A stretch of DNA of 64,000 bases. Source: Minisyncoccota bacterium. GTDB taxonomy: Bacteria > Patescibacteriota > Minisyncoccia > Phycocordibacterales > UBA9973. Positions within the stretch are counted from its first letter, which is position 1, and each line of letters starts with the position of its first letter. The notes under the pieces were generated by a model, which was given only the letters and a program-made list of their open reading frames with translations, made no database searches and was not told where the DNA came from. Below, piece after piece: positions 1-64,000 of this stretch. The DNA is taken from positions 152,626-216,625 of the forward strand of contig JAQULK010000001.1 in assembly GCA_028718635.1 (NCBI GenBank). The letters are read 5' to 3'. The position numbers and the translations under genes were made by a program.

Positions 1-729
1 AAAATCGGAGACACGCTTCCAGCAATTTCTGGTCGCGCCGTTAACTTAGAGGGAAATAAAAAATGGCTGACAAAAAAAGAAATAGAAATAGAAAAGGAGC
101 TTATGGATATGATAAATAATTTTCCTGGAAACCATTCAGTATATGGAGAAAATATAAATAATGTTTTTAAACCGAATGATAATATTTGGATTATCGATTC
201 AATCAGCAATACGATAAATTTCATTAATGGAATGCCTCACTATTCAATAGTTGTAAGTCATTTATTTAAAGGAGAAATTAAATTTGCGGTAGTTTATGAT
301 CCCACCAATAAGGAACTGTTTACCGCAGAAAAAGGGAAAGGCGCATTTTTAAACAATAAACGAATTTATGTTTCTAATCGCCAGAAAGACTTTTTTCCTT
401 TAATTGGCCCATACTTAACCCCACCAAAACCTTATAGGAAAAAAGCATTAAAAATAATAGAAGCAATGTCGGAAAATGGGCATACGGTAAGAATTTTAGG
501 ATCTCTCGGAGTGCATTATGCCTATATTGCTTGCGGCAGAGCTGATGTGGCTATTTCTTTTAACGAGGACACGTTTCCAGAGTTTGCCGGGAAACTTTTA
601 GTAGAAGAGGCTGGAGGAAAATTTACCGATTTTAATGGCAAAGTCTTAAATATTAAGACCCATGGAATCATTGCTAGCAATGGATTGGTCCATAACAAAA
701 CAAAAGGTCTCATTAGTAGTATAATTTAA
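1..729 (+). CDS. Inositol monophosphatase family protein (SuhB/IMPase-like); reading frame is open to position 1, so the 5' end lies outside the window
   Basis: Motif WIIDSISNT..F..G.P.YSI matches the IMPase metal-binding motif W.iDPiDGT, and the protein is about 55 aa short at the N-terminus relative to typical IMPases. The frame upstream of the ATG at 103 is open back to position 1. An RBS aaaaggag precedes the internal ATG at 103. Confidence 0.65.
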   Translation, partial: KIGDTLPAISGRAVNLEGNKKWLTKKEIEIEKELMDMINNFPGNHSVYGENINNVFKPNDNIWIIDSISNTINFINGMPHYSIVVSHLFKGEIKFAVVYDPTNKELFTAEKGKGAFLNNKRIYVSNRQKDFFPLIGPYLTPPKPYRKKALKIIEAMSENGHTVRILGSLGVHYAYIACGRADVAISFNEDTFPEFAGKLLVEEAGGKFTDFNGKVLNIKTHGIIASNGLVHNKTKGLISSII

Positions 730-737
730 TAACAATT

Positions 738-1472
738 ATGAAAAACAAAATTAAAATTGCTTTAGTCGGTTTTGGGAAAATGGGAAAAGAAATTAATGCT
801 CTGTGTGAAGAGTCTGATGTTTTCGAAGTAGTTTCAATCAGTTTTAAAAATATAGATGATGCTTTGGATGTGGAGGGTATAGCTAAAGCAGATATCGCAA
901 TTGATTTTACATCAAAAGATGTAGTGATAAAAAACATAGAACAAGTCGCGAAGCTTGGAAAGAATTTAGTGATAGGCACTACTGGATGGTATGGTGACAT
1001 CGAAACAGTTAAAAAAATAGTTGATAAATATCAAATAGGTTTGATATACGGAGCAAATTTTTCAATCGGAGCTAATATTTTTTTTAAAATGGTAGCTTCC
1101 GCTTCTTCTCTTTTTGCCAAATTTCCTGAATATGATGTATATGGATTTGAAATTCATCATAAAATGAAAGCAGATAGCCCTTCTGGCACTGCTTTGAAAA
1201 TCGCTGGTAAAATTTTAGAAAATTTCCCAGCAAAAAAATCAATTCAAGTGGAAAAATTAGACAGAGAAATTGACCCGAGCGAGCTTCATTTTGCTTCAGT
1301 CCGCGGGGGCAGAAATCCCGGTTTCCATGAAGTTGTGTTTGATAGTAATGCTGACGGTATAACTCTTTCTCATCAAGCTTATGGAAGAGTTGGTTTTGCC
1401 AAAGGAGCATTGCTGGCAGCGGAGTTTATAAAGAGTAAAAAAGGATTTTATTCTTTTGAAGATATATTATAA
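738..1472 (+). CDS. dapB: 4-hydroxy-tetrahydrodipicolinate reductase
   Basis: N-terminal Rossmann motif KIALVGFGKMG and the DapB signature EIHHKMKADSPSGTA. Confidence 0.9.
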   Translation: MKNKIKIALVGFGKMGKEINALCEESDVFEVVSISFKNIDDALDVEGIAKADIAIDFTSKDVVIKNIEQVAKLGKNLVIGTTGWYGDIETVKKIVDKYQIGLIYGANFSIGANIFFKMVASASSLFAKFPEYDVYGFEIHHKMKADSPSGTALKIAGKILENFPAKKSIQVEKLDREIDPSELHFASVRGGRNPGFHEVVFDSNADGITLSHQAYGRVGFAKGALLAAEFIKSKKGFYSFEDIL

Positions 1473-1488
1473 ATAATTTTTTAAAAAT

Positions 1489-2418
1489 ATGAAAAACGTA
1501 AAATTTTTTGGTTCTATCCCCGCAATAGTTACGCCATTTAAAAAAAATGGAGAATTGGACTTACCTGCTTTAGAAAAAATGGTTGCTTATCAATTAGCTG
1601 GCGGAGTGGATGCGATAGTAGTGTGCGGCACAACAGGAGAGGCTTCAACTTTAAATGAGGAGGAGTATAGTATTGTTGTAAAAACAGTTGTTCAAAAGGT
1701 TTCCCTTGGCCATAGCCGTACGGGCGAGGCTAAAAAAGTTCCAGTTATCGCAGGGGCAGGCTCGAATGATACTAAAAAAGCAATCAAGCTTTCTATCTTA
1801 GCGAAAAAAGCAGGGGCTGATGCCTTGCTTCACGTAACTCCTTATTACAATAAACCAACTCCGAATGGCCTTGTGCTTCATTTTAAAGAAATTGCCAAAG
1901 CTGTAAACCTACCCATTATTATTTATAATGTTCCGGGAAGAACTGGATCAAATGTTTCTCCCGCAACCATTGTAAGAATTGCGAGAGAGGTACCAGAAGT
2001 GAAAGCAGTCAAAGAAGCTTCAGGTTCCTTCGGCCAAATGATGGAAATTATTAATGAAATAGAAAAAAATGGCCCAAAAGATTTTGTAGTGTTGTCTGGA
2101 GATGACTCTTTGGCTTTGCCGTGCATTGCTCTCGGCGGGAAAGGTTGTATTTCTGTTGTTTGCAATGAAGTTCCTAAATTATTTTCTAAAATGATTCATT
2201 TGGCTATCAAAGATAATTTAAAAGAGGCAAGGAAATTGCATTATCTTTTGTTAAAATTAATGAATATTAATTTTGTCGAATCTAATCCAATTCCAGTGAA
2301 AACAGCTTTGGCTCTGATGGGAAAGATTGAAGAAAGTTTTAGGCTACCGCTTACTCTTATTGAGGACAAGAACAGGGTTTTGATAGAGAAAACTTTAAAA
2401 GAATCAAAATTAATTTAA
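1489..2418 (+). CDS. dapA: 4-hydroxy-tetrahydrodipicolinate synthase
   Basis: IPAIVTPF...DAIVVCGTTGE, typical DapA/DHDPS family; directly follows dapB. Confidence 0.9.
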   Translation: MKNVKFFGSIPAIVTPFKKNGELDLPALEKMVAYQLAGGVDAIVVCGTTGEASTLNEEEYSIVVKTVVQKVSLGHSRTGEAKKVPVIAGAGSNDTKKAIKLSILAKKAGADALLHVTPYYNKPTPNGLVLHFKEIAKAVNLPIIIYNVPGRTGSNVSPATIVRIAREVPEVKAVKEASGSFGQMMEIINEIEKNGPKDFVVLSGDDSLALPCIALGGKGCISVVCNEVPKLFSKMIHLAIKDNLKEARKLHYLLLKLMNINFVESNPIPVKTALALMGKIEESFRLPLTLIEDKNRVLIEKTLKESKLI

Positions 2419-2428
2419 AATAATATTT

Positions 2429-3661
2429 ATGGCCACTATAAATAAAAATTTTGATAAATTACAGAGAGGATATTTGTTCGGTGAGATTGCAAGACGCACA
2501 AAAGAATTCATTGAAAAAAACCCAGGCGTCGAAGTAATGCGTCTCGGAGTTGGCGACACTACAGAACCATTGTCCCCGACAATTATTAAAGGATTGAAAA
2601 AAGGAGTTGAGAAACTCGCCAATGTTAAAACATATACAGGGTATCAAGACGCAGAAGGCAAAGAAGGGAATCAAGAATTATTGAACGCTTTAGTGAATTT
2701 TTATAAAGAAAAAAATATTAGTTTTAGCAAACAAGAAATTTTTGTTAATGATGGGGCCAAGCCAGATTTGGCCAATATTCAATCAATTTTTGGCTCAGAC
2801 AATGTTGTAGCGATTTCAGATCCTGTATATCCAGCATATTTAGATGCCACAGTTATTTCTGGCCGGACTGGTGAATATGTTGATGGAAAATATAAAGGTC
2901 TGGTGTATATGAAATGCAATGAACAAAATGGTTTTGTTCCTTTTCCTCCAAAGCAAAAAGTGGATATAATTTATCTTTGCAATCCAAACAATCCTACGGG
3001 TTCGGTGGCTACCAAAAAGCAATTAAAAGCTTTTGTTGATTATGCGATAAAAAACAAAGCGGTAATTATTTTTGATGCTGCCTACGCGGAATATATTTCT
3101 GATAAATCCTTGCCTAAAAGTATTTATGAAATAAAAGGAGCAAAAAAATGCGCCATTGAAATTAATAGTTTTTCAAAATGGTCAGGATTTACCGGTGTTC
3201 GTCTTGGTTGGACCGTTGTGCCGATGGACTTAGTTATTGAAAATACTTCCAAGGGAAAAGTTAATAGTTTGTGGAGCAGGCGCCAAGGAACTATGTTTAA
3301 CGGAGCTTCAAATATTGCTCAAGAAGGCGCCGTGGCGGCTTTATCTTCTCAAGGCAGAAAAGAAAGTAAAAAAATGGTTGCATATTATATGAATAATGCT
3401 TCAATAATAAAAAAGAATTTATTGAAACTTGGTTTAAAAGTTTTTGGCGGTCAAAATGCTCCATACCTTTGGATAAAAAATCCGAAGAATTTAAGCTCCT
3501 GGGAATTTTTCGACAAGCTTTTGAATGAAGCGCATGTTGTTGGAACCCCTGGTGTTGGTTTTGGAATGGAAGGAGAAGGCTATTTGCGATTGAGTTCCTA
3601 TGGACACACGAAGGATATCGAAAAAGCGGTGAAAAGTATTCGAGATAATTTTAAATTATAA
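2429..3661 (+). CDS. dapL: LL-diaminopimelate aminotransferase
   Basis: N-terminus INKNF..L..YLF.EI......NP...V..LGVGDTTEPL matches DapL; class I aminotransferase fold; lies between dapA and dapF. Confidence 0.8.
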   Translation: MATINKNFDKLQRGYLFGEIARRTKEFIEKNPGVEVMRLGVGDTTEPLSPTIIKGLKKGVEKLANVKTYTGYQDAEGKEGNQELLNALVNFYKEKNISFSKQEIFVNDGAKPDLANIQSIFGSDNVVAISDPVYPAYLDATVISGRTGEYVDGKYKGLVYMKCNEQNGFVPFPPKQKVDIIYLCNPNNPTGSVATKKQLKAFVDYAIKNKAVIIFDAAYAEYISDKSLPKSIYEIKGAKKCAIEINSFSKWSGFTGVRLGWTVVPMDLVIENTSKGKVNSLWSRRQGTMFNGASNIAQEGAVAALSSQGRKESKKMVAYYMNNASIIKKNLLKLGLKVFGGQNAPYLWIKNPKNLSSWEFFDKLLNEAHVVGTPGVGFGMEGEGYLRLSSYGHTKDIEKAVKSIRDNFKL

Positions 3662-3679
3662 TATACGTACATCATAAAT

Positions 3680-4501
3680 ATGATTGAATTTTACAAATAT
3701 CACGGCGCTGGGAATGATTTTATTATGATAGACAATATCAATAAAAATATTTCTATGCCAAAGGAGCAAATTGCTTTTTTGTGCGATCGGCACATGGGCA
3801 TAGGGGCGGATGGATTAATTTTCCTTGAGCTGTCCCCGAAGGCAGATTGTTTTATGAATTATTACAATGCGGATGGAAGCTTGGCAGAAATGTGCGGTAA
3901 TGGTATCAGGTGTACAGCCAAATTTTTCTTAGAATTAACAAAATCAAAAAAGAAAGAATTATTTATAGACACCAGGGCTGGAATAAAAAAAGTAACATGC
4001 AATAAAGACGGAAGTTTTTCTGTGAATATGGGAATTCCAGTTTTTTCTCATAAGGATTTCCCAAAAGAACCTCTTGTGTTGGAAAACATTAAATTTAATT
4101 TCGTTTCGATGGGTAATCCGCATGCTGTTGGTTTTATAAAAAATATTTCTGAAATTGATATATCTAAAATCGGCCCCAAAATAGAATCGGATTCTAATTT
4201 TCCAAATAAAATAAATGCAGAGTTCGTGGAAAAAGTTAATGATACTTATTTTAAAGTAAGAGTTTGGGAACGCGGATGTGGGGAGACTCTAGCTTGCGGC
4301 ACAGGGGCTTGTGCTGTGTTTGCCTGCGTTAGGCCTTGCCTAACGCAGGCAAAGAGTACAAAAGAAATAACATTAGAATTTCCTGGCGGGAATCTTTTTT
4401 TATCAGAGAATAAAGAAGGAGAAATTATTCTTCGCGGGGAAGCGCAATTTGTTTTTAAGGGAGAAATAAATAATATACAAGGCAAAACTTTGTATATTTA
4501 A
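3680..4501 (+). CDS. dapF: Diaminopimelate epimerase
   Basis: YHGAGNDFIMID N-terminal motif and the two catalytic Cys-containing segments (MCGNGIRC, ACGTGACA). Confidence 0.9.
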   Translation: MIEFYKYHGAGNDFIMIDNINKNISMPKEQIAFLCDRHMGIGADGLIFLELSPKADCFMNYYNADGSLAEMCGNGIRCTAKFFLELTKSKKKELFIDTRAGIKKVTCNKDGSFSVNMGIPVFSHKDFPKEPLVLENIKFNFVSMGNPHAVGFIKNISEIDISKIGPKIESDSNFPNKINAEFVEKVNDTYFKVRVWERGCGETLACGTGACAVFACVRPCLTQAKSTKEITLEFPGGNLFLSENKEGEIILRGEAQFVFKGEINNIQGKTLYI

Positions 4502-4505
4502 ATTT

Positions 4506-6206
4506 TTATTCCTCTTTTAGGTCTACTACGCTTTGCACTTCTTCAAAAGAAGTAATGCCATTTAACATTTTTACCAGACCATCTTGGCGCATTGAAAGTA
4601 TTCCTTGCGTGCTTGCCACTTTTTTGATTTCTCTTTCGCTTGGATTTTCAGGTATAATTTTTTCGATAGCCTCATCAGTTTTTATCGCTTCGAATATTCC
4701 TATCCTGCCCTTATATCCGATCATATTGCATTTGTCACAACCTACTGCTCCAAATAATTTTATTGGCGCATCGGGATTTATATTATAATTTGAAAGATTT
4801 TTACCTTCATTTTTTATACTGTCCATGACTAATTTTACGGTTTTCAATTCTTCTTCACTAGGTATTTTTTCTTTCTTGCAAAAAATACATAATTTGCGGA
4901 CCAATCGTTGAGCAATGGAAAGGGAGAGGGCGGAAACTAATATTTTAGGGTTTACTCCCAGGTCGATCAAACGGGGAATGACACCAGCTGCGTTGTTTGT
5001 GTGCAGAGTAGAGAAGACGATATGGCCAGTAAGCGATGATTGGACTGCCGTCTCAGCGGTTTCTTTATCACGAATTTCTCCAACCATCACTACATCTGGA
5101 TCTTGGCGAAGCGCTGAACGCAAGCCCTCCACGAAAGTATAACCTTTTTCATCATTGGTTTGGGTTTGGGTTACGCCTATTAAATGGTATTCTACTGGGT
5201 CTTCTATGGTTATTATTTTTATTTCTGGAGAATAAATTTTTTGAAGAAAGGCGTAAAGAGTGGTGGTTTTTCCAGAACCAGTCGGTCCTGTAACCAAGAT
5301 GAGTCCATTTGGTTTTATAATTTCCTTTTGGATTATAGAGAAAAGAAAAGGCTCTATTCCCAGCTCCTCGAGTTTTACTTGGATAGACTTCGGGTCCAAA
5401 ATACGCATTACGATTGATTCACCATAAGCGCCGGGAATAAGAGAAGTACGAATATTTATCTCATCTTTTTCTTCAATAATACTAAAACGCCCGTCTTGGG
5501 CTATTTTAGAAGTGAGTTTCATACCAGAAAGTAATTTAATACGAGAATTAAGTAGGCGATATACGTCTAATCCAAAAAAGTTTGTATCTTGTAATACTCC
5601 ATCTAGTCGAAGCCTTAGCCTGCTTCTTTCTTGTTCTGGTTCGATGTGAATATCAGAAGCTTTAATCGCGATCGCGCCAGCTAAAATTATTTCAAGTAAA
5701 TGAGAAATTTTATGAATTTTTTTTCCTTCTAATGCCTCGGCAACCATTTTTTGGATATCTTGCATTTTTTCTATTTTTTTTGATGTTTCCCTTAAAACTT
5801 CTCCAGAAATATCTATCCCACCAATTAGAGAGTTTTCTGCCATGGAAATTTCTTTATATCTATCCCAAACCTTGTTTATACTTGCAGTAGATACCATATA
5901 AAAAGTTGGTACTAGGTTTTTTCTTTCCAGATCGTCTTTTAACTTTTTTATAAGATCGTCGGAGGGGGAGTGTAGTGCTATAAAAATATTTTTCCCAAAA
6001 AGCTTAAAAGGCGCGATGTTTAATTCTCTCGAATCTTTTTCAGATATTGCGCGAAGTGCTTCGTTGTCTATTCCAATGCGGGCAAGATTAATATAAGGCA
6101 GGTTATATTTTGATTCTGCCAGTGTCGCCACCAATTGTTCTTCTTCTTGTTTATGCAATTCGTCTAATTGTTTATTTTGTTTTTCCTCATCAAAAACTGT
6201 TGCCAT
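4506..6206 (-). CDS. pilB: Type II/IV secretion system ATPase (PilB/GspE family)
   Basis: Walker A LVTGPTGSGKTTTL, N-terminal T2SSE_N-like region, and a C-terminal CxxC...CxxC zinc-binding cluster. Confidence 0.85.
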   Translation of the reverse strand: MATVFDEEKQNKQLDELHKQEEEQLVATLAESKYNLPYINLARIGIDNEALRAISEKDSRELNIAPFKLFGKNIFIALHSPSDDLIKKLKDDLERKNLVPTFYMVSTASINKVWDRYKEISMAENSLIGGIDISGEVLRETSKKIEKMQDIQKMVAEALEGKKIHKISHLLEIILAGAIAIKASDIHIEPEQERSRLRLRLDGVLQDTNFFGLDVYRLLNSRIKLLSGMKLTSKIAQDGRFSIIEEKDEINIRTSLIPGAYGESIVMRILDPKSIQVKLEELGIEPFLFSIIQKEIIKPNGLILVTGPTGSGKTTTLYAFLQKIYSPEIKIITIEDPVEYHLIGVTQTQTNDEKGYTFVEGLRSALRQDPDVVMVGEIRDKETAETAVQSSLTGHIVFSTLHTNNAAGVIPRLIDLGVNPKILVSALSLSIAQRLVRKLCIFCKKEKIPSEEELKTVKLVMDSIKNEGKNLSNYNINPDAPIKLFGAVGCDKCNMIGYKGRIGIFEAIKTDEAIEKIIPENPSEREIKKVASTQGILSMRQDGLVKMLNGITSFEEVQSVVDLKEE

Positions 6207-6275
6207 ATGTAAAGTATACTGTATTTTCTTTAGTTCCCCAAGTCATCCCTTTAGATAAATGTTATAATTTATATA

Positions 6276-8789
6276 ATGCTAAAACAGAAAACAGATAATA
6301 GTAAAACATTAGTATTACTAGATGCTCATGCGATAATCCACCGCGCTTATCATGCCTTGCCGGAATTTTTGTCTTCCAAAGGCGAGCCGACGGGGGCGCT
6401 TTATGGGCTTTCCACTATGCTGATGAAAATAATTACTGAGTTAAAGCCGGATTATATTGTGGCCTGTTATGACTTGCCCCAAAAAACTTTTAGGCACGAA
6501 GCGCATGATGGATATAAGGCAGGCCGAGCGAAAACCGAAGATGCCTTGATAATGCAATTAAAAAATTCTCGCCAGATTTTTGACGCTTTTGATATACCTA
6601 TTTATGATGCGCCTGGTTTCGAAGCGGATGATGTTTTGGGGACTATCGTGGAGAAATATAAAAAAGATAAAAATTTGAAAATCATTATTGCATCAGGAGA
6701 TATGGATACTATGCAATTGGTGGATGATAAAAAAGTGCAAGTTTACACTTTGAAAAAAGGCATCAATGATACTATTTTGTACGATGAAGATGCGGTTGTA
6801 AATCGATTTCATTTTAAACCAAAATTCCTTCCTGATTTTAAAGGATTGCGCGGCGACCCTTCAGATAATATCATCGGCATTAAAGGCGTCGGCGAAAAAA
6901 CTGCTGAAATCTTAATCTCAAAATTTGGAACCATTGAAGAAATTTATAAAAAAATTAAACAAGACGAAGAAGTTTTTAAAAAAGCAGGCATCAGTCCTAG
7001 GATGATTGAGTTGCTCAAAAATAACGAGGAAGAGGCTTTATTTTCAAAAATTCTAGCGACGATCAGAACTGACACGCCGATAGATTTTGTTTTGCCTGAA
7101 AAGACTTTTTGGGAAAAGGTGGATTTTAAAAGAATTGAACAAATTTTTTCAACTTTTGAATTTAGAAGCTTAGTAACGCGTTTAAAAAACTTTTTTGAGA
7201 ATAATGGGAATAAGAATAAACAAGAGCCCCCAGAGGATTATGCTCGCCGTCATTCGCACTCCGTCTTGGAAGGGCAAGATCCATCTGGTCGCAGCGAAGA
7301 TTCCTCTGAGCATAATCCTCTGGGGGCTGAACCCATAGATTCGCAAAAACTTCAAGAAGCCAGTATCGCCCTTTGGCTTGTCAATTCTGATATACCGAAT
7401 CCCAGCTTGGAAGATATCTTATTTTTTACCCATACGAACTCTTTTGAAAAAGCTTATGAACATATTTTCAAAAAACTGAAAGAAAATAATTTGGAGAAAG
7501 TGTATGAAGAAATAGAAAAACCCATTATCCCGATAGTGAAAAAAATGGAGGATTATGGGATTTTGATAGATAAAAAATATTTTGAAAAATTGTCTGCTGA
7601 ATACCATAAAGAATTGGATATTTTAACTAAAAAAATATATGCGCAAGCTGGTGTTGAATTTAATATAAATTCACCCAAACAATTGGGAGAAATACTTTTT
7701 GGTAAAATGGGCATAAAATCACCAGGTAAAAATGGAGCAAAAAAAAGTGCAAACGGCGGATTTTCTACTAAGGTTTCAATTTTAGAAGAACTGGAAGAAG
7801 AAAATCCGATTATAAAAGAAATATTATTTTATCGAGAATTGCAGAAATTGCTTTCTACATATATTGATGTCATTCCTAAAATGGTGGATGCTAACGGCCG
7901 TTTACACACAAAGTTTTTGCAAAATGGTACCACGACGGGAAGATTTTCTTCTCAGAATCCTAATTTGCAAAATTTACCTATCAAAACAGAACTTGGTAGA
8001 AGGATCCGAGGCGGTTTTATTGCGCCCAAAGGTTGCAAACTAGTTGCTTTTGACTATAGTCAGATCGAATTACGCATGGCTGCAATGCTTTCTGGAGATG
8101 AAAAAATGACCCAAGTTTTCCGAGATAAAAAAGATATTCATGCGGGAGTTGCTTCTTTTGTTTTTGGTGTGCCAATAGAAAAAGTAGATAGTGAAATGCG
8201 CCGAAAAGCAAAAGTGATAAATTTCGGAATTATTTATGGTATGGGGGTTTCTGCTCTGCGAAAGAATCTCGTCCGACCAAAATCGGACTCCGACACAAGG
8301 TCGGAGGTGGTAACTCGCGAGGAGGCGCAAAGATTTTATGACAATTACTTCAATCAATTTTCTGGCGTGCGGGATTATTTAGAAAAAGTAAAAAAGTTTG
8401 TGCGAGAAAACGCTTATACCGAAACTTTATTCGGCAGACGCAGGAATTTTCCAAACATAAACTCCAGAATTCCATTTTTGAAAAATATGGCGGAGCGTAC
8501 CGCGACCAATGCTCCGCTCCAGGGAACAGCCGCCGATATTATCAAATTAGCCATACGATATGCGGAAGAAGATTTGAAAAAAGCCGGCTTGTCAGAAAGC
8601 ACTCATCTGATACTTCAAATTCATGATGAACTCGTTTACGAAGTGGAAGAAAGTGTACTCTCAAAAGCTGAAAAAATAATAATGGGTGCGATGGAAGGGG
8701 TGCTTCAAAGATCATATATACATTATAAAACGGATATTCCGCTCGAAGCGCACTTTGGTTTTGGGGACAATCTCAGGGAAGTCAAATAG
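6276..8789 (+). CDS. polA: DNA polymerase I (5'-3' exonuclease plus polymerase domains; no recognisable 3'-5' exonuclease domain)
   Basis: N-terminal 5' nuclease domain (LLDAHAIIHRAYHAL..., GIKGVGEKTA), C-terminal family A polymerase motifs (DYSQIELR, KAKVINFGIIYGM, ILQIHDELVYE). Two GC-rich in-frame insertions noted. Confidence 0.9.
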   Translation: MLKQKTDNSKTLVLLDAHAIIHRAYHALPEFLSSKGEPTGALYGLSTMLMKIITELKPDYIVACYDLPQKTFRHEAHDGYKAGRAKTEDALIMQLKNSRQIFDAFDIPIYDAPGFEADDVLGTIVEKYKKDKNLKIIIASGDMDTMQLVDDKKVQVYTLKKGINDTILYDEDAVVNRFHFKPKFLPDFKGLRGDPSDNIIGIKGVGEKTAEILISKFGTIEEIYKKIKQDEEVFKKAGISPRMIELLKNNEEEALFSKILATIRTDTPIDFVLPEKTFWEKVDFKRIEQIFSTFEFRSLVTRLKNFFENNGNKNKQEPPEDYARRHSHSVLEGQDPSGRSEDSSEHNPLGAEPIDSQKLQEASIALWLVNSDIPNPSLEDILFFTHTNSFEKAYEHIFKKLKENNLEKVYEEIEKPIIPIVKKMEDYGILIDKKYFEKLSAEYHKELDILTKKIYAQAGVEFNINSPKQLGEILFGKMGIKSPGKNGAKKSANGGFSTKVSILEELEEENPIIKEILFYRELQKLLSTYIDVIPKMVDANGRLHTKFLQNGTTTGRFSSQNPNLQNLPIKTELGRRIRGGFIAPKGCKLVAFDYSQIELRMAAMLSGDEKMTQVFRDKKDIHAGVASFVFGVPIEKVDSEMRRKAKVINFGIIYGMGVSALRKNLVRPKSDSDTRSEVVTREEAQRFYDNYFNQFSGVRDYLEKVKKFVRENAYTETLFGRRRNFPNINSRIPFLKNMAERTATNAPLQGTAADIIKLAIRYAEEDLKKAGLSESTHLILQIHDELVYEVEESVLSKAEKIIMGAMEGVLQRSYIHYKTDIPLEAHFGFGDNLREVK
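7225..7328 (+). repeat. 104-bp element with perfect 21-bp terminal inverted repeats inserted in-frame in the polA inter-domain linker
   Basis: AGCCCCCAGAGGATTATGCTC (7225..7245) and its exact reverse complement GAGCATAATCCTCTGGGGGCT (7308..7328); GC-rich relative to its surroundings. Confidence 0.75.
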
Positions 8790-8811
8790 TGTTTTGTGCT
8801 ATACTTATGGC

Positions 8812-9291
8812 ATGGAAATAGAAAATAATAACAAAAACACGCAAATACAAAAGGAGGGCGTACACAAGCTTTTGGCGCATTCGCACGCGATGCAGTTTGT
8901 TTTGTTTATATTCGGTTTTTGCCTTGATTTGATATTCGGGGTTAAATTTTTTACCGGTCCTGCTTTTTTGTGGACAGGATTGCTATTTTTAGTTCTTGGC
9001 ACCATTTTGATATTTTGGGCGCAATATACTTCGCATCATTTAAATAGAGAAAACATCACTAAAGAATCTTTTAGTAAAGGGCCGTATCGTTATATTAAAA
9101 ATCCTACCAATTGGGGAATATTTTTTATGATAGTGGGTTTTGGGGTCATCACTAATTCTTTTTTTGTTATTTTGTTTGGGATAATTTCTTCTCTGATTGC
9201 AAAGTTTGTTTTTCTAAATAAAGAGGAGAAAATTTTGACGGCAAAATACGGTGATCCATATTTGGAATATAGAAAATCCGTCAGGTTTTGA
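8812..9291 (+). CDS. Isoprenylcysteine carboxyl methyltransferase (ICMT)/phospholipid methyltransferase family membrane protein
   Basis: Multi-TM protein with a GPYRYIKNPTNWG motif resembling the ICMT family G.Y...RHP.Y. Start moved to the in-frame ATG at 8812 (MEIENN) to avoid overlap with polA. Confidence 0.55.
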   Translation: MEIENNNKNTQIQKEGVHKLLAHSHAMQFVLFIFGFCLDLIFGVKFFTGPAFLWTGLLFLVLGTILIFWAQYTSHHLNRENITKESFSKGPYRYIKNPTNWGIFFMIVGFGVITNSFFVILFGIISSLIAKFVFLNKEEKILTAKYGDPYLEYRKSVRF

Positions 9292-9312
9292 TTAATTTTT
9301 TAAAAAAAATTT

Positions 9313-9984
9313 ATGCTCTATCTTTTTTCTGGAGATGACTCTAAAAATAAAATTTTAAATTATGAAAAATTCATAAAATCTTTGTCTGAAAAAAAAGGGG
9401 TACCCCCTTCTGATATTTTTTTCATAAATAGAAATGACTTTGATCCCGTCCAAATTGAAAGTTTTTATTCTGGAGCCAGTCTTTTTTCAACCTTGTCGGT
9501 GATAGTTTTTCAGAATATTTTTGAGTATGAGGAAACAAGGGATTTTGTTTTAGATAAATTAAAACAGATGGGGGAGTCGGATAATATTTTCATATTTTCA
9601 GAGGGAAAACTCAAAAAACCGATACTCGATGCTTTTAAAAAAATCGGGGAAAAAAGAGTTCAGATTAATATTTTTGAGTTGCCAAAGCAAAAGCTGGAAA
9701 AGTTTGATAATTTTTTGGTGGCAAATGCTTTTGCTAATAAAGATAAGTTAAACACCTGGATTTATTTCAGGCAGGCGATGGACGCCGGAGTGATAATGGA
9801 AGAAATAATCGGAGTTCTTTTTTGGAAAATTAAAGACATGCTTTTGAAAAATAATTTTAATAAATTTTCTCCCGAACAGCTCAAAACTTTTGCTTCTAAA
9901 ATTTCCTATCTCCTGCCCGAGGCCCGCAAAGAAGGACGCGATGCCGAGTCTGCTTTTGAGCAGTTTTTACTTGAAGCTTTCTAA
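9313..9984 (+). CDS. Hypothetical protein (weak resemblance to DNA polymerase III delta subunit N-terminal region)
   Basis: 223-aa ORF with good codon usage and no strong motif; call is tentative. Confidence 0.3.
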   Translation: MLYLFSGDDSKNKILNYEKFIKSLSEKKGVPPSDIFFINRNDFDPVQIESFYSGASLFSTLSVIVFQNIFEYEETRDFVLDKLKQMGESDNIFIFSEGKLKKPILDAFKKIGEKRVQINIFELPKQKLEKFDNFLVANAFANKDKLNTWIYFRQAMDAGVIMEEIIGVLFWKIKDMLLKNNFNKFSPEQLKTFASKISYLLPEARKEGRDAESAFEQFLLEAF

Positions 9985-9987
9985 ATG

Positions 9988-10060
9988 TGCGCCCTGTTGG
10001 GATCGAACCAACGACCTTATCCTTAAAAGGGATCTGCTCTACCAGCTGAGCTAAGGGCGC
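9988..10060 (-). tRNA. tRNA-Lys (anticodon UUU)
   Basis: Reverse complement folds as a cloverleaf: acceptor GCGCCCT/AGGGCGC, D arm GCTCAGCTGGTAGAGC, anticodon loop CTTTTAA, T arm GTTGGTTCGATCCCAAC. Confidence 0.8.
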
Positions 10061-10082
10061 ATCATATGATAGTATAAGAAAT

Positions 10083-12329
10083 ATGTTGAAAAATCAACCT
10101 GCCCGCCCTCCTAAGTCAGGAGCAGGCGGGGGAAGTATCTTTAAATTACATAAACCTTTTGAGCCAGCGGGGGATCAGCCAGTGGCTATCAGAGCGCTTG
10201 TGCAAGGTCTGTCTAAGGGAATGAAAAAGCAAACATTACTAGGAGCCACCGGCACAGGCAAGACTTTTACTATGGCAAATGTCATAGCTCAATATAACAA
10301 ACCAACTTTGGTAATAGCTCACAACAAAACCCTTGCCGCCCAGTTGGCCCAAGAATTTCGTGAATTTTTTCCAGATTCCGCAGTGCATTATTTTGTTTCT
10401 TATTATGATTATTATCAACCAGAAGCCTACATGCCTGCATCGGATACTTATATTGAAAAAGATGCCTCTATCAATAAAGAAATAGACATACTTCGCCATG
10501 CTTCCACGCAAGCGCTTTTAACAAGACGAGATGTGATTATAGTTGCCTCGGTTTCTTGTATTTATGGTTTGGGTTCTCCGGAAGAATATGAAAAAGTTAA
10601 TTTAAAACTTGAAATTGGTATGACGATGGACAGATTGACCTTAATGAAGAAATTAATTCAAATTCATTTTGAACGTACCAATGCAGATCTTACTCCTGGA
10701 ACTTTTCGTTCCATCGGTTCGCGGGTGGAATTTATGCCAGTTTCGGAAAGTATAATGTACCAAGTTGAAATGCAGGGCGGGAGAATTTCCAAAATAACAA
10801 AAGTTGATCCAGTTTCTTCTATTATAATTTCTGAAGAAAAGAATATTTTTATTTTCCCAGCAAAACATTTTATTACTGAAGATGCAAAAAAGAAAAAAGC
10901 GCTTATAGAAATTAAAAAAGAGCTAGCACAACAGCTAAAAAAATTTGAAAAAGAAGGGAAACTTTTAGAGGCTGAACGTATAAAAAGAAGAACTAATTAT
11001 GATTTGGCGATGATAAAAGAAGCTGGTTATTGCAACGGCATAGAAAATTATTCTAGGCACTTATCAGGGAAAAAAGAAGGCGAACCGCCAGAAACATTGC
11101 TTTCCTATTTCCCTAAGACTGGTTTTCTTACGATTATTGATGAATCGCATGTCACAATTCCACAACTACAAGGAATGTACGCAGGAGATGCTTCAAGAAA
11201 AAACACTTTAGTAGAATATGGATTTAGACTACCCTCCGCAAAAGATAACAGACCTTTAAAATTCAATGAGTTTGAAAATAGAATATATAATTCTATTTAT
11301 ACTTCCGCTACACCTGCAAAATTTGAGAAATCAGAAAGTAATCAAATAGTGGAACAAATTATTCGTCCGACAGGGCTTGTGGACCCAGAGACAATAGTGC
11401 GACCAGTTTCCGAAGGCGCATTTCCTCCCCTCCTTAACAAGGAGGGGAATGAGGGGAGGTTCTTAATTAATTCACCTCACCCCAACCCTCTCCTTAGTAA
11501 GGAGAGGGGGAATAACTACCCTGGCCAGATTCAAGATTTTATTCAAGAAACAGAAAAAACAATTGCAAAAGGTTTCAGGGTTCTAGCGACGACGTTGACA
11601 AAAAAAATGGCAGAGGATCTTTCTGTTTATTTAAAGGACAAAAAGATCAAAGCAGAATATCTACACAGTGATGTAAAAACGATAGACAGGATAAAAATTT
11701 TAACCCAATTCCGCAAAGGCGAATTTGATGTTTTAGTTGGCGTAAATTTACTTCGTGAAGGGTTGGATTTGCCAGAAGTTGCTCTGATTGGAATTCTAGA
11801 TGCCGACAAGGCAGGTTTTTTACGATCTGAAACATCTTTAATTCAAACGATTGGCCGTGCGGCTCGCAATAGTGAGGGTAAGGTTATTCTTTATGCCGAC
11901 ATTATGACTCCCGCGATGGATTATGCCCTAAAAGAAACTGCTCGTCGCAGAAATATTCAGCTTGCTTACAACAAAAAACATGGCATTACCCCAAAAACAA
12001 TTATGAAAAAGATAAAGGATATCACCGAAGAAATGGAAAGCGAACATGGGAAAGTTGTAAACGCCGAGCTCCAGCTTGATTTGGAAGTTTTTAAGCGCGC
12101 TTATGCGAAAGAATTTAAAAAAGAAAAGAAACAAAATCGGAAAATACCGAACACCAGCTTGGGGCAGTCTTATTTGTCTGATGAAGAGATAGGCAATTTA
12201 ATCTATGAAAAAATAATAAAAATGAAAGAAAAAGAAATGAACAAGGCAGTCAAAGAGTTAGATTTCGAGACTGCGGCGATACTAAGAGACGAGATCGGAG
12301 TTTTGCGAATGCGTACAGAAAAAAAATAG
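10083..12329 (+). CDS. uvrB: Excinuclease ABC subunit B
   Basis: GATGTGKTFTMA Walker A, helicase motifs, beta-hairpin region and a C-terminal UVR domain. Contains an in-frame insertion of about 32 aa between IVRP and GQIQDF. Confidence 0.95.
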   Translation: MLKNQPARPPKSGAGGGSIFKLHKPFEPAGDQPVAIRALVQGLSKGMKKQTLLGATGTGKTFTMANVIAQYNKPTLVIAHNKTLAAQLAQEFREFFPDSAVHYFVSYYDYYQPEAYMPASDTYIEKDASINKEIDILRHASTQALLTRRDVIIVASVSCIYGLGSPEEYEKVNLKLEIGMTMDRLTLMKKLIQIHFERTNADLTPGTFRSIGSRVEFMPVSESIMYQVEMQGGRISKITKVDPVSSIIISEEKNIFIFPAKHFITEDAKKKKALIEIKKELAQQLKKFEKEGKLLEAERIKRRTNYDLAMIKEAGYCNGIENYSRHLSGKKEGEPPETLLSYFPKTGFLTIIDESHVTIPQLQGMYAGDASRKNTLVEYGFRLPSAKDNRPLKFNEFENRIYNSIYTSATPAKFEKSESNQIVEQIIRPTGLVDPETIVRPVSEGAFPPLLNKEGNEGRFLINSPHPNPLLSKERGNNYPGQIQDFIQETEKTIAKGFRVLATTLTKKMAEDLSVYLKDKKIKAEYLHSDVKTIDRIKILTQFRKGEFDVLVGVNLLREGLDLPEVALIGILDADKAGFLRSETSLIQTIGRAARNSEGKVILYADIMTPAMDYALKETARRRNIQLAYNKKHGITPKTIMKKIKDITEEMESEHGKVVNAELQLDLEVFKRAYAKEFKKEKKQNRKIPNTSLGQSYLSDEEIGNLIYEKIIKMKEKEMNKAVKELDFETAAILRDEIGVLRMRTEKK
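11420..11515 (+). repeat. Two tandem GC-rich palindromic mini-elements (CCCCTCCTTAACAAGGAGGGG and CCTCACCCCAACCCTCTCCTTAGTAAGGAGAGGGGG) inserted in-frame in uvrB
   Basis: Perfect hairpin palindromes; they encode VSEGAFPPLLNKEGNEGRFLINSPHPNPLLSKERGNNYP, which is absent from canonical UvrB between RP and GQI. Confidence 0.8.
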
Positions 12330-12487
12330 ACTTTTTAGTTTTTTGTTGTATACTGTTTCTAATTTAATATTAAAAGAAAGTCATTGACACCCCCTATGAG
12401 TAACGGCGGGTGTATTGGATATTTTATACAAAAAAAATGAAAAATGACCCCGAAGGAAAGAGTACTTCCTACGGGGCAGGAAAAAAT

Positions 12488-15148
12488 ATGAAAAAAGATT
12501 TTCAAGACAAAATAATAGTAAAAGGCGCACGAACCCATAATTTAAAGAATATAAATGTGGAAATGCCTCGTAATAAAATGATAGCCATTACTGGTGTTTC
12601 TGGTTCTGGAAAATCATCTTTGGCTTTTGATACCATTTTTGCCGAAGGACAACGCCGATACGTGGAGTCTCTTTCTTCTTATGCGCGACAATTTTTAAAC
12701 CAAATGCCTAAACCTGATGTGGATGAGATCACGGGTCTTTCTCCTGCAATATCTATTGATCAAAAATCTCGTTCAAATAATCCGCGCTCGACTGTGGCGA
12801 CGATTACAGAGATCTATGATTACTTGCGAGTGATGTATGCGCGCATTGGGCATCCACATTGTCCTTTGTGTGGCGAAGAAATTAAAAAACTTTCCAATGA
12901 AGAAATTTTAAATTTTGTTTTGGAAAAGTTGAAAACACCCTCCTTGATTAAGGAGGGTGTAGGGGGTGGTAATTCCAAGAAATCACCACCTCGCCCTTCG
13001 GGCACTCCTCCTCAAAAAGGAGGAGATAAAATTCGTAAGGTTATGGGAGTCGAATGGGATGAAACAGAAATCAGTATTTTTTCACCAGTAATCAGGGGAA
13101 GAAAAGGGGAATATTATCAACTGCTTTATGATTTGCTTGGAAAAGGTTTTGCCGAAATTCGTCTTGATGGGATGATGAAAAAACTTCGCGAGCAAATAAC
13201 TCTTTCTAAAAACAAAGCACACAATATTGATATTCTAGTGGATCATTTTGCTCTACATGAGTTTACGGATGATAAGGACGGTAGTAGAATGCGTCTTTCT
13301 GAGGCTCTAGAACGTGCGCTTCTCGAGTCTGATGGTTTAGTAACTATAAAAATCGGCGATGAGGAATTTATTATGTCTGCAAAATTCGCTTGTAAGAATG
13401 ACGGTTTTTCTTTTCCAGAAGTGGAGCCGAGATTATTTTCTTTCAATTCTCCTTATGGTGCCTGTCCAGCTTGTAATGGCCTTGGTTCAAAATATTTTAT
13501 GGGAGATGAACCTTGTGAAACTTGCCATGGCGCGCGTTTACGCTCTGAAGCCTTAAATGTTTTTTTAGAGGCTTCCAAGAAGAAGGTAAACATATTAGAT
13601 CTTGCTTCTCTTTCTATAAAAGACGCATATACTTTTTTCAAAAACTTAAAACTCTCAGAACAAGAGAAGGAAATATCGGTGCCAGTCGTTCGGGAGATAG
13701 AAGCCAGACTTCAATTTATGCTGGACGTAGGTTTGGATTATTTGCAGTTGTCTCGCAAGGCGAACACTCTCTCTGGCGGAGAAGCGCAGCGTATCCGCTT
13801 GGCTTCTCAGCTTGGTTCGAGGCTCGTCGGCGCGCTTTATGTGCTCGATGAACCCACGATCGGACTTCACCAGCGAGACAACGATCGTTTGATAAAAACA
13901 CTTCAAAATTTACGTGATTTAGGCAATACAATTTTAATTGTAGAACATGATGAGGATACTATATATGCTTCGGATTATATCGTAGATATAGGACCGAAGG
14001 CCGGGGTGCACGGCGGGGAAGTGGTTGTTTCCGGTTATTTAGAAGATCTATTAACTGCAAAAAAGAACACAAATAATTCTCGAACACTTAGTTATTTGCG
14101 CGGAGAAACAAAAATAGAAATTCCTAAAAAACGGCGCCATCCTAAAGGCGCGCTTCGAATTGCCGGAGGAAATATTTTTAATATTAACAACCTTAATGTA
14201 GAAGTGCCTCTCGGAGTAATGACATCTATCACTGGTGTTTCTGGTTCCGGAAAAAGTTCTTTTATGTATGAGATTCTTTATAAAAATCTTCAAGCCCGCT
14301 TTGAGCGAAAGTATCGCACAGCCAAGATTTTTAATTGTTCCTCATTTTCTGGGACTGAATATCTATCCAGAGTTATTTTGATTGATCAATCGCCCATAGG
14401 CAGGACTCCGCGTTCAAATATTGTTACTTATACAGGAGCCTTCACGCATATCCGAGATCTTTTTGCTTCGACCGAAGAAGCGCGCTTGCGAGGATGGAAA
14501 GCAAATCGTTTTTCTTTCAATGTGAAAGGTGGTCGTTGTGAGGCCTGCGAAGGCAATGGTGAGATAGCTGTCGAAATGCATTTTTTGCCGACGGTTTATG
14601 TCACTTGCGATGTATGTGATGGAAAACGTTTTGATAAAGAGACGCTTACTGTAAAATACAAGAAAAAAAATATTTACGAAGTCCTGCATATGACTGTAGA
14701 AAATGGCCTTACTTTTTTCAAAGATATTCCGGCGATTTCCGATAGACTGCAGACCCTCTTTGATGTAGGGCTTGGTTACTTGGAACTCGGCCAATCAGCT
14801 ACAACGCTCTCTGGCGGGGAAGCGCAACGAGTAAAAATAAGTAGCGAGCTTTATCGTCCGCATTTGGAAAAAACTATTTATCTTTTAGATGAACCGACTG
14901 TGGGGCTTCATTATGATGACGTGCAGAAACTTTTGGAGGTTTTAAATAAATTGGTATCTCATGGCAATACGGTTGTCCTAATTGAACACAACCTTGATAT
15001 TGTGAAAAGTTCAGATTACATTATAGATATTGGTCCAGAAGGAGGAGTAGACGGAGGTAAAATTGTTGCCAAAGGCACGCCGGAAGAAGTGGCTGGAAAC
15101 AGCAAATCACACACTGGCAAATACTTAAGAAGAGTTTTGAGAAAATAA
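12488..15148 (+). CDS. uvrA: Excinuclease ABC subunit A
   Basis: Two ABC ATPase modules ([12 protein letters not shown] and [10 protein letters not shown]), zinc fingers, and ABC signature LSGGE twice. Start set at the ATG at 12488 ([21 protein letters not shown]) by alignment to the UvrA N-terminus. The ORF-track start at 12410 is a GTG. Confidence 0.9.
12935..13026 (+). repeat. Three small GC-rich palindromes inserted in-frame in uvrA
   Basis: CACCCTCCTTGATTAAGGAGGGTG, GGTGGTAATTCCAAGAAATCACCACC and CCTCCTCAAAAAGGAGGAG; the encoded segment [30 protein letters not shown] is absent from canonical UvrA. Confidence 0.75.
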
Positions 15149-15226
15149 AATTACATTTGTCCCGTACTAAATTTTTGATTACGGGGTATAAAGATAAGCA
15201 TTAATAATTAAAATTTTAGTACTGGG

Positions 15227-16519
15227 ATGACGAATGAAACTCTAAAAAAATTAAAACTGCCAGATAAGCCCGGTGTATATTTTTTCTTAAAAAATAAGAA
15301 AATTTTATACATCGGAAAAGCGACCTCTCTTCGAGACCGCACCAAAAGCTATTTCAGCAAGGACTTGATAAATACCCGAGGTCCGCTTGTTTTAGATATG
15401 GTTTTTAAATCGGACAATATAAAATGGGAAGCCACCGATTCTGTTTTAGAAGCTCTTATTTTAGAAGCTAATTTAATAAAAAAATATCAGCCTTATTACA
15501 ATACAAGAGAAAAAGATGATAAGAGTTTCAATTATGTCTGCATCACAAGGGAGAAATTGCCAAGAGTATTAGTAGTTAGAGGCCGAGTTTTAAAAAATTA
15601 TAAAGGAAGTATCTTTGGCCCGTATACTAGCGGTACCCAATTGCATGAGGCGTTAAAAATCTTACGCAGAATTTTTCCTTTTATTGATGACAAATCGAGT
15701 AAAAAACAAAACTATGAATTTTATAAACAGCTTGGACTGACTCCAGACGCATCATCTCCGAGTGAAATTTATTTGGATAATATAAAATATTTGAAACTTT
15801 TCTTTAAAGGCAAAAAGAAAGATATCATCCGAGATTTGAAAAAAAAGATGATGCAAAAAGCCAAAGAGGGAGAATTTGAAAAGGCCGGAGAAGTTAAAAG
15901 GCAAATTTTTGCGCTGAAACACATCAATGATATTGCGCTTATAAAAAATAGCTTCGCAGATAATAAAATTTTTGGTCCTGCGCCCTCCTTTGGGCGCATT
16001 TCTGGGAGCAAAGCGGGACCCTCGGACACAAAAATTTTATTATCTGCTTTGCTATTTCGCATTGAGGCTTATGACATAGCGCACATGGGAGGCAAAAATA
16101 TGGTTGGGGTGATGACAGTTTTGGAAAACGACGAAGCAGTAAAGAGTGAGTACAGAAAATTCAAAATTAAGACTCAGAATAATGTAAATGATACCGGCGC
16201 ACTCGCGGAAGTTTTAGAAAGAAGGTTGATGCATAAAGAATGGGCATTTCCAGATTTAATTGTGGTGGATGGCGGTATGGCGCAAATTAATGCCGCCAAA
16301 AGTGTTTTAAAAAAAATGGGTTTAAACATACCCGTAGTTTCTGTTGTTAAAGATGAACACCATAAACCGAAAGCCATAATGGGGGACAATCCACGCCACG
16401 GCAGGGCAAGAGATTTTGGATTAAAATATAAAAGAGAAATTCTACTAGCGAACAGCGAAGCACACCGATTTGCCATCAGTTATCATAAAAATATGAGGAA
16501 TAAGAATTTCTTGATTTAG
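15227..16519 (+). CDS. uvrC: Excinuclease ABC subunit C (short form, about 430 aa, lacking C-terminal HhH region)
   Basis: N-terminal GIY-YIG domain (PGVYFFLKNKKILYIGKATSLRDR) and a C-terminal RNase H-like endonuclease domain (VVDGGMAQINAA...). Confidence 0.85.
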   Translation: MTNETLKKLKLPDKPGVYFFLKNKKILYIGKATSLRDRTKSYFSKDLINTRGPLVLDMVFKSDNIKWEATDSVLEALILEANLIKKYQPYYNTREKDDKSFNYVCITREKLPRVLVVRGRVLKNYKGSIFGPYTSGTQLHEALKILRRIFPFIDDKSSKKQNYEFYKQLGLTPDASSPSEIYLDNIKYLKLFFKGKKKDIIRDLKKKMMQKAKEGEFEKAGEVKRQIFALKHINDIALIKNSFADNKIFGPAPSFGRISGSKAGPSDTKILLSALLFRIEAYDIAHMGGKNMVGVMTVLENDEAVKSEYRKFKIKTQNNVNDTGALAEVLERRLMHKEWAFPDLIVVDGGMAQINAAKSVLKKMGLNIPVVSVVKDEHHKPKAIMGDNPRHGRARDFGLKYKREILLANSEAHRFAISYHKNMRNKNFLI

Positions 16520-16544
16520 CGCGTAAAAAGCATAATATGTAAAT

Positions 16545-18293
16545 ATGAATTCCGAAACGCGGGTCTGCCAAAATTGCAAAAAAGATTTCACGATAGAACC
16601 AGAAGATTTTTCTTTTTATGAGAAACTAAAAGTGCCAGCGCCCACTTGGTGTCCGGACTGCAGATTTGTACGCAAACTCACTTTTATTAATGAACGATCT
16701 TTATATAAAGAAACTTGCGGTAATTGCAAAAAATCAATAATTTCAATGTATAGTCCAGAGAGCGGTATTTCTTCTTGGTGTATCAAATGCCACTTGAGCG
16801 ATGTCTGGGATGCGCGCGATTATGGCAGGGAATATGATTTTTCGAAGACATTTTTTGAGCAGTTTAAAGAATTAAAATACAATATTCCTCACAGAGCGCT
16901 TGATCAAAATGAACGCAACGGAGAAGGCTGTGAATATTCAAATTTATGCTTTGCGAACAAAGATGTCTATTTATCTTTTAATATTGTGGGTTCTGAGCAT
17001 ATAAAATATTCTAATAATGTTTTAAAACGAAATAAAAATTGTTTGGATTCTATGATTATTAAAGCCAACGATAGAGGATACGAGCTGGTACAAGCCAGCA
17101 ACAATTACAACTCGACTTTTTTAATAGAAAGTGATCAGTGTGTGGATTCACATTTCCTTTATGATTGTTCAAATTGCGTAAAATGTTGTTTATCATGTAA
17201 TCTTCGCAATAAAAGTAATGTTTTTAAAAATCAACAATTATCTAAAGAGAAATATGAAGAAGCAGTTACAAATTTGAAATTAGAAACATATTCAGGACAA
17301 ATAAAGGCTAAGGATATTTTTAGGGATTTAGCAAAAAATGCTATTCATAAACATGCGCACATTAAAAATTCAGTAAATGTAGTTGGGGATTTTGTGGAAA
17401 ATTCAAAAAATGTTTATCACTGCTATTGTGTGGCTGATGCGGAAAATGTTAAATATGTTTTTTTTAGTGCCAATGCTATGAAAGATAGCCAAGATGTTGT
17501 GTCATGTGGAAAGATTGAAGAATGTTATGAATTTACTTTAGGAGGAAGAGGTTCCAATCGAGTAGTTTTATGTCTTAGTTGTGGAGGAGGGAATAATAAT
17601 TTGTTTTATTGTGATAATGTTAGAAGTAGTTCTAATTGCTTTGGTTGTGTGAATTTAATTAAGAAACAATATTGTATATTTAATAAGCAATATTCAAAAG
17701 AAGAATATTTCGAATTGTTGTCGAAAATTATGAAACATATGAATGAGATGCCGTATGTGGATGCGCTTGGAAGGGAATATGTTTTTGGTGAATTTTTTCC
17801 TACAGAGATTTCTCCTTTTGCTTATAATGAAACTCGAGCATTTGAAGAATGTCCACTTTCAAAAGAAGAAGTGCTTGCTTTTGGTTATAAATGGAAGGAA
17901 ATAGAAGCCAAAGCCTATGTTCCAACAATAAAAGGAGATGCTATTCCTGATAGCATTAAAGATGTTGAGGATACAATTTGCGACGAAGTTATCGAGTGTC
18001 CCAATAAAGGTAAAGTAGAGACGCGATGCACTTCAGCCTATAAAATATTACCGGATGAGCTTTCTTTTTATCGACAAATGAATCTGCCGATACCTAGATA
18101 TTGTCCGAATTGTAGATACCACCAGCGTTTAGCTTGGAAAAATCCTTTTCATTTTTATAAACGAGAGTGTATGTGTGAATTGCAGAATCATCAACACAAA
18201 GGAAAGTGTCTAAATAAATTTGAAACTATGTATGCTTCTGATCGACCAGAGATAATTTATTGCAAAGAATGTTATCAGGCAGAAATATATTAG
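16545..18293 (+). CDS. Cys-rich protein of unknown function (paralogue 1 of a two-member family in this window)
   Basis: 582 aa. N-terminal CQNCKKDFTIEPEDFSFYEKLKVPAPTWCPDCR and C-terminal MNLPIPRYCPNCR zinc-ribbon-like modules, plus internal C.GC.NL...YCI.NKQYSKEEY repeats. Full-length homology to the ORF at 51882..53585. Confidence 0.7.
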   Translation: MNSETRVCQNCKKDFTIEPEDFSFYEKLKVPAPTWCPDCRFVRKLTFINERSLYKETCGNCKKSIISMYSPESGISSWCIKCHLSDVWDARDYGREYDFSKTFFEQFKELKYNIPHRALDQNERNGEGCEYSNLCFANKDVYLSFNIVGSEHIKYSNNVLKRNKNCLDSMIIKANDRGYELVQASNNYNSTFLIESDQCVDSHFLYDCSNCVKCCLSCNLRNKSNVFKNQQLSKEKYEEAVTNLKLETYSGQIKAKDIFRDLAKNAIHKHAHIKNSVNVVGDFVENSKNVYHCYCVADAENVKYVFFSANAMKDSQDVVSCGKIEECYEFTLGGRGSNRVVLCLSCGGGNNNLFYCDNVRSSSNCFGCVNLIKKQYCIFNKQYSKEEYFELLSKIMKHMNEMPYVDALGREYVFGEFFPTEISPFAYNETRAFEECPLSKEEVLAFGYKWKEIEAKAYVPTIKGDAIPDSIKDVEDTICDEVIECPNKGKVETRCTSAYKILPDELSFYRQMNLPIPRYCPNCRYHQRLAWKNPFHFYKRECMCELQNHQHKGKCLNKFETMYASDRPEIIYCKECYQAEIY

Positions 18294-18332
18294 GTGTTAT
18301 CAAACTTGACGACCGTCATAAACTGATAATAT

Positions 18333-18818
18333 ATGAAAAAGGAAAATCAACAAGAAAATATTTTAATATTACACAATATCCGAAGCGTGGAAAACGTCGG
18401 GGCGATGTTTCGCACGGCTGATGCGGCGGGAATAAACAAAATTTATTTGTCGGGCTACACCCCAACTCCGCTTGATCGTTTTGGCAGAAAGAGAAGGGAT
18501 TTAGCTAAGTCTGCGCTCGGAGCGGAAGAATATATAACTTGGGAATATAAAAAAAGCTTGCCCGCCATTTTGCGAAGCTTAAGGCGGGAGAAATATTTAA
18601 TTATTGGAATAGAGCAGGATAAAAAATCGGTTGATTATAAAAAGGTAAAATTACATAATAAAAATGTTTTTATCGTAGGAACGGAAGTGACAGGCATACC
18701 TAAAAGTATTTTAAAAAAATGTGATGTAATTGCTGAAATTCCAATGCGAGGCAAAAAAGAATCGTTAAATGTTTCCGTGGCACTAGGAATAGCGCTCTTC
18801 GGGATTCTAAAATTATAG
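18333..18818 (+). CDS. SpoU/TrmH-family RNA 2'-O-methyltransferase
   Basis: ILILHNIRSVENVGAMFRTADAAGI... typical SPOUT methyltransferase motifs. Confidence 0.8.
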   Translation: MKKENQQENILILHNIRSVENVGAMFRTADAAGINKIYLSGYTPTPLDRFGRKRRDLAKSALGAEEYITWEYKKSLPAILRSLRREKYLIIGIEQDKKSVDYKKVKLHNKNVFIVGTEVTGIPKSILKKCDVIAEIPMRGKKESLNVSVALGIALFGILKL

Positions 18819-18857
18819 AATCAAAATTTTTGCCGGTACGGATTTTTTGAAGCTTAA

Positions 18858-18925
18858 AAAATCCTGAAGTTGGCTCGCCGTCGCTCGCCAAACCCCTTAA
18901 AAACTTTATTCTCTAATTTTAGAAT
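18858..18925 (+). repeat. Intergenic repeat family R1 (CGGTACGGATTTTTTGAAGCTTAAAAAATCCTGAAGTT...GGCTCGCC...AAACCCCT), copy 1; copy 2 at 41197..41265
   Basis: 38-bp identical core containing a perfect 9-bp-stem hairpin GGATTTTTT-GAAGCTT-AAAAAATCC, with similar flanks; both copies lie immediately 3' of genes. Confidence 0.7.
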
Positions 18926-18954
18926 CCAGAAATAAAATAAATATAAAATTTAGA

Positions 18955-19020
18955 AAGCCTTGCGCAGGCTGACGAGCCGAGCAGTTCGCTGGCGCACCAG
19001 CGCCAGATAGATTGCTTTAT
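18955..19020 (+). repeat. Intergenic repeat family R2 (CCTTGCGCAGG...GACGAGC.GAGCAGTTCGCTGGC-hairpin-CCAGATAGATTGCTTT), copy 1; inverted copy at 20869..20960
   Basis: Collinear similarity after reverse complement. The central hairpin differs in sequence (CTGGCGCACCAGCGCCAG vs CTGGCAAAGCTTTGCCAG) but remains a palindrome in both copies. Confidence 0.65.
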
Positions 19021-19037
19021 AAGTTTTGATATTTATT

Positions 19038-19943
19038 TTATTTCTGATGCACGGAGCAAAAATGCGCGCTGCGGCCGTTTATTATTTTTCTAATTATTGT
19101 GCCTTTACAACCTTTTTTTCTGCATTTTTCTCCTGTGCGTCTATAAGCTTCATGATGCAGTTGGAATTTTCCGGGCAGGCCATAAATATTTTTGTAATCT
19201 GACATTGAGTCTCCGCCGAAATCTATGCCTTTCGCGAGTGTTTCTTTGATGGCTTTGAATATCAATTTAATTTCTGGCTTTTTGAGCGTGGAAACTTTTC
19301 TCTCCGGATGCACTCCGGCGCGCCAAAGTATTTCATCTGAATAAATATTACCAATGCCGGCAATAATTCTTTGATCCATCAAGACTGTCTTAATTTTCCC
19401 ATTTTGTTTTTTAAAAATTTGTAATTCGAAATTCGTAATTGTAAATTGTTTCTCTAACGGTTCCGGTCCGATATTATTCAGATGTTTACTACCTGCCCCG
19501 TAGGAAGTAATCTTTCCTTCGGGGTCGTGGGCAACGTTAGTATCTAATAAAGTAATTTTTCCGAATTTACGCATATCTGAAAAAATTAAATAATGTTTGC
19601 TTGTCCCGCCATGGCGTGGGTTAGATAAAGTGAAAACCACATGCGCAAATTTAATTTTTGGATCTTTGCCGTAAAATAAATAACCGGTCATCTTCATATG
19701 AACCAAGATGGTTTTACCTTCGGACAAGTTTATCAGGATATTTTTTGCACGTCTTTCGGCTGATATAATTTTCTTATTTAAAACTTCCTTTTTAAAATTT
19801 CTGAAAAATTTTGGATTTGCCACGCTGTCTCTTTTGCGCTTGTCTTTCGTCGCCAAATCAGTCCAAACGTCCTTTATTACAAGGCCTAGGACAGTCTTTT
19901 TGAGACCTCTTGTAGTTGTTTCTACTTCTGGTAATTCAGGCAT
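19038..19943 (-). CDS. mutM: Formamidopyrimidine-DNA glycosylase
   Basis: N-terminal MPELPEVE catalytic motif, H2TH region, and a C-terminal CxxC...CxxC zinc finger. Contains a 29-bp GC-rich palindrome in-frame (PEGKITSYGAG). Confidence 0.9.
   Translation of the reverse strand: MPELPEVETTTRGLKKTVLGLVIKDVWTDLATKDKRKRDSVANPKFFRNFKKEVLNKKIISAERRAKNILINLSEGKTILVHMKMTGYLFYGKDPKIKFAHVVFTLSNPRHGGTSKHYLIFSDMRKFGKITLLDTNVAHDPEGKITSYGAGSKHLNNIGPEPLEKQFTITNFELQIFKKQNGKIKTVLMDQRIIAGIGNIYSDEILWRAGVHPERKVSTLKKPEIKLIFKAIKETLAKGIDFGGDSMSDYKNIYGLPGKFQLHHEAYRRTGEKCRKKGCKGTIIRKIINGRSAHFCSVHQK
19496..19524 (+). repeat. 29-bp palindromic element (CCCCGTAGGAAGTAATCTTTCCTTCGGGG) in-frame in mutM; a near-identical inverted copy lies at 12448..12476 just upstream of uvrA
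   Basis: The two copies differ at 2 of 29 positions after reverse-complementing one; each forms an 11-bp stem hairpin. Confidence 0.75.
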
Positions 19944-19947
19944 GGTT

Positions 19948-20514
19948 TTATTTGCCTCCTAAAATTTTTAAAGCTTCACGGATTTTAGTATTAGTATTCG
20001 CATCAGGAGACACTTTTTTCAATGCTTCGCGCGCTTCATTTTGAGAATATCCTAGGGATTTAAGTGCTTCTAAAACATCCAGCTCTTCCTGTAGAGAACT
20101 TCCTTCCAGTTCAGTTCCTATTTTGTCGCGCAATTCAATCACGATTCTTTCCGCAGTCTTTTTGCCGATGCCGGATATTTTTGTGAGGTAGGAAGTGTCA
20201 TTCATGCCTATGGCTTTCCGCAATGTTTCGATCGAAGCAATTCCTAAAATAGCTAAAGCCGACTTTGGCCCTATGCCCGATACTCCAATGAGCATTTCGA
20301 AAAATTCTAATTCTGAACGTTCTAAAAATCCATACAAATCCAAAGCATCTTCTCGCACGTGCGTATGTGTCCAGAGTGTCATCTCGTCGCCTACTTTTTT
20401 TGTTTTAGACAATACATCTGGGGAGACATTTATTTTATATCCAACCCCGCCCGTTTCCACGATTAAAAATTTATCCGCTTTAAATATAATTTTTCCTTTA
20501 ATGCTTCCGATCAT
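19948..20514 (-). CDS. ruvA: Holliday junction branch migration protein RuvA
   Basis: MIGSIKGKI...VETGGVGY N-terminal OB domain, HhH motifs and a C-terminal domain. Confidence 0.9.
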   Translation of the reverse strand: MIGSIKGKIIFKADKFLIVETGGVGYKINVSPDVLSKTKKVGDEMTLWTHTHVREDALDLYGFLERSELEFFEMLIGVSGIGPKSALAILGIASIETLRKAIGMNDTSYLTKISGIGKKTAERIVIELRDKIGTELEGSSLQEELDVLEALKSLGYSQNEAREALKKVSPDANTNTKIREALKILGGK

Positions 20515-20587
20515 AGATTAATCATATCATATTTGCTCTGACGCAGCAGGGATTGCATCTATGCCTTTTTTTTGCTATATTAGCTTT

Positions 20588-20851
20588 ATGCCAATAACAC
20601 AATCAGCTAAAAAAGCAATTCGCGGTTCTCTTCGAAAGAAGGCTTTCAATGACCAACGCAAGAAGGCAATGAAAGAAATAATCAAGAAAATCGAGAAAGT
20701 TGTAAAAACAAACAAGGAAACAGGCAAGGCTGAAGCTAAAAAAATGCTCTCACTTGCTTTTCAAGCGATCGACAAATCCGCGCAAAAAGGGGTGATCAAA
20801 AAGAACAACGCAGCTCGCAAGAAATCTCGGTTATCAAAGTTGGTTAAATAG
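20588..20851 (+). CDS. rpsT: 30S ribosomal protein S20
   Basis: MPITQSAKKAIRGSLRKK... typical S20 N-terminus. Start set at the internal ATG at 20588. Confidence 0.9.
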   Translation: MPITQSAKKAIRGSLRKKAFNDQRKKAMKEIIKKIEKVVKTNKETGKAEAKKMLSLAFQAIDKSAQKGVIKKNNAARKKSRLSKLVK

Positions 20852-21008
20852 TTCATCAAAAATTTATATTTTAAAAAGCAATCTATCTGGCAAAGCTTTG
20901 CCAGCGAACTGCTCGTCGATCAAGAAAATAATAGAAAGAGTACTTTCTTTATTTTCTAATCTCCTGCGCAAGGCTTTTAAAAATACAAATTTTTGACCAC
21001 CATATATT

Positions 21009-21290
21009 ATGTCATCACATCTGTTAGAATTTTATGGAACTGAATGCCCGCATTGTGTAAATATGCACGAGCTGGTGGAGCGTTTGGAAAAGGAAGAGGG
21101 GATAAAAATCGAAAGCTTGGAAGTTTGGCATAATAAAGAAAACGAAAAGAAATTACTCGAAATTGATAATGGAGAATTATGCGGCGGGGTTCCTTTTTTC
21201 TACAATACCCAAACAAAAAAATTTATTTGCGGGGATGCAGGCTATGATATACTAAAAAAGTGGGCAAAAGGGGAAGAATTCACTCAGTAA
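21009..21290 (+). CDS. Thioredoxin-fold protein (glutaredoxin/thioredoxin-like, CPHC active site)
   Basis: YGTECPHC motif near the N-terminus, about 93 aa. Confidence 0.6.
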   Translation: MSSHLLEFYGTECPHCVNMHELVERLEKEEGIKIESLEVWHNKENEKKLLEIDNGELCGGVPFFYNTQTKKFICGDAGYDILKKWAKGEEFTQ

Positions 21291-21297
21291 AAAAATT

Positions 21298-22095
21298 ATG
21301 TCTATTATAGAAGTAAAAAACTTAACAAAGAAATTTGGAGATTTTACAGCCGTAAATGATATTTCTTTTACGGTTGAAAAGGGCGAAATTTTTGCATTTT
21401 TAGGACCTAATGGAGCAGGCAAAACCACCACGATAAAAATGTTGACGACACTTCTAGAGCCGACAGAAGGAGAGGCAAAAGTTAATGATTTTAATTTAAG
21501 GCGAGAGCGGGATAAAGTCAGGCGTTCTTTTGGAATTGTCTTTCAAGATCCTTCGCTAGATGATGATTTGACTGCTTATGAAAATATGGAATTTCATGCG
21601 GTGCTTTATTCTGTCGATAAAGCCACTCGTATAAAAAGAATTGAAGAACTTTTAAAATTAGTGGATCTATGGGACAGAAGAAAAGAGCTCGTAAAGAATT
21701 TTTCTGGAGGAATGAAGCGCAGACTTGAAATAGCTCGTTCTTTAATCCACACACCCAAGGTCATTTTCTTAGATGAGCCCACTGTGGGTCTCGATCCGCA
21801 AACTCGCAATCATATTTGGTCTTATGTTGTCGATCTTTCTAAAAAAGAAGGGGTAACGGTTTTCCTTACCACTCATTATATGGAGGAGGCGGAGAAGATG
21901 GCAGATAAAGTAGTCATTATCGATCAAGGGAAAATAATAGGTTCTGGGACTCCGCAAGAGCTAAAAAATTCAACTGCCACAAATTCACTAGAAGAAGCCT
22001 TTTTGAAATTAACAGGCGAGGCTATTAGAAGCGATGAGGCAAGCGATGTAGACAAGCTTCGTTCTCATGCGAGAGCCTGGGGTAGAAGAAGATAA
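21298..22095 (+). CDS. ABC transporter ATP-binding protein (ABC-2 type exporter)
   Basis: Walker A GPNGAGKTT, signature FSGGMKRRL, Walker B IFLDEPT. Confidence 0.9.
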   Translation: MSIIEVKNLTKKFGDFTAVNDISFTVEKGEIFAFLGPNGAGKTTTIKMLTTLLEPTEGEAKVNDFNLRRERDKVRRSFGIVFQDPSLDDDLTAYENMEFHAVLYSVDKATRIKRIEELLKLVDLWDRRKELVKNFSGGMKRRLEIARSLIHTPKVIFLDEPTVGLDPQTRNHIWSYVVDLSKKEGVTVFLTTHYMEEAEKMADKVVIIDQGKIIGSGTPQELKNSTATNSLEEAFLKLTGEAIRSDEASDVDKLRSHARAWGRRR

Positions 22096-22099
22096 CAAT

Positions 22100-22846
22100 A
22101 TGAACACAATATATATTCTTTGGTTAAGACAATTAAAAAAATACAGCAGATCTATTCCGAGAATCATCGGAAGCTTGGGCCAGCCGATTCTTTTTCTTTT
22201 GGTTTTTGGCTTCGGTTTCGGTTCGATCTTTTCCAAGGCGGGCGGTGGAAATTATATCCAATTCCTCGTGCCCGGCATTGTGGCGATGGCCGTTGTTTTT
22301 ACCGCCATTTTCGGAGGCATTGAACTTATTTGGGATAGACAATTTGGTTTTCTAAAGGAAACGATGGTGGCGCCTGTTTCTCGTTTTAATATTATGCTGG
22401 GCAGAACTTTTGGCGGAGCGACGGTGTCAGTCATCCAAGGGATCGCTGTTCTGATTATTTCTTTTTTTGTCGGTTTTAAATTGTCCAACCCTTTGATGAT
22501 TTTCCCTGCACTTCTTTTTATGTTTTTAACGGCATTTTTCTTTACCGCTTTAGGCACGGCGATAGCCTCCCAGCTTACCGACATGCAAGCTTTTCCAATT
22601 ATTATGAATTTTTTGGTGATGCCTTTATTTTTCCTTTCTGGTTCGATTTTTCCACTTACCACCGCGCCTAAAGCCCTGCAAATAATAGGGAAGCTCGATC
22701 CTCTTTCTTATGGGATAGACGGCTTGCGTTATGTTTTTGAAGGCATCTCGATTTATAATCCATGGATTGATTTATTTGTACTCATTGGTTTTTCTGTGGT
22801 TGTTGTTTTGATCGGCAGATATTTGTTTGAGAAAATGGAAGCTTGA
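22100..22846 (+). CDS. ABC-2 family transporter permease
   Basis: Six predicted TM helices, immediately downstream of the ABC ATPase. Start set at the in-frame ATG at 22100. Confidence 0.75.
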   Translation: MNTIYILWLRQLKKYSRSIPRIIGSLGQPILFLLVFGFGFGSIFSKAGGGNYIQFLVPGIVAMAVVFTAIFGGIELIWDRQFGFLKETMVAPVSRFNIMLGRTFGGATVSVIQGIAVLIISFFVGFKLSNPLMIFPALLFMFLTAFFFTALGTAIASQLTDMQAFPIIMNFLVMPLFFLSGSIFPLTTAPKALQIIGKLDPLSYGIDGLRYVFEGISIYNPWIDLFVLIGFSVVVVLIGRYLFEKMEA

Positions 22847-22861
22847 TACGCTTCAAAAAGA

Positions 22862-22918
22862 AATAAAAAAAACTCTGCTTACTCCAGCCAAGCTGGAACC
22901 TTCCGCAGAGTTTTTTTA
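22862..22918. terminator. Bidirectional rho-independent terminator between the ABC-2 permease gene and cspA
   Basis: AAAAAAACTCTGC...GCAGAGTTTTTTT long stem with an inner CCAGC-CAA-GCTGG hairpin, with A/T runs on both sides. Confidence 0.7.
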
Positions 22919-22932
22919 TTTCTTTTTTGAAA

Positions 22933-23133
22933 CTACGCGCGTTGTACGTTTGTAGCATTCAATCCTTTTGGTGATTCTTCTGTTTCAAAAGAAAGAGTGT
23001 CTCCTTCTTTCAATTCATCGAAGGTTACGCCTACAAGAGAATTGCTGTGGAAGAATAAATCCTTCTGTAGTCCTTCTGCTGTTATAAAGCCGAAACCTTT
23101 TTCACTTACTAGTTTTTTTATTGTACCAGTCAT
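22933..23133 (-). CDS. cspA: Cold-shock protein (CspA family)
   Basis: MTGTIKKLVSEKGFGFI... RNP motifs; about 100-nt 5' leader. Confidence 0.85.
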   Translation of the reverse strand: MTGTIKKLVSEKGFGFITAEGLQKDLFFHSNSLVGVTFDELKEGDTLSFETEESPKGLNATNVQRA

Positions 23134-23237
23134 TGATTTTTTGGTTAAAATTATTAAATACAAAGATATACTTTAGAAATCGACTCTTTAAACTCTCTTC
23201 GCACCTACTTTGTTTCTTTAGTATGTCACAAAACAGC

Positions 23238-23951
23238 CTAATTTGTCAAGCTTAATGAGTTTAGGAAAATAGCCAATTCTTCTCCCTTTATTTCTCTTAA
23301 AGTATTTGGTTTTAAGTTGTTCAATTTGATATTCATAATTCTTTCACGTTTTAAGTCGGCTACTTCTTGAAAAAGATTCGAGCACATCCGGCGGATTTGG
23401 TGTTTTTTCCCTTCAGTCAAAATTACTTTAAAAGTATTTTCACTCATTGTTTTTACTTTGCATGGTTTGGTGACATAGCCTTCAATATTTACTCCTGCTT
23501 CCATTTTTTGTTTGAAGTTGGAGCGGAGTTTTTCTTTGGTGCGGACGATGTATTCTTTTTCGTGAAAATATTTTGGGTTTAGGAGCTGGTCAGTGATGCG
23601 CCCGTCATTTGTTAGGATCATTAGTCCGTGGCTAGCCTTATCTAGTCTTCCTAAAGGAAACAAGCCTTCTTTGGGAGAACTGGTTTCTGTGCCTTTTGGC
23701 TTATAGTATGCATAATATTTATATGCCGTTGGTTTTGCGCCCTTCACTTCCACTATGTCATTTTCATTTACCTGACTGCCTAGGACCGCTAATTTTTTAT
23801 TGATATATACTTTTTTTTCTTTTATTAAAAGATCCGCTCCTCGTCTGGTAGAGATTTTTTTTAAAGCTAGGTATTTATTTATCCGTACACCAACTTTGGT
23901 ATTGCTTTTTTTGTTCTGCTCTGAATTTATTGACTGATTATTATTTTTCAT
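23238..23951 (-). CDS. rsuA: rRNA pseudouridine synthase (RsuA/RluB family)
   Basis: S4 RNA-binding domain followed by a GRLDKASHGLMILTNDG catalytic motif. Confidence 0.8.
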   Translation of the reverse strand: MKNNNQSINSEQNKKSNTKVGVRINKYLALKKISTRRGADLLIKEKKVYINKKLAVLGSQVNENDIVEVKGAKPTAYKYYAYYKPKGTETSSPKEGLFPLGRLDKASHGLMILTNDGRITDQLLNPKYFHEKEYIVRTKEKLRSNFKQKMEAGVNIEGYVTKPCKVKTMSENTFKVILTEGKKHQIRRMCSNLFQEVADLKRERIMNIKLNNLKPNTLREIKGEELAIFLNSLSLTN

Positions 23952-24088
23952 AAAATGATATATTTAGTAATTAAAAATATTGAAAAAGCAGAACAATACC
24001 AAAGTTGGTGTTGGGATTTATCCGCATGGCTGTCAGTATAGCATATTATGCATTTGCAGATAATGAGTTATTGAGATAAAGTGGTTGT

Positions 24089-24835
24089 ATGCGCATAGTA
24101 ATAAAGGTAGGCACTCAAGTAATTTCTGATAAAAAAGGATTAAATAAGAGGAGAATTAGGCAAATCATTAAAGAAATTGATGAGCTTTTTAAACTTGGGC
24201 ATGAAGTTGTGTTGGTGACTTCTGGCGCCATAGGCACAGGATTGCCCTTGGTTAATTTTTCAAGCTTGCTTCGGAAGAAAATTGCCGCAGCTGTTGGTCA
24301 ACCTATGTTGATGCACAACTATATTAATGAGGCAAAAAAATATAAAATTGTTGTTGGTCAAATTCTAATATTGAGTGATGACTTTACGAACCATGAACGT
24401 TTTAAGAATTTTGTTTTAAATATAAAGGCGATGCTTGCTCATAAAATTCTTCCAATCATAAATGAGAATGATGTGATGAAAAGAGAAGATTTAAGAATTA
24501 ATGACAATGATATGCTAAGCGCGATGGTGGCGGTAGGGTTAAAGGCAGACAAACTTTTGATTTTAACTAATCAAGACGGACTTTTTACAGATAATCCTGA
24601 CCACAATAAAAACGCAGAATTAATAAAAAATGTATGTAAAATTGATGCTAAAATAAAAGCATTATGTTCAGTTGGAAAGTCTGACCTTGGATTTGGTGGA
24701 ATGTGCGCAAAGATTTCATCTGTCGATTATGCAACCAAAAGAGGGATAGAAACATTTATAGGTAACGGGGAAAAATCTGGGACGATAGTAAAAGCTTTTA
24801 GTAAAAATTTTCCAGGTACAAGATTTTTAGCTTAA
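24089..24835 (+). CDS. proB: Glutamate 5-kinase (short form without PUA domain)
   Basis: Amino-acid kinase fold RIVIKVGTQVI...VVLVTSGAIGTG; followed by proC and proA. Confidence 0.8.
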   Translation: MRIVIKVGTQVISDKKGLNKRRIRQIIKEIDELFKLGHEVVLVTSGAIGTGLPLVNFSSLLRKKIAAAVGQPMLMHNYINEAKKYKIVVGQILILSDDFTNHERFKNFVLNIKAMLAHKILPIINENDVMKREDLRINDNDMLSAMVAVGLKADKLLILTNQDGLFTDNPDHNKNAELIKNVCKIDAKIKALCSVGKSDLGFGGMCAKISSVDYATKRGIETFIGNGEKSGTIVKAFSKNFPGTRFLA

Positions 24836-24843
24836 AAACAATA

Positions 24844-25602
24844 ATGAAAACTCAAGTTACAATTATTGGTTTCGGCACGATGGGTAAAGCTATTGCAAAA
24901 GCAATTCTCAAAAAAGATAAAAAAATCTCCGTTTTCGGTATAGATAAAGATAAACCTGATAAAAATAATTTTATTCGGAAAGTAGAAAAATCTGATTTTG
25001 TAATATTAGCTACAAAACCGCAAGATGCAAAAGAGGCAATCCTTGAAATTAAGAATTATTTAAATAAAAAAATAATACTGATATCTATCATGGCTGGCAC
25101 TTCGATAAAAAAGATTGAAAATCTTTCCGGGCATAAAAAAATAATAAGAATGATGCCAAACTTAGGACTTTCTGTGGGTTGTGGTATAGCTGTTTGGAAG
25201 GGTGTGGGAATATCTACATTAGAAAAAAAGAAAGTTAAAAATTTTATAAATAAAATCACAGAAAATTTTGAAGTCAAAAATGAAGATACTATAAATAAAG
25301 TAACAGCGATATCTGGCAGCGGACCAGCCTATTTTTTTCTTTTAGCAGATTGTTTGATTAAAGCTTGCGCTAGTCTTGGATTTAATAAAAATGAAAGCAG
25401 ACAGCTTGTAGAGAAAACATTTTCAGCTGCCGCTATTTTAAGCAGAGAAGAAGATTATTCTTCCCTTATAAAAAAAGTTGCTTCCAAAGGTGGCACCACA
25501 GAAGCGGCACTCGATGTTTTTCAAAAAGAAAATTTCAACGGAATTGTATTAAAAGCTATTCGTTCTGCATATAAAAGAGCGCAAGAATTAAATCAAGGCT
25601 GA
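24844..25602 (+). CDS. proC: Pyrroline-5-carboxylate reductase
   Basis: N-terminal Rossmann IIGFGTMGKAI and P5CR C-terminal region; operon context. Confidence 0.8.
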   Translation: MKTQVTIIGFGTMGKAIAKAILKKDKKISVFGIDKDKPDKNNFIRKVEKSDFVILATKPQDAKEAILEIKNYLNKKIILISIMAGTSIKKIENLSGHKKIIRMMPNLGLSVGCGIAVWKGVGISTLEKKKVKNFINKITENFEVKNEDTINKVTAISGSGPAYFFLLADCLIKACASLGFNKNESRQLVEKTFSAAAILSREEDYSSLIKKVASKGGTTEAALDVFQKENFNGIVLKAIRSAYKRAQELNQG

Positions 25603-25603
25603 A

Positions 25604-26869
25604 ATGGATAAAAAAATATTAAAACAATTAAATAAAGCGAAAGAAGCCTCTAGAGAATTTGCCCTTTTGCCTCATTCAAAAAGAATTTTAATTTTAAAAA
25701 ATATTGTAAAAGAATTGCGTAAAAATAAAAAAACAATTATTACAGCAAATGCTAAAGATCTAAAAAAATTTCCATTAAATGATCCCATGCGTGATCGCAT
25801 GCTTTTAAATGAAACACGGATTGAGGGCATGGCAAAAGAAATAGAAAGTTTGATAAAAATGCCGGATCCTATAGGTGAAATTTTTGATTGCCGAAATAGT
25901 AAAGGGAATAAAGAACTTAAAATTTGCAAAAAAAGAGTGCCTTTCGGGGTGATCGGTGTTATTTATGAATCACGACCAAATGTAACCACAGATGTGGCTG
26001 CGATATGTATTAAGTCGGGCAATGCGGTTATTCTTAAGGGAGGGAAGGAGGCAAGAGAAAGTTATATTATTCTCCACAAAATTATTAAAAAGGCGTTGGT
26101 TTCATCCGGAGCTAGTTTCGAAGCGGTTCAGTTTATAGATCCAAAAACAAAAGATGCTGTTTTGAATATAATTTCGGCAAACGGTTTAGTGGATGTAATT
26201 ATCCCAAGAGGAAGCTCCAATTTAATAAATTTTGTACGAGAGAATGCTACTGTGCCAGTAATCGAAACGGGGGCCGGGGTTTGTCATACTTTCGTGGACG
26301 TTTCTACCAAGCTTGATTCTTCTGCTCGGATTATTTTTAATGCTAAAACACAGCGACCAAGTGTTTGCAACGCCTTAGATACCTTGTTAGTGCACCAAAA
26401 AATAGCGGAAAAATTTCTTCCAATGATCGCTCAATTGTTAATTCAAAAAGAAGTAGAAATTTTTGCCGATTCTCCAAGCTTTAAAATATTACAAAAATAT
26501 TATAGAACTGATCTTTTAAAAAAGGCCACAGAAAAAGATTTTGGACGAGAATTCCTAAGCCAGAAAATGTCTGTGAAAATTGTTTCAGATATTAATGAAG
26601 CGATAAAGCATATCAATAAATATTCCTCCAAACATTCTGAGGCTATTCTCTCAGAAAATAAACAAAACTCCCAGAAGTTCTTGGATAAAGTTGATGCGGC
26701 GGTGGTTTATGTGAATGCCTCGACTCGATTTTCTGATGGCGCAGTATTCGGACTCGGTTCAGAGATCGGTATTTCCACTTCTAAGCTTCACGCTCGTGGT
26801 CCTATGGGTGCGAAAGAAATGACTACTTATAAATGGATAGCGACTGGTAACTATTCTGTCAGAAAATAA
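25604..26869 (+). CDS. proA: Gamma-glutamyl phosphate reductase (glutamate-5-semialdehyde dehydrogenase)
   Basis: ALDH-like fold with IIPRGSSNLINFV...ETGAGVCHTFVD matching the ProA catalytic region. Confidence 0.85.
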   Translation: MDKKILKQLNKAKEASREFALLPHSKRILILKNIVKELRKNKKTIITANAKDLKKFPLNDPMRDRMLLNETRIEGMAKEIESLIKMPDPIGEIFDCRNSKGNKELKICKKRVPFGVIGVIYESRPNVTTDVAAICIKSGNAVILKGGKEARESYIILHKIIKKALVSSGASFEAVQFIDPKTKDAVLNIISANGLVDVIIPRGSSNLINFVRENATVPVIETGAGVCHTFVDVSTKLDSSARIIFNAKTQRPSVCNALDTLLVHQKIAEKFLPMIAQLLIQKEVEIFADSPSFKILQKYYRTDLLKKATEKDFGREFLSQKMSVKIVSDINEAIKHINKYSSKHSEAILSENKQNSQKFLDKVDAAVVYVNASTRFSDGAVFGLGSEIGISTSKLHARGPMGAKEMTTYKWIATGNYSVRK

Positions 26870-26945
26870 TTCTTTGTCTATAATAAGTTTTTGTGTGGAT
26901 AACTTTATTTGTTAAATATGCACAAGGAGAGATATACTAGAGTAT

Positions 26946-29201
26946 ATGAAAAAATATATGTCGGTTTTGTTTGTTTTTGCTTTATTCTTAACTTTATTAT
27001 TAAGTTTTAACGCTAAACCTGTGAGTGCAGCTAATTGTGCGTCTGGCGATTTATTTAATTCGGTAACTGGCCAAGCTTGTATTAGCACAAGTTTAGTTGT
27101 TTCTTGTCCAACTGGTGATATATTTAGTACAACAACAGGCAAGCGTTGTAATACATGGACAGAAAATACAGGAAATAATTCTATCCTAGATACTTTATTT
27201 AAACGACAACTTGCAATGGGCTCAAAAGGAGAAGATGTTAAAGTCGTCCAACAGATTTTAAAAGATGCTAATTTTCTTTCTGGAAAAGTTGATGGTATTT
27301 ATGGTCCCATAACTAAAAGCGCAGTGATGAAATATCAAGCAGAAAATAGTATTACTACAACAGGAGTAGTGGGTTCTGATACTTTAGAAAAAATAAAACT
27401 TACACCATGGCAAAAGATGTGTCCTTTGATTAATAGTACTTATGGAGTTTCTTATTCTTGTTCTTCAGTTGCGCCTGCTTGTGTATCTGAGGGTGGAAGT
27501 TTGGGCGCGGTAGTACCGGGAAATATTCCGCCTCCATCTTGCTGTCCAGGATTAATGGCTTATGCTCCTCGTGATATTGCAGGAACTTTTGGTACTTGTG
27601 TGAAATCTACCAACCAAACTCTAATAATTTCTGGAATAAGCGGACCAACTGTTTTAGATGTTGGGCAAACTGGCACTTGGACTGTAATGGCGAATGATTC
27701 AGAGCAAGGAGTTTTGTCTTATAATGTGAGTTGGGGAGACATAGCAAGTAGTGCTAGTGCTATGAGCGCGAACTTTGTTTCAACAGCCACCTTTTCTCAT
27801 ATTTATAATAATGTAGGAATTTACACGGCTAAATTTACCGTAAAGAATAGTCAAGGGCTTACTGCTGAAACAACCATTAACGTGAATGTGGTTGATTCTA
27901 CTTCCCCTGTTCTGTCTAAATATAAATGTTCAGAAACTGGTTGTGTTCAAGATGATGCTAACGGAACTTTTACATCTTCTACTTGTGATAATTCTTGTAA
28001 TGTCGGGGTAGTTCCAAAGTACAAGTGTGCTAATACCGGTTGTGTCCAAGATAATGTTAACGGAACTTTTACATCTTCTACTTGTAATAATATGTGTTCA
28101 CCATCTTGTGTTAAAGCAACATCATGCCCTCAGGGAATAATTTGTGGAGCTTGGACTGATGGGTGTGGGGGGTATATAGGTTGTGGAAACTGCAATTTTG
28201 GATATTATTGCGGCGAGCATCAAAAAGTATGTGAACGTCAATTTCCTTCTGGTCCACGCACTATAAGCACTTCAGGAGGTTCAAATTTAAAAGTTGTAAG
28301 TAATCTAGCGGGGATAAATTGTGGACAAGGAGGGACTCAATGTAGAGCAACTTTTAATGAATCTGATACTGTTATATTGACAGCAACACCTAGTACGGGC
28401 TATTCATTTATGGGATGGTCTGGGTATACGAATGCTCAATACCCATTACTTCCAGGGTTTGGAAGTGATTGTGCCACTAAAAGTGGAACATGCACAATTA
28501 CAATGTCGACATTAATGACTGATGTGAATGTTGGAGCGTCAGTAGAACTGACACCCGGAACTACTTATTATGATTTGGTTGTAAAAAATGGGTGGGGAAA
28601 GATTACCGGTAATAAAGGAACGATAGAGTGCGAAGGTGCCGGAAATAATAAAATATGCAGACAGAGATATAATGTTGGGGATTTGGTAACTCTTATAGCT
28701 CAAGTAACAGATCCAATTTATACATTTAAAAGGTGGACTGCCGGATGTAGTTGCGAGAATGGTTGTTCTCAGGAGCCGTCTGGATGTTCTACAAACGGCA
28801 CTTGTTCTTTAACTATTCCTCAATCAACACAAAGTGATCTAATAGCCGGAATCGATGCTTGTTTTGTCGCGCCGGCGAATTATAAAAAAATAACCGTTAG
28901 CGCGCAGTTTGTTGGGGGGTATGTATCTGATAGTATTGGGAAAATGCAATGCGGGGTAAAAGCAGGTTCAAGTATGTGGGCATGCGGTTATGATTATTCT
29001 CCAACAAGTGTGATAAAATTTACCGCTCATCCAGAAGCCGGTTATAAATTCAATGGGTGGTCGGGATATAGGAATAGTCAGGGTTTGGTCGGAGGGTTTG
29101 GAAGTGATTGTGCAGACTTGTCGGCAGGTACTTGCACGGTAAATATGAGCGCGATGACTATTTCTAGTGTTAATATAGGTTGGTCTTTCGCAAGACAATA
29201 A
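26946..29201 (+). CDS. Secreted Cys-rich repeat protein with peptidoglycan-binding domain and Listeria-Bacteroides (InlB B-repeat-like) repeats
   Basis: Signal peptide MKKYMSVLFVFALFLTLLLSFNAKPVSA; PG_binding_1-like segment (KGEDVKVVQQILK...VDGIYGPITKSAVMKYQ); tandem 35-aa Cys repeats (KYKC..TGCVQD..NGTFTSSTC.N.C); two GY.F.GWSGY...GFGSDCA...GTCT modules. Confidence 0.7.
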   Translation: MKKYMSVLFVFALFLTLLLSFNAKPVSAANCASGDLFNSVTGQACISTSLVVSCPTGDIFSTTTGKRCNTWTENTGNNSILDTLFKRQLAMGSKGEDVKVVQQILKDANFLSGKVDGIYGPITKSAVMKYQAENSITTTGVVGSDTLEKIKLTPWQKMCPLINSTYGVSYSCSSVAPACVSEGGSLGAVVPGNIPPPSCCPGLMAYAPRDIAGTFGTCVKSTNQTLIISGISGPTVLDVGQTGTWTVMANDSEQGVLSYNVSWGDIASSASAMSANFVSTATFSHIYNNVGIYTAKFTVKNSQGLTAETTINVNVVDSTSPVLSKYKCSETGCVQDDANGTFTSSTCDNSCNVGVVPKYKCANTGCVQDNVNGTFTSSTCNNMCSPSCVKATSCPQGIICGAWTDGCGGYIGCGNCNFGYYCGEHQKVCERQFPSGPRTISTSGGSNLKVVSNLAGINCGQGGTQCRATFNESDTVILTATPSTGYSFMGWSGYTNAQYPLLPGFGSDCATKSGTCTITMSTLMTDVNVGASVELTPGTTYYDLVVKNGWGKITGNKGTIECEGAGNNKICRQRYNVGDLVTLIAQVTDPIYTFKRWTAGCSCENGCSQEPSGCSTNGTCSLTIPQSTQSDLIAGIDACFVAPANYKKITVSAQFVGGYVSDSIGKMQCGVKAGSSMWACGYDYSPTSVIKFTAHPEAGYKFNGWSGYRNSQGLVGGFGSDCADLSAGTCTVNMSAMTISSVNIGWSFARQ

Positions 29202-29225
29202 ACAGATCATTCGTTTGATTGTTTC

Positions 29226-31310
29226 TTAATGCTCTATTTTAGTGGTGATAGTTTTCTTCGTAAATGGTTCGGTATAACCAAACAAATATCGTGCCAAGAA
29301 GATGAGAACGAGGATCAGAACGATTAGCAAGAGCCAGCCGAATAGATTTGTCGGGAAGAATCCAGCCCAGAAAGCGTTTGCTCCGAGGGGTACAACAATT
29401 TCATTTTCTGGATTACTCCAAACTTGTGCGGAAACATTTGCGCTTACTGATTGGTTTTGACCGGAAGGATCAGTGTAGTTCAAAGTTGCAGGGAAATTTA
29501 AGTTCGTTCCAGCAGGAATATTTTCTCGCACTCGAGTCCTGATGGTTACTGTCCCTTTGCCATTTGCTTTGAGTGTTCCTAGATTGAAGATTAAGGTATT
29601 GCCAGAGATAATCGGATTATTTGGATTAGAAGACAGATAATCTACTTCAAAAGGAAGATTTATTTGCAGATTAAGATTGGTAATTGACCCTGTGCCAATA
29701 TTTTGATAACTCACAGTGTAATTAATCTCATCTCCTGGGCGCGGTCTGGTGTTGTCTATGGTAGGAACTATTGGTTGATTGCGATCGATAGAAGAAGTGA
29801 TAAGCACGAGCGAAGTCGGAGTAGGTTTTGGACCAACGGGATTTCGAACACTTATTGTTTCTGAATCAGTAGCAGATCCAAAACTATTGCTACAGGTAAG
29901 GGTATAAGATTTACTACTCGTTAGTGATCCAGTGAAAAAACTTCCCGGACCAATACTTTTTGCTCCTGCCCAGCCGACAGATCCACCGCTTGCATAACAA
30001 GAAGTTGCATTGGTGGTAATCCAGCGAACAGTGGCAGTTCCATTATAAGGAACACTCACTTTATCTGAATAGACTGTTACCGTAGGTTGGTTATTTACAG
30101 CCCTATAGATACAAGGCAATACCCCTCTGTAATTTATAGCGTTAGGGTCTTGGCATACCTGAATATAATTATTGTAGGTACAAGGCAATACTCCCCCATA
30201 ATTATTAGCATTTCTGTCTAAGCAAGTTTGCTGTACTTGATTCACATATACCGTCGCAGAAGCGGTGGCACTCAAGCCGTTCGTTCCGTAACAAGTAATG
30301 CTGTAGGTGGTAGTGACATTTGGCACGACAATTCCAGAACCGGAAGTGGCATTACTGTTCATCCAGTAACCGGAACAGGAAGTAGCATTGGTAGAATACC
30401 AGGTCAAGGTAGAGTTTTGTCCAGATTGGATACTTGAAGGGCTAGCGTACAGAGTAACGGTAGGATTTGCGTTTTGGTATCTGCAAGGCAATGAACCACC
30501 GTAGTTTATCGCATTCGGATCTTGGCAAGTCTGTTGTGCTTGATTCACGTACACAGTAGCTTGTGCTGTAGCGCTCAAGCCGCTGGCGCCGTAACAAGTG
30601 ATACTGTATGTGGTGGTAATATTTGGTACGACAATACCGAAACCATTCGTAGCGGTACTTGAAGTCCAGTATGCGGAACAGGAAGTTGCGTTTGTGGAAT
30701 TCCAGGTCAAATTAGAGTTTTGTCCAGATTGGATAGTCGTCGGATTAGCATTCAAGGTAACAGTGGGTTGCTGAACTGGGCAAGGTGCAGTTGTATATGA
30801 TTGACTAGATGGTCCAGAACAATAGGCTCCTCCGTTAGCTGGAGCTGGATTAGTACAAGTGCGAGTTTGAGTGCCGGTGTATCCACATTGAGTAGACTGA
30901 GGACTCCAATCACTCCAGCCTCCGTTTATGGGAGTTGGGGTTGGGGTACAAGCGGGAGTGGTAATAGATTTAATACCACCAGTGTTAGTGCCGTAATTAT
31001 TTGTTACTATGAGTTCGAAATAATAGGTGGTACTTGGAGACAGGTTAGCGACAAATTGTTCAATTGGAAAAGTTCCTTCTGTATAAAAATATTTTGTCTC
31101 AGTTACCATTCCTCCACCGTTTTGCACGGTAGTAAAATCTGGACTGTATATAAACCTAGCATAGGCAGGAGGGGTGCCGGTAGTTACGTCACCAACAAAG
31201 GTTGCACTATTGCAAGTCAAAGCGGAAGCCTTAGATGGAATTATAAAAAAGCTAAAGAGTGCAAAGACACTCAATATCAACCCGATCGACAATTTTATTT
31301 TTTTATTCAT
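29226..31310 (-). CDS. Surface protein with signal peptide, Ig-like tandem repeats, DUF11-like domain and C-terminal TM anchor
   Basis: Signal peptide MNKKIKLSIGLILSVFALFSFFIIPSKASA; three copies of an 80-aa repeat (QPTVT..A.P..IQSGQNS.LTW.STNATSC..YW...); DUF11-like segment; C-terminal hydrophobic helix. Tandem DNA repeats of about 250 bp lie inside the gene. Confidence 0.7.
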   Translation of the reverse strand: MNKKIKLSIGLILSVFALFSFFIIPSKASALTCNSATFVGDVTTGTPPAYARFIYSPDFTTVQNGGGMVTETKYFYTEGTFPIEQFVANLSPSTTYYFELIVTNNYGTNTGGIKSITTPACTPTPTPINGGWSDWSPQSTQCGYTGTQTRTCTNPAPANGGAYCSGPSSQSYTTAPCPVQQPTVTLNANPTTIQSGQNSNLTWNSTNATSCSAYWTSSTATNGFGIVVPNITTTYSITCYGASGLSATAQATVYVNQAQQTCQDPNAINYGGSLPCRYQNANPTVTLYASPSSIQSGQNSTLTWYSTNATSCSGYWMNSNATSGSGIVVPNVTTTYSITCYGTNGLSATASATVYVNQVQQTCLDRNANNYGGVLPCTYNNYIQVCQDPNAINYRGVLPCIYRAVNNQPTVTVYSDKVSVPYNGTATVRWITTNATSCYASGGSVGWAGAKSIGPGSFFTGSLTSSKSYTLTCSNSFGSATDSETISVRNPVGPKPTPTSLVLITSSIDRNQPIVPTIDNTRPRPGDEINYTVSYQNIGTGSITNLNLQINLPFEVDYLSSNPNNPIISGNTLIFNLGTLKANGKGTVTIRTRVRENIPAGTNLNFPATLNYTDPSGQNQSVSANVSAQVWSNPENEIVVPLGANAFWAGFFPTNLFGWLLLIVLILVLIFLARYLFGYTEPFTKKTITTKIEH
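29880..30700. repeat. Tandem ~250-bp direct repeats (2 full plus 1 partial) within the surface protein gene 29226..31310
   Basis: Long near-identical DNA blocks (e.g. ...CAAGGCAATGAACCACCGTAGTTTATCGCATTCGGATCTTGGCAAGTCTG... vs ...CAAGGCAATACTCCCCCATAATTATTAGCATTTCTGTCTAAGCAAGTTTG...) encoding the repeated QPTVT...TW.STNATSC module. Confidence 0.6.
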
Positions 31311-31509
31311 GTTGTTTTTGCCTCTTTAGAGGTAGTTATTTTTTTAATTTTAAAGTAAAAATTCGACATTTTTACTTTCCGGAATTATGAATCTTAAACT
31401 AGCACTAATTCATAACTTTGGAAAGTAGTGGAGTTTCGTGTGTAAACAAACGAAACTCCACTATGATGTTAGCATTCCCAGAAATATAACTTAAGGAATG
31501 CCTAGAAAT

Positions 31510-32325
31510 TTAGCGACCACCGATGGTGTTGGCACCGGGGCCGACTCCTCCTCCGCGGTGTCCGCCACCACCACCTCGGTTGCCACCGCGTTGACCACCG
31601 TTGTTGAAGTTGTTGTTTATAACAACTCTTCCCCCCCTACCTCCTCTTCCGCTTTCTGTGGGGTAGTATACTGGACCGTTGCCCGGATAGTATACTGAAC
31701 CACTATAAGAAGGGGGATTACAGATGGGTCCAGCTGTAAAGCCGATGAACCCAAAAGGTCCTACGTCGACCCCAACACCATGCCTTGCGCATGGGTCCTC
31801 ATACTGTTGAGGTTGTGTTGCCGGTGCCGGTTGTTGTGCCGGCACGTTTACCATGATCACGGTCGGGGTGGTAGACGCTGGCTGGGTCACCACCTGCGAC
31901 TGGGTCATGTTTTGCGCCAGCTTTTGTGCTGGCTGCGAGGTGGGGGTAGCCGGGGGGCCGTAGGAAATCCCGTCTATAGGATTTCCGCAGTCGTCACGGG
32001 CGATGGGTCTTATAAGGACCCCATCTTTGGCTTCCCAGCGCAGGACTGTCCCAATTTCTTGCCCTACCCACTGCCAGCCGGCCGTAGTCAGCATGTGTGC
32101 GCAGAGATCCCTCTCTGTCGGAGCGGCGACTATTGTCGTCCCATTGACAGGATTTTTTCCCTTGAGACCGAAATATTTCGGCTCGTAGGAAGTGAAATCC
32201 TTTGTCGGCAATGAGTTTTCACACTTTGCCTTATCATTTCCGAAAAACCTCTGCTTTTCCGCGTTAGCAAACGCGGAATACAACAGTACGGTAGCCACTA
32301 GTGTGGCTAGGAATAGCTTTTTCAT
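31510..32325 (-). CDS. Secreted protein with Gly/Arg-rich C-terminal tail (unknown function)
   Basis: Start set at MKKLFLATLVATVLLYSAFA (signal peptide) with a strong SD AAGGAGG. C-terminus is GRGGRGGR...GGQRGGNRGGGGGHRGGG. A strong promoter lies upstream. Confidence 0.6.
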   Translation of the reverse strand: MKKLFLATLVATVLLYSAFANAEKQRFFGNDKAKCENSLPTKDFTSYEPKYFGLKGKNPVNGTTIVAAPTERDLCAHMLTTAGWQWVGQEIGTVLRWEAKDGVLIRPIARDDCGNPIDGISYGPPATPTSQPAQKLAQNMTQSQVVTQPASTTPTVIMVNVPAQQPAPATQPQQYEDPCARHGVGVDVGPFGFIGFTAGPICNPPSYSGSVYYPGNGPVYYPTESGRGGRGGRVVINNNFNNGGQRGGNRGGGGGHRGGGVGPGANTIGGR

Positions 32326-32398
32326 GGCTATTACCTCCTTTTTTATTAAAAAATTTATAGAACTTGTGAGGGAAATCCCCACTCCTTTTCCACCTAGG

Positions 32399-32431
32399 AT
32401 TGTATCATACCTTGACAAAAATGTCAATCTG
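32399..32431 (-). promoter_or_regulatory. Near-consensus sigma70-type promoter (TTGACA-17-TACAAT) for the Gly/Arg-rich secreted protein gene, with a palindromic -35 region TTGACAAAAATGTCAA
   Basis: Minus strand reads GATTGACATTTTTGTCAAGGTATGATACAAT about 65 nt upstream of the ATG at 32325. Confidence 0.6.
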
Positions 32432-32641
32432 TGAAAACTATCCCAAAACTCCTCTTCATTTTTATAAAAAATTATTAAATTCCTGATTAAGTTTGAATTT
32501 TAAGTAAAAAATACATTTGTGCCCTCGGCAGGGTAATCTTTCCTTACAGGAACAGTATACCTTTTACATTTTTTATAAATAAAAAATAAGTAAAAGCCTT
32601 TCGCTTCCTGCAAGAAGCCAAGAAGTTGGCTTCACTCGTGC

Positions 32642-32716
32642 TGGTGCCCTCGGCAGGAATCGAACCTGCATCACAACTTCCGCAAAGTTGCGTCCTATCC
32701 ATTGAACGACGAAGGC
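32642..32716 (-). tRNA. tRNA-Arg (anticodon reads GCG as parsed; CCA encoded)
   Basis: Cloverleaf on the minus strand: acceptor GCCTTCG/CGAGGGC, anticodon stem CAACT/AGTTG with loop TTGCGGA, T arm GCAGGTTCGATTCCTGC. Confidence 0.7.
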
Positions 32717-32849
32717 ATAATTTCTTTGGTAGTTTTAGATTAACAGTTTTTTGTTTTAAGGTAAAGATGCAACCCCCTAAATCCCCCTTGTCAGGGGGAC
32801 TATAAGAATTTTCCCTCCTTGATAAGGGAGGGCAGGGAGGGTTGTATTT

Positions 32850-33344
32850 CTAAAACCCCAAGGCCTCCATTATTTTTTCTGAAGCATGTTCTTTCATTTC
32901 CACTTCTGGAATATTTTTTGAAAGCATTATGGAGTGAATATCTTCTGCTATTGCTTCAGCTATTGGGATAGAGAGAATAGGCATAAAAGCTCTTTCTGAA
33001 TGAATGAAAAGGATTGGTTTAATACCTGCTTCAGGATGTTCTCCTAATTGAACCCAAAAGGATTTTATATTTTCAAAAGGATAAAGGCGGTTTCTAATGA
33101 TCAAGCCCTTTTGATTTAATTCATAGGTGATCGTATCTGGTTTTTTAATGGCAAAAAATCCGAGCAGGATTCCAGCAAGAATAATTAAAGCTGCAAAAAA
33201 ATAATTTTCAAAAATAATAGAAGCGATGGAGCTTGTCACCACAATGATGCCGAGCGCCCAAAACCAATCCGAGGTTCGATCTTTCTCTTCGTATTCCAAG
33301 GCAGACCAAACTAATTTTTCATCTGATCTTTCGATTATTTCCAT
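32850..33344 (-). CDS. Hypothetical membrane protein (2 TM)
   Basis: ORF with two hydrophobic helices. Its ATG is provided by the end of a MITE-like repeat. Confidence 0.5.
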   Translation of the reverse strand: MEIIERSDEKLVWSALEYEEKDRTSDWFWALGIIVVTSSIASIIFENYFFAALIILAGILLGFFAIKKPDTITYELNQKGLIIRNRLYPFENIKSFWVQLGEHPEAGIKPILFIHSERAFMPILSIPIAEAIAEDIHSIMLSKNIPEVEMKEHASEKIMEALGF

Positions 33345-33466
33345 CCCGTTAGAAGCAGATCGCGATCAACTCGCGTATCTGATATATTAGGTTATTAATT
33401 TTCTCAATACTTGGTTTCATGTTTTTGTTTGTTTTAAAATTGCGATCGCGGCTTCTAACGGGATCC
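33342..33466 (-). mobile_element. MITE-like ~125-bp element, copy A, with ~22-bp terminal inverted repeats (ATCCCGTTAGAAGC.GATCGCGATC)
   Basis: About 85% identical over its full length to the reverse complement of 59112..59236; termini CATCCCGTTAGAAGC...GCTTCTAACGGGATCC. Confidence 0.7.
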
Positions 33467-33530
33467 ATAAAGTAATTGTAACATATTTTCGAAAAGTTGT
33501 GTTTTGTCATTCGCAGTATATAATGAAACG

Positions 33531-34973
33531 ATGCAAATCAACACAATTTTAATGAGAATAAGGGCGTTTTTTACCAAAAAGAAGATTATTTGGACAATCG
33601 TTATATTAGTCCTATTGTTTTTGGGCTACCTTATTTTTGGCAAAAAATCTAACACCAGCAACATTCAAACCGTTTTGGTTAAACAGCAAGATATCCAAAA
33701 AACAGTTCTAGCCACCGGACAAGTCGTCAGTTCTACGGATTTAGATTTGAGCTGGCAATCAAGCGGAGTAGTGAAAAAAGTTTTGGTAAAAGAAGGAGAT
33801 GTGGTGCACGCCGGAGAAGTACTAGCAGAACAAGACACGAGCGATCTTGTAGCTCAATTGCACAATGCGCAAGCTGGTTTGGTTTTAGCACAAGAGCGTG
33901 CGTCTTCTTCAAAAAGTAATCTCGCAAACGTAACTGCTGAGCAAAACATCCTCGTCCAAAACGCCCACCGCACTCTCCTAAACTCCACCCTTTCTGTTCT
34001 AACAGTCGGAGACTATAGCGGTTCGGATGCTCCAACAGTTTCCGGAACCTACAGCTGTGATCAAGAAGGAACTTATGACTTAAAAACTTATGGTTCAGCA
34101 GGCGGTGTTTCTGTAAACTACTCTGGGCTAGAACAAGGATCTCTGTTGTTAACCGATATTCCAAGACCTATGGGAAACTGTGGACTCTTTCTATCTTTTG
34201 ATAAAACCAAGACTTTACAATCTGGAGTTGAATTTAAGATAAACATTCCGAACAAAACTGCTACCAATTACAATACCAACTACAATGCTTACCAACTCGC
34301 TTTACAGAATCGAGATACTGCTATTGCGGGGGCGGAGGCAAATGTGGGAGTCACTGATTCTGTAGCTGAAGCGCAAATTGCTCAAGCGCAAGCCAGCGTG
34401 GATAGTATTTTAATAAAAATTCAGAATGCTAAAATTATTGCTCCTACGAGCGGTACGATTACCCAGGTGGATATAAAAGTTGGGGAATTGGCGCAGGCCT
34501 CAAAAGAAGCGCTAAAATTATTAAATGTCGGAGAATTGCATGCCGAAGCTTTGGTTAGTGAAGCTGACATTGCCTCTGTCGCCGTAGGTCAATCAATCGA
34601 CAATACTTTTGATGCGCTTGGTCCGGATAAACATTTTACAACCAAAGTGCTTACAGTGAATCCTGCCTCCACTGTTATTTCTGGCGTAGTCAATTACAAA
34701 GTGACTGGTAGTTTGGAAAAAATTCCTGAGATCAAGCCTGGCATGACCGACAACATGACGATAACCGTGGCGGAAAAGAAAAATGTATTAGTGATTCCAA
34801 ACAGCGCGATCATAAACAAAGACAACAAGCGCATTGTAAGAGTGATCAATGATCCGAAAACGAAAACTTACACCGAAGTGCCGGTGGAAACAGGACTCGA
34901 AGCAGATGGTGGGCTGACAGAGATTATGTCTGGGCTCAGCCTAGGGCAGGAGGTGGTAACTTTTATTAAATAG
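33531..34973 (+). CDS. HlyD-family membrane fusion protein (efflux periplasmic adaptor)
   Basis: N-terminal TM anchor, coiled-coil and beta-barrel/lipoyl-like regions typical of MFP. First gene of an MFP-ABC-permease-permease module. TATAAT lies 8 nt upstream of the ATG at 33531. Confidence 0.75.
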   Translation: MQINTILMRIRAFFTKKKIIWTIVILVLLFLGYLIFGKKSNTSNIQTVLVKQQDIQKTVLATGQVVSSTDLDLSWQSSGVVKKVLVKEGDVVHAGEVLAEQDTSDLVAQLHNAQAGLVLAQERASSSKSNLANVTAEQNILVQNAHRTLLNSTLSVLTVGDYSGSDAPTVSGTYSCDQEGTYDLKTYGSAGGVSVNYSGLEQGSLLLTDIPRPMGNCGLFLSFDKTKTLQSGVEFKINIPNKTATNYNTNYNAYQLALQNRDTAIAGAEANVGVTDSVAEAQIAQAQASVDSILIKIQNAKIIAPTSGTITQVDIKVGELAQASKEALKLLNVGELHAEALVSEADIASVAVGQSIDNTFDALGPDKHFTTKVLTVNPASTVISGVVNYKVTGSLEKIPEIKPGMTDNMTITVAEKKNVLVIPNSAIINKDNKRIVRVINDPKTKTYTEVPVETGLEADGGLTEIMSGLSLGQEVVTFIK

Positions 34974-35006
34974 AATTTTGATTCTTATAATGTTTTTTGC
35001 TTTGTT

Positions 35007-35723
35007 ATGCCTCTGATAAAAATAGAAAATTTAACTAAAGATTATGAGAGCGGAGGAATTGTCACTTCTGTTTTACGAGGAGTGGATTTTGTCATGGAGC
35101 AAGGAGAATTTGTGGCTATTATGGGGCCGTCCGGGTCTGGGAAGTCGACCTTGATGCACATATTGAGTTTTTTAGACAAGCCGACTGCTGGGTCGTACGA
35201 GTTTGAAGGACAGGATACGAAAGATTTTGATAAGGATTATCTCGCCAAACTCCGAAACGAGCGCATTGGATTCGTCTTTCAATCATTCAATCTGCTCGCG
35301 CGCACTACAGTGCTAGATAACGTGAAGTTGCCACTATCCTACAGCAATAAAAAAGATCACGATAGTTTGGCTAAAAAGGCTTTAGCAGACGTGGGTCTTT
35401 CTCATCGTCTTGATTATTTTACTAACCAAATTTCCGGAGGAGAAAAACAGCGTGTCGCCATAGCGAGAGCTTTAGTCTGCGACCCGGCAGTTATTTTTGC
35501 CGATGAGCCGACCGGCAACCTTGATTCAAAATCAGGCAATGCAGTTTTGGAAATTTTACAAAAATTAAATGATAAGGGGCACACTATTATCTTGGTAACT
35601 CACGAGATGGACACGGCGAATCATGCCAAAAGAATAATCTACATCAAAGACGGCATGATTATCGGAGATGAAAAAGTATTAAAGCGAACGATGGCCACTT
35701 CGGACGGAGAATTAAAGAAGTAG
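35007..35723 (+). CDS. ABC transporter ATP-binding protein (MacB/LolD type)
   Basis: Walker [10 protein letters not shown], signature ISGGEKQRV, Walker B IFADEPT. Confidence 0.9.
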
Positions 35724-35735
35724 CATAAATTTTAC

Positions 35736-37007
35736 ATGAGTTTTTTCCTGACAATTAAAATGACCGTGCGCAGTTTGCTCAGTAGAAAAGGAAGATCTTT
35801 TCTTACTATGCTTGGCATTGTGATCGGAGTGGCGGGGGTGATCATCATCATCTCTCTCGGCGCGGGAGCGCAATCATTAGTGCTTGGCCAAATCAATAAG
35901 CTCGGTTCCAATCTGCTCTCTATCCAACCGGGGAAAAGCGATCCCAAAGGACCGCCAGCGCAAGTTTTTGGCGTTGTCGTTACCACTTTAGTTGAATCTG
36001 ACGCCGAAGCTCTGCGTTCTCCTTCCCAAGTTCCGCATGCGATAGCTATCAATGCTATGGTCCGCGGAGCTGGCACGGTAACTTGGCAAAATAGAAGTAC
36101 GGATACGAGTTTTTTGGGTACAGATTATGGATATGATAAGGTGGTTAATTTTTCAATGAGTTCCGGAGAATTTATTAGTGAGACGGCAAACAAAGCAGGA
36201 ACAAAAGTGGTAGTGCTGGGTTCTAAAGTTGCCGATGCTTTATTTGGAGGTACGGGAGTAGATCCTATTGACCAAGTCATTAAAATTAGAAGTACTTCTC
36301 AGGCGGATGCCGGCGGAGTACCCTTGCGCATAGTTGGAGTTGTCGAAAAAAGAGGCAGTGCTTTTTTTCAAGATCAAGATGATCAGATATTTATCCCGCT
36401 TTCCGTGGCGCAGAGTGAGCTTCTTGGGATTCATTACTTACAAGCGATAAATGTAAAAGTAGATTCGGCAGACAATATCGATCAGACGATAAGCGATATA
36501 ACTTATACTTTAAAACAAAGACATCACATATTGTCAGATGATAATATTGATTTTACTATCAGGGACCAGGCGGCGGCTGCCGATATTTTAAAAACCATTA
36601 CCAGCGCATTGTCTTTATTCCTTACTTCTATGGCGGCTGTTGCTTTGGTCGTGGGTGGTATTGGAATTTTAAACATAATGCTTGCCACAGTGGCGGAGAG
36701 AACTCGCGAGATAGGGTTGCGCAAAGCAGTGGGTGCCACAAACTCAATGGTCATGAGGCAATTTTTACTTGAAGCGGGAACGTTGACTTTGATCGGCGGA
36801 GTGATCGGCATTATTGTCGGCGTTTTAGTGTCTTACCTGATGGCGCTTTTAATGAAGTATTTGGGTTTTGATTGGGATTTTGTTATTTCGATTACATCTG
36901 TTCTCTTGGCTGTCGGAGTGTCTGTTTTGACTGGAGTTATTTTCGGTTTATATCCATCATTAAAAGCTTCGAGATTAAATCCAATAGATGCATTAAGATA
37001 TGAATAA
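35736..37007 (+). CDS. ABC transporter permease (MacB-like periplasmic domain plus FtsX domain)
   Basis: N-terminal TM, large periplasmic domain, C-terminal FtsX-type four-helix region ending PIDALRYE. Confidence 0.85.
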   Translation: MSFFLTIKMTVRSLLSRKGRSFLTMLGIVIGVAGVIIIISLGAGAQSLVLGQINKLGSNLLSIQPGKSDPKGPPAQVFGVVVTTLVESDAEALRSPSQVPHAIAINAMVRGAGTVTWQNRSTDTSFLGTDYGYDKVVNFSMSSGEFISETANKAGTKVVVLGSKVADALFGGTGVDPIDQVIKIRSTSQADAGGVPLRIVGVVEKRGSAFFQDQDDQIFIPLSVAQSELLGIHYLQAINVKVDSADNIDQTISDITYTLKQRHHILSDDNIDFTIRDQAAAADILKTITSALSLFLTSMAAVALVVGGIGILNIMLATVAERTREIGLRKAVGATNSMVMRQFLLEAGTLTLIGGVIGIIVGVLVSYLMALLMKYLGFDWDFVISITSVLLAVGVSVLTGVIFGLYPSLKASRLNPIDALRYE

Positions 37008-37122
37008 TCCCGAACGAAATCGCGGACGCATAAAGTAAACAAAATTATGAAATTGATAAAATATATTATAAATAATAAAAAGGACAAACAAGCGTAAGCG
37101 TACGCGTCCTATTTCGTACGGG

Positions 37123-38367
37123 ATGAATAAAGCATTAAGACAATCTATTAAAGCGCTACGAGCCAATAAAGGAAGAACTTTTTTGACGATGCTTGGAATT
37201 ATTATTGGCATTGGAACGGTTGTTTTGGTGCTTTCTGCCGGGGCAGGCTTTCGTTCGTTGATTGATTCCCAAGTCGCAGTGTATGGAAGCAACACTTTGT
37301 TTGTCCAAACCCACATTCCTTCTGCCACAAAACAAAGAAGCGATGCAACGGATGGTCCCGGAGGCGCAATCGTCGGAGTTGTTATTACTAGTTTTAAGCA
37401 AAGAGACTTAGATACTATTAATAAATTGCACAATGTGGCTGGAAGTTATGGTTTTATCACCGGACAAGCCGTTGCGCAATATAGAGACAATAAAAAAAGT
37501 TCTATCTATTATGGAGTCGGGGCGGACAGATTTAATTTTGATAAAACAAAACTTTCTTCCGGAAGATTTTTTTCTAAAGTAGAAGATGCGAGCGGAGCGC
37601 AAGTAGCGATCCTCGGGGCTACCGTCGCCGAAGATCTTTTTGGACAAGATGATCCAATCGGAAAATCTTTTAAACTCGGCGGTTTAAATTTTCAGGCGAT
37701 CGGAGTCTATGCTCCGCAAGGAGCGCTCTCTGAGAGCGATGGTATAGTTTTTATTCCGCTTAATACAGCGCAGAAAAAATTACTTGGTGTAAATTATATC
37801 ACTATCGCAGTGGTGGCTTTGAACGATATGAATGAAGCGGATGCTACCGCCGAGCAAATAAAAATTGCGCTTAGAAACAATCACAATATTACTGATCCAG
37901 CCAAAGATGATTTCATTGTTCAGACACAAGCGCAAGCCTTGGAAACTTTCAACGTTATTTTCGATGGCATAACTTATCTGCTTATCGCTATCGCCGCTAT
38001 CTCTCTTTTGGTGGGAGGCGTTGGTATTATGAACATTATGTACGTCGTGGTCACAGAACGAACAGCAGAAATCGGGCTCAAGAAAGCTCTTGGCGCGCGC
38101 GAGTCGGATATTTTAAAAGAGTTTCTAGTAGAAGCGGTGCTGGTCACTATTGCGGGAGGTCTGATAGGGATAGGCCTCGGATCATTTTTGGGTTTTATTA
38201 TTTCTCTCATTGCCAAAGGAGCAAACCTCGCTTGGACATTTTCCGTGCCGGTCTATGCCATTGTGCTTGCGTTTAGCGTCTCGGCAATAATCGGAATATC
38301 CTTCGGGGTTTTTCCAGCCAAATCAGCCGCCCAAATGGATCCCGTGGAGGCCATGCGATATGAATAA
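37123..38367 (+). CDS. ABC transporter permease (MacB/FtsX family, second copy)
   Basis: Same architecture as the preceding permease; ends PVEAMRYE. Confidence 0.85.
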   Translation: MNKALRQSIKALRANKGRTFLTMLGIIIGIGTVVLVLSAGAGFRSLIDSQVAVYGSNTLFVQTHIPSATKQRSDATDGPGGAIVGVVITSFKQRDLDTINKLHNVAGSYGFITGQAVAQYRDNKKSSIYYGVGADRFNFDKTKLSSGRFFSKVEDASGAQVAILGATVAEDLFGQDDPIGKSFKLGGLNFQAIGVYAPQGALSESDGIVFIPLNTAQKKLLGVNYITIAVVALNDMNEADATAEQIKIALRNNHNITDPAKDDFIVQTQAQALETFNVIFDGITYLLIAIAAISLLVGGVGIMNIMYVVVTERTAEIGLKKALGARESDILKEFLVEAVLVTIAGGLIGIGLGSFLGFIISLIAKGANLAWTFSVPVYAIVLAFSVSAIIGISFGVFPAKSAAQMDPVEAMRYE

Positions 38368-38376
38368 GTTAGTGAT

Positions 38377-38640
38377 TTAGATTTCTTTATTCAAGCGAGC
38401 GTTGCGATAGAAGAGCAAAATATCTATCGAGACCATTATGCTATTTAGTATGTAAAGATAAATTACTAGATCAAAATTATAAAAAATTTTGTGTAATATT
38501 CCAAATATATAGCCCAAAAGAAGTATAAATAAAAACGTCACACTTTTTCCGTTATTTTTCCTAGAAGTATAGGAACGATAAATAGAAAAAGGCCAAGCAG
38601 AACCAAAACACACCAACATTCCAATTTCAAATATAGACAT
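38377..38640 (-). CDS. Small 3-TM membrane protein (possible PQ-loop/SemiSWEET-like)
   Basis: 87 aa, three hydrophobic helices; weak resemblance only. Confidence 0.35.
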   Translation of the reverse strand: MSIFEIGMLVCFGSAWPFSIYRSYTSRKNNGKSVTFLFILLLGYIFGILHKIFYNFDLVIYLYILNSIMVSIDILLFYRNARLNKEI

Positions 38641-38659
38641 AGGGTGTATTATAGCATGT

Positions 38660-39628
38660 CTATCTCAGAATCAAATTAAATAAATACCCAGTGAACATAA
38701 TTCCCACTCCCACAATTCCGGCAAATATAAAAATAAGTTTCGTTTTCATAACTTTCTTCAAGATCATAAATTCCGGCAAGGATAGGCCCGTAACAGACAT
38801 CATAAATGCCAGAGTTGTGCCGATGGACACTCCTTTTTCAGTCAAAGTAGACACAAGGGGAATAACTCCGGCTGCGTTTGAATATAAAGGAATGCCTATG
38901 AGTACAGCGAGCGGTACAGCGTACCATTTATCACTTCCTGCATATTGAGCCAAGAAATCAGCGGGAACATAACCGTGTATCCAAGCGCCAATCCCGATAC
39001 CTATTAAAATATAAACCCAAACTTTTCTTAAAATATCTAAAGTGTAATCTCTCGCGTAAAGGATTCTTTCTTTTTTGGTCATTATTGGCAGGCTTCCATT
39101 TTTATTTATTATGTTCTCGTAAACAAACGGTTCAACTAAATTTTCCACTTTCATTTTGCTAATAATAATTCCTGAAAGAATTGAAATAACGAGTCCGCTC
39201 ACTACATACATCAAGGCAATCTTCCAGCCGAACATTCCTAAAAGCAACACGAGAGCCACTTCGTTTATCATCGGGGAGGCTACTAAAAAAGAAAACGTTG
39301 TCCCGAGCGGAACTCCTGCTTGAATAAAACCCAAGAACAATGGAATAGCGGAACAAGAGCAAAAAGGCGTAATTATTCCCAAAAGCGAAGCAATGACATT
39401 TCCCATATATTTACTTTCGCGGGAAAGAATAGTCCTTATCTTTTCTGGCGGTAAATAAGAACGGATTATTGAAACGATAAAAATAATAACTGAAAGCAGG
39501 ATAATTATTTTTAAAGTGTCATAAATAAAAAAATTAACTGCGCTGGCTTTTAATGTGCTGGGAATTATTTTAAAAACAGAATATGTAAACCAATCAGCTA
39601 ATAATTGTATGGGATAAAATATATTCAT
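38660..39628 (-). CDS. Permease of the DUF318/ArsP family
   Basis: Multi-TM protein with the conserved TPFCSCSAIP motif characteristic of DUF318 (ArsP-like) permeases. Confidence 0.65.
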   Translation of the reverse strand: MNIFYPIQLLADWFTYSVFKIIPSTLKASAVNFFIYDTLKIIILLSVIIFIVSIIRSYLPPEKIRTILSRESKYMGNVIASLLGIITPFCSCSAIPLFLGFIQAGVPLGTTFSFLVASPMINEVALVLLLGMFGWKIALMYVVSGLVISILSGIIISKMKVENLVEPFVYENIINKNGSLPIMTKKERILYARDYTLDILRKVWVYILIGIGIGAWIHGYVPADFLAQYAGSDKWYAVPLAVLIGIPLYSNAAGVIPLVSTLTEKGVSIGTTLAFMMSVTGLSLPEFMILKKVMKTKLIFIFAGIVGVGIMFTGYLFNLILR

Positions 39629-39666
39629 AAATCTGTGAAACTTCTTTATTTAATTTAATTCGTTTG

Positions 39667-39751
39667 CGGAAACGGTGAGATTCGAACTCACGGTGCCTTG
39701 CGGCACTCTTGTTTTCAAGACAAGTGCGTTAGACCACTCCGCCACGTTTCC
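39667..39751 (-). tRNA. tRNA-Ser (anticodon UGA)
   Basis: Minus-strand cloverleaf with long variable arm; acceptor GGAAACG/CGTTTCC; anticodon loop CTTGAAA. Confidence 0.8.
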
Positions 39752-39762
39752 GTCTTTTATGA

Positions 39763-40275
39763 CTAGTTCAGTATAGCTATTTCAGGTTTTTTCTCAAGTT
39801 TATTTTTTAACCAGCTGTTTTTTAAAAAATGTTCTTCATAATGACAATTTGGGCAAATAAGCTCTAAATTTTTGAGTTCATTATTATTTCTATCTCTGTT
39901 TTTATGATGAACTTGCAATATTTCATATTTATCATAATCACATTTCTCGCATTTTTTACCTCTTACTTTTAGCAATCTAAGTTTCAAAAGTTGTTGAGAC
40001 TTTACTTTGCTTTTTGAAGGTCTTCCGATTTTATATTTTATGCCTGTTCTGTATTTATTTGCACAACTTCTGCTACAAGTTTTTTTATTTAGGCCAGTCA
40101 AAATTAATTTTCCACACATTGAGCAGGGGATTTCTTTTCTAAGAGAAATACCATAACAAGCAGGACTACAAAAGACTCGACCCTTATTTGCTGCTATCTC
40201 AGAAGGTCTTCTATAAATTTCTTTTTTACAAATACTGCAATTAGTATTTGGATTTCTTTTATATGCCTCAGCCAC
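39763..40275 (-). CDS. HNH endonuclease with N-terminal zinc-ribbon repeats
   Basis: CEKCDYDKYEILQVHHKNRDRNNNELKNLELICPNCH HNH motif; GTG start; 12 nt from tRNA-Ser. Confidence 0.8.
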   Translation of the reverse strand: MAEAYKRNPNTNCSICKKEIYRRPSEIAANKGRVFCSPACYGISLRKEIPCSMCGKLILTGLNKKTCSRSCANKYRTGIKYKIGRPSKSKVKSQQLLKLRLLKVRGKKCEKCDYDKYEILQVHHKNRDRNNNELKNLELICPNCHYEEHFLKNSWLKNKLEKKPEIAILN

Positions 40276-40341
40276 TCATCCAGTATACCACAAAATTTGC
40301 ATCAAAAAATACCCCAGTTGGCTGGGGTATTTTTTGATTAT

Positions 40342-40599
40342 TTATTTAATTTCAGTTTTGTTGGCGGTTAGAATTTCTTTTATATCTGCCCATTTCTTTT
40401 TAGAAACGTAAAAGATATAAATAATTTCTAAGATACCGACGGTGTTCAATACAAGAAGCGCAAGAAACCACCCTTTTTGATTATTTTTGGAGGCTGTCCA
40501 CAAAGCGCAACCTTTCCAAAATAGAGACCATATTAAAATTGGTAATAATAGACCCCAACCCCAACCGCTATTCATAAACAATGGATTAAATTGATTCAT
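40342..40599 (-). CDS. Small membrane protein (2 TM), hypothetical
   Basis: 85 aa, Trp-rich N-terminus and two TM helices. Confidence 0.4.
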   Translation of the reverse strand: MNQFNPLFMNSGWGWGLLLPILIWSLFWKGCALWTASKNNQKGWFLALLVLNTVGILEIIYIFYVSKKKWADIKEILTANKTEIK

Positions 40600-40720
40600 G
40601 CGGTATATTATAACAGATAATTATTTTTGTGCTACCCCGACACTTATTTTTGCAAGGTGCCAAGGGCACGCAACAAAGTTGCATTGCAAAGATAAGTGTG
40701 GGGGTGCTAGTATTCTCAAT

Positions 40721-41179
40721 ATGAATACAGGGAGATTTTTGGGAATTGATTTTGGGACAAAAAGGATAGGAGTGGCTATTTCAGACGAAAATCACACCTT
40801 GGCTTTTCCAAAAGAAATCGTTTTGAATAACCCAAATACTTTTAAAAAGCTCGGCGAGATAATAAAAAAAGAAAAAGTGGCAGAAATCGTGGTCGGAGAA
40901 TCTGTGGATTTTTCAGGGAAATTAAATGCTTTATCCGGTAGGATTGAAGTTTTTATTTTGGAATTGAAAGAGCATTTCAAATTGCCGGTGCATAAGCAAA
41001 AAGAATTCTTAACTTCAGTGGAGGCTCGCCGATATGAAGATCTTGGCGGGCAAGCTAGAAAATCTAATGCTCATAGCAGATTGAAGCAAATAAAGTCTGG
41101 CCGAATAGATGCCTCCGCGGCGGCTCTCATCTTACAGCGATATTTAGATAAAATAAATATCGTAAATCATGAAACATAA
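40721..41179 (+). CDS. ruvX: Putative pre-16S rRNA nuclease / Holliday junction resolvase-like protein YqgF (RuvX)
   Basis: FLGIDFGTKRIGVAISDE N-terminal RNase H-like motif. Start set at the ATG at 40721 rather than the ORF-track start at 40598. Confidence 0.8.
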   Translation: MNTGRFLGIDFGTKRIGVAISDENHTLAFPKEIVLNNPNTFKKLGEIIKKEKVAEIVVGESVDFSGKLNALSGRIEVFILELKEHFKLPVHKQKEFLTSVEARRYEDLGGQARKSNAHSRLKQIKSGRIDASAAALILQRYLDKINIVNHET

Positions 41180-41302
41180 ACTTTTCTTCGGTACGGATTT
41201 TTTGAAGCTTAAAAAATCCTGAAGTTCTCGGCTCGCCAGCCTCGAAACCCCTGCGAAAAGTTATGTTTCGTGATTTAGAGACAAATAGGTTATAATATTT
41301 GT

Positions 41303-42400
41303 ATGTCTGGTAATTTATTTAATAAATTCCTTCTAAGATTTTTTCCTTTGCCTAAATTTCTTTCTGAACCTTTTTTTGGTTTAGATATTTCAGATGAATC
41401 CATAAAATTCGTAGAGCTTGTTTCCACTAAAAATGGTATTCGAGTGGGGAAGTATGGAGAGCGAAGTATCCCCCAAGGAGTCATCGAGTCGGGGAAAATA
41501 AAAGACTCAAGAAAAATGGAGGAAATTCTCTCAGCGCTCCGAAAAGAAGAAAAAATAAAATACGTTCGGGTTTCCTTGCCGGAAGAACAAGCGTACCTTT
41601 TTCCGCTTAAATTAGAAAAAAACGGTTTGAAAAATGTCCGAGAGGGAATCGAGCTTGCCCTTGAAGACCATATCCCGATTTCGGCCCAGGATACAATTTT
41701 TGATTACGAAATAGTTAGTGAAAATGTTAAAAATCTGGAAGTTCAAGTCACCGCAGTTCCTCAAAATATAATTAAAAATTACTTATTGATTTTTAAACAG
41801 TCTAATATATCAGTCAAATCATTTGAACTCGAAGCACAGGCAGTTTCGAGAGCGGTTGTAAAAAAGGGAGATATGGATACTTATATGATCGTGGATTTTG
41901 GCAAAAGACGAACCGGTATTTTTATTGTTTCCAGAGGTATCGTGGTATTCACATCCACTCTCGATTTGGGAGGAATGACGCTGACCCAGATGATTCAGAA
42001 AAATTTCAACATTAGTTTCGAAGAAGCGGAAGAAAAAAAGGAAAAGTACGGGTTGGAGCGAAATGCGGACAATAAAGAAATATTCTCAGTGCTTTTAAAC
42101 AGTGTTTCCATTTTGCGGGACGAAATAGTAAAACACTTTTTATATTGGCAGACGCATAAAGACGAGGAGGGGAAAAATAATCCACTGATAAAAAAGATAA
42201 TTTTTTGCGGAGGAGATGCCAATTTAAAAGGGTTGGCTGATTACATTTCTATCAGCATGAAAAGTACTGTGGAGATGGCAAACGTCTGGACTAATATATC
42301 AAATACAGAAAATTATATTCCGGAAATGAGTTTCAAGCAGTCGCTTTCATTTGCTACAGCTTTAGGGTTGGCGCTCGGGGATTTTGATAAGAATAATTAG
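41303..42400 (+). CDS. pilM: Type IV pilus assembly protein PilM
   Basis: Actin-like ATPase fold: FFGLDISDESIKFVEL..., about 350 aa, followed by PilN/PilO-like genes. Confidence 0.8.
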   Translation: MSGNLFNKFLLRFFPLPKFLSEPFFGLDISDESIKFVELVSTKNGIRVGKYGERSIPQGVIESGKIKDSRKMEEILSALRKEEKIKYVRVSLPEEQAYLFPLKLEKNGLKNVREGIELALEDHIPISAQDTIFDYEIVSENVKNLEVQVTAVPQNIIKNYLLIFKQSNISVKSFELEAQAVSRAVVKKGDMDTYMIVDFGKRRTGIFIVSRGIVVFTSTLDLGGMTLTQMIQKNFNISFEEAEEKKEKYGLERNADNKEIFSVLLNSVSILRDEIVKHFLYWQTHKDEEGKNNPLIKKIIFCGGDANLKGLADYISISMKSTVEMANVWTNISNTENYIPEMSFKQSLSFATALGLALGDFDKNN

Positions 42401-42947
42401 TTATATGATTAATTTAATTCCAAAAGAAGAAAAAAAGGAGAAAGTCATAGATTTCTATTTTAGGCTTGTGATTTTATTTATAGCCATGCTGGATTTTTGT
42501 ATTTTGGTCGCCTTTTTCTCTTTGCTCCCATCCTATTTTATTTCTTCTGTAAAACATTCCTTGACCAGCGCAAGGTTGGAAAATCAAAAATTAGAACCAC
42601 TGCCTCTTCAAGGAGAGGATTCCTTGGTTTTATTAAAAGACATAAACAATAAAATTACCCTAGTCGAAAAATTTGAAAAAAATAAATTTCCCCTCTCTGT
42701 CAAAGTGATCAATGCTATTCTCTTAAACAAAAGACCCGATATTAAAATCACGGAAATTTCATATGAAAACAACGGGACAAGCGAGAAAAAAATAAGCATT
42801 ACCGGCGTCGCGCCGTCTCGCGAAGTCTTGCTTTTATTCCGCGAGGCATTGGAAAACAGTTCGTCTTTCAAGAATGTCAATTTGCCGATTTCAAATTTTG
42901 TGAAAGGATCCAATATCAATTTCAATTTGAGCTTAACCCCTTCATAA
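42384..42947 (+). CDS. pilN: Type IV pilus assembly protein PilN-like (single N-terminal TM)
   Basis: Size, single TM near the N-terminus, position after pilM. Confidence 0.5.
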   Translation: MIRIISYMINLIPKEEKKEKVIDFYFRLVILFIAMLDFCILVAFFSLLPSYFISSVKHSLTSARLENQKLEPLPLQGEDSLVLLKDINNKITLVEKFEKNKFPLSVKVINAILLNKRPDIKITEISYENNGTSEKKISITGVAPSREVLLLFREALENSSSFKNVNLPISNFVKGSNINFNLSLTPS

Positions 42948-42960
42948 TCACAATAGAACC

Positions 42961-43500
42961 ATGAAAAATAATTTTCAAAAAATATTAATACTCATTTCCA
43001 TAATACTTTTGTTTTTGCTTTCTTTTGCTTTTGTATTTACTTATCAAAAGATTAATGACAATAATCAAAAAACAGAGCAAGATACGATAAATTTAAAAAC
43101 AGAGACGCTCCGACGCGACAACATCGCCTCTCTTGATCAGTCTCTTCAAAAAATCGCCCCCGATAGGATTTCGCTTGAAAACCATTTTATCAAAAGTTCG
43201 GATATTGTCCCTTTTTTGAATATGATCGAAAGGTTGGGAGAGGAATCAGGGGTTTCGACTGAAATCAATTCAATCAGTACCAAGACGGACAACACAGAAC
43301 TGACGGTTGAGTTAAGGGCAGCAGGCAGGTTTGAAGGAATCTATAAATTTCTAACGCTCTTAGAAAATTCTCCATACGAACTTGATTTTACCTCAATGAA
43401 CATCCATAAAGCCGGCTCCTCCAGCGCAACTGATAAAAATGCCAAAGGTCCGAATTGGGAGGCCGTTTTTAAAATTAAACTTTTAAGCTTTATTCCATGA
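42961..43500 (+). CDS. pilO: Type IV pilus assembly protein PilO-like
   Basis: N-terminal TM, predicted coiled coil, position after pilN. Confidence 0.45.
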   Translation: MKNNFQKILILISIILLFLLSFAFVFTYQKINDNNQKTEQDTINLKTETLRRDNIASLDQSLQKIAPDRISLENHFIKSSDIVPFLNMIERLGEESGVSTEINSISTKTDNTELTVELRAAGRFEGIYKFLTLLENSPYELDFTSMNIHKAGSSSATDKNAKGPNWEAVFKIKLLSFIP

Positions 43501-43808
43501 ATAAAATAAATTTATTTAAAAAAGAGAAAAGTTTTAAGAAAAAAGATTTAACTTTCCATTCCAGTTTGTATTGGAGAATTATTCTTTTCGTTGCAGCTAT
43601 TATAATTCTTTTGTCTTTTATTTTCGGTTACCGTCTTTTCCTCCAAATAAATCAAGATCCTGCTTTGCCAATTGGAGACAATAGCGGACAACTTCCTTTG
43701 GTTAATAAAGACCGCATTGACAAGGCGTTGAATTATTTTTCCGAGAGAGAAAGCAAGTCGACAGAAATATTAAATTCTCCTGCGCCTATCGTTGACCCTT
43801 CGTTGTAA
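43497..43808 (+). CDS. Hypothetical small membrane protein (possibly pilus-associated)
   Basis: 103 aa with one TM; translationally coupled to the preceding gene. Confidence 0.35.
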   Translation: MNKINLFKKEKSFKKKDLTFHSSLYWRIILFVAAIIILLSFIFGYRLFLQINQDPALPIGDNSGQLPLVNKDRIDKALNYFSERESKSTEILNSPAPIVDPSL

Positions 43809-43924
43809 AAATGGTAATTTGAATAGGTGTTGAGAGGTAAGATTAATATTTGCGCGGTTAGCTGTTTTGGTAGGTCGTTAACTTAGAGTTAGTTATTAGG
43901 TAATTTTTTTGACAGTATAAATAT

Positions 43925-44000
43925 GCGCGGTTAGCTCAGTTGGTAGAGCAACTCATTTACACTGAGAAGGTCGGGGGTTCAAGTCCCTCACCGCGCACCA
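43925..44000 (+). tRNA. tRNA-Val (anticodon UAC), CCA encoded
   Basis: Acceptor GCGCGGT/ACCGCGC, D arm GCTCAGTTGGTAGAGC, anticodon loop TTTACAC, T arm GGGGGTTCAAGTCCCTC, 3' ACCA. Confidence 0.8.
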
Positions 44001-44011
44001 GAATAGAACTT

Positions 44012-44419
44012 ATGGAAAAATATCACAAAGAAAAAAGTAAAATAGAAAGGTGGTCGCCACAGGCAGAGGAAATAGAAAATTCAAAAAGAGAAATAAAAAT
44101 TCTTGCAAATAAATTAGTTGTTTTAGAAGATGAAATTAAAGTTTTGGAAGATAAAATGGTTGGAGTGAAAAATAAACTGAAAGGAATTATGCCTATGTCT
44201 AAAACCGGTAAAGAAAAAGAATTTAAAACTTTTAACTGTCATTTGAGGGAGCGGGAGGACTTTATCCAAAAAGAAATAGATAACAAAACGGAATTAATGA
44301 CGCTCTATAATATGGAGATGGAGGCTTTAGGGGTGTGGATTAATGGATTGCGAATGGATGAAAGAGTGGAAGATATTTTGTTTTCCGCCCAAGAAAGCCC
44401 ATCTAATCTTGAGAACTAA
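44012..44419 (+). CDS. Hypothetical coiled-coil protein
   Basis: ORF starts MEKYHKEKSKIERW. The ORF-track N-terminal extension overlaps tRNA-Val and was rejected. Confidence 0.4.
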   Translation: MEKYHKEKSKIERWSPQAEEIENSKREIKILANKLVVLEDEIKVLEDKMVGVKNKLKGIMPMSKTGKEKEFKTFNCHLREREDFIQKEIDNKTELMTLYNMEMEALGVWINGLRMDERVEDILFSAQESPSNLEN

Positions 44420-44648
44420 TATTTTATAATTTCGGTCCTGACAAATTCCGTTCAGCTTGATGGCTATATAAAAGATATGCGTCGACGTGATAAGGAACTT
44501 TCTAAAGGGTGGGGGCAAATTGCCACCCCCCTTTCGGTAGAGACAAAAGGTGGTAAACAAATGCTAAATTGCGCAAATTTGCAGGGTGTTTTCCGTATCA
44601 TTTGCGAATAGTGTCAGTGTGGGGATAAAAATGTAGTATAATAGATTT

Positions 44649-45476
44649 ATGGACAACGAAATCAAAATAGCCATTTTCAAAGGCAAGGAAATCAGAAAAA
44701 TCATTTATAATAATGAATGGTGGTTTTCGGTTGTGGATGTTATTGAAGTTTTGACGGATAGCGTCAATCCTCGAGATTATTGGTATAGAATGAAAGCAAG
44801 AGTTAAAGATGAGGATGGGGTTGAGTTGTCGACAATTTGTCGACAACTGAAACTGCAATCTTCCGACGGGAAATTTTATGAAACCGACTGTGCCAACACC
44901 GAAGGCTTATTTCGAATTATTCAGTCCATTCCTTCTCCTAAAGCCGAGCCACTAAAAAGATGGCTTGCCAAAGTGGGCTATGAACGAATTCAGGAAATTG
45001 AAGATCCTGAATTAGCCACCAAAAGAACACGAATTTTATACAAACTCAAAGGCTATCCCGACAACTGGATCGAAAAAAGAATGCGAGGCATCGCTATCCG
45101 CGAAGAATTGACAGACGAATGGAAAAAACGAGGAGCCAAAGAGCAACGGGAATACGAAATTTTGACAGCGGAAATTTCCAAAGCGAGTTTCGGTGTTACT
45201 CCGAGCGAATACAAAAAACTAAAAGGATTAAAAAGGGAAAACCTGCGTGACCATATGGACGATTTTGAACTTATCTTTAATATGCTCGGCGAAAGAGCTA
45301 CAACTGAAATACACAGAACTGAAAATTCCCAAGGTGTGGTAAAATTAAAAGCTGATGCTAAAGCTGGTGGCAGTATTGCCGGTGGGGCCAGGAAAAAACT
45401 TGAAAAACGATTAGGCCGGTCCATTGTTTCTAAAAACAATTTTAAGTTGTTAAAAAATAGGAAAAGGTTAAAATAA
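44649..45476 (+). CDS. Bro-N domain protein / DNA-damage-inducible protein D (DinD)-like
   Basis: N-terminal Bro-N-like segment (IKIAIFKGKEIRKIIYNNEWWFSVVDVIEVL) and a C-terminal DinD-like region (LRDHMDDFELIFNMLGERATTEIH...GGSIAGGARKKLE). TATAAT lies 7 nt upstream of the ATG. Confidence 0.65.
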   Translation: MDNEIKIAIFKGKEIRKIIYNNEWWFSVVDVIEVLTDSVNPRDYWYRMKARVKDEDGVELSTICRQLKLQSSDGKFYETDCANTEGLFRIIQSIPSPKAEPLKRWLAKVGYERIQEIEDPELATKRTRILYKLKGYPDNWIEKRMRGIAIREELTDEWKKRGAKEQREYEILTAEISKASFGVTPSEYKKLKGLKRENLRDHMDDFELIFNMLGERATTEIHRTENSQGVVKLKADAKAGGSIAGGARKKLEKRLGRSIVSKNNFKLLKNRKRLK

Positions 45477-45509
45477 AATCAAACTATGCCTTACACAAAC
45501 TTCAAAATC

Positions 45510-45524
45510 GAGAGAGAGAGAGAG
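45510..45524 (+). repeat. (GA)7 dinucleotide microsatellite abutting the GTG start of the beta-helix surface protein gene
   Basis: GAGAGAGAGAGAGAG immediately followed by GTGAATGAC. Confidence 0.8.
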
Positions 45525-48142
45525 TGAATGACGCTCGCCAATTTTGTCATCCTGAACTTGTTTCAGGATCTAATGCGTTTGCCAAAATAATAAAACTTTT
45601 CCGTTTCATTTTTTTCTTCTCGATATTTCTGGGAAGCTTTTTTGTTTTGGCAAACGAAGCAAGCGCGGCGACGTATTATGTGGATGCGACTCTTGGAAAG
45701 GATACATATAATGGTATAACCACAACTATAAATGATGGAGCAAGTGAAGGTCCATGGAAAACACTAACTAAAGTAAATGCCGCGCTGAATGCCGCTTCTA
45801 TTCATGCTGGTGATAGTGTTTTATTTAAAGCAGGGGAGACTTTCTTTGGCTATTTGTATGTTAAGGTAACGGGAACGGTAGGAAATATATTAACATTTGA
45901 TTCCTATGGAAGTGGAAATAAACCTATAATCGACGCTACTGGAAATAATAGCGGTATCGATCTTCGTGGAATAAATTATGTTACGTTTAATAATTTGGAT
46001 GTTAGAAATGCAACATTCCAAGGATACTTTTTTCTCAATGGAAATGACCACATAACAATAAATAATGGAAGTATATCTTCTTCTGCAAAGGCTATCCATC
46101 TCTATAACAATACAATTTCAAATCTAACAATTTCAAATCTAAATGCCAGTAATAATACATATGGTATTTATGGATTTGCCGGGGTTACTGTTAACACATT
46201 GTCCATATCCAATAGCCATTTCGACGACAACACATCAGAAGGTTTTTTCACCGATGGCACTGCGAACGGGAGTAATTTTACGATAACAGATACCACCATG
46301 TCCCGTAATGGGATCGGATCTGATAAAAATGGATTTTTACTACAAGGGACCGGCAGTACAGTTATCCTTACCAGGGTAACATCAGCCAACAACGGAGGGG
46401 ATGGATTTGGTGTCCATAACACTTGGATTGGTGTTATTTTTGATTATTGTACGGCGGATACTAACGGAACAGACGGGATAGGATCAGATGGAGACGGATT
46501 CAGTTTCCATGAGACTTCTTCTGGAATAATCAGGTATTCAATCAGCAAAAATAATTTAAAAACTGCGATTGCTCACGTTAATAGCTCCGCTGTTGAAATG
46601 TATTATGATCTTTTTTATCATGCAACCAATGGCACCTTGCCGCTTGTTTTATTACAAAATACTGGAAATCATAAATTATATAATAATATTATTTACAGTG
46701 GAAGTCAGACTGGTGATGCAGTAAGCGTTGAAGGGACCGTTGATATGCAAAACAATATAATAGATGGTTTCAATCGTGGCCTTATAAAAACTGGAGGAAC
46801 AATATCCAATGACCATGATATTATTTATGGAGTATTAACTTCTAATTATGTTGGTATTTCTGCCGGTGCTTATTCAATTATACAGGATCCAAAATTTTTT
46901 AATTCCAGTATTTATAACTTTTCCCTTCTCCCCACTTCCCCCGCCATCGACTCTGGCACCGATGTCTCATTAACCACCGACTACGCCGGCAATTCCATCT
47001 ACGGTACGCCCGACATCGGCGCTTATGAATACCAGCCGCCATATACCATGGGCACGGATGCAGTAAACACTTCCACCAGTGTCAGAATGTACGGAGACGA
47101 AAAGTTCAGAAACAAAACCGCCACCACCACGGAAACCACGGCTGATCTCTCAATTACCATTCCCGACTCGGATAAAACCAAGTGGCTGGACATAGCAGTT
47201 TCCACCTGGGACAACTCCGGAACTTATCACAAAACCTGGACGGAAAACACTACCAGCACCATTACCAACACCCTCCATACCATCGGAGACCTGGAACCCA
47301 ACAAATACTACAATGTGTCCGTGGATTCCGTTCTGGGAAACAACATTACCGGCGATAACTGTTCAAACGGCCTCTGTCTTTCCAACGCGGAAGGTAAAAT
47401 ATCTTTTACCTATACTGGTTCATATTCCGAACACACCTTTGACGTGGAAGAAGGAGATAATACCGCCCCCATCCGTTCCGCCGGTTTGCCTTCCGGCAGT
47501 CAACCTGCTGGCACAACGCAAGTAACAATGTCTTTGACCACCGACGAAAACGCCACCTGCAAATACTCCACCTCTGCCGACACCGCTTACGCTTCCATGA
47601 CCGATACCTTTACCACAACTGGCACCCAATCCCATTCCACCACCATTTCCGGTCTCTCCAACGGCAATACATACAATTACTATGTCCGCTGCACTGACGG
47701 CTCAAATGCTAACAGCAACGATTACCCTATTTCTTTTTCCATTACTAACCCTACCGCGCATTCTTCAGGCAACAGTGCTCAGAGTCGAATCAACAATCTG
47801 CTCTCCATGGGCAACTACACCCAAGCGCAACAATTGGCTAATCAATACAATATTTCAATTCCAGTAATTACCACCCCGCCTACAGCACCCCTCCTGAATC
47901 AAGGAGGGGAAAGAAGTGTTAATGCTTACAACTTTGGTCTCTCTGTTCTCAAAAAAGGAAGCAAAGGTGAAGCTGTCAAAGAACTCCAGAAGTTCTTAAA
48001 CCAAGATCTGAAACTAAACTTGAAAATAGATGGCATCTTGGGATCAAAAACAACTATGGCTATCAAACAATACCAAAAAGCGCATAATCTAAAAGTGGAT
48101 GGGGTAGTGGGGGAGAAGACGAAGGGGAGGATGGGGGTGTGA
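45524..48142 (+). CDS. Secreted right-handed beta-helix (pectate-lyase-like repeat) protein with C-terminal peptidoglycan-binding domain
   Basis: Hydrophobic signal-like segment then cleavage-like ANEASAA; many N.T.S..N..I/..N repeats typical of parallel beta-helix; C-terminal PG_binding_1-like segment (KGEAVKELQKFLNQ...IDGILGSKTTMAIKQYQ). GTG start preceded by a (GA)7 repeat. Confidence 0.7.
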   Translation: MNDARQFCHPELVSGSNAFAKIIKLFRFIFFFSIFLGSFFVLANEASAATYYVDATLGKDTYNGITTTINDGASEGPWKTLTKVNAALNAASIHAGDSVLFKAGETFFGYLYVKVTGTVGNILTFDSYGSGNKPIIDATGNNSGIDLRGINYVTFNNLDVRNATFQGYFFLNGNDHITINNGSISSSAKAIHLYNNTISNLTISNLNASNNTYGIYGFAGVTVNTLSISNSHFDDNTSEGFFTDGTANGSNFTITDTTMSRNGIGSDKNGFLLQGTGSTVILTRVTSANNGGDGFGVHNTWIGVIFDYCTADTNGTDGIGSDGDGFSFHETSSGIIRYSISKNNLKTAIAHVNSSAVEMYYDLFYHATNGTLPLVLLQNTGNHKLYNNIIYSGSQTGDAVSVEGTVDMQNNIIDGFNRGLIKTGGTISNDHDIIYGVLTSNYVGISAGAYSIIQDPKFFNSSIYNFSLLPTSPAIDSGTDVSLTTDYAGNSIYGTPDIGAYEYQPPYTMGTDAVNTSTSVRMYGDEKFRNKTATTTETTADLSITIPDSDKTKWLDIAVSTWDNSGTYHKTWTENTTSTITNTLHTIGDLEPNKYYNVSVDSVLGNNITGDNCSNGLCLSNAEGKISFTYTGSYSEHTFDVEEGDNTAPIRSAGLPSGSQPAGTTQVTMSLTTDENATCKYSTSADTAYASMTDTFTTTGTQSHSTTISGLSNGNTYNYYVRCTDGSNANSNDYPISFSITNPTAHSSGNSAQSRINNLLSMGNYTQAQQLANQYNISIPVITTPPTAPLLNQGGERSVNAYNFGLSVLKKGSKGEAVKELQKFLNQDLKLNLKIDGILGSKTTMAIKQYQKAHNLKVDGVVGEKTKGRMGV

Positions 48143-48244
48143 ATTCCTTTTTAAAATAATACAAAAATAGCAAGGGTGGTCTTGATATTTTTTGGCTAAA
48201 TATATACATTTGTGGTAGATTTGATAAAGTAGGATTTATAATAT

Positions 48245-48316
48245 GCCCTTGTAGTTCAATGGATAGAACAGAGCTCTTCTAAGGCTTCGATGTAGGTTCG
48301 ATTCCTACCAAGGGCA
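48245..48316 (+). tRNA. tRNA-Arg (anticodon UCU)
   Basis: Acceptor GCCCTTG/CAAGGGC, D arm GTTCAATGGATAGAAC, anticodon loop CTTCTAA, T arm TAGGTTCGATTCCTA. Confidence 0.75.
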
Positions 48317-48500
48317 CATGCGTGTGAGACCGACCGAGAGGCTTATTTTGTAAGCTTTTTGGAAAGTTGAATACAAAAAAAGTATTCCTAGTGGGGTACC
48401 TCTTAAGTTATTTGGAACCCAAAAATATTTAGGTTCTATTTTGTAAATTACATTACTATTTAATAGAGCTTGATTATAGAAAAAATGATATATTTATATC

Positions 48501-49253
48501 ATGGATAAAAAATCCAACAATAGAACATTCCTATTACCGCAATTCTCGCTTTTCGATATTCAAATAGGTGTGGGCGAAGAAGAATTCAAAAAAGGGTACA
48601 AATTATTTAATGACGGCAAGGTTGGGAAAATAAAGTCAGATATTCGTGGTTTTAGTGCCGCTGTTGCTGGTGCGCATCCTTATGAAGTATTTGTTGAAGC
48701 TAATGATTTTGACCAAGGGTCTTGCAGTTGCTACCTAGGGCAAAAAGACATTCTTTGTAAACATATGATTGCACTCGCTATTGCTGCAATCTTCAAATAT
48801 AATCCTGAAAACTTCAAGCTCATCACAAGTCCGCTTGATCGAGCAGTATGTTCTGGACAAATACGAGATATCACAAAAGAAGAATTAGTTGCTATCAAAA
48901 AAGAATTGAAACACGGATTATCATATATAAAATATTATGACGGACCGTCTTCAAAATGGTTTACGTATCAAGATACTTTGTTAAAAGGCGGGCGACTTAT
49001 GCGGTACGCACTTTCAAAACTTCCCATATGCGAAGAGTCGGCAAAGATATGTATTGATTTTCTTGTGAAGCTGGATAAAAAAGTTTGCAATGGGGTTGAT
49101 GATTCTGATGGAACAGTGGGTGAGCTTATGACAGATATAGTTGAAGTGCTAAATTTATTTGTAAGCAATAAACCTGACCTTCGTAATTTTATTAGTGAGC
49201 ACTTGCCAAAAGAAACCTCCTTTGGCTGGGAGAGGATGTTTGGTGTAATTTAA
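48501..49253 (+). CDS. SWIM zinc-finger domain protein
   Basis: CSCYLGQKDILCKHMIALAI matches the CxCxnCxH SWIM signature. Confidence 0.6.
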   Translation: MDKKSNNRTFLLPQFSLFDIQIGVGEEEFKKGYKLFNDGKVGKIKSDIRGFSAAVAGAHPYEVFVEANDFDQGSCSCYLGQKDILCKHMIALAIAAIFKYNPENFKLITSPLDRAVCSGQIRDITKEELVAIKKELKHGLSYIKYYDGPSSKWFTYQDTLLKGGRLMRYALSKLPICEESAKICIDFLVKLDKKVCNGVDDSDGTVGELMTDIVEVLNLFVSNKPDLRNFISEHLPKETSFGWERMFGVI

Positions 49254-49254
49254 T

Positions 49255-50304
49255 TTACTTCTTTCTATACCTCGTCGTCCTCCCTTGTCCGATGCGTTCC
49301 ACTTTTTTCAAACGCAAAAGAGTGTCGATTGCTTGTGATACAGTTGGTCTCGCTACTTTTGTGTTCTTTGAAATTTCTCCCGGGGTTGCTTCAGAAACTT
49401 TTTCAAGATATTCCCAAACCAAAAGCTGTTTTGGAGATAAAAGTTTTTCAATATTTTCTTTTGACAATAATTCAATTGCTTGCTTTGCCTGAGTGAGTAG
49501 AACATTAAAAAAGAATTCAAGCCATGGCTCAATATTTGCATTGTTAGATTTTAAAGTTTTCTGACTTTTGCGAAGAGCGATATAGTACTCAGCTTTGTTG
49601 TCTTCAATTAATTTCTCATGCGAGACATAAGGCATATACGCGTAGCCAGCCTGAAGCATCATTAAATTTGTTAGTACTCTGGAAAGTCTGCCGTTGCCAT
49701 CTTGGAATGGGTGAATATTTAAAAATTCAATTAAAAAATTAGCAACAATAAGCAGTGGGTGGATTTCTTTTTGAATAAAAGATTCTTTTGTCCATTCCAC
49801 TAACTCCTGCATTTCCTTTGGCGTAAGCCAAGCAGGCGTAGTATCAAATAACACGCCGACGGATTCACCAGCCTCGTTTATCATTTCAACCCTATTCTCT
49901 GTTTTTTTGTATTCGCCTCTGTGAAGCTTATCCTTCTCTACATACTTCAAAAGTTCTTTATGCAGATGCTGAATACTACTTTCCGAAAATGGTATTTTGT
50001 TATAAGAATTGAAAACATTATTCAGCAGTTCGTAATATCCTTGCACCTCCTGCTTGTCCCGATCAGCGAATTTTTGCATAGAAAGTCCGCGCATCATTTT
50101 TTCAACATCTTCGTCTGAAAGTTTTGCTCCTTCAATACGAGTTGATGCGCCAGCCGAAGTAATTAAAACCGAGCGTTTCAATCTTCCGAGCGCCTGCGGA
50201 TTTATCTCCGCTCCACCAATCCATCTTCCTTTTAACTCATCAATTTGGTTGATGATTGTCCATAGACTTTGTGGTATATTTTGAATACGTTTATTGTAAT
50301 TCAT
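49255..50304 (-). CDS. Fic family protein with C-terminal winged-helix domain
   Basis: Canonical Fic motif HPFQDGNGRLSRV; C-terminal HTH-like tail. Confidence 0.85.
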   Translation of the reverse strand: MNYNKRIQNIPQSLWTIINQIDELKGRWIGGAEINPQALGRLKRSVLITSAGASTRIEGAKLSDEDVEKMMRGLSMQKFADRDKQEVQGYYELLNNVFNSYNKIPFSESSIQHLHKELLKYVEKDKLHRGEYKKTENRVEMINEAGESVGVLFDTTPAWLTPKEMQELVEWTKESFIQKEIHPLLIVANFLIEFLNIHPFQDGNGRLSRVLTNLMMLQAGYAYMPYVSHEKLIEDNKAEYYIALRKSQKTLKSNNANIEPWLEFFFNVLLTQAKQAIELLSKENIEKLLSPKQLLVWEYLEKVSEATPGEISKNTKVARPTVSQAIDTLLRLKKVERIGQGRTTRYRKK

Positions 50305-50391
50305 ATATTAATTAATCTAATGTATTAACTATATGAGATTATATTAGATTAGTTTAATAAAAGCAAGTTTTTTATAATTTTTTAGCACAAT

Positions 50392-51033
50392 ATGAAAATC
50401 AGAAAAATAACTCAAATACTCATCGTGGTGTCGGTTATCGCTATTATTTTTATCCTTTTTCGTTTGGATTTGTCGGGAGTAGAAACTCCTGGTTATTTGA
50501 TCTGGAATCTTTTTTTAGCTTGGATACCTTACATAATTTCTTCGTATTTTATTAAAAAGGAAACATCAATAAGTATTTTTATACCATTGTTTATTTTCTG
50601 GCTTTTGTTTTTCCCAAATGCTCCATATTTAGTGACTGATGTTACGCACATAGTCTCGAGTCCTGCGTCCTTCGTGTGGTATGACAGCTTGCTCTTCTTT
50701 TTCTTCGGATGGGTCGGTTTGCTTTTGGGAATGGTTTCTCTTTATCGTATTCATCAATATTTCAAAAATCATTTAAGCAATTTTATTTCTGAACTGATAA
50801 TTTTTGTTATTTGTTTTGTTTCGAGTTTCGGAGTGTATTTGGGAAGATTCGAAAGATGGAATAGCTGGGATCTTTTTTTAAACCCATTTAATTTAATTAA
50901 GCAGTCAGTTAATATTTCAGCTGACCTCATTAATGCAGGCGCCCCATTAATTTTTGTCGGCATATTTACTATATTCATGTACTCAGTTTATAAAACAGTA
51001 TATATTCTGATTGCAGATAACTCTGAATTATAA
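50392..51033 (+). CDS. DUF1361-like integral membrane protein
   Basis: WNLFLAWIPY and FFPNAPYLVTD motifs in a 5-6 TM protein. Confidence 0.5.
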   Translation: MKIRKITQILIVVSVIAIIFILFRLDLSGVETPGYLIWNLFLAWIPYIISSYFIKKETSISIFIPLFIFWLLFFPNAPYLVTDVTHIVSSPASFVWYDSLLFFFFGWVGLLLGMVSLYRIHQYFKNHLSNFISELIIFVICFVSSFGVYLGRFERWNSWDLFLNPFNLIKQSVNISADLINAGAPLIFVGIFTIFMYSVYKTVYILIADNSEL

Positions 51034-51797
51034 TGCCAGCAATAACAAATTCAAAAATAAAAGTTTTATACGAGGATGCAAATATCCTGGCCATAGACAA
51101 ACCGTCTGGAATTTTGGTGCACCCTGACGAAAGAAGTAAAGAGAAAACAATTTTAGATTTATTTATAAAAAAATATCTGAAATTAGAGATAGTGCATAGA
51201 CTTGATAGAGAGACTTCCGGAGTTCTCTTGTTGGCTAAAAATAAAAAAGCTCACGAATTTCTAAAAAAACAATTTCAAAATCGGGAGATAAAAAAAGTTT
51301 ATCATGCTATCGTTTCCGGCAATGTAAAAAATGAGAGGGGGATAATAAATAAGCCAATCGGGCGAAGCCCGAAAGATTTTCGCCGTTATTCGGCTGGCAG
51401 AGGAGCCCGGGGAGAGATGCGAGAAGCGATAACCCAGTATAGGGTTTTGAAACGTTTTGTTGCTAAGGCGAAGCTTCAAGAAATTTTACATCCCCGAGGG
51501 TCCCACTCCGCAGGAGAAGGGCGCAGGGGTGGAAAATTACTTGAAGCGAAGCCACAAAGATTTACCTATCTGGAAATAAGACCAAAAACTGGCCGGACGC
51601 ATCAGATCAGGGTGCATATGAAATATTTGAATCATCCCATTGTGTGCGATTCGCTTTATAATCCTGATAATCCTTGCCCGAAAGGCATTTTTCGAGTGGC
51701 CCTGCATGCCAAATCCATAGAATTTAAGAACTTAAAAGGGGAAACTATAAAAGTGGAATCCGCAATTCCAAAAGAGTTTGAGAAGGTGGTAAAATGA
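51033..51797 (+). CDS. RluA-family pseudouridine synthase
   Basis: HRLDRETSGVLLLAKN catalytic motif and TGRTHQIRVH. Contains a GC-rich, roughly 30-aa in-frame insertion. Confidence 0.85.
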   Translation: MPAITNSKIKVLYEDANILAIDKPSGILVHPDERSKEKTILDLFIKKYLKLEIVHRLDRETSGVLLLAKNKKAHEFLKKQFQNREIKKVYHAIVSGNVKNERGIINKPIGRSPKDFRRYSAGRGARGEMREAITQYRVLKRFVAKAKLQEILHPRGSHSAGEGRRGGKLLEAKPQRFTYLEIRPKTGRTHQIRVHMKYLNHPIVCDSLYNPDNPCPKGIFRVALHAKSIEFKNLKGETIKVESAIPKEFEKVVK

Positions 51798-51881
51798 ATC
51801 TAAGAAATACTTTCTCACCCCAACCCCTCTCCATAAATTGATTTATGGAGAGGGGAAAGCAAGGGGAGAGGTGAATTAATT

Positions 51882-53585
51882 ATGAATCAAGAAACTAAAT
51901 CCTGCCAAAATTGCCAAAAAGATTTCACGATAGAGCCAGAAGATTTTAATTTCTATGGAAAGATAAAAGTTCCATCGCCCTCTTGGTGTCCAGAATGCCG
52001 AATAGTACGTAGATTTGCTATTCACAATACTTGGAGTTTGTTTTGGCGAAATTGTGAAAAGTGTGGGATTAAAACTCTATCAACTTTTGAACCGGAAACA
52101 AAAATCACAACTTACTGCCAACCTTGCTGGTGGGGAGATTCTTGGGATGGCACAGAGTATGCTATGGACTACGATCCATCGCGTCCGTTTTTGGAACAAT
52201 TAAAAGAGTTGAGTAACAAAACGCCGTATGCTGCGCTTGAAACAGCTTATTTAACATTAAAAAATTCTGATTATTCAAATGATATTGCCTGGAGTAAAGA
52301 TTGTTATTTAGTTTTCTGGGCTGATTATTGTGATACAGTTTTTTACTCTTCTTTATTAAATGGTTTGAAATATAGTGCAGATTGTATTAGGGGATATGAA
52401 TCAGAATTATGTTATGAGTCTATAGGTTTTACGAAAAATTATAGAACTTTTTTTTCCGATGAATGTGATACCTGTGTGGATGTATGGTTTTCGCGTAATT
52501 GTTACGGTTGCACCAATTGCATCGGATGTGTGAACCTTCGTGGAGCTTCTAATTATATTTTTAATGTAAAATATTCTAAAGAAGAATATGCGGAAAAATT
52601 AAAAGAACTCAGTCTAGATTCTTGGAGTAAATTACGCGAGCTTGAAAAAAGAGCGCATGAATTTTGGCTGACTTTACCATATAGAGAATATGATGGCCAT
52701 TCTTTAAATTTAAATGTAACAGGAGAACATGTGTATACATCTAAAAATTCTAAAGAGGTATATGTTGTAAATGGTGCAGAAAATTGTAAATGGACTCAGT
52801 TTATAACAGTTCCTACTGCAAAAGATTGCATGGACTACTCTGGCTGGGGTAACAATTCTTCTCTTATTTATGAATCTGCCACTGTAGGAGAGAACGCGAA
52901 TTCAATTTATTTTTGTTATGGCTGTTGGCCGGATTCTCTTAATCTTCAATATTGTTCTTGGAATATATCCGGCAAAAATAATTTTGGCTGTTTTAATCTA
53001 AAGAGAAAGCAATATTGCATCCTAAATAAACAATATTCCAAAGAAGAATACGAGAAACTGAAAAATGAAATTATCGCAGATATGAAAATAAATCCGTATA
53101 TAGATAAACTGGGACGCAAATATTATTATGGAGAATTTTTTCCATCCGAGTTAAGTAAATTTTCTTATAATAAATCAAATGCCATACGTTTTTTCCCAAA
53201 GACAAAAGAGCAAGCGACCCGTGAAGGGTTTAACTGGAGTGATAGAGAAAATATCGTATATAATATTTCTAAACCAGCAAATTCTTTACCGGAAAAAATT
53301 GCGAATACAGGAGAAGATATCTTAAACGAAGTTATTGAATGTGAAAATTGTGGGAATGGATATAGGGTAGTTCAGGGTGAATATGATTTATTGCGTAAAA
53401 TGAATTTACCTATCCCGCATGAATGTCCCAAATGCCGTGAAATTAAACGATTTGCCAGAATGAATAAACCAAAGTTGCATCACCGAAATTGTATGAAATG
53501 CGGTGTAAATATTTATACCCCTTATTCTCCCGAAAGTCCTAATATTGTGTATTGCGTGAAGTGTTATCAGCAAGAATTTGCTTAA
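51882..53585 (+). CDS. Cys-rich protein of unknown function (paralogue 2)
   Basis: 567 aa. N-terminus CQNCQKDFTIEPEDFNFYGKIKVPSPSWCPECR, C-terminus MNLPIPHECPKCR, internal C.GC.NL...YCILNKQYSKEEYEKL repeats. Collinear homology to 16545..18293. Confidence 0.7.
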   Translation: MNQETKSCQNCQKDFTIEPEDFNFYGKIKVPSPSWCPECRIVRRFAIHNTWSLFWRNCEKCGIKTLSTFEPETKITTYCQPCWWGDSWDGTEYAMDYDPSRPFLEQLKELSNKTPYAALETAYLTLKNSDYSNDIAWSKDCYLVFWADYCDTVFYSSLLNGLKYSADCIRGYESELCYESIGFTKNYRTFFSDECDTCVDVWFSRNCYGCTNCIGCVNLRGASNYIFNVKYSKEEYAEKLKELSLDSWSKLRELEKRAHEFWLTLPYREYDGHSLNLNVTGEHVYTSKNSKEVYVVNGAENCKWTQFITVPTAKDCMDYSGWGNNSSLIYESATVGENANSIYFCYGCWPDSLNLQYCSWNISGKNNFGCFNLKRKQYCILNKQYSKEEYEKLKNEIIADMKINPYIDKLGRKYYYGEFFPSELSKFSYNKSNAIRFFPKTKEQATREGFNWSDRENIVYNISKPANSLPEKIANTGEDILNEVIECENCGNGYRVVQGEYDLLRKMNLPIPHECPKCREIKRFARMNKPKLHHRNCMKCGVNIYTPYSPESPNIVYCVKCYQQEFA

Positions 53586-53684
53586 AGAGGTTGTTTATGT
53601 TAGATTAAATCGACTACTTGTCCCGTTAGAAAATCAGCGGACTGGTAAGAAGTAGTAAGTTTATTATTTAAATTTTTTAATGGG

Positions 53685-54095
53685 ATGGCAGGAAATAAAA
53701 TCAATAAAATAAAATTCACTCCGGTAGATATCGAAGAGCGAAAGAAGCTTAATTTCAAGGCTGGAGATACTGTTTCTGTTTCGTCAAAGATTATAGATGA
53801 AAAAGGCAAGTCTCGTTTTCAAGTTTTTGAGGGTATCGTGCTTGCTAGAAAACATGGCACTGAAGCGGGTGCTACTTTTACCGTCAGAAAGGTTTCTTCT
53901 GGTGTTGGAGTAGAAAGAATTTTTCCGTTATATTCTCCAATGATAGGGGAAATCAAAATAACTAAAAGGTCTCGCGCTCGCAGGTCAAAACTTTACTATA
54001 TCCGTACCAAGGCAGTCAAAGATGTTCGCAAAAAAATGCGTTCCATCGCTCATTCAGAGGAAGCAAACGATGCAGTAGAAAAAGTTGCAGAATAA
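53685..54095 (+). CDS. rplS: 50S ribosomal protein L19
   Basis: Typical L19 core (FKAGDTVSV...RFQVFEGIV...) with a basic C-terminal extension. Confidence 0.9.
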   Translation: MAGNKINKIKFTPVDIEERKKLNFKAGDTVSVSSKIIDEKGKSRFQVFEGIVLARKHGTEAGATFTVRKVSSGVGVERIFPLYSPMIGEIKITKRSRARRSKLYYIRTKAVKDVRKKMRSIAHSEEANDAVEKVAE

Positions 54096-54139
54096 ATTTT
54101 TGTTTAATTTTTATTAATCTATTGTTATACTCATAATAT

Positions 54140-54223
54140 GCCCAGGTGGCGAAACTGGTAGACGTACTACCTTGAGGTGGTAGCGCCCGCAAGGGCATGG
54201 GAGTTCAAATCTCCCCCTGGGCA
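54140..54223 (+). tRNA. tRNA-Leu (anticodon GAG)
   Basis: Acceptor GCCCAGG/CCTGGGC, long variable arm, anticodon loop TTGAGGT. Confidence 0.8.
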
Positions 54224-54327
54224 CAAAAGAAATATTAAAGAATCTCTTTAAGTGGCAAGAACACTTGTGAAAAATATCCACAAGTGTTCTTGTTTACCTT
54301 GTCTTTCTTTTTTGGTATAATGTACTT

Positions 54328-54849
54328 ATGCCAATAGTTAAATGCAAATTATGTTCAAAAGAATTTTATGGTAAACCATTTTTTCTAAAGAATGGTTGGG
54401 CTAAGTATTGTTCTACCGCATGTCAGTACAAAGCTAGACGAAGTGGAAAATTTTTACCCTGCGAGATTTGTGGAGAAAAGACCTATAAACAGTTAAAAAG
54501 ACTAAAAAAATCTAAAAGTGGTAAATTCTTTTGTAGCAAGTCTTGCCAAACAGTGTGGAGAAATCAAGAATTCATAGGAATTAAACATCATAATTGGAAA
54601 ACTGGGTTATCTGCTTACAGAAGCGTATTGGCGAGAAATAAGATTCCTAAATTTTGCAATTTATGTAGAACAAAAGATGAAAGAGTTCTTTCTACCCATC
54701 ATATTGATAAGAATAGAAACAATAATCATGTATCAAATCTTGCATGGCTTTGTAACAATTGTCATTTTTTAGTTCACCATTATAAAGATGAATCCTTGAA
54801 ATTTAAAAAAAATCTGTCAGTATATAGAATACGAGGTAAATCCTCATAA
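54328..54849 (+). CDS. HNH endonuclease with N-terminal zinc-ribbon repeats (paralogue of 39763..40275)
   Basis: CRTKDERVLSTHHIDKNRNNNHVSNLAWLCNNCH HNH motif; flanked by tRNA-Leu (105 nt upstream) and tRNA-His (4 nt downstream). Confidence 0.8.
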   Translation: MPIVKCKLCSKEFYGKPFFLKNGWAKYCSTACQYKARRSGKFLPCEICGEKTYKQLKRLKKSKSGKFFCSKSCQTVWRNQEFIGIKHHNWKTGLSAYRSVLARNKIPKFCNLCRTKDERVLSTHHIDKNRNNNHVSNLAWLCNNCHFLVHHYKDESLKFKKNLSVYRIRGKSS

Positions 54850-54852
54850 CAT

Positions 54853-54925
54853 GGTGCCCGTAGTTTAGTGGTAAAACTTCGGCTTGTGGAGCCGATATCG
54901 AGAGTTCAATTCTCTCCGGGCACCC
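54853..54925 (+). tRNA. tRNA-His (anticodon GUG) with extra 5' G(-1)
   Basis: G-1 plus acceptor GTGCCCG/CGGGCAC, anticodon loop TTGTGGA, T arm GAGTTCAATTCTC. Confidence 0.8.
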
Positions 54926-54929
54926 ATTA

Positions 54930-56204
54930 ATGAAAAATAAAATCAGAAATACCTTTCTTTCGCTTAGAATAAGAAATTACAGATTGTATTTTATTGGTCA
55001 GGCAATTTCTTTGTCTGGTACATGGATACAGACAATCGCTCAGGGTTGGCTTGTATTACAACTAACACATTCAGGTACTCAGCTTGGAATTGTGTACACT
55101 TTTCAATTTTTACCGATTCTTATTTTGGGTCCCTGGGGCGGGTTGGTTGCTGATAGATTTTCAAAAAGAAAGATTCTCTATTTAACCCAAGGTATTTTTG
55201 GTGTTTTGGCTTTAGTATTAGGTATTCTTGTTTTGACTCATAGTATCCAAATTTATATGGTTTATATATTCGCCTTAATCCTTGGATTAGTCAATGTTAT
55301 AAACAGCCCAACATTACATACCTTTATTCCAGAGATGGTAGGAAAGGAGAATTTACAAAATGCAGTTTCTTTAAATGTAATGGAGTCTAATTTAGCTCGT
55401 GCTATTGGGCCAGCCTTAGCTGGAATTTTAATTTTATCTGTTGGAATCGGTTGGTGTTTCATTTTTAATGCAATCTCCTTCATTGCCGTAATTATTGCTT
55501 TTTCCATTATGAAGGAAAAGGAGTTACATTTAACTTTTAGAGCTCAAAATAAAAGTGGGCAATTAATGGAGGGTTTGCGTTATGTGCGATCTAACCCAAT
55601 TCTTTTTAACACACTTCTAATGATGGCGATTATTGGTACTTTGTCGTATGAATTTGCCACTTCGCTGCCATTAATCGCTCAATATACTTTTCATGGCGAT
55701 GCTGGAAGTTATGCATTTTTGCAAACTTTTATAGGAATTGGATCTGCTGTAGGTGGCTTGCTGGCAGCCAGCAGAAAAAAAATATCCTCTAATATGATTG
55801 TTGTGTCGGCCATGGGGTTAGGCGTATCTTTAACAATTGCCGCATTTATGCCAAATATTTTTCTTATGATTTTAGTTATGTTTATTGTCGGCATATTTTC
55901 TATTAATTATATTTCTTTAAGTAATACAACTTTACAAACGGAAAGCAGACCAGAAATGCGGGGTCGAGTAATGGCACTTTGGACAGTGGCCTTTCTTGGA
56001 TCCACGTCAATCGGTGGACCAATCATTGGTTGGATTGGAGAACACATAGGTCCACGTTACGGGTTAGCCGTAGGAGGAGTAGCCGCAATTATCGCTGCTT
56101 TTATTGGAAAAATTAAAATTGCACGCAATAATGAAACACATATTGTTTCTAGTGAAACAAAAATATTAGAAGAAGAAGTCGGCGAACAAATGAACTTAAA
56201 ATAA
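54930..56204 (+). CDS. MFS transporter
   Basis: 12 TM with MFS loop motifs (G.LVADRFSKRK). Confidence 0.8.
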   Translation: MKNKIRNTFLSLRIRNYRLYFIGQAISLSGTWIQTIAQGWLVLQLTHSGTQLGIVYTFQFLPILILGPWGGLVADRFSKRKILYLTQGIFGVLALVLGILVLTHSIQIYMVYIFALILGLVNVINSPTLHTFIPEMVGKENLQNAVSLNVMESNLARAIGPALAGILILSVGIGWCFIFNAISFIAVIIAFSIMKEKELHLTFRAQNKSGQLMEGLRYVRSNPILFNTLLMMAIIGTLSYEFATSLPLIAQYTFHGDAGSYAFLQTFIGIGSAVGGLLAASRKKISSNMIVVSAMGLGVSLTIAAFMPNIFLMILVMFIVGIFSINYISLSNTTLQTESRPEMRGRVMALWTVAFLGSTSIGGPIIGWIGEHIGPRYGLAVGGVAAIIAAFIGKIKIARNNETHIVSSETKILEEEVGEQMNLK

Positions 56205-56209
56205 TTAAA

Positions 56210-56596
56210 ATGAAAAAAATTCTTTCAATATTTGCTTCTGCTTTTATTCTGAATGTAATTTGGGAGAATTTGCATTCTGTTTTTTATGCAAATTATATGG
56301 GTGGAAAAATCACGGAGATTATACTTTTGCGAGCCAGTTTAGCTGATGCCCTTATTGTCGCAATCATTACCTTGCCATTTATTTTTTATTCTCCACTCAA
56401 AAATAAAAGTTGGCTGATAATTTTTATCGGAATAATAATTTCCATTTTTATAGAATATTGGGGACTTGGAACAGGCAGGTGGGCGTACAATTCCCTCATG
56501 CCTATTATTCCTGTTTTAGGAACGGGATTAACTCCGACCGTTCAGCTTGGCTTGCTTGGGTACGTTTCATTCAAAATAGCAGAGTATCTTAATTAA
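56210..56596 (+). CDS. Hypothetical small membrane protein
   Basis: 128 aa, 4 predicted TM. Confidence 0.35.
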   Translation: MKKILSIFASAFILNVIWENLHSVFYANYMGGKITEIILLRASLADALIVAIITLPFIFYSPLKNKSWLIIFIGIIISIFIEYWGLGTGRWAYNSLMPIIPVLGTGLTPTVQLGLLGYVSFKIAEYLN

Positions 56597-57005
56597 TTTT
56601 TTTTTTCACTTCACCATCTATATGGTCCAGCTTTTTCTCTAATCTAGAGAGTGTATTTTGTAAGTTTTTGAGCTGAACTTCTTCTGTTTGAATTTCTTTT
56701 TCTTCCTTTTTAATTTCACCCTCTTCTTTTTTTGTAATTTTTTCTTCACCGATAAGGCCGGAGATGATAAGACGGTTTCCGATGAATTCATAGACAAGCA
56801 AGCCTGTTACTAAAAGAATAATAATTCCCAAAAGAAGAGAAAGAGTGCTGCTCATGCTCATGTCGTCTGCAGTGTGCCAGATTCCGCGCCAAAGAAGTAC
56901 TACGCCGATACTTCCAATAAACGCATAAATAATGGGATAACGACTCAAAAATGCCCTTATTTTATTTTCTGTATTTTCGCAAAAATCTAAAAATCTTTTT
57001 ATCAT
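56589..57005 (-). CDS. Hypothetical membrane protein with C-terminal coiled coil
   Basis: Two TM helices then EEKITKKEEGEIKKEEKEIQTEE... Start set at the internal MIKRFLDF to avoid overlap with the divergent tsaC. Confidence 0.4.
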   Translation of the reverse strand: MIKRFLDFCENTENKIRAFLSRYPIIYAFIGSIGVVLLWRGIWHTADDMSMSSTLSLLLGIIILLVTGLLVYEFIGNRLIISGLIGEEKITKKEEGEIKKEEKEIQTEEVQLKNLQNTLSRLEKKLDHIDGEVKKKIN

Positions 57006-57048
57006 TGTATTGTATAAATAATACACTAAGAGTAGAATTATTTCCATA

Positions 57049-57627
57049 ATGATTTGGAATAACCCTAATTTAATAAAAGTTCTAAAAGATGGTGGGGTGG
57101 CAGTGATGCCGACTGATACTATATATGGAATAGTCGGAAGGGCGCAAAACCTCGCGACAGTTGAGCATATTTACGCCTTGCGCAAAAGAAGCCCCAATAA
57201 GCCTTGCATTATATTAATTGGAAATATTAACGAACTGGAAAAGTTTTCCATTTCTTTATCACAACAGCAACAAAGCAAACTAAAAGAAAGTTTGTTTAAT
57301 TTAAGCGGAATCGAAGGATCCGAACCTTTGAGTATTGTTTTAGATTGCCCGGATGATGCTTTTGCATTTTTGCATCGAGGAACGAATACTCTTGCATTTA
57401 GAGTTCCTCTTAATGAAGAACTTAGAAATTTGTTGATCCAAACAGGTCCACTTATCGCTCCCTCGGCAAACATAGAAGATATGCCTCCTGTGCAAAATAT
57501 CGATGAAGCAAAAAAATATTTTGGCAACTCAGTTAATCTGTATGTGGATGGAGGCGCTATTGCAGGCAAAGCATCCAAGGTGATCAGATTAAATAAAGAT
57601 GGAACAGTGACTGTTGTCAGAGAATGA
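57049..57627 (+). CDS. tsaC: L-threonylcarbamoyladenylate synthase (YrdC/TsaC family)
   Basis: VAVMPTDTIYGIVGRAQN and ALRKRSPNKP motifs of the YrdC domain. Confidence 0.8.
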   Translation: MIWNNPNLIKVLKDGGVAVMPTDTIYGIVGRAQNLATVEHIYALRKRSPNKPCIILIGNINELEKFSISLSQQQQSKLKESLFNLSGIEGSEPLSIVLDCPDDAFAFLHRGTNTLAFRVPLNEELRNLLIQTGPLIAPSANIEDMPPVQNIDEAKKYFGNSVNLYVDGGAIAGKASKVIRLNKDGTVTVVRE

Positions 57628-57664
57628 CAACAACTCCATGGCAAGACCTATGGGGTAGAGTAAA

Positions 57665-59023
57665 TTATAAAAACGAAACGAGTAGCGCTATGGCAAATAC
57701 GCCCATTAATACAAAAGCGGCCCAGAGTCCAAGCTTTGAGGCTAGACCGCTTTTATGCTCGCCCATTACATCATTTCGGCTAGAAAGTCTTGTAATAAAA
57801 TAAATTAGAGGGACTGCTGCGACTCCGTTGAATACGGCGGTAAAGATAAGCGCCTTGATAGGATCAAAACCTATAAAATTAAAAACCAGACCAATCAAGG
57901 TGCCGACAATAATCACAAAATAAAAATTGCGCGATTGTTTGAATTTGCGGAACAGTCCTTCTCGCCAGCTAAAGGTCTCAGCCACTGCGTAGGCAGAACT
58001 TCCCGCCAACACCGGTATGCTCTGAAGACCGATGCCAATTATTCCGATGGAAAAAATAAGCTTCGCCAGAAAGCCAGCGTTTGGAAATGTGTGTACTAAT
58101 GGTTCAAGAGCGCGGGCGGCATCAGCAGCCGTATTAATATTCGTCACTCCATTTTGATTGAGCACGAGAGCTCCCACTACGATGATAAACCATGCAGTGA
58201 CGTTGGAAAAAAGCATACCTACGGCATTATCAATACGCAGATTTTTTAAATAAGATTTTGTTAATTTAGGAATGCCACCGCTTTGGGGCATTTTATGTTT
58301 AGCGATACTGTCCTCGACAACGTTGCTCGTCTGCCAGAAGAATAAATAAGGCGAGATAGTTGTGCCAAAAATTCCGACTATGATGTACAGAAAAGATCTA
58401 TTGAATTGGACCTGGGGGATGAGAGTAGATTTTAATACATCAACCCAAGGTACGGCAATTAAAAATGCTGTAATGAAATAGGCAAATAATGCCATTGCCA
58501 GCCATTTTAAAATACGAATATACGTGCGATAAGGAATAAGCACTTCTAATAATATTATAAGGATAGCAAAACCAACCGCTAAAACAGAAAATGGAATAAT
58601 CGGAATAATAAGCCGAGTGCTGGCTGCCATTGCTCCGATGTCTGAACCGATATTGAGAGTATTAGCGCACACCACGAGCAATACGATCGGATACAATACT
58701 ATTTTGGGATAACGTTCACGGACCACGGCCGCCAATCCTTTGCCGGTGACGGCTCCTATGCGCATGCAAGCTTCTTGCACGGCGGTCATAAGCGGAAGAG
58801 TGAAAAGCATAGTCCAGGGCAAGGAGAACCCGAATTGCGCTCCCGCTTGGGAATATGTAGCGATTCCAGACGGATCGTCATCGGCTGCTCCTGTGACAAT
58901 CCCTGGACCGAGGATTCTTAAAAATCTCCCGAATGGTTTCGGAGTTTTTCTTTTTTTCCTTGTTTTATCTGGTACGGCACTTTGTTCTGTGTCAGCGATT
59001 AATTCATCAGGAAATTTAACCAT
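57665..59023 (-). CDS. mntH: NRAMP-family divalent metal transporter
   Basis: GPGIVTGAADDDPSGIATYSQAGAQFGF motif, 11 TM. Start set at the ATG at 59023. The longer GTG-initiated ORF overlaps an upstream hairpin. Confidence 0.85.
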   Translation of the reverse strand: MVKFPDELIADTEQSAVPDKTRKKRKTPKPFGRFLRILGPGIVTGAADDDPSGIATYSQAGAQFGFSLPWTMLFTLPLMTAVQEACMRIGAVTGKGLAAVVRERYPKIVLYPIVLLVVCANTLNIGSDIGAMAASTRLIIPIIPFSVLAVGFAILIILLEVLIPYRTYIRILKWLAMALFAYFITAFLIAVPWVDVLKSTLIPQVQFNRSFLYIIVGIFGTTISPYLFFWQTSNVVEDSIAKHKMPQSGGIPKLTKSYLKNLRIDNAVGMLFSNVTAWFIIVVGALVLNQNGVTNINTAADAARALEPLVHTFPNAGFLAKLIFSIGIIGIGLQSIPVLAGSSAYAVAETFSWREGLFRKFKQSRNFYFVIIVGTLIGLVFNFIGFDPIKALIFTAVFNGVAAVPLIYFITRLSSRNDVMGEHKSGLASKLGLWAAFVLMGVFAIALLVSFL

Positions 59024-59055
59024 ATATGAAGTATAGCGAATTTTTTTCTTTTGGT

Positions 59056-59092
59056 ATACCCCCACACTTATTGTTGATTTAATAAGTGTGGG
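59056..59092. repeat. Perfect 17-bp-stem hairpin ATACCCCCACACTTATT-gttgattt-AATAAGTGTGGGGGTAT; a longer interrupted relative lies at 40626..40709
   Basis: Both copies lie in divergent promoter regions; the 40626 copy has arms TGCTACCCCGACACTTATT / AATAAGTGTGGGGGTGCTAG with a structured 45-nt insert between them. Confidence 0.65.
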
Positions 59093-59111
59093 GGTATAGC
59101 ATAGAAGTGAT

Positions 59112-59236
59112 GGATCCCGTTAGAAGCCGCGATCGCAATTTAAAAACAAACAAAATATGAAATCAAATATTTGGGAAATTAATAATATAAAACATAAGAT
59201 ACGTGAGTTGATCGCGATCTGCTTCTAACGGGATGG
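59112..59236 (+). mobile_element. MITE-like ~125-bp element, copy B
   Basis: GGATCCCGTTAGAAGCCGCGATCGC...GATCGCGATCTGCTTCTAACGGGATGG; its 3' terminus supplies the murB ATG. Confidence 0.7.
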
Positions 59237-60246
59237 AAATTTTAAAGAACTACAATCTTTCTAAGTTAAACACCCTCGGTATCAACGTCGAGGCGAAATT
59301 TTTCGTCGAAGTGCAATCTGAAAAAGATCTGAAAGAACTTTTTGTTTTGCCCGAATTTAAAAATAATAAGAAAATGTTCCTCGGGGGAGGGAGCAATGTT
59401 TTATTTACCAAAGATTTTGACGGAATGGTGGTTTTAAATAAATTAAGAGGCATAGAAATCACGGAAGAAGATTCTGAAAATGTTTATATTCGCGGAGCGG
59501 GCGGAGAACTTTGGCATGATTTGGTAATGTTTGCTGTCAATCATGGATATTGGGGCATAGAAAATTTATCATTCATTCCTGGGACTGTCGGTGCTGCGCC
59601 GGTACAAAACATAGGAGCATATGGACTAGAGCTCAAGGATGTGCTTTTTAACGTTGAAACTTTTGAAATTGAAACAGGAATAAAAAGGATTTTTAGCAAA
59701 GAAGAGTGCAAGTTGGGATACCGGGACAGTGTTTTTAAAAATAAATTAAAAAATAAATATTTTATTTCAGCTATTACTTTAAAATTAAGCAAAAAAGAAA
59801 AGCGAAACATAAAATATAAAATTTTGTCAGATTTTTTAGAAAAAAATAAAATAGAAATTAAGAGCCCAAAAGATATTAGCGATGCTGTGATGTGTATACG
59901 CCAAAGCAAATTACCAGACCCAAAAATTATAGGCAATGCCGGGAGTTTTTTTAAAAATGTTTTTGTGGGGAAAGAACAGCTGCAAGTTTTGCAAATAAGT
60001 TATCCGGAAATCCCTCATTTTGAAAATAATGGAATTATAAAAATTCCTGCTGCTTGGTTGGTTGAACAGTGCGGATGGAAAGGACACAGAGTGGGGAATG
60101 TCGGGGTGCATGAAAAGCAAGCACTAGTTTTAGTAAATTACGGAGAGGTGAAAGGTTTAGAGATTTTGGAGTTAGCAAACAAAATAATTGCATCCGTAAA
60201 AGAAAAATTCGGACTGGATTTAGTGCCCGAAGTTAATATTGTGTAA
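59233..60246 (+). CDS. murB: UDP-N-acetylenolpyruvoylglucosamine reductase
   Basis: FAD-binding domain with FLGGGSNVLF and a C-terminal MurB domain. Start codon is embedded in the terminal repeat of a MITE-like element. Confidence 0.85.
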   Translation: MEILKNYNLSKLNTLGINVEAKFFVEVQSEKDLKELFVLPEFKNNKKMFLGGGSNVLFTKDFDGMVVLNKLRGIEITEEDSENVYIRGAGGELWHDLVMFAVNHGYWGIENLSFIPGTVGAAPVQNIGAYGLELKDVLFNVETFEIETGIKRIFSKEECKLGYRDSVFKNKLKNKYFISAITLKLSKKEKRNIKYKILSDFLEKNKIEIKSPKDISDAVMCIRQSKLPDPKIIGNAGSFFKNVFVGKEQLQVLQISYPEIPHFENNGIIKIPAAWLVEQCGWKGHRVGNVGVHEKQALVLVNYGEVKGLEILELANKIIASVKEKFGLDLVPEVNIV

Positions 60247-60301
60247 GTGGCGCTATTTTGAAAACAGTTGCCTTTTTATATAATTGTATTATACTGTACA
60301 T

Positions 60302-60904
60302 ATGAGTACAGGTAAAAATGATAAAGTTGCAAGAAAAAGCGGTTATTTAGGTCGTTTTGCGCAATTAGCCGGGTTGGGTATGGTAATTTTTCACGCTGGC
60401 GATCTGGCTAATTTATGGCAGATAAAGAACAAAAATACTTTGCATACCACTTTAAAACGTTACACCCGGGCCGGATTATTGACGCGAGTTTATCGAGGCC
60501 TGTATTCCTTAAAGCCGGTTGAGAAACTGGAGCCAGCGCTTTTGGGCGCAAAGGCTTTGCATAGATATGCATACATGAGTGCGGAAACGGTCTTGGCACA
60601 AGAAGGGATTATCCAGCAAAAAATCAATCGGATTACCCTTGTGAGTTCAGTGTCAAAGAAATTTTCCATAAACGGACAGAATTTCCATTCCCGGAAATTA
60701 GCTGACCGGTTTCTATATAATCCGGCCGGCATAATTGAAAAAGATGGAGTGAAAAGGGCGATGGCAGAAAGAGCGGTGGCGGATATGCTATATTTCAATC
60801 CCAAGACTCATTTCGACGCGGAAGGTTTGATAAATTGGCGCAAGGTCAAGGAGATACAGGAGACTATCGGCTATTCGCCAACCTTTAAGCATTACCGGAA
60901 ATAA
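60302..60904 (+). CDS. AbiEi-like antitoxin/transcriptional regulator (type IV TA system)
   Basis: About 200 aa, wHTH-like N-terminus, immediately upstream of (4-nt gap from) an AbiEii-type nucleotidyltransferase gene. An inverted repeat spans its start codon. Confidence 0.65.
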   Translation: MSTGKNDKVARKSGYLGRFAQLAGLGMVIFHAGDLANLWQIKNKNTLHTTLKRYTRAGLLTRVYRGLYSLKPVEKLEPALLGAKALHRYAYMSAETVLAQEGIIQQKINRITLVSSVSKKFSINGQNFHSRKLADRFLYNPAGIIEKDGVKRAMAERAVADMLYFNPKTHFDAEGLINWRKVKEIQETIGYSPTFKHYRK

Positions 60905-60907
60905 TTT

Positions 60908-61645
60908 ATGATTTTACCCAATACCAAAGACACCATCCACAAAGCCTGGCTTTACAGGTTGCTTTCGGGAATTTACGACGAGCCTCAACTCGCTGGGTTT
61001 TTGTATTTCAAGGGCGGAACTTGTGCGGCGATGCTCGGGTATCTTGATCGTTTTTCGGTGGATTTGGATTTTGATTTTACCGGTAAAAAGGAAGATGTTC
61101 CGATGGTTCAAAAAAAACTGGAAAAAGTTTTCAGAAAGCTCGGCATGGAAATAAAAGACCGAAGCAAAAACGTTCCGCAATATTTTTTGAAATATCCCGC
61201 TAAAGATCATGAGCGAAACACGATAAAATTGGATGTTACTTTTCCTCCGCCCTTGGCCAACAAATATGAACCCAAGGAATTTGCTGATATTGACAGGATC
61301 ATTACTTGCCAGACTATCGAAACGATGTTTGCCAATAAATTGGTGGCGCTTATCGACCGTTATGAGAAAAACGAGTCCATCGCCGGGCGCGACCTGTATG
61401 ACATCCATCATTTTTTCTTTCAAGGCTTCACTTATGACAAGGAAGTGATTGAGGAAAGAAGGAAAAAGTCTGTCGCGGAGTTTTTTAGGGAGCTAGCGGA
61501 TTTTATCGAGAAAAACATCACTGAAACGATTATCAACCAGGACTTGAATTCTTTGCTCGCACCTGATCAATTCCAAAAAATTAGAAAGATATTGAAGCGG
61601 GAAACACTGATGTTTCTGCGGGACGAAATAAAAAGGAGTAGTTGA
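60908..61645 (+). CDS. AbiEii/AbiGii-family nucleotidyltransferase toxin (DUF1814)
   Basis: FKGGTCAAMLGYLDRFSVDLDFDF matches the GGTa...RfSeDlDF nucleotidyltransferase motif. Confidence 0.75.
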   Translation: MILPNTKDTIHKAWLYRLLSGIYDEPQLAGFLYFKGGTCAAMLGYLDRFSVDLDFDFTGKKEDVPMVQKKLEKVFRKLGMEIKDRSKNVPQYFLKYPAKDHERNTIKLDVTFPPPLANKYEPKEFADIDRIITCQTIETMFANKLVALIDRYEKNESIAGRDLYDIHHFFFQGFTYDKEVIEERRKKSVAEFFRELADFIEKNITETIINQDLNSLLAPDQFQKIRKILKRETLMFLRDEIKRSS

Positions 61646-62039
61646 TTATTTTTTAGTGGAGCGGGTTGAGCGTGATATAATATCTGCAAGGAGTTCCTTC
61701 TACATTGCATTATGTTTGTACAAATAGTTTTACACATTGCACATTATGACTTCCGACTCGGAGTCATGATATTATTAAAATATGAAAACCCGACCCAACC
61801 CGCGACCCCACTTCATTGTATTTCTTTTACATGGCATCAAGAGATTAACTACCTCGCTAAACAATCCCAACATTTTCAAACCAGCCCTATTGTTACTTTG
61901 CTCGGATGGGGTAGTGGGGGAGAAGACGAAGGGGAGGATGAATGGGGATATTTAAAGTGCGTTGGACAAGACTCTAACTTGCTTAGCTTGATTACTTGTT
62001 GTTATAATTAAATTATTAAAAATCTAATTAATCTTAATT
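61646..62039 (+). other. GC-richer non-coding or degraded region downstream of the AbiE pair, holding a displaced 36-bp fragment of the PG-binding domain gene tail and a strong hairpin
   Basis: GATGGGGTAGTGGGGGAGAAGACGAAGGGGAGGATG at 61906..61941 is identical to 48104..48139 (3' end of the CDS 45524..48142) but in a different frame. The ORF 61712..62011 has low-complexity translation. Hairpin ATGACTTCCGACTCGGAGTCAT at 61748..61773. Confidence 0.5.
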
Positions 62040-62534
62040 ATGAATACAGAGAAAAAAAATATGAATATAGTTTTGGCAGTGGTGATTTGTTTAGCTTTGG
62101 TGGGAGTTTTAATTTTTATCAGCCTTAAAAATAAAGAAAATATGCCTTTGAATAATGACGTAAACAATATTGTTAATGATGTTTCTGACAATACTACTCC
62201 AACTATTCCATCTGAGGATTCTGTTTCAGTGGGAGAAGTAGCGAAAAATGGAGACACAGTTTCTGTAAATTATACCGGCCGTTTAGAAAACGGTACAGTT
62301 TTTGATTCAAATGTCGATCCGAAATTTAACCACGTACAGTCTTTCAATTTCACTTTGGGTTCCGGACAAGTTATCCCTGGTTGGGAAAAAGGAATTGTCG
62401 GAATGAAAGTGGGAGAGAAAAAAATCCTTACTATACCTCCAGCGGATGCTTATGGGGCAACTGGTGTCGGAGGAGTTATCCCGCCGAATGCGACCCTTAT
62501 TTTTGATGTCGAATTACTAGCGATTAAAAAATAA
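62040..62534 (+). CDS. FKBP-type peptidyl-prolyl cis-trans isomerase with N-terminal membrane anchor
   Basis: GDTVSVNYTGRLENGTVFDSN...GWEKGIVGMKVGEKKILTIPP...LIFDVELLAIK. Confidence 0.85.
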   Translation: MNTEKKNMNIVLAVVICLALVGVLIFISLKNKENMPLNNDVNNIVNDVSDNTTPTIPSEDSVSVGEVAKNGDTVSVNYTGRLENGTVFDSNVDPKFNHVQSFNFTLGSGQVIPGWEKGIVGMKVGEKKILTIPPADAYGATGVGGVIPPNATLIFDVELLAIKK

Positions 62535-62538
62535 ATAT

Positions 62539-63372
62539 ATGGAAATATCGCCAGAACAAAAAGTAAAATTATATAACGGATTAAAGATCGCGCTTATTGT
62601 TTTCTTGGCTGTTGTGGTCGCAAATGCTTTGTTTGATTGTAGAGGCGATAGAGACGAAGATAAAACACCTAACACTATATCTTTTTCTGGGCACGGGGAA
62701 GTCACAGCGGTGCCTGATATAGCGAATATTTATTTTACGATTAGCCAAGATGCAAAAACAGTGAAAGATGCTCAAACGGCAGTGGCAACCATAGAGAAAA
62801 AAGCCTTAGATTTATTGAAAGCAAAAGGGGTGGCAGACAAAGATATTCAGACCGCGAATGCATCCTTTAATCCTAAGTATCAATATCAAAATGCTGTTTG
62901 CCCTCCTGTTCCTGTGGGTGCCGGCACAGCCGGGATTGCAGTTGGCTCAACTTCTCCTTCTTATTGTCCTCCTGGCAGGCAAGTGCTTGTCGGCTATACA
63001 GCAAACGAAAGTATTACGGTAAAAATTAGAAATATCGATTCTGTCGGTGATATTATGCAAGGACTAGGGACAACAGGCGTTTCTGATTTGAACGGCCCTA
63101 ATTTCGCAATTGATAAAGAAGATTCTTTAAAAGCAGAAGCAAGGAAAAAAGCTATTGATGACGCCAAAGCAAAAGCAAAAGTGTTGGCAAAAGATTTAGG
63201 AGTACGTTTGGGAAAAATTACTTCTTTCAGTGAAAATGGAAATACTCCGATTATGTATACCGCGAGCGCTATGATGAAAGATAGTGCGGGGGCAGCTCCG
63301 GCACCGGCAGTGATTCCAAAAGGGGAGAACACCATCAGCTCGGATGTGACTATAACTTACGAAATAAGGTAG
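62539..63372 (+). CDS. SIMPL domain (DUF541, YggE-like) periplasmic protein
   Basis: ISFSGHGEVTAVPDIANIYF...ITVKIRNIDSVGDIM pattern of the SIMPL family. Confidence 0.7.
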   Translation: MEISPEQKVKLYNGLKIALIVFLAVVVANALFDCRGDRDEDKTPNTISFSGHGEVTAVPDIANIYFTISQDAKTVKDAQTAVATIEKKALDLLKAKGVADKDIQTANASFNPKYQYQNAVCPPVPVGAGTAGIAVGSTSPSYCPPGRQVLVGYTANESITVKIRNIDSVGDIMQGLGTTGVSDLNGPNFAIDKEDSLKAEARKKAIDDAKAKAKVLAKDLGVRLGKITSFSENGNTPIMYTASAMMKDSAGAAPAPAVIPKGENTISSDVTITYEIR

Positions 63373-63441
63373 AAAGACCTCACCCCAGCCCTCTCCTTGT
63401 TAAGGAGAGGGGGGTTCATTTGACTATTTGAGCAAAAAGAG

Positions 63442-63472
63442 TATTATTAAGAAAGCCCTTGAAAGGGGGCTT
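63442..63472 (+). terminator. Rho-independent terminator downstream of the SIMPL gene
   Basis: AAAGCCCTTGAAAGGGGGCTTTTTTAAAA: GC-rich stem-loop followed by a T run. Confidence 0.6.
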
Positions 63473-63513
63473 TTTTAAAATAATTTAAAAATCCGCTATA
63501 GGCGGGGAAGTAT

Positions 63514-63699
63514 ATGTCAAAAATCACTGAATACTTAGAAGAAACAAAAACAGAATTAAAACATGTTATCTGGCCATCTAGGAATCAAACTTTATATTAT
63601 ACGCTCTTAGTTATTGTTTTATCCGTGGTGATTGCCTATTATTTAGGTTTTTTTGATTTTATTTTCTCCCAAGTCTTACAAAAAATAATTACCCCTTAA
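63514..63699 (+). CDS. secE: Preprotein translocase subunit SecE
   Basis: 61 aa, ELKHVIWPSRNQ followed by a single TM; lies upstream of nusG as in the conserved secE-nusG arrangement. Confidence 0.75.
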   Translation: MSKITEYLEETKTELKHVIWPSRNQTLYYTLLVIVLSVVIAYYLGFFDFIFSQVLQKIITP

Positions 63700-63773
63700 G
63701 AACACTTGTCCCGTAGTAAATTCAGCAAATGGGACATAGTCGATAAATATTATTAATTAAAATTTTACTACTG

Positions 63774-64000
63774 GGATGGCTAAACAAGAAACGCTAGGAA
63801 CAAGAAATTGGTACGCAATACATACTTATGCCGGATACGAGAACGTTGTTCTTCGTAATTTGAAACAGCGCATAGACTCTCTCGGGATGAATGATAAAAT
63901 TTTTAACGTGATTGTCCCAGTTGAAAAGAAAATAAAAATCAAAGCCGGCAAGCGAGTAGAAGTGGAAGAAAAAATTTATCCCGGATATGTGTTGGTGGAT
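63774..64000 (+). CDS. nusG: Transcription termination/antitermination factor NusG (5' partial; continues beyond window)
   Basis: MAKQETLGTRNWYAIHTYAGYENVV... NGN domain N-terminus. Confidence 0.8.

Follow-up and report, generated by a model that had tools for sequence, protein, structure and literature searches.

Within the 64,000-nt stretch of DNA analysed here (the window), two similar segments bounded by inverted repeats each run directly into the start codon of a gene, which raises the question of what these segments are and how much of a gene's 5′ end they bring with them. A preliminary description of this DNA had proposed a MITE-like mobile element acting as a portable 5′ end, with a terminus that supplies the ATG and first codons and perhaps a promoter or leader. 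Based on the evidence below, we put at roughly 0.7 the probability that the window repeats belong to a family of very small mobile elements found in Patescibacteria, within which they would be non-autonomous and MITE-like. The two copies and their insertion sites are delimited as follows.

33344..33463, minus strand: copy A, a 120-bp probable non-autonomous element with ends TCCCGTTAGAAGC...GCTTCTAACGGGA, placed by repeat count, alignment and the empty ortholog site
33340..33343, minus strand: gene-proximal target site duplication of copy A, TGGA, which together with base 33344 gives the ATGGA of the host gene
33464..33467, minus strand: promoter-proximal target site duplication of copy A, TGGA; the original start codon ATG is 33468..33466
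32850..33344, minus strand: host gene of copy A, encoding a 164-aa conserved hypothetical protein of Paceibacteria
59115..59233, plus strand: copy B, a 119-bp probable non-autonomous element, placed by repeat count, alignment and the empty murB ortholog site
59111..59114, plus strand: promoter-proximal target site duplication of copy B, TGGA; the original start codon ATG is 59110-59112
59234..59237, plus strand: gene-proximal target site duplication of copy B, TGGA
59233..60246, plus strand: host gene of copy B, murB (UDP-N-acetylmuramate dehydrogenase)

Alignment of the two copies gave 83–85% identity across ~131 nt in inverse orientation, bearing out the ~85% reported before, and both lie, as also described, in divergent intergenic regions where each abuts the ATG of a gene. 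A perfect 14-nt terminal inverted repeat is present at each end of each copy, and the 14-mer ATCCCGTTAGAAGC occurs in the window at these four places and no others (shuffles: mean 0.34, with four occurrences reached in 0/100). A second helix of 7 bp (CGCGATC/GATCGCG) follows the repeat, shifted by a 4-nt bulge that is confined to the gene-proximal arm, and RNA folds of the element copies reach −37 to −38 kcal/mol (z = −3.6 to −3.9). Neither copy has a transposase-sized ORF, the only reading frames being of 16–39 codons. The host protein of copy A returned zero matches in Pfam.

Both window copies are insertions. Each has the layout TGGA, element, TGGA, a 4-bp target duplication that reads TCCA on the plus strand of copy A (33340-33343 and 33464-33467), and the last base of each element, 33344 on the minus strand for copy A and 59233 for copy B, is the A of the host ATG. 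Orthologs of murB (88% and 85% identical) and of the 164-aa gene (88–91%) have the same ATGGAAAT 5′ end without an element, and their promoters and start codons are identical to those of the window genes (L121, L124, L126–L128). The start and first codons were therefore not imported by the element, as the preliminary description had supposed. What stands of that claim is a single base: in the shared ...ATGGAAAT string, A alone is the element's last base, whereas TGGA is duplicated target and AAT belongs to the native gene. The small size, terminal inverted repeats, target duplications with empty sites and dispersed copies are those of a MITE, and to this extent the earlier reading of a mobile element is upheld.

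The same duplication is found throughout the family. The nucleotides that separate the upstream ATG from the element equal those following the downstream ATG at 154 of 167 positions, compared with 93 for shuffled pairings (maximum 110 in 1000 trials). The duplicated target is usually TGAA or TGGA and ranges from 3 to 5 bp, with a mode of 4 bp (65 short and 59 long copies, the long ones being the ~275-bp relatives described below). The ends are symmetric under the model NCCCG..CGGGN′ in copy A, in 118/124 short copies and in 106/113 long copies. The start codon is thus rebuilt with the element's last base as its first base and TG from the target, while the original start codon is retained upstream of the inserted element. 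In a C/G-ended subfamily (left boundary ATGAA/CCCCG..., right boundary ...CGGGG/TGAA), this rebuilding turns the host start into GTG (15 cases). A first model, in which a 5-bp duplication ATGNN flanks an element TCCCG...CGGG, was dropped for the 4-bp model because the C/G-ended elements convert ATGAA to GTGAA downstream; L117, with GTGGA on both sides, is an exception that better fits the 5-bp ATGNN model.

A search of genomes for the terminal repeat, along the lines suggested in the preliminary description, recovered a family at no fewer than 120 genome loci, nearly all in Patescibacteria. Since the scans were seeded with the repeat itself, the proportions given here are valid for that sample, and the counts include related copies, which are non-independent events. 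Of the two observations named beforehand as counting against the proposal, element-free murB orthologs with an identical 5′ region do exist, but the family is far from restricted to two copies. Family members share the inverted repeats NCCCGTTAGA..../....TCTAACGGGN′, and as many as four copies lie within 8 kb; the window itself holds two copies and one probable relic. The position at ORF starts also proved general: CGGGATG is present at exactly one end in 106 of 126 copies sampled from these loci, and 98 of the 106 abutting ATGs are the start of an ORF of 60 aa or more. In host proteins of this kind, among them RuvX, trigger factor, RsmH and a Trp/Tyr-type (class I) tRNA synthetase, the Pfam domain starts at residues 1–5. 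One subfamily occupies TTGACA (−35-like) sites instead of start codons. Viral contigs scanned for the repeat pair gave 0 matches.

The orientation of the element relative to the downstream gene is fixed. An internal asymmetry, C...T, is polar in 84/106 copies and the flipped A...G state occurs in 0, so that all informative copies have the same interior orientation. This argues against an invertible promoter switch that toggles the downstream gene, for which inverted repeats of 14 + 7 bp around a ~70-nt AT-rich segment directly upstream of genes would otherwise be a fitting architecture; internal promoter-like sites are moreover at shuffle level, and we regard such a switch as scarcely credible.

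The stable hairpin, two compensatory variants of the second helix within the family and the constant position relative to the start codon could also be read as a vertically inherited cis-regulatory leader RNA of a regulon, such as a riboswitch, attenuator or protein-binding operator. However, the segment is absent from close orthologs that have identical promoters and start codons, it is flanked by target duplications, and the genes that follow it have no functional relation to one another (murB, trigger factor, tRNA synthetases, pilus genes, RuvX and others). Its interior is unconserved, with a median identity of 0.62 across copies, and it matches no Rfam family: in searches at gathering and permissive thresholds only tRNAs passed gathering, and the best local match had E ≥ 0.38. 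A leader RNA is accordingly very improbable. An integron attC site was also considered, with the 5′ arm RYYYAAC, the 3′ arm GTTRRRY and cassette arrays as its marks. The elements read GTTAGAA at the 5′ side and TTCTAAC at the 3′ side in either orientation, so that the conserved triplets run with the opposite polarity, and on this ground attC identity was rejected; unlike the cassettes of attC arrays, the copies are solitary at gene starts.

As to how such short elements could move, elements of ~275 bp with the same ends carry a sole ORF, which encodes an 87–95-aa single-domain GIY-YIG nuclease (PF01541, E = 1e-16). These are found at a minimum of 120 metagenome loci, and in 110 of the 120 listed the frame is open for at least 70 codons. 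Matching protein clusters number at least 4,548, mostly of 94 aa, an example being MNPVRDNQFYYVYIL...RFLSLTG, and the closest solved structures are UPF0213 BH0048 (1zg2, E = 4e-8) and SLX1. The nuclease ORF often opens at the host's own ATG (MNPVRD...), and its stop overlaps the rebuilt start codon. Among the matches listed, 96 have an ORF of at least 80 codons, of which 37 begin at the host start codon; the stop lies within 7 nt of the element's right end in 81, overlapping N′TGA in 46 and falling at the repeat TAA in 35. Long and short elements occur together on contigs L034 and L049, and they have in common an asymmetric CCT just inside the right repeat (YCCT 5′ of the right core in 60/110 long elements, NYCT in 91/106 short ones). 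A tblastn search of the 64-kb window found no nuclease gene.

The inverted repeats and short target duplication are also the classical signature of DDE enzymes, and a duplication of 3 to 5 bp resembles that of some insertion sequence families, in which its length is variable. The copies could on these grounds be ordinary MITEs moved by an insertion sequence with a conventional transposase, with the GIY-YIG ORF either carried along as a passenger or spreading independently as a selfish gene with identical ends. We consider this unlikely: no repeat pair spaced for a transposase was detected in ~0.9 Mb of flanking DNA from 120 loci, all ORF-bearing elements recovered with these ends encode GIY-YIG proteins only, most of them intact as noted above, and the sequence shared by short and long elements extends asymmetrically beyond the repeat core.

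Under the preferred reading of a nuclease-linked family, the GIY-YIG protein would be the enzyme responsible for mobility and would mobilise the 120-bp copies in trans. Its substrate may, as for Ssn-type nucleases, be a hairpin, here the one into which both ends fold in single-stranded DNA. GIY-YIG transposition is without an established mechanism because a hydrolytic nuclease forms no covalent intermediate. The preference for start codons could reflect selection acting on a nuclease that prefers TGAA or TGGA rather than recognition of gene starts.

Insertion at a start codon would bury the host AUG in a hairpin, and the reading frames of the element and the promoters of its hosts bear on how the genes are still expressed. 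The relevant features in the window are these.

33475..33483, minus strand: native extended −10-like box TGTTACAAT, read from the sequence and of putative function
33349..33468, minus strand: upstream ORF of copy A, 39 codons, MDPVRSRDRNFKTNKNMKPSIEKINNLIYQIRELIAICF followed by a stop, which opens at the original ATG, spans the entire element and closes with the TAA of the right repeat
59110..59160, plus strand: upstream ORF 1 of copy B, 16 codons, MDPVRSRDRNLKTNKI followed by a stop, from the original ATG
59157..59228, plus strand: small ORF 2 of copy B, 23 codons, MKSNIWEINNIKHKIRELIAICF followed by a stop, with its TAA (59226-59228) 4 nt before the murB ATG

The box TGTTACAAT ends 6 nt upstream of the original ATG of copy A, a spacing that would suit a leaderless gene, and it is kept in the element-free orthologs. 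TANNNT hexamers are enriched ahead of the duplicated ATG, ending 6–9 nt from it in 34 of 83 copies. No Shine-Dalgarno enrichment was found upstream of the targeted ATGs. Across the window, where the hexamer is likewise enriched, the TANNNT arrangement precedes 23 of 58 long ORFs and an SD-like motif 5 of 58. These patterns suggest that the host genes are mostly leaderless and without Shine-Dalgarno sites, and we infer that native promoters sit upstream of the duplicated start codon. The promoter that the preliminary description had tentatively placed inside the element was not recovered, since a promoter scan of the interior gave no excess over shuffles and neither −10 nor SD enrichment precedes the internal small ORF across the family copies.

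In copy A, the upstream ORF ends with a TAA 4 nt before the host ATG and contains an internal 23-codon version starting at 33420. In copy B, the TGA of ORF 1 overlaps the ATG of small ORF 2 (ATGA), the two frames being offset by +1. Comparable frames are common in the family: 57/106 copies have an ORF of 19–29 codons whose TAA is part of the right repeat and precedes the host ATG by 4 nt. On the reverse strand such an ORF is present in 7/106, and shuffles gave a mean of 6.9 (maximum 15). Read-through from the upstream ATG to the right-repeat TAA occurs in 18/84 copies versus 3.5 expected. The excess over chance suggests a translational hand-over, and the element probably carries a directional translated leader. 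The notion of a portable 5′ end thus keeps the directional leader ORF and the first base of the start codon, and loses the promoter and the first codons.

A functional peptide of ~23 aa, for instance a toxin, signal or leader peptide, would also account for an ORF that is strongly enriched and limited in length to 19–29 codons, and several subfamilies encode a loose K-I-N-N-[IL]-x-K motif. Such a payload, as opposed to a mere ribosome relay, is nevertheless quite unlikely. The relay peptide is not conserved among copies outside a C-terminus set by the repeat and second helix (…IAICF, …TATCF), and the motif turns up in a different frame as well (…NKINLQTC…RDLLLTG), suggesting that the constraint acts on the DNA rather than on the peptide.

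For the relay reading, we propose the following sequence of events. Since the hosts lack Shine-Dalgarno sites and have mostly leaderless mRNAs, ribosomes would load at the original 5′-terminal AUG and translate the element ORF, be it the nuclease or, in short copies, the 19–39-codon relic ORF. While translating, they would open the hairpin in which the host AUG is buried, then terminate 0–4 nt from this AUG and reinitiate, with the result that the element is expressed and essential host genes such as murB still are. About 40% of short copies have no relay ORF in the TAA frame, some of them using the TGA-overlap frame, so reinitiation may not be necessary.

Taken as a whole, the ~275-bp relatives may be smaller than any other autonomous mobile element known from cellular genomes and may form a new class in their mechanism. 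They would depend on a nuclease only, with neither transposase nor recombinase, move through the hairpin that their ends form in single-stranded DNA, land at +1 to +5 of leaderless genes, capture the host start codon and rely on termination-reinitiation, the 120-bp copies being derivatives kept translatable by selection. We advance this wider proposal tentatively, rating it at somewhat less than an even chance. No description of these elements was found in open-access and bioRxiv full-text literature.

The closest published relatives are the Ssn/SRM GIY-YIG modules. Ssn proteins are single-domain GIY-YIG nucleases that cut ssDNA site-specifically and bind the hairpin repeats on either side of the genes encoding them, and the authors who described the NTS-ssnA-NTS modules (Chenal et al. 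2025) remarked on their IS-like architecture (PMC11893778). Their hosts are naturally competent or symbiotic bacteria, and Patescibacteria are unmentioned in that paper (PMC11893778). Like these modules, the ~275-bp relatives (though not the short copies) have a single-domain GIY-YIG protein of ~100 aa bracketed by inverted repeats, and Ssn genomes likewise hold many scattered orphan repeat copies. Unlike the SRMs, which are local hairpins, the two repeats here are the ends of one element and pair together. Further differences are the insertion demonstrated by target duplications and empty sites, the fixed polarity at start codons and a nuclease ORF that borrows the host start codon. The SRM motif HGTCWYN(0-2)YYVSBRHN(0-5)WNVSBRGN(0-2)RNCYNB had 0 matches in the window and 0 in the 120 nuclease-bearing elements with their 60-nt flanks.

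In mechanism, the closest model is the hairpin-dependent, single-strand 'peel and paste' movement of IS200/IS605 and its REP/PATE derivatives, which also include plentiful short non-autonomous palindromic forms. However, IS200/IS605 elements use HUH Y1 transposases, have subterminal hairpins, make no target duplication and recognise a fixed 4–5-nt target on one side only, whereas this family has direct duplications on both sides and its inverted repeats are terminal. GIY-YIG homing endonuclease genes (I-TevI, Seg proteins) are similar as selfish nuclease genes that spread in genomes. Those enzymes are of ~250 aa with a separate DNA-binding domain, and they spread by double-strand-break repair into a cognate allele, without inverted repeats or target duplications. 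The proteins here are, by contrast, single-domain, of 87–95 aa and encoded by bounded elements with repeats and duplications in many unrelated genes. MIRU repeats, said to have been described by Supply et al. in 1997, are reportedly intergenic, co-oriented with the operon and endowed with small ORFs that overlap the flanking stop and start codons, an overlap reportedly interpreted as translational coupling. They differ in being tandem and minisatellite-like inside operons, and in having neither terminal inverted repeats, target duplications nor a nuclease partner.

Other prokaryotic MITEs, such as the Correia/CREE elements of Neisseria, ERIC and the Rickettsia palindromic elements, share the size (~100–200 bp), terminal inverted repeats, target duplications and many copies adjoining genes. 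To our knowledge, none described so far is directed to start codons or contributes its terminal base to a rebuilt one. The family also departs from them in its hosts, the Patescibacteria, and in its partner, a nuclease-only element instead of a transposase-bearing insertion sequence. Hairpins of prokaryotic MITEs are co-transcribed and some contain small ORFs or are fused in frame to host genes, and a 2024 review of MITEs never mentions start codons (PMC10969869).

The elements described here are parasites of 120–275 bp that occupy start codons in essential genes, among them those for MurB, tRNA synthetases, trigger factor and TsaD, without killing these genes. Patescibacteria have tiny, gene-dense genomes and are thought to be poor in mobile elements. 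If the proposed mechanism is true, the family would represent a new, minimal kind of mobile element powered by a ~90-residue nuclease, and a natural case in which start codons are captured and translation is handed over in bacteria with leaderless genes and few Shine-Dalgarno sites. It would offer a direct handle on translation initiation in uncultured Patescibacteria, account for thousands of short ORFs annotated as 'GIY-YIG nuclease' or 'excinuclease ABC subunit C', and provide small sequence- or structure-specific nucleases paired with cognate sites, akin to emerging ssDNA tools. Gene callers may fuse or mis-start genes at element sites.

The relic in the window is short and degenerate.

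53621..53685, plus strand: probable third copy, TCCCGTTAGAAAA...TTTTTTAATGGGA, matching 11/13 repeat positions

Its last base is again the A of an ATG, that of a gene beginning MAGNKINKIKFTPVD..., which we take to be L19-like. Short variants, of 39–80 bp, are present at other loci too.

The repeat lies at both positions of the preliminary description, and its two copies, A and B, are 83-85% identical over ~131 nt in inverse orientation by pairwise alignment.

33344-33463, copy A (120 bp), at the start of the minus-strand host gene 32850..33344 (164-aa protein)
59115-59233, copy B (119 bp), at the start of the plus-strand host gene murB (59233-60246)

Each copy has the 14-mer ATCCCGTTAGAAGC at both ends, and these four occurrences are the only ones in the window, against a chance expectation of 0.34 from shuffles. 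Orthologues of murB (88% and 85% identity) share the window's Sua5 / Nramp (minus) / MurB (plus) neighbourhood and read ...tatagcatagaagtgATGGAAATTTTAAAG... without any insert, while the window's murB start reads ...gaagtgATGGA, then the element, then TGGAAATTTTAAAG. Orthologues of the 164-aa gene (88-91% identity) read ...TACAATTACT(T/C)TATGGAAAT..., also without the element. Since element-free orthologues exist at both sites, each window copy represents ~120 bp of foreign DNA between the duplicated TGGA found on both sides of each. The repeat is a mobile insertion, and a shared gene leader was rejected because close orthologues of both host genes lack it. The element had been proposed to bring in the first codons; this is not the case, as both genes natively start ATGGAAAT in the element-free orthologues, and from these comparisons the 'MEI' shared by the two proteins is attributed to the target, not to element cargo. 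A 'Candidatus Pacebacteria' MAG encodes proteins with 100% identity to MurB and to the 164-aa protein, and the source genome belongs to Paceibacteria-type Patescibacteria (CPR).

Folded as RNA, the element region reaches -37 to -38 kcal/mol (z ~ -3.7), and it matches no Rfam family. The 14-bp repeat of the window copies encloses a further helix of 7 bp (CGCGATC/GATCGCG); a 4-nt bulge, present on the gene-proximal arm only, separates the two. A probable third copy, short and degenerate, occupies 53621-53685 (TCCCGTTAGAAAA...TTTTTTAATGGGA); it ends with the A that opens the ATG of a gene beginning MAGNKINKIKFTPVD..., L19-like by reading. With a left flank of ...CTACTTG, this gene may originally have started at TTG, and the remaining direct repeat is just 2 bp (TG).

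One genome per species was scanned for CCGTTAGAAGC-N80-110-GCTTCTAACGG, the query being the repeat itself. Copies extend well beyond the original two, to at least 120 loci, and nearly all of those listed are Patescibacteria of many classes, including Saccharibacteria, Paceibacteria and Nomura-, Kaiser-, Jorgensen-, Levy- and Microgenomates-type MAGs. As many as four copies fall within 8 kb, and the viral contigs scanned for the repeat pair yielded none. Eight element contigs (L027, L052, L057, L058, L066, L069, L090, L110) carry labels of Bdellovibrionales, Elusimicrobiota, Omnitrophota, Gammaproteobacteria or Planctomycetota MAGs; these may be mis-binned Patescibacteria contigs, or could reflect real spread outside the phylum. 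Much shorter versions of 39-80 bp with the same terminal repeats were also seen, at L023:7696-7734 and L065:6941-7010 and as ~76-80-bp pairs in L005, L022, L054, L067, L076 and L081.

The element is associated with start codons in a fixed polarity. Among the loci listed, a repeat-seeded sample in which related copies are non-independent events, CGGGATG occurs at exactly one end in 106 of 126 copies, and fusion to ORF starts, noted preliminarily for two genes, recurs in 98 of these 106, where an ORF of at least 60 aa starts at the abutting ATG. Pfam domains of the host proteins begin at residues 1-5, and the host genes are unrelated housekeeping genes (trigger factor, RuvX, RsmH, TsaD, tRNA synthetases, MltG, DHODH, pilus ATPase and platform proteins). 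An internal asymmetry, C...T, points gene-ward in 84/106 of the copies listed and is flipped in none (0/106). An invertible switch is therefore excluded, since the orientation relative to the gene is the same in every informative copy listed.

In 84 of the 106 copies among the loci listed, another ATG closely precedes the element's far end, and the 1-3 bases after this ATG match those after the gene's ATG at 154 of 167 positions, compared with 93 (maximum 110) for shuffled pairings. Symmetric ends, NCCCG...CGGGN', fit 118 of 124 short (~120-bp) copies listed. Parsed this way, 65 copies have an exact direct repeat of 4 bp, 16 one of 3 bp and 8 one of 5 bp, most commonly TGAA and next TGGA. The element thus makes a 4-bp target duplication. 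Decisive evidence for the symmetric parse comes from C/G-ended relatives, with junctions ATGAA|CCCCG (left) and CGGGG|TGAA (right): these give GTG host starts (15 among those listed), so the rebuilt start codon takes its first base from the end of the element. The proposal that the terminus provides the start codon consequently holds for that single base, the codons that follow being native. Some copies show other duplications (TATG or CCATG), and one subfamily, at times in tandem arrays, occupies TTGACA (-35-like) sites and duplicates TTG(A). Start-codon targeting may be mechanistic, or may reflect selection acting on a TGA-preferring enzyme. In tandem head-to-tail arrays of elements with different interiors (L043:1157-1437; also beside copies in L020, L036 and L090), an identical 5-nt spacer (TTGAC or ATGAA) lies between units, as though insertion had recurred at the duplicated target.

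A nuclease is the sole product encoded by longer relatives that share the element's ends. Two loci with short copies also carry ~275-bp elements with ends TCCCGTTAGAGAC...GTCTCTAACGGGA and an ORF for a GIY-YIG domain (PF01541, E = 1e-16); a metagenome scan recovered such elements at no fewer than 120 loci, and 110 of the 120 listed have a frame open over 70 codons or more. Among the 96 listed with an ORF of at least 80 codons, the ORF starts at the host or duplicated start codon in 37 and stops at a TGA overlapping the rebuilt host start in 46, or at a TAA in the repeat in 35. Duplication and repeat together encode the nuclease's MNPVRD... N-terminus. Some long elements contain exactly the window's repeat core GAAGC. 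Long and short elements have in common an asymmetric YCT/CCT just inside the right core; this motif falls within the final codons of the nuclease (...F L S L T G *) and matches the bulge seen in the short copies. The nuclease has relatives in at least 4,548 protein clusters, mostly of 94 aa, annotated as 'GIY-YIG nuclease family protein' or, wrongly, 'excinuclease ABC subunit C', and its closest solved structures are UPF0213 BH0048 and SLX1. We infer that the nuclease would move the elements.

Full-text searches of open-access papers and bioRxiv found no description of these elements, and start codons go unmentioned in a 2024 review of prokaryotic MITEs (PMC10969869). The closest known system is Ssn, whose single-domain GIY-YIG proteins have been shown to bind hairpins and to cut ssDNA site-specifically; SRM repeats flank their genes in an 'IS-like' architecture (PMC11893778). 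The SRM motif has no match in the window or in the 120 long elements listed, and that paper, unlike our observations, reports neither target duplications nor start-codon association; nor does it mention Patescibacteria. Other small GIY-YIG genes lie between unrelated inverted repeats at L048:3478-3714 (ATGAATTCAAAAATGTT / AACATTTTTGAATTCAT) and L057:7447-7641 (GTCGAAGGATCT / AGATCCTTCGAC), and a nuclease gene between inverted repeats may be a general design in these bacteria.

Short copies carry a directional small ORF. Among the loci listed, 57 of 106 copies have, on the gene-ward strand, an ATG-initiated ORF of 19-29 codons (median 23) whose stop is the right repeat's TAA (GCTTC TAA CGGG ATG), with 4 nt left to the host ATG. 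On the reverse strand the figure is 7/106 (interior shuffles: mean 6.9, maximum 15). About ten further copies listed use the TGA-overlapping-ATGA frame, and in 18 of 84 an ORF begun at the upstream duplicated ATG spans the entire element, versus 3.5 expected. The window copies contain:

Copy A: one ORF of 39 codons, reading through from the upstream ATG
Copy B: an ORF of 16 codons, its TGA overlapping the ATG of an ORF of 23 codons

The peptides are conserved only where the repeat dictates residues. An internal promoter, as suggested preliminarily, finds no support from a promoter scan, and neither -10 nor SD motifs are enriched before the internal ATG across the copies listed.

Upstream of the duplicated ATG, SD motifs are not enriched across the copies listed, and a TANNNT hexamer ends 6-9 nt before it in 34 of 83. 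Both window genes have this arrangement, TGTTACAAT-6 nt-ATG for the 164-aa gene and TATAGC-9 nt-ATG for murB. Across the window, TANNNT ends 5-9 nt before the first ATG in 23 of 58 long ORFs (peak 6 nt; for example TATAAT-GAAACG-ATG at 33504-33534, upstream of the HlyD-like gene) and an SD-like motif precedes only 5, which argues that initiation is largely leaderless or SD-independent in these organisms. After insertion, the 5'-terminal AUG would belong to the element's ORF, and the host AUG would then lie inside the transcript, partly sequestered by the hairpin stem. The simplest way for murB and other host genes to stay expressed would be termination-reinitiation, and such ribosome hand-over is what we hypothesise.

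The window holds further repeats. A perfect 37-nt direct repeat (GGATGGGGTAGTGGGGGAGAAGACGAAGGGGAGGATG) occurs at 48097-48133, just upstream of a tRNA (48245-48316), and 13.8 kb away at 61904-61940. Other short pairs (18823-18909/41178-41264; 12446-12480/19492-19526; 11424-11510/63377-63413; 12938-12978/32813-32853) include one 87-nt repeat (76% identity) and one 35-nt inverted pair (97%); the remainder are GC-rich hairpins of types CCCTCCTT..AAGGAGGG and CCCTCTCCTT..AAGGAGAGGG, terminator-like in look. A tandem duplication with a ~296-nt unit (73% identity) spans 30169-30767, with a partial 50-nt copy at 30106. Directly downstream of murB (60284-61645), where relatives have FKBP/SIMPL/SecE/NusG, lie two ORFs of 206 and 245 aa that by eye resemble a putative AbiEi/AbiEii-type toxin-antitoxin pair.

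Follow-up and report, generated by a model that had tools for sequence, protein, structure and literature searches.

The two HNH genes studied here, HNH1 and HNH2, are probably the nucleases of small mobile, free-standing homing endonuclease cassettes of ~0.6–0.7 kb, each specialised on one essential tRNA gene. Specifically, the Parcubacterial cassette appears, as far as sequence comparison can tell, to destroy the resident essential tRNA gene and to substitute its own copy. A preliminary description of the window (the whole stretch of 64,000 nucleotides that was analysed) had offered two readings of these genes: homing-endonuclease-like selfish elements targeting tRNA loci, or a tRNA-linked function such as processing or defence. 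The former is strongly supported by the presence and absence of the genes at the same sites, a divergent HNH1 in the relative L250, discordant tRNA alleles, halves of tRNA-His genes, relatives in phage tRNA arrays, and unrelated homing endonuclease families at other tRNAs. The latter is not favoured, because the HNH genes are absent in most closely related genomes. The parts of the two loci are as follows.

39666..39751, minus strand: tRNA-Ser(UGA), the HNH1-linked allele (ARAGORN, tga; Rfam tRNA, 64.5 bits)
39763..40275, minus strand: HNH1 ORF, 170 aa, GTG start; two treble-clef-like zinc fingers, then a putative HNH nuclease domain
39770..39797, minus strand: predicted tRNA-Ser promoter TTGAGA-16-TATACT (promoter scan), within the HNH1 3′ end (coding tail ..LEKKPEIAILN)
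40282..40290, minus strand: predicted extended -10 promoter of HNH1, TGgTATACT, 6 nt 5′ of the GTG start (from the sequence)
40301..40338, no strand assigned: terminator hairpin (terminator scan) that belongs to DUF5652, the gene upstream, and marks where the HNH1 insertion has its left border
54140..54224, plus strand: tRNA-Leu(GAG), a host gene outside the cassette that frames the variable Leu-to-His interval (ARAGORN)
54252..54269, plus strand: GTGGCAAGAACACTTGTG, decayed remains of an earlier resident tRNA-His: its 5′ half, up to and including the anticodon GTG (alignment A5)
54257..54291, plus strand: 13-bp hairpin AAGAACACTTGTG / CACAAGTGTTCTT, made of the anticodon region of the remnant and the conserved CCACAAG left end of the cassette (from the sequence)
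54293..54321, plus strand: predicted HNH2 promoter TTTACC-17-TGgTATAAT (promoter scan, 10/12 matches with an extended -10), ending 6 nt 5′ of the ATG
54328..54849, plus strand: HNH2 ORF, 173 aa, HNH1 paralogue, ATG start
54802..54830, plus strand: candidate tRNA-His promoter TTTAAA-17-TAGAAT in the HNH2 3′ end (promoter scan, 9/12; a weak match to the consensus)
54853..54925, plus strand: tRNA-His(GUG), the HNH2-linked allele, with a genome-encoded G-1 at 54853 (ARAGORN, 54854-54925, gtg; Rfam, 68.4 bits)

ARAGORN and the ORF coordinates thus agree that HNH1 adjoins tRNA-Ser and that HNH2 sits between tRNA-Leu and tRNA-His. The gap from the HNH1 stop to tRNA-Ser is 11 nt, the HNH2 ATG lies 103 nt from tRNA-Leu, and the HNH2 stop lies 4 nt from tRNA-His (3 nt from G-1), in keeping with the spacing of 4 to 105 nt first given. 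A same-strand ORF ending no more than 11 nt from a tRNA is found at two of the seven tRNAs in the window, Ser and His, whereas at the other five the nearest such ORF is at least 44 nt away; the adjacency of HNH and tRNA genes in the window is more than chance. The start coordinate 39667 used in the preliminary description takes in the tRNA-Ser gene. Both HNH ORFs lie between genes and outside any intron or intein, as free-standing homing endonuclease genes do, and an Rfam scan of the window returned tRNAs, with no other RNA and no intron ribozyme. By tblastn, HNH1 and HNH2 are the only members of their family in the window.

The two proteins are homologous, as had been proposed (BLASTP, 32% identity, E = 3e-18), and the family alignments A1 and A2 agree with the proposed order of two N-terminal zinc modules followed by an HNH motif: two invariant C-x2-C...C-x3-C zinc-finger modules precede the pattern C-x2-C...HH...N...N...C-x2-C-H. 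Ten residues (C109, C112, H123, H124, N132, N136, C141, C144, H145 and H149) do not vary in A1, and the same holds for their counterparts in A2; overall, ~43% of HNH1 positions vary hardly or not at all. An AlphaFold2 model of HNH1 (pLDDT 73.5) contains a beta-beta-alpha (strand-strand-helix) element at residues 121–145, and the model gives weak, generic HNH and zinc-finger matches to the PDB by Foldseek (E ≥ 0.17); the heme-motif matches returned by a PDB sequence profile search were judged spurious. The Pfam HNH and HNH_3 matches of the window proteins fall under the gathering score (21.5 and 19.8 bits), and precomputed PF01844 or PF13392 matches are present on many orthologues. Likewise, the PHROG family phrog_1271, ‘HNH endonuclease’, aligns nearly full length to the window proteins (E = 6e-14 and 5e-15), and an NCBI protein identical to HNH1, encoded on a 671,958-bp contig, is named ‘HNH endonuclease signature motif containing protein [Candidatus Pacebacteria bacterium]’. 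The HNH (His-Me finger) endonuclease superfamily is defined by a beta-beta-alpha-metal core that bears the catalytic His (HH), structural Asn residues and a His or Asn that binds the metal, and in these proteins zinc-binding CxxC pairs flank it. By motif, and for HNH1 also by predicted fold, HNH1 and HNH2 are members of this superfamily, and their metal-dependent nuclease activity is putative.

It is worth considering whether such proteins are domesticated defence nucleases, which might, for example, cut the tRNA genes of invading tRNA-array phages and be kept beside a resistant self allele. Weak PADLOC matches to the HNH parts of the ZorE and ‘HEase’ models (E = 5e-8 to 1e-3) point this way, as do the relatives that inhabit phage tRNA arrays and the sporadic occurrence of a gene under strong purifying selection, which is common for defence genes. 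However, the PADLOC matches span the generic HNH motif only and do not make up a system, and neither Zorya or other partner genes nor a defence-island context is found nearby. Defence alone also leaves unexplained the truncated resident tRNA-His genes and the one-to-one pairing of nuclease and tRNA described below, and it is compatible with a selfish origin rather than an alternative to one. We consider this reading unlikely.

The pairing that the cassette reading has to explain is strict. In a survey of 160 related loci (the comparison data are all metagenome assemblies), the HNH1 family lies directly 5′ of tRNA-Ser(UGA) in 78 of 78 loci and the HNH2 family 5′ of tRNA-His(gtg) in 79 of 84. 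Counted by tRNA gene over the same 160 loci, an HNH gene is found upstream of 77 of the 80 tRNA-Ser(tga) genes and 73 of the 82 tRNA-His(gtg) genes, and upstream of none of the ~330 genes of ~30 other anticodon types. For the preliminary description, the outcome that would speak against a link was an abundance of HNH genes without enrichment around tRNAs; the survey gives the opposite, a strong enrichment. The contact is also intimate, in that the tail of the HNH ORF reaches into the tRNA promoter or overlaps the tRNA itself. At three exceptional loci (L106, L107 and L252) an HNH2-family gene follows an intact tRNA-His and has no tRNA downstream, an arrangement that counts against the cassette explanation.

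Comparison with the HNH-free tRNA loci of relatives, which had been suggested as a way to detect insertion, reveals that the same syntenic site is occupied or empty among close relatives. Within shared flanks (the ArsP permease or another gene, tRNA-Ser, DUF5652, RuvX and PilM), the window and L250 carry HNH1, and at least seven relatives whose RuvX is 80–89% identical lack it. The empty tRNA-Ser sites are those of L086, L092, L137, L245, L246/L247, L252–L255 and a contig with RuvX P0243, and the gap between the ArsP permease and DUF5652 is 190 nt there as compared with 714 nt in the window; in the sample that was unselected for HNH, the only occupied tRNA-Ser sites are those of L106 and L250. 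At the empty sites L252 and L255, the gap likewise contains the terminator hairpin of the DUF5652 gene. Likewise, tRNA-Leu and tRNA-His lie 22–318 nt apart without HNH2 in L026, L044, L079, L106, L252 and L253, and across relatives the interval from Leu(gag) to His ranges from 22 nt (empty) to 4.7 kb, and any HNH2 within it invariably lies at the 3′ end. The empty sites yielded no pseudogene remnants of the ORF. Nucleotide alignments to the empty L086, L245 and L246, which are too diverged, gave no base-exact insertion footprint; the shared promoter and the flanking gene order are clear.

The history of the genes departs from that of their hosts, most plainly for HNH1. L250 and the window share only 63% identity in HNH1 although their RuvX proteins are 85% identical, and HNH1 identity is flat at ~64.5% over flanking host-protein identities of 20% to 60%. 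HNH2 identity follows host relatedness (Spearman 0.60), so that the signal on horizontal spread is mixed, and within the clade of the window HNH2 looks vertically inherited; this tracking of host relatedness counts against the cassette explanation. Correlations of HNH identity with RuvX, PilM and L19 identity and with the identity of the linked tRNA are noisy or saturated, and the question of vertical versus horizontal descent was settled by close-relative comparisons in place of pairwise identity correlations. Sporadic presence, a host-discordant history and co-conversion of flanking markers, the hallmarks of free-standing homing endonuclease genes, are all observed.

These same comparisons bear on the possibility of a vertically inherited cellular gene that acts on the neighbouring tRNA-Ser or tRNA-His in processing, expression control or quality control. 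Such a gene would fit the high conservation of the proteins (HNH1 ~65% and HNH2 ~57% identical across lineages whose flanking proteins are 25–45% identical), the invariant pairing of gene and tRNA, the overlap of the ORF with the tRNA or its promoter, and the correlation of HNH2 identity with host relatedness. However, the HNH genes are missing at ~80% of the sites sampled without selecting for them, including those in genomes with highly similar RuvX, and most unselected sites carry intact tRNA-Ser and tRNA-His without an HNH gene, such that the supposed enzyme does not accompany its supposed substrate. Divergent HNH1 variants among close relatives, scars of a destroyed resident tRNA-His at the cassette border, and relatives scattered in phage tRNA arrays beside many tRNA types likewise argue against a cellular role, which we therefore hold to be very unlikely. 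The conservation of HNH1 exceeds that typical of selfish homing endonucleases, which counts against the cassette explanation.

It is informative to examine the tRNA alleles themselves, as a cassette arrives with a tRNA allele unlike the resident allele of the clade. Between the window and its close relative L252, tRNA-Leu(gag) is 100% identical, tRNA-Arg(gcg) 97%, tRNA-Val 96% and tRNA-Arg(tct) 96%, as compared with 72% for tRNA-Ser(tga) and 64% for tRNA-His. More broadly, the tRNA-Ser(UGA) of the window is 64–78% identical to the copies of close relatives, whose other tRNAs are 96–100% identical, and its tRNA-His shares 100% identity with that of L086, a more distant genome that carries HNH2, but only 64% and 61% with those of the closer L252 and L253, which have no HNH2 upstream. 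A family-wide control on tRNA alleles goes in the same direction as this discordance between the window and L252. The same tRNA-Ser allele types occur with and without HNH1, and hence the allele alone is no marker of occupancy; no position was found that discriminates occupied from empty tRNA-Ser alleles.

Insertion of HNH2 leaves the resident tRNA-His as a 5′ half cut just after the anticodon. Such truncated halves lie 5′ of the HNH2 promoter in 26 of 83 loci, as compared with 0 of 81 controls; they end right after the anticodon, with breaks at positions 34–45 (mostly 37–38), a fixed 47–58 nt before the start codon. The remnants are less similar to the allele linked to their own HNH2 (67.0% identity) than to HNH2-free alleles (75.8%; Wilcoxon p = 1.3e-5), and the L084 remnant shares 92% identity with the intact L252 gene for tRNA-His. 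The D-stem strand GTGT, furthermore, is present in 26 of 30 free or remnant alleles and in 26 of 75 linked alleles (p = 1e-6). The decayed remnant of the window was recognised in alignment A5 against the well-preserved remnants of L081, L084 and L087 and the intact tRNA-His of L252. The left-end sequence CCACA[AG] occurs 35–60 nt 5′ of the start codon in 42 of 83 HNH2 loci and in 3 of 81 controls. The hairpin upstream of HNH2 was ruled out as a plain terminator, as it includes the anticodon region of the remnant, and the ‘ATG’ that precedes tRNA-His was ruled out as a part of the cassette, as empty sites have it too. At the other locus, short 5′ fragments of a different tRNA-Ser allele lie upstream of HNH1 in 5 of 81 cases, a rarity that counts against the cassette explanation.

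Anticodon loops of tRNAs are classical targets of integrases, and this, together with the conserved structured RNA (the tRNA) that always flanks the ORF and a weak NCBIfam match between HNH2 and the HNH part of IscB (24.4 bits, where the cut-off is 175), might suggest the cargo of another mobile element, either a tRNA-targeting island of the integrase type or a nuclease of the IscB/OMEGA kind guided by the RNA next to it; but this is highly improbable, given a variable unit of ~0.6 kb without integrase, transposase or RuvC domain, a 170-aa zinc-finger protein whose resemblance to IscB is confined to the HNH region, an Rfam scan with no further RNA in the window, and a duplicated piece that is an upstream 5′ half, the mirror image of integrase-mediated tRNA restoration. 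The cassettes do share with integrase islands and prophages an insertion inside a tRNA gene (here in the anticodon loop), a tRNA sequence brought by the element that keeps the gene functional, and a partial copy at one border. Unlike the 3′ part restored by such islands, the whole functional tRNA is new, and its acceptor stem differs from that of the remnant.

How the cassettes are expressed bears on an earlier proposal, that the HNH genes are co-transcribed with their tRNAs. This holds in part: no terminator separates ORF and tRNA, but tRNA-Ser has a promoter of its own, predicted inside the HNH1 3′ end. A promoter-like TTGA..-spacer-TATA.. element is seen by eye in alignment A4 5′ of tRNA-Ser in the HNH1-free L245 and L246 and in the occupied L250. 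As for the HNH genes, TGnTAnnnT precedes the start codon of HNH1 orthologues in 77 of 81 loci (by 6 nt in 64 and 3 nt in 13); among HNH2 relatives a -35/-10 pair at fixed spacing is present in most of those listed, and the extended -10 TGnTAnnnT was counted in 33 of 84. The predicted -10 elements 6 nt before the HNH1 GTG and the HNH2 ATG imply a leaderless mRNA.

Taken together, the parts suggest how a cassette might work. It would consist of its own promoter 6–7 nt 5′ of the start codon, the zinc-finger–HNH ORF and, directly downstream, an intact tRNA allele, tRNA-Ser(UGA) in the HNH1 family and tRNA-His(GUG) in the HNH2 family. The nuclease would cut the resident tRNA gene, presumably as DNA and, for tRNA-His, near positions 34–45, and repair or recombination with cassette-bearing DNA would then swap the 3′ part of the resident gene for the cassette and its cleavage-resistant allele. 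The cell would thereafter depend on the tRNA of the cassette, and this dependence would explain both the invariant linkage and the tight abutment.

This kind of element is known from phages. SegB, a free-standing GIY-YIG homing endonuclease encoded in the tRNA cluster of phage T4, cuts tRNA genes and drives the inheritance of its own tRNA region (PMC2330249). Like the cassettes, it is a free-standing nuclease gene embedded among tRNA genes, and its cleavage within the tRNA genes of SegB-less relatives, with co-inheritance of neighbouring tRNA genes that replace the markers of the recipient (PMC2330249), resembles what the cassettes would do. In contrast with SegB, the cassettes encode HNH proteins and reside on a cellular chromosome, and each Parcubacterial family keeps to one tRNA species whereas SegB, through a generic T-loop motif, recognises many tRNA genes; the parts of the SegB account considered here mention no truncated resident tRNA scar of the kind found at HNH2 loci (PMC2330249). 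The putative chromosomal cleave-and-replace form is new. A parallel in logic is the synthetic Cleave-and-Rescue (ClvR) drive, in which a nuclease destroys an essential gene and is linked to a recoded, resistant copy of it, such that carriers survive and the element is kept (PMC6442612). ClvR is engineered, uses Cas9 and guide RNAs in a sexual diploid and places the rescue at a separate locus (PMC6442612), whereas the Parcubacterial cassettes would be natural, protein-guided and bacterial, with the rescue copy at the target locus and with cleavage and resistance that we infer.

A more far-reaching version, which we put forward tentatively as possible though doubtful, is that the cassettes act on essential RNA genes as natural ‘cleave-and-rescue’ drives: the HNH protein would cut the resident tRNA-His (near the anticodon) or tRNA-Ser(UGA), and a diverged, resistant allele would make the host dependent. 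Round after round of this would lie behind the unusual turnover of these Parcubacterial tRNAs and their non-canonical D-loop and T-loop variants, and the same family would build and reshuffle phage tRNA arrays, with phages shuttling cassettes between hosts. Should the cassette explanation itself hold, homing endonucleases can invade essential, intron-free RNA genes of cellular chromosomes by bringing a replacement copy, with neither a self-splicing intron nor an intein. The fast and discordant evolution that certain tRNA genes show in ultra-small CPR bacteria would then have a concrete cause, and one nuclease family would link chromosomal tRNA loci with phage tRNA arrays. There may be thousands of small (~165 aa) natural nucleases, each of which may recognise a defined tRNA gene sequence; such nucleases could find use as site-specific enzymes or serve as a natural model of toxin–antidote gene drives.

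The HNH homing endonucleases of phage and mycobacterial tRNA arrays (PMC5966550, PMC6409571; phrog_1271) belong to the same superfamily, and their genes likewise lie between tRNAs. They have been described as array-associated only, with no defined cassette, target or replacement mechanism (PMC5966550, PMC6409571). Among IMG/VR phage tRNA arrays, 66 of 106 HNH ORFs have a same-strand tRNA whose start falls in the interval from 60 nt upstream to 150 nt downstream of the stop codon, and many of these end within 0–10 nt of it. The phage copies are scattered beside many tRNA types, and most are 28–45% identical. Related copies nonetheless tend towards the same downstream tRNA type, as the nearest relative shares it in 24 of 56 cases, where chance would give 4.6; this nearest-neighbour test was used since single-linkage clustering merged all of the phage proteins into one cluster. 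In a collection of cultured phages, tblastn found no real homologue and no full-length match, and hence no direct link to the T5 or T4 enzymes was established. The tRNA-array phages are plausible reservoirs or vectors of the cassettes. In the same Parcubacterial genomes, tRNA-Leu(gag) and tRNA-Arg are directly adjoined by ORFs of the LAGLIDADG_3 and GIY-YIG families.

As the preliminary description noted, the window holds two homologous HNH genes packed against tRNA genes (protein identity 32%, E = 3e-18), and they are the only paralogues of this kind within it. Their features are as follows.

39666–39751, minus strand: tRNA-Ser(UGA), called by ARAGORN
39763–40275, minus strand: HNH1 ORF, 170 aa, its stop 11 nt short of tRNA-Ser(UGA)
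39797–39770, minus strand: tRNA-Ser promoter TTGAGA-16-TATACT, within the final HNH1 codons
40290–40282, minus strand: HNH1 extended −10 promoter, ending 6 nt ahead of the start codon
54252–54269: decayed tRNA-His remnant GTGGCAAGAACACTTGTG
54313–54321, plus strand: HNH2 extended −10 promoter, ending 6 nt ahead of the start codon
54328–54849, plus strand: HNH2 ORF, 173 aa, its start 103 nt past tRNA-Leu(GAG)

The tRNA-His(GUG) gene lies 4 nt beyond the HNH2 stop, and its encoded G-1 3 nt beyond. In the family alignments two C-x2-C...C-x3-C zinc modules are invariant in both families, as are all catalytic residues and zinc ligands of the HNH core. The zinc modules find only weak matches (zf-FCS and DUF2116) and the Pfam HNH scores of the window proteins fall slightly under gathering; PHROG phrog_1271 ‘HNH endonuclease’ aligns with nearly the whole of both, and an entry identical to the HNH1 protein exists in NCBI. 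ARAGORN calls seven tRNA genes in the window and Rfam lists six; tRNA-Leu(gag) (54140–54224) goes unreported by the Rfam tRNA model at its gathering threshold. Among the neighbors, an ArsP-type permease gene (38660–39628) is downstream of tRNA-Ser(UGA); its homologue in L002, one of the comparison loci (prefix L; 162–1127, 79% identical), is 4 nt downstream of tRNA-His(GUG), and this difference in adjoining tRNA points to rearrangement around the tRNA genes. A cysteine-rich protein of 567 aa, with numerous CxxC pairs and no Pfam match on record (51882–53585), is conserved beside L19 in relatives (L252, 16349–18052; L253, 16192–17916).

The pairing of each nuclease with one tRNA type extends across its family. 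Searches returned about 1,478 HNH1 relatives and 459 HNH2 relatives, with identities of 57–88% among the matches listed and all named relatives in the Patescibacteria. From genomes we took 80 HNH1-family loci, one for each species, and from metagenomes 80 loci of the HNH2 family. With ORF/tRNA overlap allowed, tRNA-Ser(tga) directly follows the HNH1 orthologue in all 78 loci with room for it, and tRNA-His(gtg) directly follows HNH2 in 79 of 84, four of the five exceptions being the upstream member of a tandem pair. Among the roughly 330 tRNA genes of other types in these loci, none is preceded by such an HNH gene. The stop codon is frequently within the tRNA gene; most HNH2/tRNA-His overlaps are exactly 15 nt, so that tRNA sequence encodes the C-terminus ..KFMEALV*. 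Tandem pairs of HNH2-family genes, approximately 50–57% identical to the window’s HNH2, stand before a single tRNA-His in L035 (18125–19115), L146 (1727–2729), L147 (4499–5501) and L148 (4–728). In a variant arrangement, the HNH2-family gene (L252, 19102–19593; L106, 10001–10474; L107, 127–600) lies about 100 nt after an intact tRNA-His, with the usual hairpin and promoter kept and no tRNA downstream; in L106 and L107 a tRNA-His 5′ fragment sits right before the promoter, in L106 between it and the intact tRNA-His.

Although the surroundings are conserved (DUF5652, RuvX and PilM around HNH1; pseudouridine synthase, L19 and tRNA-Leu(gag) ... tRNA-His around HNH2), the HNH gene is mostly absent at sites not chosen for carrying one, in comparison data that are metagenome assemblies throughout. 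HNH1 is missing at tRNA-Ser(tga) in L086, L092 and L137, and HNH2 is missing between tRNA-Leu and tRNA-His in L002, L016, L025, L026, L044, L045 and L079, where the gaps of 22–318 nt are empty or hold other genes. To look up close relatives, we searched for RuvX relatives and then for contigs with a RuvX 80–90% identical to the window’s. HNH1 is missing in the contig with RuvX P0243, where the ArsP permease–DUF5652 gap is 190 nt versus 714 nt in the window, and also in L245, L246/L247, L252, L253, L254 and L255; L250 has it, 63% identical to the window’s. L253 is without HNH2 as well, with 51 nt from tRNA-Leu to tRNA-His. A search of the empty sites for ORF remnants gave none. The identity of HNH1 stays flat at ~64.5% as that of flanking host proteins goes from 20% to 60%; that of HNH2 follows host relatedness until it levels off at ~56%, and within the window’s own clade (L081–L087) HNH2 looks vertically inherited. 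Conservation of both proteins is unusually high for selfish nucleases. In view of the empty sites, and of domain and defence-model searches that matched only the HNH region, four other readings are weaker: a tRNA factor with a housekeeping role, a nuclease domesticated for defence, the cargo of an integrase and an RNA-guided nuclease.

The linked tRNAs depart from the other tRNAs of the same genomes.

tRNA gene identity of the window to L252 (close relative) and L086 (more distant, HNH2-bearing)
Leu(gag): L252 100%; L086 75%
Arg(gcg): L252 97%
Val(tac): L252 96%; L086 84%
Arg(tct): L252 96%; L086 74%
Ser(tga): L252 72%; L086 76%
His(gtg): L252 64%; L086 100%

The HNH2 proteins of L086 and the window are 77% identical. 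Empty L245, L252 and L255 have one identical tRNA-Ser allele, from which those of the occupied window and L250 differ; allele types are nonetheless common to occupied and empty sites. Over all loci, genome pairs with control tRNAs 85–92% identical average 74% for tRNA-Ser(UGA) and 68% for tRNA-His; control tRNAs average 81–87% in the same analysis. Judged from these identities, the linked tRNA travels together with the nuclease gene. Linked tRNA-His alleles are also systematically distinct from those that are free or remnant: GTGT as the D-stem strand occurs in 26 of 75 of the former versus 26 of 30 of the latter (p = 1e-6). Non-canonical tRNAs, missing the conserved D-loop GG and with T-loop TGCAATT or GAGCATAA instead of TTCGAAT, occur in these lineages (L096, 5056–5127; L035, 16831–16914; L252, 18936–19007; L002, 1132–1203; L016, 1677–1748), and L096 has a canonical tRNA-His 3 kb from its non-canonical HNH2-linked one.

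On inspection, the stretch ahead of HNH2 genes showed a tRNA-His 5′ half, cut short and consisting of the leader ..ATG, acceptor-stem 5′ strand, D arm, anticodon-stem 5′ strand and TTGTGG. Next come 4–9 nt and a conserved CCACA(A/G), and then promoter and ORF. A tRNA-His profile finds such copies upstream of HNH2 in 26 of 83 cases versus 0 of 81 HNH1 controls, with breakpoints at tRNA positions 34–45 (mostly 37–38), 47–58 nt ahead of the start codon. Remnants are 67.0% identical to the intact downstream tRNA-His, and 75.8% identical to the intact alleles found in genomes without HNH2 (p = 1.3e-5); by this measure they are another allele than the linked one. The remnant in L084 shares 92% identity with the intact L252 tRNA-His, with which L081, L084 and L087 are collinear, leader included, up to the anticodon; beyond it lies the cassette. 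In the window, GTGGCAAGAACACTTGTG and CCACAAGTGTTCTT make up the hairpin upstream of HNH2; as it contains the anticodon region of the remnant, this hairpin is not simply a terminator. Remnants are rare for HNH1: 5 of 81 loci have short upstream 5′ fragments (positions 1–14 to 1–27) of a different tRNA-Ser allele.

Sequence comparison shows the unit to be a small mobile cassette in which a promoter, a leaderless HNH gene and an allele of the tRNA follow one another. It is sporadic at fixed sites, is exchanged across lineages and, for HNH2, goes with a resident tRNA-His broken off just past the anticodon. We infer that the HNH protein cuts the resident tRNA gene as a site-specific DNA endonuclease, and that the linked allele is resistant to it. 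Repair of the cut would install the cassette with its resistant allele and, with the resident gene gone, the host would need the cassette tRNA, a need that would explain the invariant pairing and tight abutment. Such dependence resembles the synthetic Cleave-and-Rescue design (PMC6442612). The selfish-element reading, offered earlier beside a tRNA-linked function such as processing or defence, is thus supported and sharpened by the sporadic sites, host discordance, linked alleles and resident-tRNA remnants.

TGnTAnnnT precedes the HNH1 start in 77 of 81 loci (by 6 nt in 64, by 3 nt in 13), the block TGTGGTATACTGGAtgaGTG is found again in most listed HNH1 loci, and an extended −10 so close to the start codon implies leaderless mRNAs for the HNH genes. 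HNH1-free sites have a comparable promoter-like stretch upstream of tRNA-Ser; with the tRNA-Ser promoter inside the HNH1 end, this means that the ORF tail just reads into pre-existing tRNA promoter or tRNA sequence. Because there is no terminator between HNH ORF and tRNA, read-through is possible; the proposal of probable co-transcription holds to that extent. The tRNA can do without read-through, tRNA-Ser having its own promoter.

It is also worth considering known nucleases at tRNA genes. T4 SegB cleaves tRNA genes and thereby drives the inheritance of the tRNA region to which it belongs (PMC2330249), and in the tRNA arrays of mycobacteria and phages HNH genes are commoner than any other coding sequence (PMC5966550, PMC6409571). 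HNH1 and HNH2 are probably free-standing homing endonucleases at tRNA genes, a kind already known; the literature searched yielded no description of chromosomal CPR cassettes of this kind, a form that appears new. Viral contigs in IMG/VR carry relatives (28–57% identity, many full length), nearly always within tRNA arrays: 86 of 106 ORFs are in loci with at least three tRNAs, and for 66 of 106 a tRNA on the same strand begins somewhere from 60 nt ahead of the stop to 150 nt past it, in many cases within 0–10 nt. The downstream tRNA type matches that of the nearest relative in 24 of 56 cases (chance expectation 4.6 ± 2.1). HNH1-like genes of 50–57% identity overlap tRNA-Ser(gga) in L161 (4314–5453), L162 and L163 (5001–5462), and may represent a third subfamily–tRNA pairing; these contigs, filed as viral (350–450 kb, GC 0.33–0.37), could belong to CPR genomes or to huge phages.

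Other homing-endonuclease families hold the same position in Parcubacterial loci. LAGLIDADG_3-type ORFs of ~226 aa end 1–2 nt ahead of tRNA-Leu(gag) in ten of them (L002, 3483–4163, minus strand, Pfam 29.9 bits; L106, 8747–9412, plus strand; eight more); no such ORF precedes the window’s tRNA-Leu(gag) at 54140, where L19 ends 44 nt upstream. An HNH protein of another sort, lacking zinc fingers, ends 0 nt ahead of tRNA-Leu(taa) in L003 (13956–14462, plus strand), between it and tRNA-Cys. GIY-YIG ORFs (46.5 bits in Pfam) overlap tRNA-Arg by 10 nt in L136 (47–313, plus strand) and two other loci, a 74-aa HNH-like ORF lies ahead of tRNA-Arg(tct) in L061 (8003–8227, minus strand), and another family of ~226 aa precedes several tRNA types. 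In a tRNA-rich stretch of the Parcubacterial contig L104, Rfam reports a group I intron (18791–19006; 50.9 bits, gathering 50). Beside the 3′ side of tRNA-Ser(tga) in L253, the interval 1412–9270 holds an HTH regulator, a Type ISP/MmeI-like restriction-modification gene, serine recombinase fragments and ABC transporter pieces, and looks like a separate tRNA-associated island. Finally, approximately 7.3 kb upstream of HNH1 in L040, ARAGORN reports a tRNA with anticodon tta (‘tRNA-Stop’), possibly a suppressor-like tRNA.

Follow-up and report, generated by a model that had tools for sequence, protein, structure and literature searches.

A 64-kb stretch of DNA (the window) was analysed around a segment at 43851-50304, and every feature that a preliminary description had listed in this segment was present where it had been placed. 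Two tRNA genes on the + strand were called by both ARAGORN and Rfam: tRNA-Val(TAC) (43925..44000; 70.1 bits) is the left anchor of the locus, and tRNA-Arg(TCT) (48245..48317; 70.8 bits) separates a 4.24-kb piece between the two tRNA genes (Insert A; 44001..48239, + strand) from a 2.07-kb piece between tRNA-Arg and DUF1361/rluA (Insert B; 48319..50390, no strand assigned). The two tRNA genes had been taken as the bounds of an island; both are real, but tRNA-Arg lies inside the span and not at its edge.

Genes of Insert A

The small coiled-coil ORF reported earlier (cc135; 135 aa, 44012..44419, + strand) exists and is a near-orphan: it had no family match in Pfam or NCBIfam and only marginal matches in PHROG and PADLOC, and among about 1.84 billion representatives searched it had one true full-length homolog (35% identity, E 3e-12), which stands in an unrelated gene context. 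The following gene (44649..45476, + strand) encodes a Bro-N/DinD-related protein that matched Pfam Bro-N (E 2.7e-14), PHROG 15286 (E 3e-93) and, over its full length, PADLOC PDLC04920 (E 6e-120), a subfamily of the candidate PDC-S13. Only the C-terminal part of E. coli DinD matched PDLC04920 (E 2e-16), and comparison of DinD with the window protein gave a pairwise BLASTP E of 0.27 and no significant hhalign result. The Bro-N assignment stood, but the likeness to DinD holds at the profile level only. The protein resembles E. coli DinD/PDC-S13 in its N-terminal Bro-N domain, its length of ~275 aa, a C-terminal domain common at profile level, and the occasional position of its homologs beside RM and Fic genes. 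It differs in its subfamily (DinD falls in the sister subfamily PDLC04919), in being a solo gene where PDC-S13 is embedded in type I RM, and in the unusual conservation of its family, in which the top 120 of more than 8000 homologs, from several phyla, are 78-89% identical and synonymous sites are saturated. Neighbours of the homologs include RM, Cas, RhuM, Fic and HepT genes, and many are housekeeping genes. In L039, L040 and L054 the Bro-N gene lies directly upstream of a beta-helix-type surface gene, a neighbour found at only ~5 of 78 Bro-N loci. The TATAAT box described before (44637-44642) lies 6 nt ahead of the Bro-N ATG at 44649. The palindrome reported upstream, AAATTGCGCAAATTT, has an 8-bp core, but this is roughly chance expectation and was not conserved upstream of ~75 orthologs, where no conserved operator or SOS box was found either.

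The third gene (45524..48142, + strand) encodes the 872-aa beta-helix protein with a PG-binding tail that the preliminary description had recognized (Pfam Beta_helix and PG_binding_1; NCBIfam choice-of-anchor Q). It carries an N-terminal signal peptide, a T/S-rich region and an Fn3-like region. Its identity to the nearest homolog is only 40%, and every named homolog is a modular protein from a CPR genome. It is a secreted, rapidly evolving, cell-wall-anchored surface protein. Frame analysis placed an upstream ATG and a (GA)7 tract at its start (45486..45526, + strand; tract at 45510-45523); the tract, correctly reported before, is the window's only dinucleotide run of at least six units. Because of it, the canonical ATG and the beta-helix ORF are in different reading frames, and the ATG frame encodes MPYTNFKIERERE and then a stop, whereas (GA)6 or (GA)9 would restore the frame (MPYTNFKIERER(ER)VNDARQF...). 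The RERERV motif is family-wide, and homologs carry the N-terminal motif [KE]RER(ER)nV, encoded by tracts of (GA)5 to (GA)12. The number of (GA)n units may decide whether the canonical start codon is in frame, resulting in phase variation of the gene. The arrangement is like that of contingency loci in Neisseria, Haemophilus and Campylobacter, in which the unit number of a dinucleotide tract in the 5' coding region sets the start-codon frame of a surface-protein gene, and tract length varies among members of the beta-helix family. In contrast to those loci, the likeness here comes from tract lengths between homologs and not from variation within a population, and translation from a GTG downstream of the tract might still produce a protein that has a signal peptide.

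An assembly error could account for the (GA)7 frameshift, or the frameshift could do no harm, provided that translation begins at the GTG.

Genes of Insert B

A 250-aa SWIM zinc-finger protein (48501..49253, + strand; Pfam SWIM) belongs to a CPR-restricted family of 123 homologs, every named one of which is from CPR, with invariant CxC...CxH and GVDDSDGTVG motifs. It matched PADLOC PDC-S62 (N-terminal region, E 1.5e-13). The AlphaFold2 model (pLDDT 94) had no PDB fold match at E<0.001, and the protein was absent from 2.9 million viral contigs. In five of six contexts its homologs lie beside Fic (two), AbiEii, AAA_21-RloB, or an MmeI-type RM gene and a DinD-type protein; the neighbours in the sixth are an M23 peptidase and a PIF1 helicase.

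The SWIM gene is convergent with a Fic gene, the stops lying at 49253 and 49255, in line with the preliminary description. The 349-aa Fic protein (49255..50304, - strand) is a predicted AMPylase of class II and is SoFic-like by PADLOC. The Fic domain was detected by Pfam (E 2.4e-16), and the matches to the C-terminal wHTH domain (residues 289-348) were below threshold. The catalytic motif H198-PFQDGNGRLSR and the inhibitory motif S54-TRIEG are both intact, and no secretion signal was found. SoFic (PMC12249575; PDB 3eqx) is a class II Fic protein that acts as a single-gene abortive-infection defence, to which the window protein is likened by sequence: the two have in common the HPFxDGNGRxxR catalytic motif, an N-terminal S-xxx-E-G and a C-terminal wHTH-like domain, and the window protein matches the PADLOC SoFic model (E 1.9e-45 over 83% of the model). 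Unlike SoFic, however, it scored 53.6 bits against the 550-bit cut-off of the NCBIfam SoFic equivalog model, it matched Shewanella SoFic at only E 3e-7, its closest solved relative being 8uqu (E 2e-33), and it is followed not by a small AS1-like gene but by the convergent SWIM gene, which abuts its stop codon; other CPR genomes carry Fic-then-SWIM operons.

The promoter of the Fic gene contains three ATCTNAT half-sites around a TATAAT box (50313..50351, - strand), conserved in five orthologs. The central base of the half-sites covaries on both arms, being A/T in the window and L004, C/G in L141 and G/C in L140. The N-terminal inhibitory helix of the Fic protein would hold it in an inactive state; the protein would repress its own promoter via the wHTH domain and, like SoFic, would act as an abortive-infection toxin on phage attack.

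The PADLOC matches in the span are those to PDC-S13 (E 6e-120), SoFic (E 1.9e-45) and PDC-S62 (E 1.5e-13); PDC-S13, PDC-S04 and PDC-S62 are candidate families picked by 'guilt by embedding'. These matches suggest that the Bro-N, Fic and SWIM proteins may function against phage. No defence signal was found for cc135 or the beta-helix protein.

Two junctions at a variable locus

The locus was compared among 37 related species-level genomes, in which the gene order is ruvX-pilM-pilN-pilO-h103-tRNA-Val-tRNA-Arg-rluA-(zf567)-rplS. In most relatives with enough downstream sequence, the spacer between tRNA-Val(TAC) and tRNA-Arg(TCT) is 2-37 nt and rluA comes directly next. The cc135, Bro-N, beta-helix and SWIM genes were all absent at the locus in the 37 genomes, the opposite of a core-like conserved order, and the accessory status proposed earlier was borne out. 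The tRNA-Val gene is kept after the pilMNO-h103 cluster in relatives and is 100% identical to that of L001; tRNA-Arg is 95% identical to its counterpart in L015, the closest relative. DNA homology to L015 ends at 43998 and restarts at 48240, and ends again at 48318 and restarts at 50391, which sets the limits of Insert A and Insert B, respectively. On the right flank, a DUF1361 membrane protein gene (50392..51033, + strand; Pfam E 4e-41) is semi-variable, being found at the locus in L015 only (76% identity).

Other cargo occupies these junctions in relatives: a serine recombinase, a methylase and a ResIII helicase in L022, an EEP nuclease in L011, a hydrolase in L030 and, as read from translations, putative metal-homeostasis genes in L023. 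In L001 it includes an EamA homolog, a Fic protein, putative Nudix-like and ABC-type proteins (read from translations) and a CxxC/H-rich 109-aa ORF without a Pfam match, which we read as putatively HNH-like. L015 carries an EamA transporter gene where Insert B stands. The segment holds two insertions, one at the Val|Arg junction and one at the neighbouring Arg|rluA junction, and not the single island bounded by tRNA-Val and tRNA-Arg that had been proposed.

Upstream of tRNA-Val lies a 35-nt element resembling its 5' end (43848..43882, + strand; ATTTGCGCGGTTAGCTGTTTTGGTAGGTCGTTAAC). This fragment is a real duplicate, matching the tRNA-Val 5' end exactly over 13 nt (0.05 expected) and at 85% identity across 26 nt, but it does not mark a boundary: as an island edge or att scar it was rejected, because L015 and L036, which both lack the island, keep the identical element ~75 nt ahead of tRNA-Val. 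It was absent from L001, L002 and L003. The fragment is unrelated to the island. In L001 and L002, tRNA-Arg 3' fragments remain as scars.

Arrival of the inserts and alternative explanations

A 22-nt motif, GTGAGACCGACCGAGAGGCTTA (48324..48345, + strand), begins 7 nt after tRNA-Arg and occurs once in the window (0 expected). Among the loci searched, it has only two further copies, one immediately 3' to tRNA-Arg(tct) in L022 and one immediately 3' to tRNA-Arg(gcg) in L013; in both, a large serine recombinase comes next, and the two recombinases are 90% identical to each other. The motif may mark the end of a serine-recombinase element; viral contigs yielded no copy of it. In L004, only 4 nt separate a Fic ortholog (88% identical in amino acids, 81% in DNA) from the 3' end of tRNA-Arg(gcg); this tRNA 3' end differs from that of the window tRNA-Arg(TCT) at 2 of 22 positions. 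In L141 a Fic ortholog (74% identity) adjoins a serine recombinase. Most probably, Insert B either was brought in by a large-serine-recombinase element of a kind that lands just 3' of tRNA-Arg genes or is what remains of such an element after loss of the recombinase. In the relatives, such elements encode Resolvase+Recombinase+Zn_ribbon proteins, bring defence cargo and stand immediately behind tRNA-Arg genes, and they have the 22-nt junction motif in common with the window; unlike them, the window holds no recombinase gene, and the element's far end is undefined in every locus. Long direct repeats are not expected of serine integrase elements. The window contains no recombinase or integrase gene and no att-type tRNA repeats, and the inserts match their flanks in k-mer and tetranucleotide composition, GC, GC3 and codon usage; arrival on a mobile element is therefore argued from indirect evidence. 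No link of Insert A to any mobility mechanism was seen, and the earlier suggestion of a degraded integrative element may hold for Insert B but not for Insert A.

Only three instances of the 22-nt motif were seen among the loci searched, and it could be an old tRNA-Arg flank kept patchily.

Taken together, we consider the segment to be composite, made up of two accessory insertions that took place independently at a tRNA-Val/tRNA-Arg hotspot variable throughout the lineage, with a probability of about 0.7 for this explanation as a whole, including the roles of the cargo and the arrival of Insert B. That the span is instead one degraded integrative element at tRNA-Val, from which the integrase has been lost and of which the tRNA-Val 5' fragment would be the att scar, is improbable and already largely refuted. 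The span does follow the 3' end of a tRNA gene, is absent from relatives, is accompanied by the duplicated fragment and has mobile- or accessory-looking gene content; however, an intact conserved tRNA-Arg stands mid-span with independent cargo at each junction in relatives, the fragment is located 5' to tRNA-Val and is present in identical form in the island-free L015 and L036, no 3' tRNA repeat was found at the far end, and the intergenic gaps of the span (229, 183 and 87 nt) leave no room for an integrase pseudogene. A chimeric assembly, in which contigs of different populations were joined at conserved tRNA genes, might be suspected in a MAG contig (671,958 bp) whose inserts are both bordered by highly conserved tRNA sequences, tRNA-Val being the same as in L001. 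We regard it as very unlikely: it would need three consecutive chimeric joins, composition and codon usage agree with the flanks, and in relatives these junctions hold genuine cargo of different kinds.

Two further readings concern the cargo. A host-interaction island would have the beta-helix/PG-binding protein as its core, for example an adhesin or polysaccharide-active enzyme in episymbiosis, with the Bro-N, SWIM and Fic proteins regulating or modifying host interaction rather than defending against phage. The signal peptide, beta-helix and PG_binding_1 tail, the fast-evolving CPR surface family, the contingency-like (GA)n tract and the Bro-N genes directly upstream of such surface genes in L039, L040 and L054 fit this reading, and some Fic proteins are effectors acting on host cells (PMC12249575). 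We nevertheless hold it to be rather doubtful, as the window Fic protein has a wHTH domain and an intact autoinhibitory helix but no secretion signal, the SWIM, Fic and Bro-N homologs mostly cluster with RM, Abi and AAA_21-RloB genes and not with surface proteins, and few Bro-N loci (~5 of 78) have such a surface neighbour. Of the host-interaction island proposed before, a role of this kind is possible for the beta-helix protein only, the other genes matching anti-phage defence candidates. As for a prophage remnant, with Bro-N as antirepressor and the beta-helix protein as a relic of a tailspike or endolysin, the PHROG matches to anti-repressor Ant families (Bro-N domain) and endolysin families (PG-binding tail) and the full-length span of phrog_15286 might point to it. 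This origin is highly improbable, because Pfam and PHROG profile searches found no capsid, terminase, portal, tail or replication genes, the endolysin matches are limited to the 60-aa PG-binding domain of a protein with a signal peptide from a cellular CPR surface family, the SWIM protein is absent from viral contigs, and the composition is host-like.

The composite of two insertions resembles known tRNA-linked hotspots and defence islands in its fixed tRNA junction with cargo that differs among relatives (RM, Fic and others), in the recombinase-borne element that one relative carries at the same spot, and in the matches of the window cargo to defence and candidate-defence models. It differs from them in its reduced-genome CPR host, its two adjacent junctions, the lack of an integrase, att repeats and a compositional signal in the window, and a surface-protein gene that makes up about half of the DNA. 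The strain-specific genes, ~6.3 kb combined, are mostly candidate anti-phage genes with one variable surface protein, and the locus represents an ordinary kind of variable genome hotspot, rather than an intact mobile element, in a tiny-genome CPR/Paceibacterota bacterium.

Two insertions at a conserved tRNA pair

ORF, tRNA, Pfam and motif scans recovered every feature listed for the region in the preliminary description. The genes for tRNA-Val(tac) (43925-44000) and tRNA-Arg(tct) (48245-48317) were called by both ARAGORN and Rfam, and a duplicate of the tRNA-Val 5' end starts at 43848 (a 13-nt exact match, against 0.05 expected). Between the two tRNA genes lie cc135, a near-orphan coiled-coil ORF of 135 aa (44012-44419), the gene of a Bro-N protein with a TATAAT 6 nt ahead of its ATG (44649-45476), and the gene of an 872-aa beta-helix protein with Beta_helix and PG_binding_1 domains and a (GA)7 tract ahead of the ORF (45524-48142). 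Past tRNA-Arg follow the Pfam-assigned genes of a 250-aa SWIM protein (48501-49253) and, convergent with it, of a Fic protein with a weak wHTH signal (49255-50304).

The window stems from a genome of Candidatus Paceibacterota/Nomurabacteria within the CPR. With PilM as the query, 38 species-level relatives were retrieved at 46-89% identity, the best match apparently being the window's own genome, and the 38 loci were compared by tblastn and ARAGORN. The island proteins themselves are recorded on a MAG contig of 671,958 bp. The usual order in relatives is ruvX-pilM-pilN-pilO-h103-tRNA-Val-tRNA-Arg(tct)-rluA-(Zn-ribbon protein)-rplS-tRNA-Leu-tRNA-His, with names from Pfam except for pilO and h103, which are our own labels. 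In most relatives 2-37 nt separate tRNA-Val from tRNA-Arg, compared with 4244 nt in the window, where rluA lies 2.7 kb past tRNA-Arg. DNA homology to the closest relative (locus L015) is broken exactly at the tRNA ends, persisting over 43790-43998 (84% identity), 48240-48318 (95%) and 50391-51785 (76%). These breaks define Insert A (44001-48239), which holds the cc135, Bro-N and beta-helix genes, and Insert B (48319-50390), which holds the SWIM and Fic genes. Both begin 1-2 nt from a tRNA 3' end, and both are missing in L015 and the other relatives.

Other relatives carry other cargo. At the Val-Arg junction we found a CxxC/H-rich 109-aa ORF without a Pfam match that we read as HNH-like (L001, 4904-5233), an EEP nuclease (L011), Fur-like and ZIP-like metal genes according to our reading of the translations (L023), and an alpha/beta hydrolase (L030). 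After tRNA-Arg, L015 has an EamA transporter identified by Pfam, of which L001 has a copy (86% identical, tblastn) together with a Fic protein and, as we read the translations, Nudix-like and ABC-type proteins. At the same position L014 has an ABC transporter, again from reading its translation, and L022 a Cys-rich 499-aa protein that we label SEC-C-like (no Pfam match), a large serine recombinase and an apparent type III restriction-modification (RM) system (N6_N4 methylase and ResIII helicase, Pfam). Since the cargo at both junctions differs from locus to locus, gene order across the lineage is clearly not conserved. The region is accessory, as had been proposed, but the single island thought to run from tRNA-Val to tRNA-Arg gives way to two insertions in a two-junction hotspot (Val-Arg and Arg-rluA). 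It is a real and ordinary variable hotspot carrying defence-type cargo in an understudied lineage.

Integration hallmarks and tRNA-associated remnants

The region had also been suggested to be a degraded integrative element. Pfam searches found no recombinase or integrase in the island or in any window ORF scanned, including the flanking genes, serine recombinases of relatives used as tblastn queries reached a best E of 0.99 against the window, and an integrase pseudogene would not fit into the short intergenic gaps. At up to three mismatches, a second tRNA-Val or tRNA-Arg(tct) 3' end is absent from the window, the other 3'-end match being only the separate tRNA-Arg(gcg) gene; long direct repeats are not expected of serine recombinases. 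A prophage was likewise not indicated, as structural, packaging and replication genes are absent and PHROG matches were limited to the Bro-N, PG-binding and Fic families. The Rfam scan of the window returned tRNAs only, and promoter and terminator counts did not exceed those of shuffled sequence. Foreign composition, for which a scan had been proposed, was rejected: k-mer content, GC, GC3 and codon usage of the inserts are host-like, GC, GC3 and codon-adaptation values fall inside ~1.5 SD of the background, and tetranucleotide distances exceed the window mean only in the T/S-rich tail of the beta-helix gene, which deviates less than the surface-protein genes at 27-32 kb. Within the window, composition deviates most at 26946-32427 (GC 0.41-0.46, with k-mer z reaching 3.9), a segment on the 3' side of tRNA-Arg(gcg) that varies among relatives and encodes large secreted proteins (PG_binding_1+PKD+Flg_new; DUF11+TSP_1).

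The tRNA-Val 5' fragment, previously taken to bound the island, was rejected as its att scar. It belongs to a 35-nt element (43848-43882) that is 100% identical in two loci without the island, L015 (~12950-12985) and L036 (4501-4535), within intergenic DNA that differs among the three, and that is absent from the close relatives L001, L002 and L003. The element is an older feature separate from the island, perhaps left over from an old att site or serving in regulation. In L001 (5490-5503) and L002 (12818-12831), 14-nt copies of the tRNA-Arg(tct) 3' end lie ~155-190 nt downstream of the gene; these are att-like scars of past integrations at this tRNA. The resident tRNA-Arg of L001 is itself a divergent copy. 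L015 contains an insertion of ~400 nt (12467-12905) with a 118-aa minus-strand ORF lacking a Pfam match, bounded by a 19-nt direct repeat of the h103 3' end (CGTTGACCC(C)TTCGTT...TAA).

Small HNH or HNH-like genes adjoin tRNA genes elsewhere as well, each in only some relatives: besides the L001 ORF between tRNA-Val and tRNA-Arg, an HNH gene with weak, sub-threshold Pfam matches (39763-40275) adjoins tRNA-Ser(tga), and a related ORF (~30% identical, no Pfam match; 54328-54849) lies between tRNA-Leu and tRNA-His. Directly past tRNA-His, an MFS transporter gene (54930-56204) with no counterpart at this locus in relatives is another tRNA-adjacent accessory gene.

Fic and SWIM genes of Insert B

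The Fic protein carries the catalytic motif HxFx(D/E)GNGRxxR as HPFQDGNGRLSR (residues 198-209) and the inhibitory motif (S/T)xxxE(G/N) as STRIEG (residues 54-59). Judged by the N-terminal position of the inhibitory motif, which defines class II (PMC12249575), it is a class II Fic protein. It matched the PADLOC model of SoFic, the class II Fic defence protein of Shewanella, with E 1.9e-45 over positions 51-349 of the 361 in the model, scored 53.6 bits against the NCBIfam SoFic equivalog with its cut-off of 550 bits, and matched the PDB entry of Shewanella SoFic at E 3e-7. These scores mark it as a distant relative of Shewanella SoFic, probably not an ortholog. SoFic-type proteins are single-gene abortive-infection defences, and in E. 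coli a small downstream antitoxin also takes part (PMC12249575). The window protein may likewise have an anti-phage function. In the promoter of its gene, the TATAAT box is surrounded by three ATCTNAT half-sites, whose central base changes in a correlated way on both arms among Fic orthologs (A/T, C/G, G/C). This covariation is good evidence that the predicted operator is real, and the Fic protein would probably bind it through its own wHTH, repressing its own gene.

How Insert B arrived is suggested by the sequence next to tRNA-Arg. A 22-nt motif, GTGAGACCGACCGAGAGGCTTA (also GTGAGACCNACCGAGAGGCTTA), begins 7 nt past the window's tRNA-Arg, and among 142 loci searched it has only two further copies, one immediately 3' of tRNA-Arg(tct) in L022 (CAWJHU010000001.1) and the other in the corresponding position next to tRNA-Arg(gcg) in L013. 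In each locus a large serine recombinase follows, and the two recombinases are 90% identical. A Fic ortholog in L004 (88% identical in amino acids and 81% in DNA, promoter included) is separated by 4 nt from the tRNA-Arg(gcg) 3' end, which differs from the tRNA-Arg(tct) 3' end at only 2 of 22 positions. A 74% identical ortholog on an IMG/VR contig has a large serine recombinase on one side and an AEP-TOTE helicase on the other. Insert B probably derives from serine-recombinase elements of the L022/L013 type, with the recombinase lost or never kept; our confidence is moderate because the motif has only three instances and zero copies in the viral contigs searched.

The SWIM family comprises 123 matches at 36-79% identity, all named members being CPR, and the protein was not found in viral contigs. 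Besides its SWIM finger it has a helical domain that is predicted with confidence (AlphaFold2, pLDDT 94), and the motifs CxC...CxH and, in the helical domain, GVDDSDGTVG are invariant. A search of the model against the PDB gave no significant structural match, the best being ZSWIM8 at E 0.05. Homologs lie directly after a Fic gene (L131, L135), after AbiEii (L129/L130), after AAA_21-RloB (L136/L137), after an MmeI-type RM gene and a DinD-type Bro-N gene (L133/L134), or next to a PIF1 helicase (L138/L139). These neighbourhoods appear consistent with defence islands, in a small sample of six contexts, taken as raw counts. In L135 and a related 54.5-kb ENA contig, a block of Fic, SWIM and 152-aa protein genes together with an AAA_21 gene stands between EF-Tu and EF-G, so that accessory genes break up a normally conserved translation-gene cluster.

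The Bro-N gene and (GA)n surface-gene modules of Insert A

Pfam places the Bro-N domain at residues 14-108 of its protein. The PADLOC model PDLC04920 of the candidate defence family PDC-S13 was matched at E 6e-120 (residues 1-272 on model positions 1-273 of 286), that is, over the full-length architecture of an N-terminal Bro-N and the family's C-terminal domain; PHROG 15286 was matched as well. PDC systems are candidates picked by "guilt by embedding", with putative functions (bioRxiv 10.1101/2024.01.29.577857). The earlier assignment as DinD-like held at the level of PADLOC profiles and failed in pairwise comparison: E. coli DinD belongs to PDLC04919 and reaches PDLC04920 only through its C-terminal part (E 2e-16), and direct homology or orthology to E. 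coli DinD was rejected on non-significant BLASTP (E 0.27) and hhalign (E 0.063) scores. The window protein belongs to a sister subfamily of DinD. The predicted structure has a pLDDT of 63.5, which makes the model unusable.

More than 8000 Bro-N homologs were found, of which the best 120, at 78-89% identity, span CPR phyla, Nitrospirota, Margulisiibacteriota and Saganbacteria. At four-fold degenerate third positions identity falls to 21-44%, so synonymous sites are saturated and the conservation reflects purifying selection, not recent spread. The constraint is unusually strong for a patchily distributed accessory gene. The GC content of these genes (window, P0002-P0120) tracks that of the host, 0.34-0.52. 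Neighbours in 80 metagenome loci are diverse, with RM, Cas, RhuM, Fic, HepT and IS200 genes forming a visible minority, and tRNA proximity is not enriched, at ~6% of loci against our rough chance estimate of ~5%. On the question of SOS control, no conserved motif was found upstream of ~75 orthologs, and the upstream palindrome AAATTGCGCAAATTT noted in the preliminary description was rejected as an operator, as it is not kept in the orthologs. In several orthologs (window 44637-44651, L039, L040, L118) TATAAT lies merely 6-8 nt ahead of the start, a spacing that suggests leaderless transcripts.

The beta-helix protein belongs to a modular CPR surface-protein family. Its homologs are all at or below ~40% identity, and (GA)5 to (GA)12 tracts encode the [KE]RER(ER)nV motif that they have in common at the N-terminus. 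The tract is placed so that the number of units sets the reading frame: with the (GA)7 of the window, the ATG at 45486 is one GA unit off the frame of the ORF and runs into a stop 13 codons on, and (GA)6 or (GA)9 would give the full ORF, beginning MPYTNFKIERER(ER)VNDARQF.... Such sites mark the 5' ends of beta-helix-family genes in the window (45486-45526), L039 (1226-1270), L040 (6955-6985) and L054 (1185-1215) and, on the minus strand, in L077 (1730-1753) and L116 (6151-6162), and 5, 6, 7, 8, 10 and 12 units were seen between genes. This arrangement fits a slipped-strand contingency switch, by which the protein could be phase-variable; a fixed frameshift with a GTG restart, or an assembly error, is an equally possible account of the (GA)7. 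The signal-peptide region also contains a hairpin with an 8-bp stem (ATCCTGAA...TTCAGGAT, 45547-45571) and a pair of 23-nt arms that are 87% complementary (45576-45656), and folds at z = -2.1 relative to shuffles. The hairpin, which encodes HPELVSGS, was rejected as a dispersed repeat, with one copy in the window and none in the loci searched.

The Bro-N and beta-helix genes do not form a conserved operon as a rule, as they occur together in only ~5 of 78 loci, and P0309, which belongs to the family and has the motif RERERERV, lacks a Bro-N neighbour. The association of Bro-N with (GA)n 5' modules is nevertheless non-random: in 724 kb of Bro-N-gene loci there are just five distinct (GA/TC) tracts of at least five units, all ~200 nt or less from a Bro-N gene end. 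Direct repeats with 80-88% identity flank Bro-N in L039 (222-329 and 1238-1342, 108 nt), L040 (5984-6059 and 6975-7050, 76 nt) and L054 (200-233 and 1134-1167, 34 nt). In L039 and L040 the repeats duplicate the (GA)n/signal-peptide 5' module of the surface gene downstream, and the junction falls immediately behind the cleavage codons of the signal peptide. The repeats suggest a cassette-like insertion that brings a replacement 5' module, and the gene of the DinD-related Bro-N protein may move in this manner into the conserved module of surface genes. In the window, a second copy of the beta-helix 5' module was looked for ahead of Bro-N, and the alignment score stayed below the shuffled mean. 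If the cassette reading is true, a candidate defence gene would be coupled to phase-variable surface proteins. The combined proposal, that Bro-N travels in this way and that the SWIM protein also serves in CPR as a new functional partner of class II Fic and further abortive-infection modules, be it as sensor, as regulator or as an antitoxin-like factor, is unlikely to hold in both its parts (roughly one chance in five); if it does, Fic and SWIM would constitute a two-gene defence system so far uncatalogued.

The genomes of CPR/Patescibacteria are very small, and to our knowledge little is known of how these bacteria take up accessory DNA and resist phages. The accessory status and boundaries of the inserts, their motifs and their gene neighbourhoods are established by the comparisons above, whereas anti-phage function, autoregulation, phase variation and the way the DNA arrived are inferences. 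We propose that the tRNA-Val/tRNA-Arg pair would offer two landing sites, to which serine-recombinase elements, and perhaps other processes too, would bring cargo that later erodes to recombinase-less modules. The window would have kept a self-repressed, self-inhibited Fic AMPylase with its SWIM companion, a solo DinD-related protein and a variable wall-anchored surface protein. Three testable leads follow. One is a SWIM protein specific to the CPR and encoded beside Fic, AbiE and AAA_21-RloB genes, another is a DinD-related family under unusual constraint and patchy across phyla, and the third is the possibility that (GA)n tracts make CPR surface proteins phase-variable. The association of SWIM with Fic and the (GA)n modules of surface genes most merit further work. 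In relatives, serine-recombinase elements at the tRNA-Val/tRNA-Arg junction bear RM and Fic genes as cargo, in the window a set of candidate defence genes stands without a recombinase, and the junction is a recurrent landing pad across a Paceibacterota family, providing a concrete and comparable example for the CPR.
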